This document shows, piece by piece, positions 1-20,000 of a stretch of DNA of 20,000 nucleotides. A program made the translations under genes and the position numbers. The stretch lies in IMG/VR virus record IMGVR_UViG_3300013005_000033, positions 58,117-78,116 of that record; one strand, written 5' to 3'. This stretch comes from an uncultured virus (IMG/VR IMGVR_UViG_3300013005_000033). Its lineage: Duplodnaviria; Heunggongvirae; Uroviricota; Caudoviricetes. The notes below the pieces were generated by a model. It was not told the DNA's origin. It saw only the letters and a program-made list of their open reading frames with translations, and searched no databases. Positions within the stretch are counted from its first letter, which is position 1; every line of letters begins with the position of its first letter.

Positions 1-125
1 TCTGCCTTCGTCGGGCTGTTGAGTAAGATCAACGGAATCCGCGTGAAGGCAAGCGGGTTCAATGAATGCAGGAAGCCCACGGCTTCAGCGAGCCTGAGGG
101 CTCGCTGAAGCCGTGGGTAGTTCAC
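1..125 (+). mobile_element. 3' (right) end of an IS200/IS605-family (TnpB-type) element; upstream part lies outside the window
   Basis: GTAAGA...TCAATGAATGCAGGAAGCCCACGGCTTCAGC...CGTGGG-TAGTTCAC matches the layout I recognise for tnpB 3' ends. Subterminal perfect 19-bp hairpin (76-94/99-117) and TCAC terminus. Frame 1 reads ...NECRKPTASASLRAR* (stop at 108), a plausible TnpB tail. Confidence 0.75.
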
Positions 126-141
126 AATGAGCGCAGACAAC
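1..141 (+). ncRNA. Putative TnpB omega-RNA (reRNA) 3' scaffold plus flank-derived guide (126 to about 141)
   Basis: Stems GAATCCGC/GCGGGTTC and CCCACGGCTTCAGCGAGCC/GGCTCGCTGAAGCCGTGGG, then TAGTTCAC. TnpB omega-RNAs overlap the right end and take the guide from the flank. Confidence 0.55.
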
Positions 142-372
142 TTTGTCATCGTCCGCAAGTTTGAGGACGGGTGGCGTTGGGCCATGGGCTTCGCCACCCA
201 TTGTGTTGAAAACAACCTCTCTTTTGGAGAGGGGGTCAAGGACCGGAGTTTCGTCAACGGCCCATTCGGCACGATTGAAGATGCGTCAAGCCACGCCGAA
301 AAAGAACTCGGAATCATCGAGTACGGAATAATCGTGGACAACCATAAAGAGATCCATAATGACCACGCTTGA
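127..372 (+). CDS. Hypothetical phage protein, paralog of 5358-5576
   Basis: Shares MSADNFVxVRKFxDGWxWAMGFAT...FVNGPFGT...HAxKxLGIIEYGI with 5358-5576. Confidence 0.85.
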   Translation: MSADNFVIVRKFEDGWRWAMGFATHCVENNLSFGEGVKDRSFVNGPFGTIEDASSHAEKELGIIEYGIIVDNHKEIHNDHA

Positions 373-628
373 ATATTGGGTTGTTCGTGTGGCCTATTTG
401 GTCGAGGGCGCCGCCGGAGTCGCCGGACTGGCCGCTATGGTGCTTGTTCCTTGGATTCTTCTGATCGGGTTTGTTTCGTGCTGGCTTTGGCGCCGATCAA
501 AGTATTCAAAACTCCGTTCCGCCGTCAGGCGCCTCTTGGACGATGTCAACTCCCGCTACCCGGACAAGAACCCAAGGGAGTGGAGTTGTCCCTATATGCA
601 GGCCTTGGACGACATGACCCATACATGA
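359..628 (+). CDS. Membrane protein; C-terminal module shared with 5569-5853
   Basis: Hydrophobic stretch VAGLAAMVLVPWILLIGFVSCWLW, then RLLDDVNSRYPDKNPREWSCPYMQALDDMT. Confidence 0.8.
   Translation: MTTLEYWVVRVAYLVEGAAGVAGLAAMVLVPWILLIGFVSCWLWRRSKYSKLRSAVRRLLDDVNSRYPDKNPREWSCPYMQALDDMTHT
545..588 (+). repeat. 44-nt perfect direct repeat, second copy at 5761-5804
   Basis: GTCAACTCCCGCTACCCGGACAAGAACCCAAGGGAGTGGAGTTG at both sites. Confidence 0.95.
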
Positions 629-1002
629 AAAACCAAGCCATCAAACTCTTGCTGTGCCGGATGCACGAACTTTCTTGTTGGTATCGGACCAACTTCAGGA
701 ACCATAGCCAATTAGACGGCTACAGGTCCGAGTATGACTTGCACCAAGCCTACCTTGAGGAGATCGGATGCTCTTGCGTCCGTAGAGAGAAAATCATCGT
801 CCGAGAGTTCTTGCAGAATCCCGACAAACAAACCTTGGAATCCCTCGGGCTTCCGGAAGGACGATTCGTCGCTTTGGCCCACCCTTGGGAGGCGACTACG
901 ATCATACTTATACCCGAAGACCTCGCCATGAAGGCCGTCGTTCTCGGGGAGTTCCCGGCAATGGATGCGTTCGGGCAACCAAGGAGCCATCAACTTGCAT
1001 GA
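625..1002 (+). CDS. LGxP-family member 1
   Basis: ATGA overlap start; AYLEEIGC ... IPEDLAMKAVVLGEFP. Confidence 0.85.
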   Translation: MKNQAIKLLLCRMHELSCWYRTNFRNHSQLDGYRSEYDLHQAYLEEIGCSCVRREKIIVREFLQNPDKQTLESLGLPEGRFVALAHPWEATTIILIPEDLAMKAVVLGEFPAMDAFGQPRSHQLA

Positions 1003-1238
1003 GAGTCTATATCGTCATCGGAACGACGGAAGGCGTCTACCAAGACGAAATCGGCGGGCCTTTTCTCCCTCATCCCGACAAGGAAATCGTTGAAGTATTC
1101 TCAAAGCAGGAGGATGCGGAGAATTTCGTCAAGAACAGGAAGTTGAAGAAGCCGGAAAGAGGGAGTTACGGCGACACCTCCTTCTACAAGGGCGGATACT
1201 ACGAACTTGAGGTAGAGGAACATGAAGTCAGAGGATGA
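999..1238 (+). CDS. Small hypothetical phage protein (MRVYIV...VFSKQEDAENF type)
   Basis: ATGA overlap; common phage pattern VYIV...EVFSxxEDA...EVEEHEV. Confidence 0.8.
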   Translation: MRVYIVIGTTEGVYQDEIGGPFLPHPDKEIVEVFSKQEDAENFVKNRKLKKPERGSYGDTSFYKGGYYELEVEEHEVRG

Positions 1239-1539
1239 CGACGGACGCTATTTGCTCTTGGGAGGAAGATCCTCGCCCGGCCCTCTGTCGGCTCAAGGCC
1301 CCATCTACGACAGGTTCCAGAATTTTTTGTACGACATGGTGGCCCTCGGTACGCCGCAGCCGAAGGGGAGGGCGGATGCCTTGAAGACGAGACTAGAGGG
1401 TGTCGGGGTCAGATTTTCAAATAACCCATGGCCTCCGACCCGAAAGCCAAACGAATGGGTGTTCGCATCGCCCTTCGGAGCGCACCTCGCAATTGACAAG
1501 GAAACCGCCGAGAAAATATTGGTGCTGGGACTGCCATGA
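1222..1539 (+). CDS. LGxP-family member 2
   Basis: GAGG RBS; ends IDKETAEKILVLGLP*. Confidence 0.85.
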   Translation: MKSEDDDGRYLLLGGRSSPGPLSAQGPIYDRFQNFLYDMVALGTPQPKGRADALKTRLEGVGVRFSNNPWPPTRKPNEWVFASPFGAHLAIDKETAEKILVLGLP

Positions 1540-1850
1540 GAGACCTTATTGACATCGTAAAGATCGCAAATCAGCATCCCCACCAAGGCTATCCGAGGAA
1601 AATGAAGGTCTATGACATTCTTCAAAGAAAGTATACCGAATCCTTTGAAAACAAAGAGATGGATGTGTTCAGCCATGTGGCCTACGCAATGGCAAAGACG
1701 AAGTGGCACGAATATCTCAAGTCGCTCGGCATGACTTTTGACATAGAGGAAGGCATACTTGATCCTTCCTGTCATCTGGAATGGCAGCAGAGATGGATCA
1801 AGATTTCCGAAGAAACGATGAACAAGATATTGACATTGGGGTTGCCATGA
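1536..1850 (+). CDS. LGxP-family member 3
   Basis: WHEYLKSLG ... ISEETMNKILTLGLP*. Confidence 0.85.
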   Translation: MRDLIDIVKIANQHPHQGYPRKMKVYDILQRKYTESFENKEMDVFSHVAYAMAKTKWHEYLKSLGMTFDIEEGILDPSCHLEWQQRWIKISEETMNKILTLGLP

Positions 1851-2140
1851 GATGGGAAAGACGATCCATATCAAAACTTGAACTGATTCTTCGCGAGAGG
1901 TTTTCAAAACTGCACGCAGAACGCTTGCCCGTGACCGTCGGCCGGCACTTGAACATCGTCAAGGAGTGGACCAAGCTCCTTGAGGAATCGGGATGTCTTT
2001 TTTCTTCAAAGGGCTGTCTCGTGGAGCCCGTGAATCATCCGAAGGGATTCGTCGTCGTGTCCGACCCCATCAAGTGTAGGACGATTGCCGTTCCGGAAGA
2101 ACTCGCCTTGAAGGCGATCGTTTTTGGGGAGATCCCGTGA
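1847..2140 (+). CDS. LGxP-family member 4, close paralog of 11436-11726
   Basis: ATGA start; WTKLLEESGC ... VPEELALKAIVFGEIP*. Confidence 0.85.
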   Translation: MRWERRSISKLELILRERFSKLHAERLPVTVGRHLNIVKEWTKLLEESGCLFSSKGCLVEPVNHPKGFVVVSDPIKCRTIAVPEELALKAIVFGEIP

Positions 2141-2502
2141 AAGAAAAACTCTACCAAATCCTCAACGACAAGTGGCTTGACATAGGTGTTCTCTGGCGAG
2201 CCACCTTCCGGCGTCAGATCGGCCTTGAAGGACTGCCCCGCAAAACAAACAGAGGACAATTTGATCAACATTTGTGGGACGAATACTTGCGGGAAATGAA
2301 CATAACCCATCCGGCGGTAGAGGTTCATTTCCTCGGAAGAGAGACCGAACATTACTTCATCGAGAACCCGGCGGCGAAGGAGAAGTTGGTGGGAGTCCCC
2401 AAAGAACTCGCCATGAAGGCCTTGGTGCTGGGGCACTTCCCCGACAGCCCCTCGATTGAGAAAATGCGGGACTGTTTCCATGAACCATCAAAAGCTCCTT
2501 GA
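2137..2502 (+). CDS. LGxP-family member 5 (PDSPS subfamily)
   Basis: GTGA start; KLYQILNDK, WDEYLREMN, VPKELAMKALVLGHFPDSPSIE. Confidence 0.85.
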   Translation: MKEKLYQILNDKWLDIGVLWRATFRRQIGLEGLPRKTNRGQFDQHLWDEYLREMNITHPAVEVHFLGRETEHYFIENPAAKEKLVGVPKELAMKALVLGHFPDSPSIEKMRDCFHEPSKAP

Positions 2503-2794
2503 AATATTCATCGCCAAATTGGACAAGGTCTGTCCGCCGAAGAGCGGACAGAATGTCCGCAATGACGCTTGGTGGTCAATCATAGAGAAGTATGGATGCA
2601 AGATGATACCATCTGGGCAAATAGCGGACCTGGTCAACAACGGACCGAACGACTATGTGTGCATGAAGTCTTTCAATGTATCGGTGGTGAATGCCCACTG
2701 GGTGCTTGTTCCCAAGGAACTTGCTTTGAAGGCCCTGACGCTCGAATACCTTCCCGACAGCCCCTCGGCAGAAAGACCTCGTGAATCCACATGA
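2480..2794 (+). CDS. LGxP-family member 6 (PDSPS subfamily)
   Basis: WWSIIEKYGC, VPKELALKALTLEYLPDSPS. Confidence 0.8.
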   Translation: MNHQKLLEIFIAKLDKVCPPKSGQNVRNDAWWSIIEKYGCKMIPSGQIADLVNNGPNDYVCMKSFNVSVVNAHWVLVPKELALKALTLEYLPDSPSAERPREST

Positions 2795-3255
2795 CAAAAG
2801 ACAAACTCTACCACATCCTCAACGAGAAGTTGTTTGACATCGCCGATCTGTACAAAGGTCACGAGTTGGAGCATTCCCGGCCTGGGCCGAAGCCGAACTG
2901 GATGCCCGTTATCTCAAGTGCGATAAAAGGAATCTTCACAGAACAGTTTGATCTTGAAATCTGGAAATTGTATCTTGAGGAGATTGGAGTTATCAAATTT
3001 GTTCGCTCCGGATGGTTCAGGGAGAACGATATGGAGGACGAAATCGAGAACCTCTCCTTCGCGGACCTCCAGGGCCAGAAGGTTGATATTGAATGGATCA
3101 AAGAAAATCTTACGATAATTCCGGATCCGCTCGCACAGTTTCATAGGGTCGGAATCCCCAACGAACTCGCCACGAAGGCGTTGGCCCTCGGGTACTTCCC
3201 CGACAGCCCCTCAATTGAAAGAATGCGGGAGGCCTCCCTTGGACACAGCGGATGA
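2791..3255 (+). CDS. LGxP-family member 7 (PDSPS subfamily)
   Basis: KLYHILNEKLFDIADL, WKLYLEEIG, IPNELATKALALGYFPDSPSIE. Confidence 0.85.
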   Translation: MTKDKLYHILNEKLFDIADLYKGHELEHSRPGPKPNWMPVISSAIKGIFTEQFDLEIWKLYLEEIGVIKFVRSGWFRENDMEDEIENLSFADLQGQKVDIEWIKENLTIIPDPLAQFHRVGIPNELATKALALGYFPDSPSIERMREASLGHSG

Positions 3256-3532
3256 ACTGTACGAACTGTACAAAATGCTTGAGAGGAGACACCGCGACCT
3301 CATGGTCTTCTTCAGCAATATTTGTTGCGATCCGAACCGCTGGCCGATACATTTGAGGCCGATCTGGGACAAGTACTTGCTGAGTCTGGATTGCAAAAAA
3401 GGCCTCCAACCAGGCGACTTCCTGTACATCCCCAGTCCCTCGAACGAATGGAAGGAGACGGTAGCCTTCCCCAAGGATGTGGCGTTCAAAGCCTTGGTTC
3501 TCGGCGAACTGCCGGAAATGGACCTGGAATGA
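3239..3532 (+). CDS. LGxP-family member 8 (start uncertain)
   Basis: TTG start after GGAGG; WDKYLLSLDC, FPKDVAFKALVLGELP. Confidence 0.75.
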   Translation: MDTADELYELYKMLERRHRDLMVFFSNICCDPNRWPIHLRPIWDKYLLSLDCKKGLQPGDFLYIPSPSNEWKETVAFPKDVAFKALVLGELPEMDLE

Positions 3533-3840
3533 CAGACAAGATCAACGACGAGACATACAGGCTTCTCAAGAAGAGGTTTGACGAACTGGCGGGTGTCATG
3601 GGCTTAAAGGGTCGCCTTGGCGATCTTTGGCTCAACTACCTTGAGGGCTTGGGATGCGCCGTAGTTGAAAACATTCGCCCAACCAACCCACCTTCGGAAT
3701 CGGAGAACTTCGTGGTCTGTCGCAACCCATCAAGCCCCCCGTTCGGCAAAGGGTTTGTCGAGGAGGTGCGGATTCCCAAGGAGACCGCGCTCAAGGCTAT
3801 TTTGATAAGCGATTTTCCACCCGGAACCCAGCAAAAATGA
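3529..3840 (+). CDS. LGxP-family member 9
   Basis: YRLLKKRFDEL, WLNYLEGLGC, IPKETALKAILISDFP. Confidence 0.85.
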   Translation: MTDKINDETYRLLKKRFDELAGVMGLKGRLGDLWLNYLEGLGCAVVENIRPTNPPSESENFVVCRNPSSPPFGKGFVEEVRIPKETALKAILISDFPPGTQQK

Positions 3841-4166
3841 CAGACAAGATGAGCAAAAAGATATACGCGCTCTTGAAGAAGAGGTTTGACGACCTCATAG
3901 ACTTGTACATAAAAAAGAGCGGCTCGCTCTCCATCTGGACTCCAAACATAGACCAGATGTGGCGGGACTATCTTGACGAGATCGGGTGTTTACGATACCA
4001 CAGTTCAGATATTCTTGACCATGTCATTTCAAACATTGACGATTATGTGGTCTGTCTGAATCCCCAGAGTAGTTTCACGGGCTACATAGCGGTTCCCAAA
4101 GAGACCGCGTTCAAGGCCGTCGTCCTCGGCGAGTTTCCGGAGATTTCGTTTGAGGTTGCGAAATGA
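3837..4166 (+). CDS. LGxP-family member 10, tandem paralog of member 9
   Basis: YALLKKRFDDL, WRDYLDEIGC, VPKETAFKAVVLGEFP. Confidence 0.85.
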   Translation: MTDKMSKKIYALLKKRFDDLIDLYIKKSGSLSIWTPNIDQMWRDYLDEIGCLRYHSSDILDHVISNIDDYVVCLNPQSSFTGYIAVPKETAFKAVVLGEFPEISFEVAK

Positions 4167-4450
4167 ATTCTGAAATGGGCTCCACCAAGCTGCACCAACT
4201 TCTAGAGGAGAAGTGGGAAAAGGTGTTTGGACAGTACCGCTCCCTCCAAAAATGGGCGGAATATATCAACGAGATGGGCTTCAAGACAACAAGAATCGTA
4301 TATGCTCCCGACGGACATGCCGCATATGCGATGAAATTTCCCGACCACGAGGATGTCTTCTTCGTCCTTGATCCATTGAGCAAATTGCATCTCATTTCAA
4401 TTCCCAAGGAAGTCGCCTTCAAGGTTCTGGCCTTGGGAGGGTTCCCGTGA
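4163..4450 (+). CDS. LGxP-family member 11
   Basis: KLHQLLEEKW, WAEYINEMG, IPKEVAFKVLALGGFP*. Confidence 0.85.
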   Translation: MNSEMGSTKLHQLLEEKWEKVFGQYRSLQKWAEYINEMGFKTTRIVYAPDGHAAYAMKFPDHEDVFFVLDPLSKLHLISIPKEVAFKVLALGGFP

Positions 4451-5361
4451 ATGAAAAACTCTATGACATCCTGAACAAGAAACTTTTTGACATCGCGGAC
4501 TTGCACTACGAAAAAGCCAATTCTCCGCACCGCCAAGAACCCCGCCACGAGCGCCTTGGCAAAAAGATTGTTTCTAGTTCCCCGGTTTCTACCTCGTTTG
4601 GCCCGAAGATCATGTTCCCCAAGCATGTTTGGCGCTCATATCTCGACGAGATGGGAATCGTCAAAGCCGAGGGGGTTGAACAGCGAGTCCTTCCTGTCGG
4701 AAAATTTTTGATCGTGGCGGATCCTCTTGTTGCATACGAAAAGTTGGGCGTCCCCGAAGAACTCGCCATGAAGGCCTTAGCCCTTGGATACTTCCCCGAC
4801 AGCCCCTCAATCGAGAATATGCGGGAGACAGCCTTAGAAGAACCAGTTTACACGATCAAAAGTCGGGGCTATAATGCTCTAGGAAAAACTCAAATGATCT
4901 ACCTCGTGCTTGCAGTCGCGCTACTTCTCGCCATCCCGATAGGGCTGGAATGCTTGTTCGCCTATCTCATGGACGACGCCGAGAAAAACCGCCACCTTCG
5001 GGAAACAAGTGATAAAATCATGAAAGAAAATCGCCATGACGCTCTCCTTGAGGCCGCGACGCGACTTTATGAGTGCGATTTTTGGAAGCCAACTAGAATG
5101 TCGGAGGATGAGGCATCTAAGGCGTGGGAGGCGTTGCGTGACGCAATTGGGCTTTCGCCGGGAACAGCCACTCAGTGCGACGGGCGCATCGGCTCCTCGA
5201 CTAATGGAGCCTCATCTCTCACCGACGCGGAGCGGGCTGCGATCCTTTTCTTCGTAGACAAGCATCGCAAAATCCAGAAGGATGGCGAAAATTACTGCTG
5301 TATTGAGGCGAGTCTGCACGCCGATGCGCTTCAGGGCTTGCTTGAAAGGGAGTCCCGTTGA
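4447..5361 (+). CDS. LGxP-family member 12 (PDSPS subfamily), in frame with a downstream membrane-anchored module
   Basis: KLYDILNKKLFDIADL, WRSYLDEMG, VPEELAMKALALGYFPDSPSIE; no stop before the internal promoter, RBS and ATG 4894. Confidence 0.75.
   Translation: MNEKLYDILNKKLFDIADLHYEKANSPHRQEPRHERLGKKIVSSSPVSTSFGPKIMFPKHVWRSYLDEMGIVKAEGVEQRVLPVGKFLIVADPLVAYEKLGVPEELAMKALALGYFPDSPSIENMRETALEEPVYTIKSRGYNALGKTQMIYLVLAVALLLAIPIGLECLFAYLMDDAEKNRHLRETSDKIMKENRHDALLEAATRLYECDFWKPTRMSEDEASKAWEALRDAIGLSPGTATQCDGRIGSSTNGASSLTDAERAAILFFVDKHRKIQKDGENYCCIEASLHADALQGLLERESR
4847..4875 (+). promoter_or_regulatory. Sigma70-type promoter TTTACA-N17-TATAAT
   Basis: TTTACA at 4847-4852, 17-nt spacer, TATAAT at 4870-4875, then AGGA RBS and ATG 4894. 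Confidence 0.75.
4894..5361 (+). CDS. Probable independently initiated membrane-anchored protein with C-terminal LTDAERAAI...LQGLLER module
   Basis: Own promoter and RBS; N-terminal hydrophobic MIYLVLAVALLLAIPIGL. Confidence 0.6.
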   Translation: MIYLVLAVALLLAIPIGLECLFAYLMDDAEKNRHLRETSDKIMKENRHDALLEAATRLYECDFWKPTRMSEDEASKAWEALRDAIGLSPGTATQCDGRIGSSTNGASSLTDAERAAILFFVDKHRKIQKDGENYCCIEASLHADALQGLLERESR

Positions 5362-5576
5362 GCGCCGACAACTTCGTGGTCGTCCGCAAATTTGATGACG
5401 GGTGGTATTGGGCCATGGGATTCGCCACCAACTATGTGGAAAACGACAAGCCCTTTGAGGCAATTGAACCAGATCAGTTCGTAAATGGCCCGTTCGGCAC
5501 GGCCGAAGAAGCCGAGGAACACGCCAGCAAGGATTTGGGAATCATAGAGTACGGAATAGTGGTGAGTCATGATTGA
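5358..5576 (+). CDS. Hypothetical protein, paralog of 127-372
   Basis: TTG start after GGGAG; clear similarity to 127-372. Confidence 0.85.
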   Translation: MSADNFVVVRKFDDGWYWAMGFATNYVENDKPFEAIEPDQFVNGPFGTAEEAEEHASKDLGIIEYGIVVSHD

Positions 5577-5853
5577 AAAACAAGTCCCCCTGCACGAGCT
5601 TCTGGCGTCCGTCCCGGAAGACCACCGATTGGTCATCCACGGGGAGGGAAGATACCCGTCCAGCACCAGCATCCCTGTGGGAAGGCTGTGCCAAGAGGCA
5701 TCCAAGGAGTTAGAGAAACAATTTGAACTCCGTTTCGCCGTCAAGAGACTCCTGGATGACGTCAACTCCCGCTACCCGGACAAGAACCCAAGGGAGTGGA
5801 GTTGCCCCTACATGCAGGCTTTGGACGACATGACACGCGAGAAAACGATATGA
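5569..5853 (+). CDS. Hypothetical protein; C-terminal module shared with 359-628
   Basis: LRFAVKRLLDDVNSRYPDKNPREWSCPYMQALDDMT. Confidence 0.85.
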   Translation: MIEKQVPLHELLASVPEDHRLVIHGEGRYPSSTSIPVGRLCQEASKELEKQFELRFAVKRLLDDVNSRYPDKNPREWSCPYMQALDDMTREKTI

Positions 5854-5869
5854 AAAGGACTTAAATTGT

Positions 5870-6082
5870 ATGGAATCAAAAATTGAAAAACTTGTGGATT
5901 ACCTTCGGGCGGATGGGCATGACGACGATGCGGAAGCCTTGATTGTCGTGGATCATCTTATGAGGGAATATGCCTTCTCACATGAGCCTATGGAAGAAAA
6001 TGCAAAGATCTTTTCCCAACTACTGCAAGATTTAGTAGCGGATTGGATGGGAGGTGAAAGATGCAGATCGGTGACAAGATAA
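5870..6082 (+). CDS. Hypothetical protein
   Basis: AGGA upstream; fills the gap in the + strand array. Confidence 0.7.
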   Translation: MESKIEKLVDYLRADGHDDDAEALIVVDHLMREYAFSHEPMEENAKIFSQLLQDLVADWMGGERCRSVTR

Positions 6083-6468
6083 AGGGCGTTTCCAACCGAT
6101 TCGAGGACTTCGTGGGATCGTTCAACAAGAGCGAAATGGAGCCCGACCCGAATTCGGAGTACATCTACGACCACCACATCGTCTTCTGCGAGGAGGCTCC
6201 GTACAATATTCCTACGGAATACGCTTGTGGTGGACGCAAGATCGCAGTCAATGTCAGGAAGCAAGATGAGCGATGGTCTTCCCGGTACACCTTCAATTTC
6301 ATAGACGACGAGGCCAAGAGGGAGTATCACACCTACTACGGGTGGAGCCTCATCCCCCACACCTCCGAGAACCTGATGAGGCTTGAGGAGATCAAGTGGC
6401 TCAACGAGCAGATCAATCAGTTCGGAATTCGCATAGGGGCGGTCAGGAAAGAAATGGGGCATCTTTAA
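6061..6468 (+). CDS. Hypothetical phage protein
   Basis: GGAGGT RBS; MQIGDKIK start typical of small phage proteins. Confidence 0.8.
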   Translation: MQIGDKIKGVSNRFEDFVGSFNKSEMEPDPNSEYIYDHHIVFCEEAPYNIPTEYACGGRKIAVNVRKQDERWSSRYTFNFIDDEAKREYHTYYGWSLIPHTSENLMRLEEIKWLNEQINQFGIRIGAVRKEMGHL

Positions 6469-6565
6469 TGACTTCCTCTTGTTGCCCGAGGAACTCGCCC
6501 TCAAGATGATGGTTTTGGAATGTCCGATTTTGGCCGACAGGATCACAAACGATGAAGTCAAGTAG
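6437..6565 (+). pseudogene. Out-of-frame remnant of the LGxP-family C-terminal motif
   Basis: The frame after TAG 6434-6436 reads GRSGKKWGIFNDFLLLPEELALKMMVLECPILADRITNDEVK*, with no convincing start. Confidence 0.6.
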
Positions 6566-6881
6566 AAAGATCACATTTCACGCCGAATGCGAAAACTGCG
6601 GCGGAACCGGACTATATCGGGGTTTCATGGAGGCCCCAGATAAAGCAGTGGTCTGCATAACTTGCAGAGGCACCGGGTGTAATGTCTTAAATCTCAAGCC
6701 CTTTGAGGGCAGAAAGAAAAAGAGGGGCGTCAAAAAGTTTAGGTTCGGTTCGGGAACAATTCTAAATTCGCCAAGCAGCCCTAGTGGCCGTGACTACGAG
6801 TGGTTCCCGTACAAGGAGTTTCTCAAAAAAGTGCCCGAAATGGCAATTAAGGCGGTCAAAAAGGTCGCCAAGAAAAAGTAG
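6552..6881 (+). CDS. DnaJ-type CxxCxGxG zinc-finger phage protein
   Basis: CENCGGTG and CITCRGTG repeats; basic C-terminus. Confidence 0.8.
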   Translation: MKSSRKITFHAECENCGGTGLYRGFMEAPDKAVVCITCRGTGCNVLNLKPFEGRKKKRGVKKFRFGSGTILNSPSSPSGRDYEWFPYKEFLKKVPEMAIKAVKKVAKKK

Positions 6882-6888
6882 AACTCCC

Positions 6889-7197
6889 ATGACATACCAG
6901 CAAAAATGCGAGAAGTTCAGGAAGTTGATATACGAAGCCAACGGCCTCAAATTCCCGCCCACGCCCAGGTTGGCGCCCATATCCGAGCCGATACGGTGCC
7001 GATGGAAGAATCCAGAGGAACTTGCCGAGTACTTGGAATCATGGGGAGGCAGGTTGGTGCGAACTTGCAGAAGGAGAAGGGGCTATCTTGTAGTTAATCT
7101 TGAGGAGGGCATGGAGCCTGTCGGTCGCAGCCCGTCCATAGCGGAAGTGCCCATGGATTTCGCCACGAAAGTGCTCGTGATGGGAGGATTTCCTTGA
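6889..7197 (+). CDS. LGxP-family member 13
   Basis: LAEYLESWGG, VPMDFATKVLVMGGFP*. Confidence 0.8.
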   Translation: MTYQQKCEKFRKLIYEANGLKFPPTPRLAPISEPIRCRWKNPEELAEYLESWGGRLVRTCRRRRGYLVVNLEEGMEPVGRSPSIAEVPMDFATKVLVMGGFP

Positions 7198-7200
7198 AAT

Positions 7201-7340
7201 AACCACCGCCGTCAACTTGAGGAGTCGTCAACCTCGGGAGCCGGATGACTCACACCGGCTAGTCCGTCAAATGACCACCGAATTCCCGGGTTAGTGGTCA
7301 GCCAGGTAACTAGGTGCGGACAACGGTGGCGGCGGTGGTT
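7201..7340 (+). ncRNA. Candidate structured ncRNA: multi-way junction with loop-loop pseudoknot; family not recognised
   Basis: 14-bp closing stem 7201-7214/7327-7340 enclosing several stems; loops AGTCGT and ATGACT are complementary; fills one of the largest intergenic gaps in the array. Confidence 0.6.
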
Positions 7341-7399
7341 TTGAAACGATTGCATCAATTTGACAGATGGCATAAGAAACTGACCAAGGAATGCTGTAA

Positions 7400-7684
7400 A
7401 TGAGCCTGGCAAAAAAAGTTTGGCACCTTTTGCTTCGCAAGGGAATGGAGTTGAGGAGCAATCCCAACTTCTCCGAGGTTGAATGGGACGATTATGTTCT
7501 TTCAATCGGTTGCGAGACGGCGCAATGTGAAGCAAGTAATTTCGGCGGCTACGAAGAAGAAAAGAGCGTCGTTGTAAGGGACGAAAACCACACAGCGTTC
7601 GGCAACAAAAGAGGCCAAATCCCGAGGTGCTTGAGGATAGACAAGGAGACTGCCATGAAGATTGCGATTCTGGGGTTGCCATGA
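7400..7684 (+). CDS. LGxP-family member 14
   Basis: AAGGA RBS; WDDYVLSIGC, IDKETAMKIAILGLP*. Confidence 0.85.
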   Translation: MSLAKKVWHLLLRKGMELRSNPNFSEVEWDDYVLSIGCETAQCEASNFGGYEEEKSVVVRDENHTAFGNKRGQIPRCLRIDKETAMKIAILGLP

Positions 7685-7941
7685 AACTTGAAAGCCAGAT
7701 AGTCGCGATGCTTTGGCACAAGAGCCATGAGATAATCATGATCAAGAAGCCTCCTAGGCCCCAAATGGATTGGTACGAGAAAAACTGGCTTTCGTATTTG
7801 ATGGACATAGGCATCTTTCCATATGATGAGCACTCTCCTAACCTCGACGATCTCGTGATCGTCAATGATCCATGCGGCACTGGTCGTTTGGCGCTGTCAA
7901 AGGAAACGGCCATGAAGATCATGGTTTTGGGGCTGCCATGA
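7681..7941 (+). CDS. LGxP-family member 15
   Basis: WLSYLMDIG, LSKETAMKIMVLGLP*. Confidence 0.85.
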   Translation: MKLESQIVAMLWHKSHEIIMIKKPPRPQMDWYEKNWLSYLMDIGIFPYDEHSPNLDDLVIVNDPCGTGRLALSKETAMKIMVLGLP

Positions 7942-8126
7942 ACAAGGAAGAAATGATACAATCTGTTACGCTGAAGCTCAGCGACGGCACCGTGGGAACC
8001 TTCGTGGGTCCCGCCTTGGTGTTTGAAGAGTCCGCAAGGATAGTGGATGTGACATTCGGGCCGCCCAGGCCCATGCCGACCGGTTGCGAGTGGGGAAAAA
8101 TAGACACGGAGGAGCACGATGAGTAA
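7938..8126 (+). CDS. Small hypothetical protein
   Basis: ATGA overlap; MNKEEMIQSVTLKLSDG... Confidence 0.75.
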   Translation: MNKEEMIQSVTLKLSDGTVGTFVGPALVFEESARIVDVTFGPPRPMPTGCEWGKIDTEEHDE

Positions 8127-8946
8127 ACAAGAACAACAAGAGCGTTTCAATGCCGCCGTAATGAACTGGATCGCCGAGGCAACAAGCATGTACTCCGGCG
8201 CCTGCGGCGACGGAGGCAGACGCATTGTGGCCGACGCTTGCGGGCAGTGCTGGACTGCATTTGAAGCAATGAAGAATCCAGAGCCCGAATCCCCAGTTCC
8301 ACTGAAGAGCGGTGCGGCACCGGCAGATACACAGGAACCGGTGGCGTGGTACGGTTACGCCGTACGAGCAGACGGCGGGTTTTGCAAGAGCCTTGACTTT
8401 AGCCAGAAGGACGTGGAACGCGAGCTTGCCCAAAACGCCCGCACCGTAATTGAAATCGTTCCGCTCTACCGCCAGCCGCAGCCTACGCTCACCGACGAGC
8501 GTGCTGTGGCAAAAACAGAAGGCAATGTTTGGCTGCACGCATCAAACAAAGAGTTGAGCGACGAAGTTGACAGGCTCACCGCCGAGGTTAACCGTCTGGA
8601 GGCATGGCGCGACACGGCGATGAAGTTCGGCGAGAGCATCGTCACTACCGGCCCTACGGGATACTACGATTTCACTCCGGCGGAGTGGATGGATTGGGCG
8701 ACTCAACATATCCATCCCCGTAGCCCTTCGCCTGCGACTCTTACCGACCACGAGTTCAAGATGATTGACAATCTTGCGTTTCTTCTTGAACAGTATGGAT
8801 GGAAGAGCTATGCCGTCGTGCTCAAATCGCTGCTCGTAAAACTTGGAGGCCGCGTTGAAAAAGAAGAAGAGACAAGGGTTAGGGTTGAAGATTGTTTTCC
8901 CAAAGTTCCCAATCAGCCCGGATTCATGAGGTGGTTCAAAAAATGA
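8119..8946 (+). CDS. Modular phage protein with EPVAW...PLYRQ module, coiled coil and LTDxE module
   Basis: GGAGG RBS; QEPVAW...IVPLYRQPQPTLTDE; LSDEVDRLTAEVNRLE; ATLTDHE...LKSLLVKLGG. Confidence 0.8.
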   Translation: MSKQEQQERFNAAVMNWIAEATSMYSGACGDGGRRIVADACGQCWTAFEAMKNPEPESPVPLKSGAAPADTQEPVAWYGYAVRADGGFCKSLDFSQKDVERELAQNARTVIEIVPLYRQPQPTLTDERAVAKTEGNVWLHASNKELSDEVDRLTAEVNRLEAWRDTAMKFGESIVTTGPTGYYDFTPAEWMDWATQHIHPRSPSPATLTDHEFKMIDNLAFLLEQYGWKSYAVVLKSLLVKLGGRVEKEEETRVRVEDCFPKVPNQPGFMRWFKK

Positions 8947-8951
8947 AGTAT

Positions 8952-8984
8952 ATCGGGACAGAAATCGGGACATTGTGTCCCGAT
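8952..8984. repeat. ATCGGGACA direct repeat (two copies) plus inverted copy
   Basis: ATCGGGACA at 8952-8960 and 8964-8972; TGTCCCGAT at 8976-8984. Confidence 0.85.
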
Positions 8985-8994
8985 CTTGCAACTA

Positions 8995-9159
8995 TTGGCG
9001 ACTCGTGAAAAACCTAGATGGAAAAAAATATCTCAAGAATCGTTGGCACACGCAGTTATTCGTAATCTACTTGAACGCCTCGGTGTAGCCGGCGACGAGT
9101 TTCTGTCCATCGACGATGAAATCCTGCGAAATATGATTGATCAAGGAGAAAAGAAATGA
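8995..9159 (+). CDS. Small hypothetical protein (below ORF-track cutoff; start uncertain)
   Basis: TTG start; ...AHAVIRNLLERLGVAGDEF...GEKK*, stop overlaps the next ATG. Confidence 0.45.
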   Translation: MATREKPRWKKISQESLAHAVIRNLLERLGVAGDEFLSIDDEILRNMIDQGEKK

Positions 9160-9320
9160 CAAAATACAATAGTGTTCAAGAAATGCTGGACGATGCTGGA
9201 GAGCCAGATTTTGCCGAAGATTTTCGTAAACATATGGCAAAACCATTTGTAAGACTCAAGAAATTTTTTTCAATTAATTGGGCTGTATTGGTTGCATTTA
9301 TTTGTAGAAAGAAAAAATGA
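9156..9320 (+). CDS. Small hypothetical protein (54 aa)
   Basis: AAGGAG RBS; MTKYNSVQEMLDDAGEPDF...; ATGA overlaps at both ends. Confidence 0.7.
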   Translation: MTKYNSVQEMLDDAGEPDFAEDFRKHMAKPFVRLKKFFSINWAVLVAFICRKKK

Positions 9321-9601
9321 ACGACAACAATGAAGTAGTCACTGTAACACTATCCCTTACCAAACATCAGTGGAAAGACATCATCCAGCATATTATGAAT
9401 GATGCTAGTATGTTGGAAATGGGATTATGCGCCCAAGCTGATCGTGATGCAGACCTAGTGGAAGAAAACCAAAGATTGAAAAATCAAGCGGAGCGACATA
9501 TGGAAATTATGACGCTCAAATCAATGAAACTGGCACAGGGTGGCTACCAACCCGTAGTGAGTCAAACCGAAGTGCCGAAGGCTCCGCCTAAGAAGCGGTG
9601 A
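9317..9601 (+). CDS. Hypothetical protein with coiled coil
   Basis: ATGA overlap; LVEENQRLKNQAE. Confidence 0.75.
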   Translation: MNDNNEVVTVTLSLTKHQWKDIIQHIMNDASMLEMGLCAQADRDADLVEENQRLKNQAERHMEIMTLKSMKLAQGGYQPVVSQTEVPKAPPKKR

Positions 9602-9675
9602 AGCAACCCGGTACTTTTGTGTTTTTTGCGCCGGAAAATTTTAACCTTGACGCACTATTATCGCTAGGAGAAAAA

Positions 9676-9885
9676 ATGATTAAAATGATTTACGCATCCG
9701 CCGTGGCTACTTTTTGTTCCATACTGACATCTGCTTTGGTTTTGGGTTTTTTATATTGGATTGTGAATATATTCAAGCTGAATTACGGAAGAGACGCATA
9801 TTGGGTTTTTAGTGTTGCATTCTTTGCGTTTCTGATAAGTTGGATAGTTGTATTTGGTCTTTTTGTCGGACAGAACAGTCGGTAG
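9676..9885 (+). CDS. Small two-TM membrane protein (in-frame upstream GTG at 9598)
   Basis: AGGAG RBS before ATG 9676; two hydrophobic segments. Confidence 0.7.
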   Translation: MIKMIYASAVATFCSILTSALVLGFLYWIVNIFKLNYGRDAYWVFSVAFFAFLISWIVVFGLFVGQNSR

Positions 9886-9911
9886 AATTACCGGTTTTGA
9901 TTGGAAAAATC

Positions 9912-10175
9912 ATGAGCAAATTTGAACCCGGCACGGTTGTGGTTTTTGCTCCAGAAAATTTTAACCCCGAGTTTTGGAACAAGTTGCCAGAACAAGATAA
10001 AGTTAAGTATTATGGATCATTGGGATACGGATCAAAAAAACCAAAGTTCTTTGCATTCTTGACTGAAATTAAAAATGCTCCTGGTCATTGTGTTTTGGCT
10101 GATTTGGATGACGGAAGAATTGAAGTTATGAGACACATTAGTGATTTTAGAGAAGTTAACGAGGATGAATTCTAA
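9912..10175 (+). CDS. Hypothetical phage protein
   Basis: MSKFEPGTVVVFAPENFN...GHCVLADLDDGRIEVMRHISDFREV. Confidence 0.8.
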   Translation: MSKFEPGTVVVFAPENFNPEFWNKLPEQDKVKYYGSLGYGSKKPKFFAFLTEIKNAPGHCVLADLDDGRIEVMRHISDFREVNEDEF

Positions 10176-10266
10176 AAAGAGATAGAAAAAGTAAATTCCA
10201 AAATGGTTTCTTGACTGGTTTATCCAAACCCTAAATATTGCCTGTTTTAAAATCCGTCGTCGTGAC

Positions 10267-10295
10267 TTTACACCGACCTAAAACGAGACTAGAAT
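10267..10295 (+). promoter_or_regulatory. Sigma70-type promoter TTTACA-N17-TAGAAT
   Basis: Same -35 hexamer and spacing as 4847; intergenic; upstream of AAGGAG RBS and ATG 10325. Confidence 0.75.
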
Positions 10296-10324
10296 GAGGA
10301 AGAAGATCGCAAAGGAGCGAGTCC

Positions 10325-10489
10325 ATGGAAAAATTCAACTGGTGCGCCTTCTGGAAGGGCTTTGACATCTTCGGCGCGATGTTCTCACCGCCGCCGGATC
10401 TGCCAAAAACAGACGAAGAGGCGTTCGCACGCGACATGCAGGCACTCGCAGACGATTTTGAGACCGTGATCAAGGATCAGAGGAGATGA
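10325..10489 (+). CDS. Small hypothetical protein (54 aa)
   Basis: AAGGAG RBS; MEKFNWCAFWKGFDIFG...DMQALADDFETVIKDQRR*. Confidence 0.75.
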   Translation: MEKFNWCAFWKGFDIFGAMFSPPPDLPKTDEEAFARDMQALADDFETVIKDQRR

Positions 10490-10490
10490 A

Positions 10491-10874
10491 ATGAAGAAGA
10501 AGATCGCCGAGAAATGGGTCAAGGCCCTTCGTTCCGGAAAGTACAAGCAGGGCAGGCACGCCCTCAAGTACAAGACCAAGGCCGGAGTCACGAGGCACTG
10601 CTGCCTCGGGGTATTGTGCGAACTCTACCAGAAGGAGCACAAGAGGAAGTTGAAGACCGAGGCAGAGAGAGGCACTGAAGAACTCAGGGACTGCAAGGTG
10701 ATGAAATTCGGCGACTGCAACGGGACGTTGCCCGAAAAGGTGATGATTTGGAGTGGCATAGGAATCGACGATGGCGGACTGCCCGACGGACGCACCCTCG
10801 CCCAGATGAACGACCACGGCGATGACTTCGAAGACATCGCGTATGTAATTGAGAGCGAGTACGATGGTCTATGA
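10491..10874 (+). CDS. Conserved phage hypothetical protein (KWVKALRSGxYKQG...CCLGVLC type)
   Basis: WVKALRSGKYKQG, CCLGVLCE, LAQMNDHGDDFEDIA; AGGAG RBS. Confidence 0.85.
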   Translation: MKKKIAEKWVKALRSGKYKQGRHALKYKTKAGVTRHCCLGVLCELYQKEHKRKLKTEAERGTEELRDCKVMKFGDCNGTLPEKVMIWSGIGIDDGGLPDGRTLAQMNDHGDDFEDIAYVIESEYDGL

Positions 10875-11158
10875 CCCACCCCCTTGATGTCACCGAGGGA
10901 TGGACGAAACTCTACGCCACCATCCACTCCGAATTCGCGCTCGCCCAGATGAAAGGGAACTTGGTCTATCCCGGAGAGATGATAGACGAATGGAACGCCC
11001 GATTGGAGTCGCTCGGCATGATCCTCACAGATTATCAAACTTGGACGGGAATAAAAGGGTCAAACCCCAACGGCATCACCATGTCCAATCCCGCCGGGGG
11101 ATGGATTCAAATTCCGTTGGATGTGGCGACGAAGGTACTGACGCTGGGGTTGCCGTGA
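10871..11158 (+). CDS. LGxP-family member 16
   Basis: WNARLESLG, IPLDVATKVLTLGLP*. Confidence 0.85.
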   Translation: MTHPLDVTEGWTKLYATIHSEFALAQMKGNLVYPGEMIDEWNARLESLGMILTDYQTWTGIKGSNPNGITMSNPAGGWIQIPLDVATKVLTLGLP

Positions 11159-11439
11159 TGAGACCCGACAGGAAACTCGCGGAGACGATCCAGAAGGCGT
11201 ATTACAATTCCGACCCTTGGCCTCCGAAGAGCGAGGACTGGCTGAGGCGCATACTCCGAACGGGAGCCTGGTTGGCAAGGGCGGATAACGCTGAAATTCA
11301 ACTTGAGAAAGATCCCAACCTTTGTTCGTGTGCGGATCCCGGAGACTTCATGTGCCGGACATTCGGCGTCGTGGAGGCGACCATGATCCTCGTCCCGAAG
11401 GAAATCGCAATCAAAATCATGACATTGGGGCTGCCGTGA
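11155..11439 (+). CDS. LGxP-family member 17
   Basis: GTG 11155 or ATG 11158; WLRRILRTG, VPKEIAIKIMTLGLP*. Confidence 0.8.
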   Translation: MMRPDRKLAETIQKAYYNSDPWPPKSEDWLRRILRTGAWLARADNAEIQLEKDPNLCSCADPGDFMCRTFGVVEATMILVPKEIAIKIMTLGLP

Positions 11440-11726
11440 ACAGAGAATCAATCTCCAAACTGGAGCACATGTTTCGTGATAGTTTCTTTAGGCTTTACGA
11501 CATGTATTTCAGACATGAGCCCGTCATCAAACACGATTGTGTCATGCTGAAGTGGACCGAATTCTTGAAGGGTCATGGATGCTATTTTCTTTTAAAGGGC
11601 CGTCTTGTTGAGCCAGTGAATCATCCGAAAGGCTTCGTGCTCGTGTCCGACCCCATCAGGTGCAGAACAATAGCGGCCCCGACAGAATTCGCCCTAAAGG
11701 CTCTGTATTTTGGCGAAATCCCATGA
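11436..11726 (+). CDS. LGxP-family member 18, close paralog of member 4
   Basis: SISKLE, WTEFLKGHGC, LVEPVNHPKGFVLVSDPIRCRTIAAPTEFALKALYFGEIP*. Confidence 0.85.
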   Translation: MNRESISKLEHMFRDSFFRLYDMYFRHEPVIKHDCVMLKWTEFLKGHGCYFLLKGRLVEPVNHPKGFVLVSDPIRCRTIAAPTEFALKALYFGEIP

Positions 11727-12043
11727 GCATGGATACTTTTTTAGACCAACTCAACCTCAAGGTGTACCGGCTCTTCAGAGAGAAGGGCAAGGAACTGAAG
11801 GGTGCGGGCTTGTTCTCCGAAGAGGGTTGGCTGGAGTACATACATTCGCTGGGGTGCGAAACCTCCGACAAGCAATCCTGCACCCGGTGTGGCAAGACCA
11901 GCATCATCCCTTATGACTCAAAGATGATTGTCTTCAGGGACGAACATTTTATTCGGGAAAAGGACGGATCAAAATACTACGACCGAATGATATTGGTAGA
12001 CACAGAAACGGCATTCAAGATCGTCGCACTGGGACTGCCATGA
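11723..12043 (+). CDS. LGxP-family member 19
   Basis: KVYRLFREKG, WLEYIHSLGC, VDTETAFKIVALGLP*. Confidence 0.85.
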   Translation: MSMDTFLDQLNLKVYRLFREKGKELKGAGLFSEEGWLEYIHSLGCETSDKQSCTRCGKTSIIPYDSKMIVFRDEHFIREKDGSKYYDRMILVDTETAFKIVALGLP

Positions 12044-12336
12044 TAACCCGAGAAAACAAGGACAAGATCGCCCAACTCATTCAAGAGTCCACCTCGCATC
12101 CGAAATTGAAGTTCTCGGACACGCTCCCGAAGAAGTCCGGGATGAGCTTCTTCCAAGAGGAACTCCTCAAACTCGGGATAAAGGAAGTAGAGAAGGACAA
12201 GGGCAAATTCGACAGCAAGAAGCACATAATCATTGATCTGGGGTGGCCCGTCAGAAGCGGCAAAGTGCTGAAAGTTCCAACCCCGTTGGCCATAAAGATT
12301 CTGGCGTTGGGCTTTTTTCCTTGGAAGATACAATAG
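12040..12336 (+). CDS. LGxP-family member 20
   Basis: FQEELLKLG, VPTPLAIKILALGFFP. Confidence 0.8.
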   Translation: MITRENKDKIAQLIQESTSHPKLKFSDTLPKKSGMSFFQEELLKLGIKEVEKDKGKFDSKKHIIIDLGWPVRSGKVLKVPTPLAIKILALGFFPWKIQ

Positions 12337-12350
12337 TTTTGGAGACACTC

Positions 12351-12593
12351 ATGGACGACGCCGAGAAACAAGATTTTGAACTCAATCCCGTCTCCCTCAA
12401 GACGGCCGGAACTATGAAGGTGCGCTATGTAAACGGGGACAAACTCAAGCCAGTGCAACTTGAAGATGGCGGACTAACATCCGGACAGCGGGATGCGATA
12501 AGAATCGCCTTGGTACATTTGATCTTGGCCTCGGTGAAAGACCCCTCGCTAGAAAAACACATTGAAACACTCAGGGACATGATTGAAGCATGA
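12351..12593 (+). CDS. Hypothetical protein with LTxxQRDAI module
   Basis: GGAG RBS; MDDAEK...LTSGQRDAIRIAL...HIETLRDMIEA. Confidence 0.75.
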   Translation: MDDAEKQDFELNPVSLKTAGTMKVRYVNGDKLKPVQLEDGGLTSGQRDAIRIALVHLILASVKDPSLEKHIETLRDMIEA

Positions 12594-12808
12594 GCAAATT
12601 GGGAAGAACCGCGTGGTGCCTGCGTTCGCCGAAGGGGAGGCTTGTCATCAAGACGCTCCATTCAAGCCGATCCGCATGTCTGGAGTTGAGCATCCCGTGC
12701 TTCAGATTCAAGCATAACTGGCTCCAGCCTTTTAACAGGACATGGAAGGAAGCCAGAAGTCTCGGGTGGAGCGTTGTCCTTGTGGATATCAAGGAAAAAT
12801 CAAAATGA
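12590..12808 (+). CDS. Small basic hypothetical protein
   Basis: ATGA overlaps at both ends. Confidence 0.75.
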   Translation: MSKLGRTAWCLRSPKGRLVIKTLHSSRSACLELSIPCFRFKHNWLQPFNRTWKEARSLGWSVVLVDIKEKSK

Positions 12809-12915
12809 ACATTTTTCAAAAACTCAATACTCCGATAACTGTTCCTAAATGGAAGTATGCTCTTTTGTGGCTTTTGGTGTTTATGACCGCCGTCACTCAC
12901 ATGTTTAAGAAGTGA
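12805..12915 (+). CDS. Small membrane peptide (36 aa)
   Basis: MNIFQKLNTPITVPKWKYALLWLLVFMTAVTHMFKK*; ATGA overlap. Confidence 0.5.
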   Translation: MNIFQKLNTPITVPKWKYALLWLLVFMTAVTHMFKK

Positions 12916-12959
12916 CCGTCGGCCAAAGGAAAAACACATGACTGAGTCAAAGGTGAATA

Positions 12960-13322
12960 ATGAGTGAACAAGAACCTGTGGCGTGGGCTCTTTATCCGCC
13001 TCTTGATGAAACGCCAAAAAAGCCAGTGATGGTATTTCAATGCCTAAAAGATGCGAATGATGAAGCGATTGAGTCCGGGTGTGATATCGTCCCTCTGTAC
13101 CGCCAATCGCGGTGGATTCCTATAACGGAACAACTCCCCCCAGAGGGCGAGCGCGTTTTGTTTTACTTGGACGATCCGTTGACAGAGGTGAATCTTGGAT
13201 GGTGGGAGGGCAAGCACACGCACGGCAAAGCGATTGCCATGGAGTACGGAGATGCCGACGGCGATTGGCTCCCGTGTAGCCACTGGATGTCGCTTCCGAC
13301 CACAACGAGTGAACAAAAATGA
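12960..13322 (+). CDS. DUF551-like phage protein with N-terminal EPVAW module
   Basis: WIPITEQLPPEGERVL...SHWMSLP (DUF551 signature WIxxxExLP...HWMPLP); QEPVAW...IVPLYRQ. Confidence 0.8.
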   Translation: MSEQEPVAWALYPPLDETPKKPVMVFQCLKDANDEAIESGCDIVPLYRQSRWIPITEQLPPEGERVLFYLDDPLTEVNLGWWEGKHTHGKAIAMEYGDADGDWLPCSHWMSLPTTTSEQK

Positions 13323-13436
13323 GAAGAACAAACCAGATAGTCGGCATGGTCAACTTCCCGGTGGACTCGGATCAGTACGAGAGCACCAAGGTATGATTAG
13401 GTTGCATACGCTGCCAACCCCAGTGACGAGATGTAG

Positions 13437-13847
13437 ATGAAACCGAGAAAGCAAAAAAAAATGAACGACGAACAGAAAACTTGGTTGAAAGTTCTCCTTT
13501 ATTTAGTTGCAATCATATCATTGGTTTCTTTCTTGTGTTATTTGGACAATGAGTGGAGAGAGAAGATGGGCTCCGCCATCTTTTGCCCCAAGGGCGTCAA
13601 GCCGAACAATGTGGTGGAACGCTTCCACGAACACCAAGAAGTCAAGGTCTTGGAAAAGGGTACCGACGAGGTCGTAAGGACCTACGGAAGGGTGCGGCTC
13701 ACTTTCCTCTCCAAGGATTCGTTCATGATACAGGACGACAACACAGGGAACCCCATCCTGCTTCTCGTGCAACTCAAACCCAACGAATATGTCACGGCGT
13801 TCACGAAAACTGAAAATTTTGAAGCCAAGGCTTGGGGTTTAAAATGA
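13437..13847 (+). CDS. Membrane-anchored hypothetical protein (start may be 13461)
   Basis: TM segment WLKVLLYLVAIISLVSFLCYL. Confidence 0.75.
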   Translation: MKPRKQKKMNDEQKTWLKVLLYLVAIISLVSFLCYLDNEWREKMGSAIFCPKGVKPNNVVERFHEHQEVKVLEKGTDEVVRTYGRVRLTFLSKDSFMIQDDNTGNPILLLVQLKPNEYVTAFTKTENFEAKAWGLK

Positions 13848-14257
13848 ATGAGTCTTGTGCCGATCCCGACGCCCCGCTCGAGAGCTGCTTCGTGTGTGGA
13901 AAATCCATCCACACCTGCGAAAGGAAAGAGGCCGTAAACAACAGCTATCTCTGTCCCGTTCATGGCGACGGGTGGCAGAGGGGCGATGGGGCTTGGATCT
14001 GTAGCGAGGAGTGCGACCAGAAGTATGAAGCCGACAAGCCCCGCCACTCCAGCTTAAAGTTCTTCCACCCCTTCAACTTCGTCTTCGTCAAGAGGCCGAA
14101 GACGGACGATCCCAACTGGCACCCCAGTGACGACCTTCACCAATATGGATTCAGCCTTGACCTGACTACCGAACTTTATTTCTACACCTACGACTGGGGC
14201 CGGGGTTTTAACTTCAGGGTATTGGGATTCGGATTCGAGGTGTGCTTCAACCCATGA
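13844..14257 (+). CDS. Cys-rich (putative Zn-binding) hypothetical protein
   Basis: CFVC, CPVH, CSEEC motifs; ATGA overlap. Confidence 0.75.
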   Translation: MNESCADPDAPLESCFVCGKSIHTCERKEAVNNSYLCPVHGDGWQRGDGAWICSEECDQKYEADKPRHSSLKFFHPFNFVFVKRPKTDDPNWHPSDDLHQYGFSLDLTTELYFYTYDWGRGFNFRVLGFGFEVCFNP

Positions 14258-14463
14258 ATATCGAAAACGAGTTCCACACGGCGATCCTTCTGACGATCGA
14301 CCTGCACCGCCTGGTCACCGCCGGGCAAGGCGAGTCGGAGGAAGCCGACATCGTCCGCGAAACGCTGGGCAGTCTGCTGCTGACATTAGAGAAGGACGAC
14401 AGCGACCTTTGCGCTAAGGTATCGGCGAGGCTAGACTGGTACGAGAGATGGTATAGACAATGA
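14254..14463 (+). CDS. Hypothetical protein
   Basis: ATGA overlap; MNIENEFHTAILL... Confidence 0.75.
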   Translation: MNIENEFHTAILLTIDLHRLVTAGQGESEEADIVRETLGSLLLTLEKDDSDLCAKVSARLDWYERWYRQ

Positions 14464-14535
14464 AAATAAAAAAGCTCACGGCGGACCTCAGCCGAAGTGC
14501 AACCCGTACACAGCATTCGATGAAAAGGTGGATGT

Positions 14536-14790
14536 ATGACTAAAACTTGGGATTTCACCCTCGTGCTGAAGGGGGTGTCGGACTTGACCGACGATCTGGC
14601 CGACGCCCTTTTTGAGGCGGGATGCGACGACGCGACCCATAGCATGGTGGGCGGCAAGCCTCTTCTTGATTTCTCCAGGGAGGCGGAATCGCTCGAGGAA
14701 GCCGTCTTGACCGCCTTGGAAGACATCCGGCGGGCCGGCGAGATGCTGGGTGTCCCTTTGGATGTGGAACGCATTGGAGATGAACTGTGA
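14536..14790 (+). CDS. Bacterial-type 'FEAGCDDA' protein, resembling the N-terminal domain of putative HicB-like antitoxin/DNA-binding proteins
   Basis: FTLVL...LADALFEAGCDDA...LDFSREAESLEEAVLTALEDI motif set; AAGGTGG RBS. Confidence 0.65.
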   Translation: MTKTWDFTLVLKGVSDLTDDLADALFEAGCDDATHSMVGGKPLLDFSREAESLEEAVLTALEDIRRAGEMLGVPLDVERIGDEL

Positions 14791-15029
14791 AACTCTCCGA
14801 CGACAACATCAAAAAGCTTGAAGTTCTTCTTCGCAACGCACTTGCGATTAGATCAATGGGTCCTGAGGCTCTGCCTGCGAGTAGCGGCATTTTTTTGGCA
14901 GACATGATGTACGATTTCAGCGAATTCCCGAAGGGTTTCGTGCCGGTGAATCTCGGGATGGAGTATTACGCCTTGATTCCCAATGAACTAGCCATGAGGG
15001 CGTTGACCCTCGGCCACCTTGAATTTTAA
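14787..15029 (+). CDS. LGxP-family member 21 (short, central motif degenerate)
   Basis: KKLEVLLRN, PKGFVPV, IPNELAMRALTLGHL. Confidence 0.75.
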   Translation: MKLSDDNIKKLEVLLRNALAIRSMGPEALPASSGIFLADMMYDFSEFPKGFVPVNLGMEYYALIPNELAMRALTLGHLEF

Positions 15030-15032
15030 ACC

Positions 15033-15419
15033 ATGAATTCCGATAAATTCTGGGCACGGGAGGCCCTCAACAAACTCACCGAAGTCCTCACTGGAGCCAT
15101 CGGCCCGCCCTTCCCGGTTCAACAGAACCAGCCCTTGCCCCATCCTCCATTTTTGGAGAAGTGGAGGGAATTCTGTATAAAACACAAAATCAAGCCGGGA
15201 GCCCCCGACTTCTATGTCAAGGGCGCTCACTACACCGACAAGTCCGTTGCGGACTTCTATGATTTTGAAGAAGTGCCAATGTACTACGATCATAAAAACA
15301 CGGTCGTTGTCCTCAACCCCTTCTTCGGCCAAAAGTCAGAGGAAGACTTTCTCAGATACAAATGGCTTGAAATAGACGCGGAACTGGCGGTGAGGTTCCT
15401 TGTGCTAGGTCTCCCATGA
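15033..15419 (+). CDS. LGxP-family member 22
   Basis: WREFCIKHK, VLNPF, IDAELAVRFLVLGLP*. Confidence 0.85.
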   Translation: MNSDKFWAREALNKLTEVLTGAIGPPFPVQQNQPLPHPPFLEKWREFCIKHKIKPGAPDFYVKGAHYTDKSVADFYDFEEVPMYYDHKNTVVVLNPFFGQKSEEDFLRYKWLEIDAELAVRFLVLGLP

Positions 15420-15811
15420 GCGAAAATAAAAGCATATCCAAGAGGGCTTTTGAACTCTTGTACGACGAGTTCAGCAAGATCACTCACATGTCTCACTGGT
15501 CTTATGGCGATCATCGTCGCCCCACGGGCACGAACCGAATGCTATACAGATGGGACAGATACCTCAAGAAACTCGGTGGGGTTCGAAGGGAGACGCTGAA
15601 GGATTTCCTGATCGACTTCAAGCCGAAACTGAGGGATGACCAGTTCGTAGCCGTAGATCCGGCCACGAAGTTCTACAACAGGGGCGGATCTGACGGCAGG
15701 GTCAGGATGCTCGTCATCGACAAGGACTTCGCGCTCAAGATGCTTACGATTGGCCCCCCAGACATCAGGGAAATGAAGTACAGGGTTCCACGGGACTGGG
15801 AGGCGGAATGA
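15416..15811 (+). CDS. LGxP-family member 23
   Basis: AFELLYDEF, WDRYLKKLGG, VDP, IDKDFALKMLTIGPP. Confidence 0.85.
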   Translation: MSENKSISKRAFELLYDEFSKITHMSHWSYGDHRRPTGTNRMLYRWDRYLKKLGGVRRETLKDFLIDFKPKLRDDQFVAVDPATKFYNRGGSDGRVRMLVIDKDFALKMLTIGPPDIREMKYRVPRDWEAE

Positions 15812-16203
15812 GTTCCACGAACTGGTCCAAGAAGAAATTAAAAAAGGCTCCCCTTCCTTGGATTCGTGCTCCATGGGAACTCAAAGATCCGACCCATCGG
15901 AAGATCATGCTCGTAATTAATCAATCCTTTGAAAGAATGTTCGGTCACAAGTTCACGCTCAGTTGCTCCGAGAGGAGATTGTGGGGAGAGTTCTTGAACG
16001 AGAGAGCCATACATTGGAAGATAAAACTCCCCCGACAGCCCGCGGATTGCGACTCCTGGAATGGTTGGAATTTTGTGGTGTGCCCAAAGGACTCGGTTCT
16101 TTTGGCCCAACCAAAGAACCTAGAGGGCTATGTGGAGGTCGGCAAATTCTTTATTCCTGAGGATCTAGCCACAAGAATGCTGGTTCTGGGGGAGCTGCTA
16201 TAA
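15808..16203 (+). CDS. LGxP-family member 24
   Basis: WGEFLNER, IPEDLATRMLVLGELL. Confidence 0.85.
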   Translation: MSSTNWSKKKLKKAPLPWIRAPWELKDPTHRKIMLVINQSFERMFGHKFTLSCSERRLWGEFLNERAIHWKIKLPRQPADCDSWNGWNFVVCPKDSVLLAQPKNLEGYVEVGKFFIPEDLATRMLVLGELL

Positions 16204-16204
16204 A

Positions 16205-16519
16205 ATGTATTCAAGCAACGGAACAAGTCTCATCACCGAGATCGAGGCCAAACTAGGAGATCTGATGAGGGATGGTTTTCCCCACGACGGAACATATTCA
16301 GAATATCACAAGGCCAAAGATAAATTTCTCGCATGTATAGAGGCCAACGGAATAAGGCTTATGTCCTTCTGGGATTATACGGAAACGAAGAAGAAAAAAA
16401 CGACCGGGATCAACCTTGCCCCAAGCCCGTTCTCAACTCCAGGCAGGGAAGACCATTATGTCGTATTCGACGACGAACTAGCGACGAGGGTGTTGGCGTT
16501 GGGCTTTCTTCCTAGATAA
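16205..16519 (+). CDS. LGxP-family member 25
   Basis: FLACIEANG, FDDELATRVLALGFLP. Confidence 0.8.
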   Translation: MYSSNGTSLITEIEAKLGDLMRDGFPHDGTYSEYHKAKDKFLACIEANGIRLMSFWDYTETKKKKTTGINLAPSPFSTPGREDHYVVFDDELATRVLALGFLPR

Positions 16520-17185
16520 TCATTCGTCTATTGCTTGGCGTCTGACCTCTTGCCCCAACTTGTTGATCCTCTGCTCGGTGTATACCTCAAACTTCCAGCC
16601 CCGCACCTTGCACGCCTCCTCTGCCGCACGCCACTTGTTCTTGTTCATCTCAAGGTCGGTCTGGTTGGACGGCTTGATCTCCCAAAGCTGCTTGGTGCCG
16701 TCCATGAAGTTCACGATGAGGTCGGGCGTGTACCTGTGGGCCTGCCCTTGGTGTATGTAATCTATCTGGAACGGTTCGGAGTAGAACGACTCAACATCGT
16801 CATGCTGATCCAGTATCTTGTAGACCTTCTCCTCCAGGCCGCTCCTGTAGCCCAAGACCCTCCCCGTCTTCGTAGATTCGTACTTGCCCTGCTTGAACTT
16901 GGGCTTCCTCGTCTTCTTTCCCTTCTGCGAGAAGTCGTGCCACAGTATGGCCCGGGCCTGCCCGGCATAGTTTCTGAAGTCAAAGTTGGGATGCTTGACC
17001 TTCATATGAAGTTTGACATCCCTAACAGGTGCCCCGCAGTGCTCCAGGGGGCATCTCACAAACTCCCTGCCCTCCTCGTGGCTTTCCAAGATGTGCGACT
17101 TGAACTCCGCATAATCCTCGAACTGGACCCCGCAACAAAAGCACACGTATTTCTTGCCGGAACCGTCTGCGAAGGGGAGAGTCAT
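16520..17185 (-). CDS. TnsA-like/T4 gp4 (head completion)-like PD-(D/E)xK nuclease with N-terminal C2H2-type zinc fingers
   Basis: YRSGLE, SEPFQIDY, HRYTPDL, EIKPSNQT, NKNKWRAA, WKFEVYTE; N-terminal CFCC...HILESH and CPLEHC...HMKVKH. Confidence 0.85.
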   Translation of the reverse strand: MTLPFADGSGKKYVCFCCGVQFEDYAEFKSHILESHEEGREFVRCPLEHCGAPVRDVKLHMKVKHPNFDFRNYAGQARAILWHDFSQKGKKTRKPKFKQGKYESTKTGRVLGYRSGLEEKVYKILDQHDDVESFYSEPFQIDYIHQGQAHRYTPDLIVNFMDGTKQLWEIKPSNQTDLEMNKNKWRAAEEACKVRGWKFEVYTEQRINKLGQEVRRQAIDE

Positions 17186-17361
17186 CTTTCTCCTTGGTAG
17201 TTCGACCTGATATCTTCAAGGATTTGATCCATGACCTCATCGGCCGAACGGCACTTCTTTTGCGTCACGGATCCTTCCTTGTACCAGACATAGCCGTCAA
17301 AGTTGTCCTCCACGACATATCCTATGCTGCTGGCCCAGCTCTCTATGTTTTTGTACGGCAA
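17182..17361 (-). CDS. Small hypothetical protein (59 aa, TTG start)
   Basis: PYKNIESWASSIGYVVEDNFDGYVWYKEG...GER*; stop overlaps the ATG of the nuclease. Confidence 0.65.
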   Translation of the reverse strand: MPYKNIESWASSIGYVVEDNFDGYVWYKEGSVTQKKCRSADEVMDQILEDIRSNYQGER

Positions 17362-17364
17362 TTT

Positions 17365-17757
17365 TCACTCCTCCCCATAAGTCTTGTCGCCATCCTCGTC
17401 ATCGGACACGACAATCATTTTCTTGCCCTTCTTCTCTAAGTGCTTTTCTGCCTTTTCCTGGGTGACCACTTCTATTTCGTCAATGTCGCCGCTGTGGAAT
17501 ACGGACATGGACTTGTCTCCGTCTGTAGATTTTTCCAAGTCATAGGCGGAGAAGCTGGCCTCCTTTGCCCAATCCTCGTCCTCCTTGGACTCGGGACTTT
17601 TCATGCGGGCGAAGGTTATGCGTCCCGTCTCCGTAGCCCCGTACAAGACACCGTCCTTCTTGAAAAAAAGACAAAGGTCATTCTCTGTGAACAGTCTGGA
17701 GGCGGTGTCCCATTTATCCATCAGTTCTCGAAAATTAGAAAATGCCGGACTGTCCAT
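17365..17757 (-). CDS. Acidic hypothetical protein
   Basis: GAGGA RBS; first gene of the minus-strand run. Confidence 0.8.
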   Translation of the reverse strand: MDSPAFSNFRELMDKWDTASRLFTENDLCLFFKKDGVLYGATETGRITFARMKSPESKEDEDWAKEASFSAYDLEKSTDGDKSMSVFHSGDIDEIEVVTQEKAEKHLEKKGKKMIVVSDDEDGDKTYGEE

Positions 17758-17833
17758 AATTCTTCCTCAATTCAAGATGAACCAACATCACTCATAGAAG
17801 GTTCTTCACCGCCGAGGATATATACACCTAAAC

Positions 17834-18241
17834 ATGAGCAAAAAAACATTTAGATCGTTCCTGGAGGAGGATCAGTCCTACCTTTCCTCGCTTGAGGATA
17901 CGCTCGGAATAGACCCGAGAGACATGGAAATAGAGCCCCAGATAGGCAAATTCTTCTCCTTCAGCCAAGAAGCCTCCAAAAGGCTTGGCCTAACCAGCAA
18001 TGTTGGCCCCTACGAGATTAAAAAATTTAAAAGAAACAGCGAAGGAAAAATAACCCATGCGGTCGTAGTGAAAATAAACGACCCCTTCATTAAGAGTTCA
18101 GAGTACAAGGACGAAGACGGAAATGTCGTCCGAGTGGACAAGGATAAAGAAAACCAGACTTTCCTCGTGGACATAAAGGATCTTGAGGGGTTGCTCAAGC
18201 AAGATCTGGAGCCCTCTCCGGGTCAAGGCGGAATAGCCTAA
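17834..18241 (+). CDS. Hypothetical phage protein (KTFRSFLEE start, typical of large-phage proteins)
   Basis: 135-aa ORF divergent from 17757. Confidence 0.8.
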   Translation: MSKKTFRSFLEEDQSYLSSLEDTLGIDPRDMEIEPQIGKFFSFSQEASKRLGLTSNVGPYEIKKFKRNSEGKITHAVVVKINDPFIKSSEYKDEDGNVVRVDKDKENQTFLVDIKDLEGLLKQDLEPSPGQGGIA

Positions 18242-18825
18242 TTGGAGAATTCCAAGAAAGGCAAAATAAGATCGTCAATCTTGGAATAAAGTTGATCCAG
18301 GCTGCCGTCGTTCACCAGGAAAAAGTCCACCAGCCCGAAGTCCCCAGTTGAGCAATTGACCCGACCCTCAATGCCCTCCTTCAAGAAATATTCAACAAAC
18401 TCTCTTATCTGAGATTCTGAATCGTTCGGGTCATTGTTGATAAAGCCGGGTCTATAAATAAGTATATTTTTCCCACCCCTCTCTCTTACCGCAAGAAGTT
18501 CGTTCTTGTATCTGACATCGCTTATTATCAAAGATTTATGATCTATACGAAGAAGCATCTCGATCCATATTTCGTCTTTTATGCTCCTAAATCCGTCCCC
18601 TATAAACTGAAGGGCTTGTCGGACAGGTATCTTAAATCCCGGAGGAGGTTCCGAGACGGTCTTCCACTTCTCTATAAAATCAAGATCTACGCCAAATGTC
18701 TCGCAAAAAATGCGTTTGACATTTGAGGCAAACGAGCCCCTACCCCAACCCAGCCTTTTGGCCAGATAGTCCGCCGTGACGTCCTTGCCCTGACGGAGCT
18801 GTCCCGCACAAGCCAACAATCTCAT
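18238..18825 (-). CDS. Deoxynucleoside monophosphate kinase (T4 gp1-like)
   Basis: P-loop GQLRQGKD; FASNVK, RQALQFIGD, WIE, IISDVRYKNE, SE motifs. Confidence 0.88.
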   Translation of the reverse strand: MRLLACAGQLRQGKDVTADYLAKRLGWGRGSFASNVKRIFCETFGVDLDFIEKWKTVSEPPPGFKIPVRQALQFIGDGFRSIKDEIWIEMLLRIDHKSLIISDVRYKNELLAVRERGGKNILIYRPGFINNDPNDSESQIREFVEYFLKEGIEGRVNCSTGDFGLVDFFLVNDGSLDQLYSKIDDLILPFLEFSN

Positions 18826-18897
18826 TTTTAAACCTTTTCCTCACTGAGATTATACTCTTTTATTCAACAAGTTCAATACATACATTTGGAAAAAAAT

Positions 18898-19146
18898 ATG
18901 AAAGAGCCCAGATGCGGCAACTGTCTTCTTTTTGACAAAACAAAAGAAACCTGCGGGGTGGCAATCCTTATCGAGGGAAATAGATACCACATGCCAGTAG
19001 ATCCCAAGGACAAGTGCCACATGGACGAATTGGGCATACCGGTCAACCAAGTAAGATGGTGGGTGGAGGATCCTAGCACTGGGGAAAAGACCGATAAAGA
19101 TGGAGTTGTAAAAATTGAATATCCAGAAGACTTTTTTGGGAGCTAA
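18898..19146 (+). CDS. Small Cys-containing hypothetical protein
   Basis: CGNC...C...C; in operon with the next two genes. Confidence 0.75.
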   Translation: MKEPRCGNCLLFDKTKETCGVAILIEGNRYHMPVDPKDKCHMDELGIPVNQVRWWVEDPSTGEKTDKDGVVKIEYPEDFFGS

Positions 19147-19425
19147 ATGGGAGACTGCTGCGGACAACAGTTCAAACGAGGCCGGCCTGGGTTGGCGGCC
19201 GATCCTAGTCAACAGTGCTTTGTGGACTGCTGCGACAAGTCTTGTCCGCCCGAAAACTGCTGCGATAGCATAACCATACACTTCGAGTGCGGACCCAAGG
19301 AGCCTCCAGAATGCACTTGCGACTGCATTTTTAATGGATACAGCTTCGGCGGCGTGACATTCAAGAAACGAATGCTTCCCACACCAACCCCAATTACAAC
19401 CCCTGGAGGGGGGTCGTCGCCATGA
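19147..19425 (+). CDS. Cys-rich hypothetical protein
   Basis: CC pairs, CTCDC, PT-rich tail. Confidence 0.7.
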   Translation: MGDCCGQQFKRGRPGLAADPSQQCFVDCCDKSCPPENCCDSITIHFECGPKEPPECTCDCIFNGYSFGGVTFKKRMLPTPTPITTPGGGSSP

Positions 19426-20000
19426 TTGAAAATGAATGGCTAAAAAATAAAGCCGAATTCTCGGCCCTTAATTGCAACATGACCGTATCTGTCACAATCC
19501 CGGCTGGGTATGCGGCAGATGTTTCAATAGAAGACGACATCAGTCCAGAAATATATGTAAATGTATCTGGGGTGGTCGGAACAGCAAGTTATACAGTTTC
19601 TAATATTGACCCCGATGCACTTCAACTTTGGGTCAATATTAGAAACTTTAGGTGCCTAGGCGGATCTTCGTTTGGCCTATCTTATGACCAGAGATTTTAC
19701 AGAGATGTAGATTGCGGTGGAACAGTTTCTGTAACATATAACTCCGGTCCTGACATAGGCGGAGTACCAAGCATACCTTCTTGCTCAACGCCTACGCCTA
19801 CACCTAGTAGAAGCCCTACACCTACCGCTACAGTCCCGCCCCCTACCCCTAGCAGAAGCCCAACGCCAAGCGTCACGGCAACCAGAACACCCACGCCAAC
19901 GCCGAGCCGAAGCCCAAGCCCAACGCTCAGCGGCACAGTCACGCTCACGCCAACGCCGAGCCGAAGCCCAAGCCCAACGCTCAGCGGCACAGTCACGCCC
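19422..20000 (+). CDS. Pro/Thr/Ser-repeat protein (possible virion surface/fibre-associated), 3' truncated
   Basis: ATGA overlap; MIENEWLKNK... open to the window end; TPTPSRSPT repeats. Confidence 0.8.
   Translation, partial: MIENEWLKNKAEFSALNCNMTVSVTIPAGYAADVSIEDDISPEIYVNVSGVVGTASYTVSNIDPDALQLWVNIRNFRCLGGSSFGLSYDQRFYRDVDCGGTVSVTYNSGPDIGGVPSIPSCSTPTPTPSRSPTPTATVPPPTPSRSPTPSVTATRTPTPTPSRSPSPTLSGTVTLTPTPSRSPSPTLSGTVTP
19892..19999 (+). repeat. 54-nt coding tandem repeat, at least 2 copies (TPTPSRSPSPTLSGTVTx)
   Basis: 19892-19945 and 19946-19999 are nearly identical. Confidence 0.9.

Follow-up and report, generated by a model that had tools for sequence, protein, structure and literature searches.

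The locus described here lies in the window, a stretch of 20,000 nucleotides that forms the final 20 kb of a 78,116-bp IMG/VR virus record. Since CheckV rates the record as 16% complete at this length, its source is taken to be a large phage. In addition to genes for a split DNA polymerase, PhoH, dCMP deaminase, thymidylate synthase, PrkA and a head protease, the record contains mobile DNA, including an intein in SpoVR, two TnpB-like genes and a TnsA-like endonuclease. Searches of the 78-kb record returned neither tRNAs nor Rfam family matches. Identical phage DNA is present in lake-water and freshwater metagenome runs, and nine sequencing runs, originating from lake, freshwater and aquatic metagenomes, contain DNA of this phage, no RNA data set being among them.

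Window positions 1-16,500 are occupied by an array of small genes, all on the + strand and frequently joined by ATGA overlaps. Many of these genes encode members of a single paralogous protein family (about 100 aa each), with at least 20 copies over window 376-16200 and genome 52-58 kb, in which the C-terminal motif PKE-A-K-L-LG-(F/L)P is followed by the stop codon. A profile of 10 paralogues, searched against 1.84 billion proteins, recovered 221 representative clusters (E <= 0.001); neither Pfam nor PHROG has a name for the family. Gaps make up only a few percent of the phage genome. One of them, a non-coding gap of 202 nt at 7198-7399, contains a 140-bp element that begins 4 nt past the stop codon of the upstream gene. 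The element, its parts and its flanking genes are arranged as follows:

6889..7197, + strand: upstream gene, encoding a 102-aa protein of the paralogous family that has the C-terminal ...FATKVLVMGGFP motif
7194..7199, + strand: left copy of TTGAAA, which includes the upstream TGA stop (7195-7197); a single T lies between this copy and P1
7201..7214, + strand: P1 5' arm (left inverted-repeat arm), AACCACCGCCGTCA, paired with 7327-7340 in the MFE structure at a mean probability of 0.96
7216..7238, + strand: P2 hairpin, a 7-bp stem including two U-G pairs (arms 7216-7222/7232-7238) and a 9-nt loop AGUCGUCAA, with the loop word AGTCGT at 7223-7228; probability 0.96
7239..7260, + strand: P3 hairpin, a 6-bp stem (arms 7239-7244/7255-7260), with the loop word ATGACT read in the sequence at 7245-7250; probability 0.98
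7262..7321, + strand: P4 domain, a 6-bp stem (7262-7266(7)/7316(7)-7321) enclosing P5 and P6; probabilities 0.94-0.96
7272-7300, + strand: P5, a 7-bp stem (7272-7278/7294-7300) with a 15-nt loop
7301-7315, + strand: P6, a GUAA tetraloop hairpin
7327..7340, + strand: P1 3' arm (right inverted-repeat arm), TGGCGGCGGTGGTT
7341..7346, + strand: right copy of TTGAAA, directly after P1, forming with 7339-7340 a UUUU run after the GC-rich stem
7400..7684, + strand: downstream gene, encoding a 94-aa protein of the family and preceded by an AAGGAA ribosome-binding site of its own

The P1 helix comprises 13 Watson-Crick pairs and one wobble (U7212-G7329), and its arms constitute a 14-bp inverted repeat at genome positions 65317-65456. 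Stop codons are present in all three + frames of the gap. A decayed family gene was considered and rejected, the family profile giving a best hmmsearch E value of 0.82 in six frames, and an antisense ORF at 7212-8225 was rejected as a real gene, as it matches no family in Pfam or PHROG. In GC content the element stands above its surroundings, and the other gaps of the array are AT-rich. No sigma-70-type promoter was detected directly upstream of the element in a scan of 6000-7675. As the downstream gene has its own ribosome-binding site, its translation is not coupled to that of the upstream gene. A word search of 5.8 billion proteins with the downstream gene product returned only the self-match; an exhaustive search yielded a 54% orthologue (P0051) on contigs of at most 3,396 bp, which was found in neither viral_contigs nor metagenome_contigs. 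Within the P5 loop, positions 7281-7292 consist of adjoining EcoRI and SmaI palindromes (GAATTCCCGGG) and resemble a polylinker; because independent lake metagenome runs contain it as well, this stretch is regarded as natural.

In the gap at 6469-6551, the C-terminal motif of the family can be read in the DNA (6489-6518, the D4 reference copy) outside the listed ORFs of at least 40 aa, and this gap may represent a family member that has been truncated or has suffered a frameshift. One segment of two genes occurs twice, at window 128-628 and 5359-5853, with 78-91% identity between the copies (repeat families D7, D12 and D17). In an AT-rich gap of 209 nt, the 9-mer ATCGGGACA occurs in direct orientation at 8952-8960 and 8964-8972 and inverted at 8976-8984, an arrangement suggestive of a protein-binding site or of a terminator at the boundary of a transcription unit. 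GC content is 0.40 in window 9001-10000, compared with about 0.50 elsewhere, and in this low-GC stretch two paralogous membrane-like small genes (9598-9885 and 9840-10175) share a 42-nt start (86% identical).

An earlier note, made from the letters alone, had proposed a novel structured RNA in the gap. All the helix arms that it named are present, and ViennaRNA gives the same architecture. On the + strand, the MFE of 7195-7350 is -65.7 kcal/mol, the shuffles averaging -49.5 (sd 4.04); this corresponds to a z-score of -4.01, and none of the 200 shuffles is as good, so the expectation of a folding energy better than that of shuffled controls is borne out for the whole element. Mean helix pairing probabilities are 0.94-0.98 with 156, 351, 551 or 951 nt folded. 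On the - strand, the MFE is -58.8 (z -2.50; 5/200 shuffles as good). Of the pairs in the + fold, 44 are Watson-Crick and 7 are G-U; mirrored on the - strand, this structure scores -55.4, about 10 kcal/mol worse. Taken together, the z-scores of the two strands, the G-U pairs and the mirrored score indicate a moderate bias toward RNA in the gene direction, the orientation that the earlier note favoured from the wobbles. When folded as DNA, both strands reach significance (z -4.49 and -3.55), and a DNA-level or mobile-element origin would therefore account for the same inverted repeat.

The energy signal of the element comes mostly from P1, and only this closing stem is statistically unusual. Without P1, the core (7215-7326, 112 nt) has a z-score of -1.58 on the + strand, with 17/200 shuffles as good, and of -0.22 on the - strand; the MFE structure of the core has a frequency of 12%, and the centroid nearly coincides with it. 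The fold is thus thermodynamically robust because of one long-range stem. P1 is not rare by itself: when inverted repeats of at least 14 bp with at most one G-U pair were counted within 220 nt, the 78-kb contig contained four, whereas 20 Markov simulations averaged 0.85 (range 0-4). Besides P1, these four comprise the right-end hairpin of TnpB, another hairpin located in the polymerase insert and a repeat that lies within a gene. What sets P1 apart is its placement, almost exactly around one of the few gaps. In a structure scan with 146-nt windows regressed on GC, windows misaligned with the element reached z-scores of only -1.4 to -2.1; at its exact boundaries, hand arithmetic on the scan regression puts the residual near -20.7 kcal/mol (z about -3.5), which would make the element approximately the sixth most structured locus of the contig. 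A whole-element z-score that rests on one inverted repeat calls for caution with similar first-stage calls.

The P2 and P3 loops had further been proposed to form kissing loops. The 6-nt complementarity is indeed present; however, the L2-L3 loop-loop duplex, at -4.6 kcal/mol, is near chance, being equalled in 176/5000 shuffled (3.5%) and 647/5000 random (13%) loop pairs, and it competes with two extra inner pairs that the MFE structure places in P3. In addition, a 6-bp loop-loop helix between two short linkerless hairpins of one molecule would be sterically strained. A search for trans targets of the loops found only 9-10-nt complements, which is chance level. For the P3 loop AUGACUCAC, the complement is a 9-nt stretch at 5562-5570 that spans the start codon of the gene at 5569-5853; about one match of this length is expected by chance per search.

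The element belongs to no known RNA family. Rfam 15 (4227 models) gave no match at the gathering score in the 20-kb window and none in the other 60 kb. At E <= 10, region 7000-7600 yielded three matches of 12-18 bits against gathering scores of 40-95 (best E 1.5), and the best sub-threshold match scored 17.6 bits against a gathering score of 95, so the novelty claimed for the element is not removed by a known family. ARAGORN found no tRNA or tmRNA gene in the window, and a search of the full-text literature found no description of such an element. Reverse transcriptase (PF00078, RVT_1) and Ro60 (PF05731, TROVE) domains were absent from all three records of the phage, the control for PF00078 being found in 3/14 genomes, which argues against a partner of the retron or Y-RNA type. 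A retron ncRNA (msr-msd) was accordingly rejected, there being no reverse transcriptase gene and the neighbours being 94-102-aa family proteins, as was a bacterial Y RNA (YrlA-like), with neither a TROVE gene nor an Rfam match.

Some established RNAs share parts of this shape. In the lysine riboswitch (RF00168) and the SRP Alu domain, two neighbouring hairpin loops touch, and the element has the same topology, namely a closing helix, two adjacent hairpins with complementary loops and further helices. Unlike these RNAs, it has no Rfam match at E 10 and no turn motif, its loop pairing is weak, and no conserved core nucleotides were identified in it. The phi29-type pRNA (RF00044), from a phage of about 20 kb, has a long 5'/3' closing helix and complementary loops that pair between molecules. 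The element shares the closing helix and the complementary loops with it as a resemblance of shape only; it differs in being located in a huge phage of an unrelated type, away from packaging genes, and in having no Rfam match.

The most structured region considered here is the 3' region of a tnpB gene at window 1-230 (z -7.31), far above the element. The gene (genome 56944-58224) ends at window 108, and its product is a 23% paralogue of the other TnpB copy, which carries OrfB_IS605 and a Cas12f1-like TNB domain. It terminates in a perfect 19-bp hairpin (76-117), and window 1-230 is probably the omega-RNA and right end of the TnpB element, directly followed by one copy of the duplicated two-gene segment. 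On the left flank, TTTCCTTGAACTTTAC is followed by new sequence, and the unoccupied junction in a relative of the phage (G005, described below) reads TTTCCTTGAACTTTACG, which suggests a TnpB insertion after TTAC. Like this right end, the element is strongly structured and directly follows the TTTCCTTGAA stop context of a family gene. Unlike it, the element has terminal inverted repeats, lies 7 kb from the nearest tnpB (which ends 7.1 kb upstream) and shows no flank similarity, local alignments with four tnpB flanks scoring 16-20, below the shuffle maxima of 21-28. IS200/IS605 ends are not known to have terminal inverted repeats. An IS200/IS605-derived element (PATE) or a TnpB omega-RNA was rejected on account of the missing end similarity and the wrong position. 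Elsewhere in the genome, the DNA polymerase gene (genome 19116-24863, loci L022/L023) lies in two pieces on the - strand, between which are a 473-aa + strand ORF without a family and, within a strongly structured stretch, a 17-bp hairpin (genome 23194-23231); no Rfam intron was reported in this insert. The intein in SpoVR (genome 38197-41028) is of the LAGLIDADG type.

The element is single-copy in the 78-, 101- and 41-kb IMG/VR records of one huge-phage species. Three phage contigs are 100% identical over 6,282 bp, and contigs from four further runs (8 pieces) contain no differences, so that no strain variation is available. Searches by blastn with 6500-8500 and with the element found no homologue among phages, and none of the element among plasmids; diverged homologues of the element were likewise not found in viral_contigs, metagenome_contigs, GTDB genomes, phages or plasmids. 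Loci anchored on the downstream gene occurred in only two contigs, both identical to the source. A covariance model (R1), built from the single element sequence, found no match in two DNA polymerase relatives (G001 and G002, 67% and 85% aa), in which the syntenic genes are also missing. In relatives reached through P0154 (L049-L051), the best model score was 15.5 bits, with an unrelated fold at that place. A search with the alignment of upstream-gene orthologues added no new record, and a loop-pattern scan of metagenome_contigs returned two stretches, mutually identical and unrelated to the element.

The most informative comparison is provided by relative G005 (locus L034, reached via P0004), which matches the array in scattered pieces at 71-92% nucleotide identity. 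Its orthologue of the upstream gene (54% aa) has the same ending, TTTCCTTGAA, after which come CTTTACG, TTGAAAGG and, about 40 nt on, a gene like window 5870-6082. The covariance model scores at best 9.7 bits at this locus and has no match in the whole 73-kb record. The counterpart of the downstream gene in G005 is only a 38% paralogue, and a homologue of window 6549-6755 is directly followed by a homologue of window 10481-10655. This gene order and the missing element place the element at the left edge of a phage-specific block of about 3.7 kb, and its location is a mosaic breakpoint rather than a clean filled-versus-empty site.

Several explanations have to be weighed against these data. Correia/NEMIS-type elements are examples of MITEs, and the locus might likewise be MITE-like or otherwise inserted DNA, either a non-autonomous element or a scrap of illegitimate recombination, with P1 as the terminal inverted repeat and the RNA fold as a by-product; this is unlikely, yet deserves serious weight. 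MITEs are described as non-coding, intergenic elements of 50-800 bp with inverted repeats of at least 10-15 bp and flanking duplications of 2-10 bp (PMC11602168), and in form the element fits this description: its 140 bp are intergenic and do not code, its terminal inverted repeats measure 14 bp and its 6-bp flanks are identical (TTGAAA on both sides). It would be foldable if transcribed. An origin of this kind is also consistent with the concentration of the fold significance in the terminal inverted repeat, the folding of both DNA strands, the GC-richness of the element relative to its surroundings, the orthologous upstream gene without the element in G005, and the other mobile DNA of the phage (two TnpB-like genes, an intein and a TnsA-like endonuclease). 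However, in contrast to MITEs, the element has no second copy in the collections searched and no known cognate transposase. It is single-copy in the 78-, 101- and 41-kb records, and blastn against plasmids and phages gave no copy. An inverted-repeat scan of viral_contigs returned 18 stretches, two from this phage and 16 from unrelated GC-rich DNA, and a scan of GTDB species genomes returned 10, all unrelated and several visibly coding, with model scores of at most 15.9 bits from the arms alone; these pattern scans require exact repeat cores, and diverged copies could escape them. As for the flanks, the left TTGAAA copy is offset by 1 nt from P1 and coincides with the stop context, the word occurs 21 times in the window against 4.9 expected (about 4-fold over-represented), and the element-free junction of G005 contains both TTGAA copies, 7 nt apart, so that TTGAAA is not demonstrably a target duplication. 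Moreover, the core consists of four separate local hairpins instead of one long palindrome, and the element has no similarity to the flanks of either TnpB gene. A DNA-level site, such as a protein-binding inverted repeat or a recombination or replication site acting in duplex or single-stranded DNA, would also draw on the folding of both DNA strands (z -4.49 and -3.55) and on the location at a mosaic junction; it is highly improbable, as operators do not typically have arms 112 bp apart, no arm copies occur elsewhere in the contig, no adjacent recombinase or replication gene was found, and the G-U bias favours RNA.

Chance offers a simpler account, in which non-coding DNA left behind at a recombination junction carries, by coincidence, one 14-bp inverted repeat together with ordinary GC-rich hairpins. 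About 0.85 such repeats are expected per 78 kb, the core z-score is -1.58, the kissing pairing is near chance level, the element was picked by eye out of a very large scan, and the region is a mosaic breakpoint. On the other hand, the repeat brackets the gap almost exactly, 4 nt past the stop, in a genome with only a few percent of gaps, the strands are asymmetric, and the locus would rank about sixth in structure at its exact boundaries (by hand arithmetic; the scan windows reach z -1.4 to -2.1), all of which render mere coincidence rather improbable. At the opposite extreme, the element might be a new autonomous structured ncRNA (a ribozyme, riboswitch-like sensor or decoy) with a four-way junction, an L2-L3 contact and a GNRA tetraloop. 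Its well-defined architecture (core MFE frequency 12%, centroid close to MFE), the GUAA tetraloop with the 6-nt loop complementarity and the + strand bias point in this direction, and such an RNA would be new, there being no Rfam family match. Nevertheless, the core energy is not significant, the loop-loop duplex is near chance and competes with two P3 pairs of the MFE structure, a linkerless loop-loop helix would be strained sterically, conservation is limited to one phage species with G005 lacking the element, and no partner gene (RVT_1 or TROVE) occurs in the three phage records, making an autonomous ncRNA improbable. Of the novel structured RNA put forward in the earlier note, the missing Rfam match and the whole-element energy hold, while the ribozyme or riboswitch form is disfavoured by the core, the kissing loops and the absence from G005. 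A related and quite improbable idea is that a new stable phage RNA of about 140 nt is cut from the array transcript and functions in trans as a decoy, scaffold or catalyst. Its 5'/3' helix, four-way junction, GNRA hairpin and complementary loops would then fold or, in the manner of phi29 pRNA, pair intermolecularly, and it would so far be restricted to one lineage of huge lake phages.

The interpretation preferred here, which is tentative and held at somewhat less than even confidence, is that the element is a lineage-specific intercistronic module clamped by an inverted repeat and acting in cis, as an mRNA barrier, a leaky terminator or a processing site. An RNA-processing site or cis element was among the possibilities listed in the earlier note and is plausible. 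The element would be transcribed together with the + strand gene array; the inverted repeat would clamp the 112-nt GC-rich core into a closed four-way-junction domain, with UUUU directly after it; and the structure could block 3' exonucleases, terminate part of the transcripts or offer a double-strand processing site. In this way the upstream gene would be expressed separately from the following block, which opens with a gene carrying a ribosome-binding site of its own. Ribosomes that terminate at 7195-7197 would sit over the P1 5' arm, and translation could conceivably modulate the clamp. The loop-loop contact is unnecessary for this cis-acting role and is unsupported.

A cis-acting role is favoured by several features of the locus. 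The fold is insulated from its context (z -4.01, with pairing of at least 0.94 in contexts of 156-951 nt), and its + strand bias, seen also in the core alone (z -1.58 on + against -0.22 on -), matches the neighbours, all adjacent genes lying on the + strand. GC-rich sequence fills a rare gap in a packed, often ATGA-overlapping array, starting 4 nt past a stop and leaving UUUU after P1. The sequence is non-coding, with stops in all + frames and no family remnant, and matches no known RNA family or tRNA, and no partner gene that would hint at a dedicated RNP occurs in the three phage records. Against this role stand the core, which by itself is equalled by 17/200 shuffles, the expectation of P1-like repeats by chance, and the apparent lack of conservation, since all copies are 100% identical and the closest relative is without the element. 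With respect to termination, a GC-rich 14-bp stem is followed by UUUUG, the "loop" being a 112-nt branched domain and the U run only 4 long, features not seen in canonical intrinsic terminators. A terminator scan (loop of 3-8 nt, at least 5 T in 8) did not report the element, its loop limit excluding 112 nt.

Intercistronic mRNA stems of several kinds have been characterized, including the 3' barriers of the REP/BIME type, the RNase III processing hairpins of phage T7 and intrinsic terminators. The element resembles these in its position between co-directional genes just past a stop, in its GC-rich stem with a short U run, and in that it would act in cis on mRNA ends; it differs in that its stem encloses a 112-nt branched core and its U run comprises only 4 nt. 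REP elements are repeated, whereas the candidate element is single-copy. Overall, the element is probably a local-acting candidate and not yet a new RNA class.

If an autonomous ncRNA were nonetheless encoded here, it would provide a lineage-specific structured RNA for huge phages, whose non-coding repertoire is almost unknown. If the cis-acting interpretation is true, the element would be an ordinary case of phage punctuation of long polycistronic arrays, and its main value would be as a mosaic-breakpoint marker in a large, uncharacterised paralogous family of huge freshwater phages.
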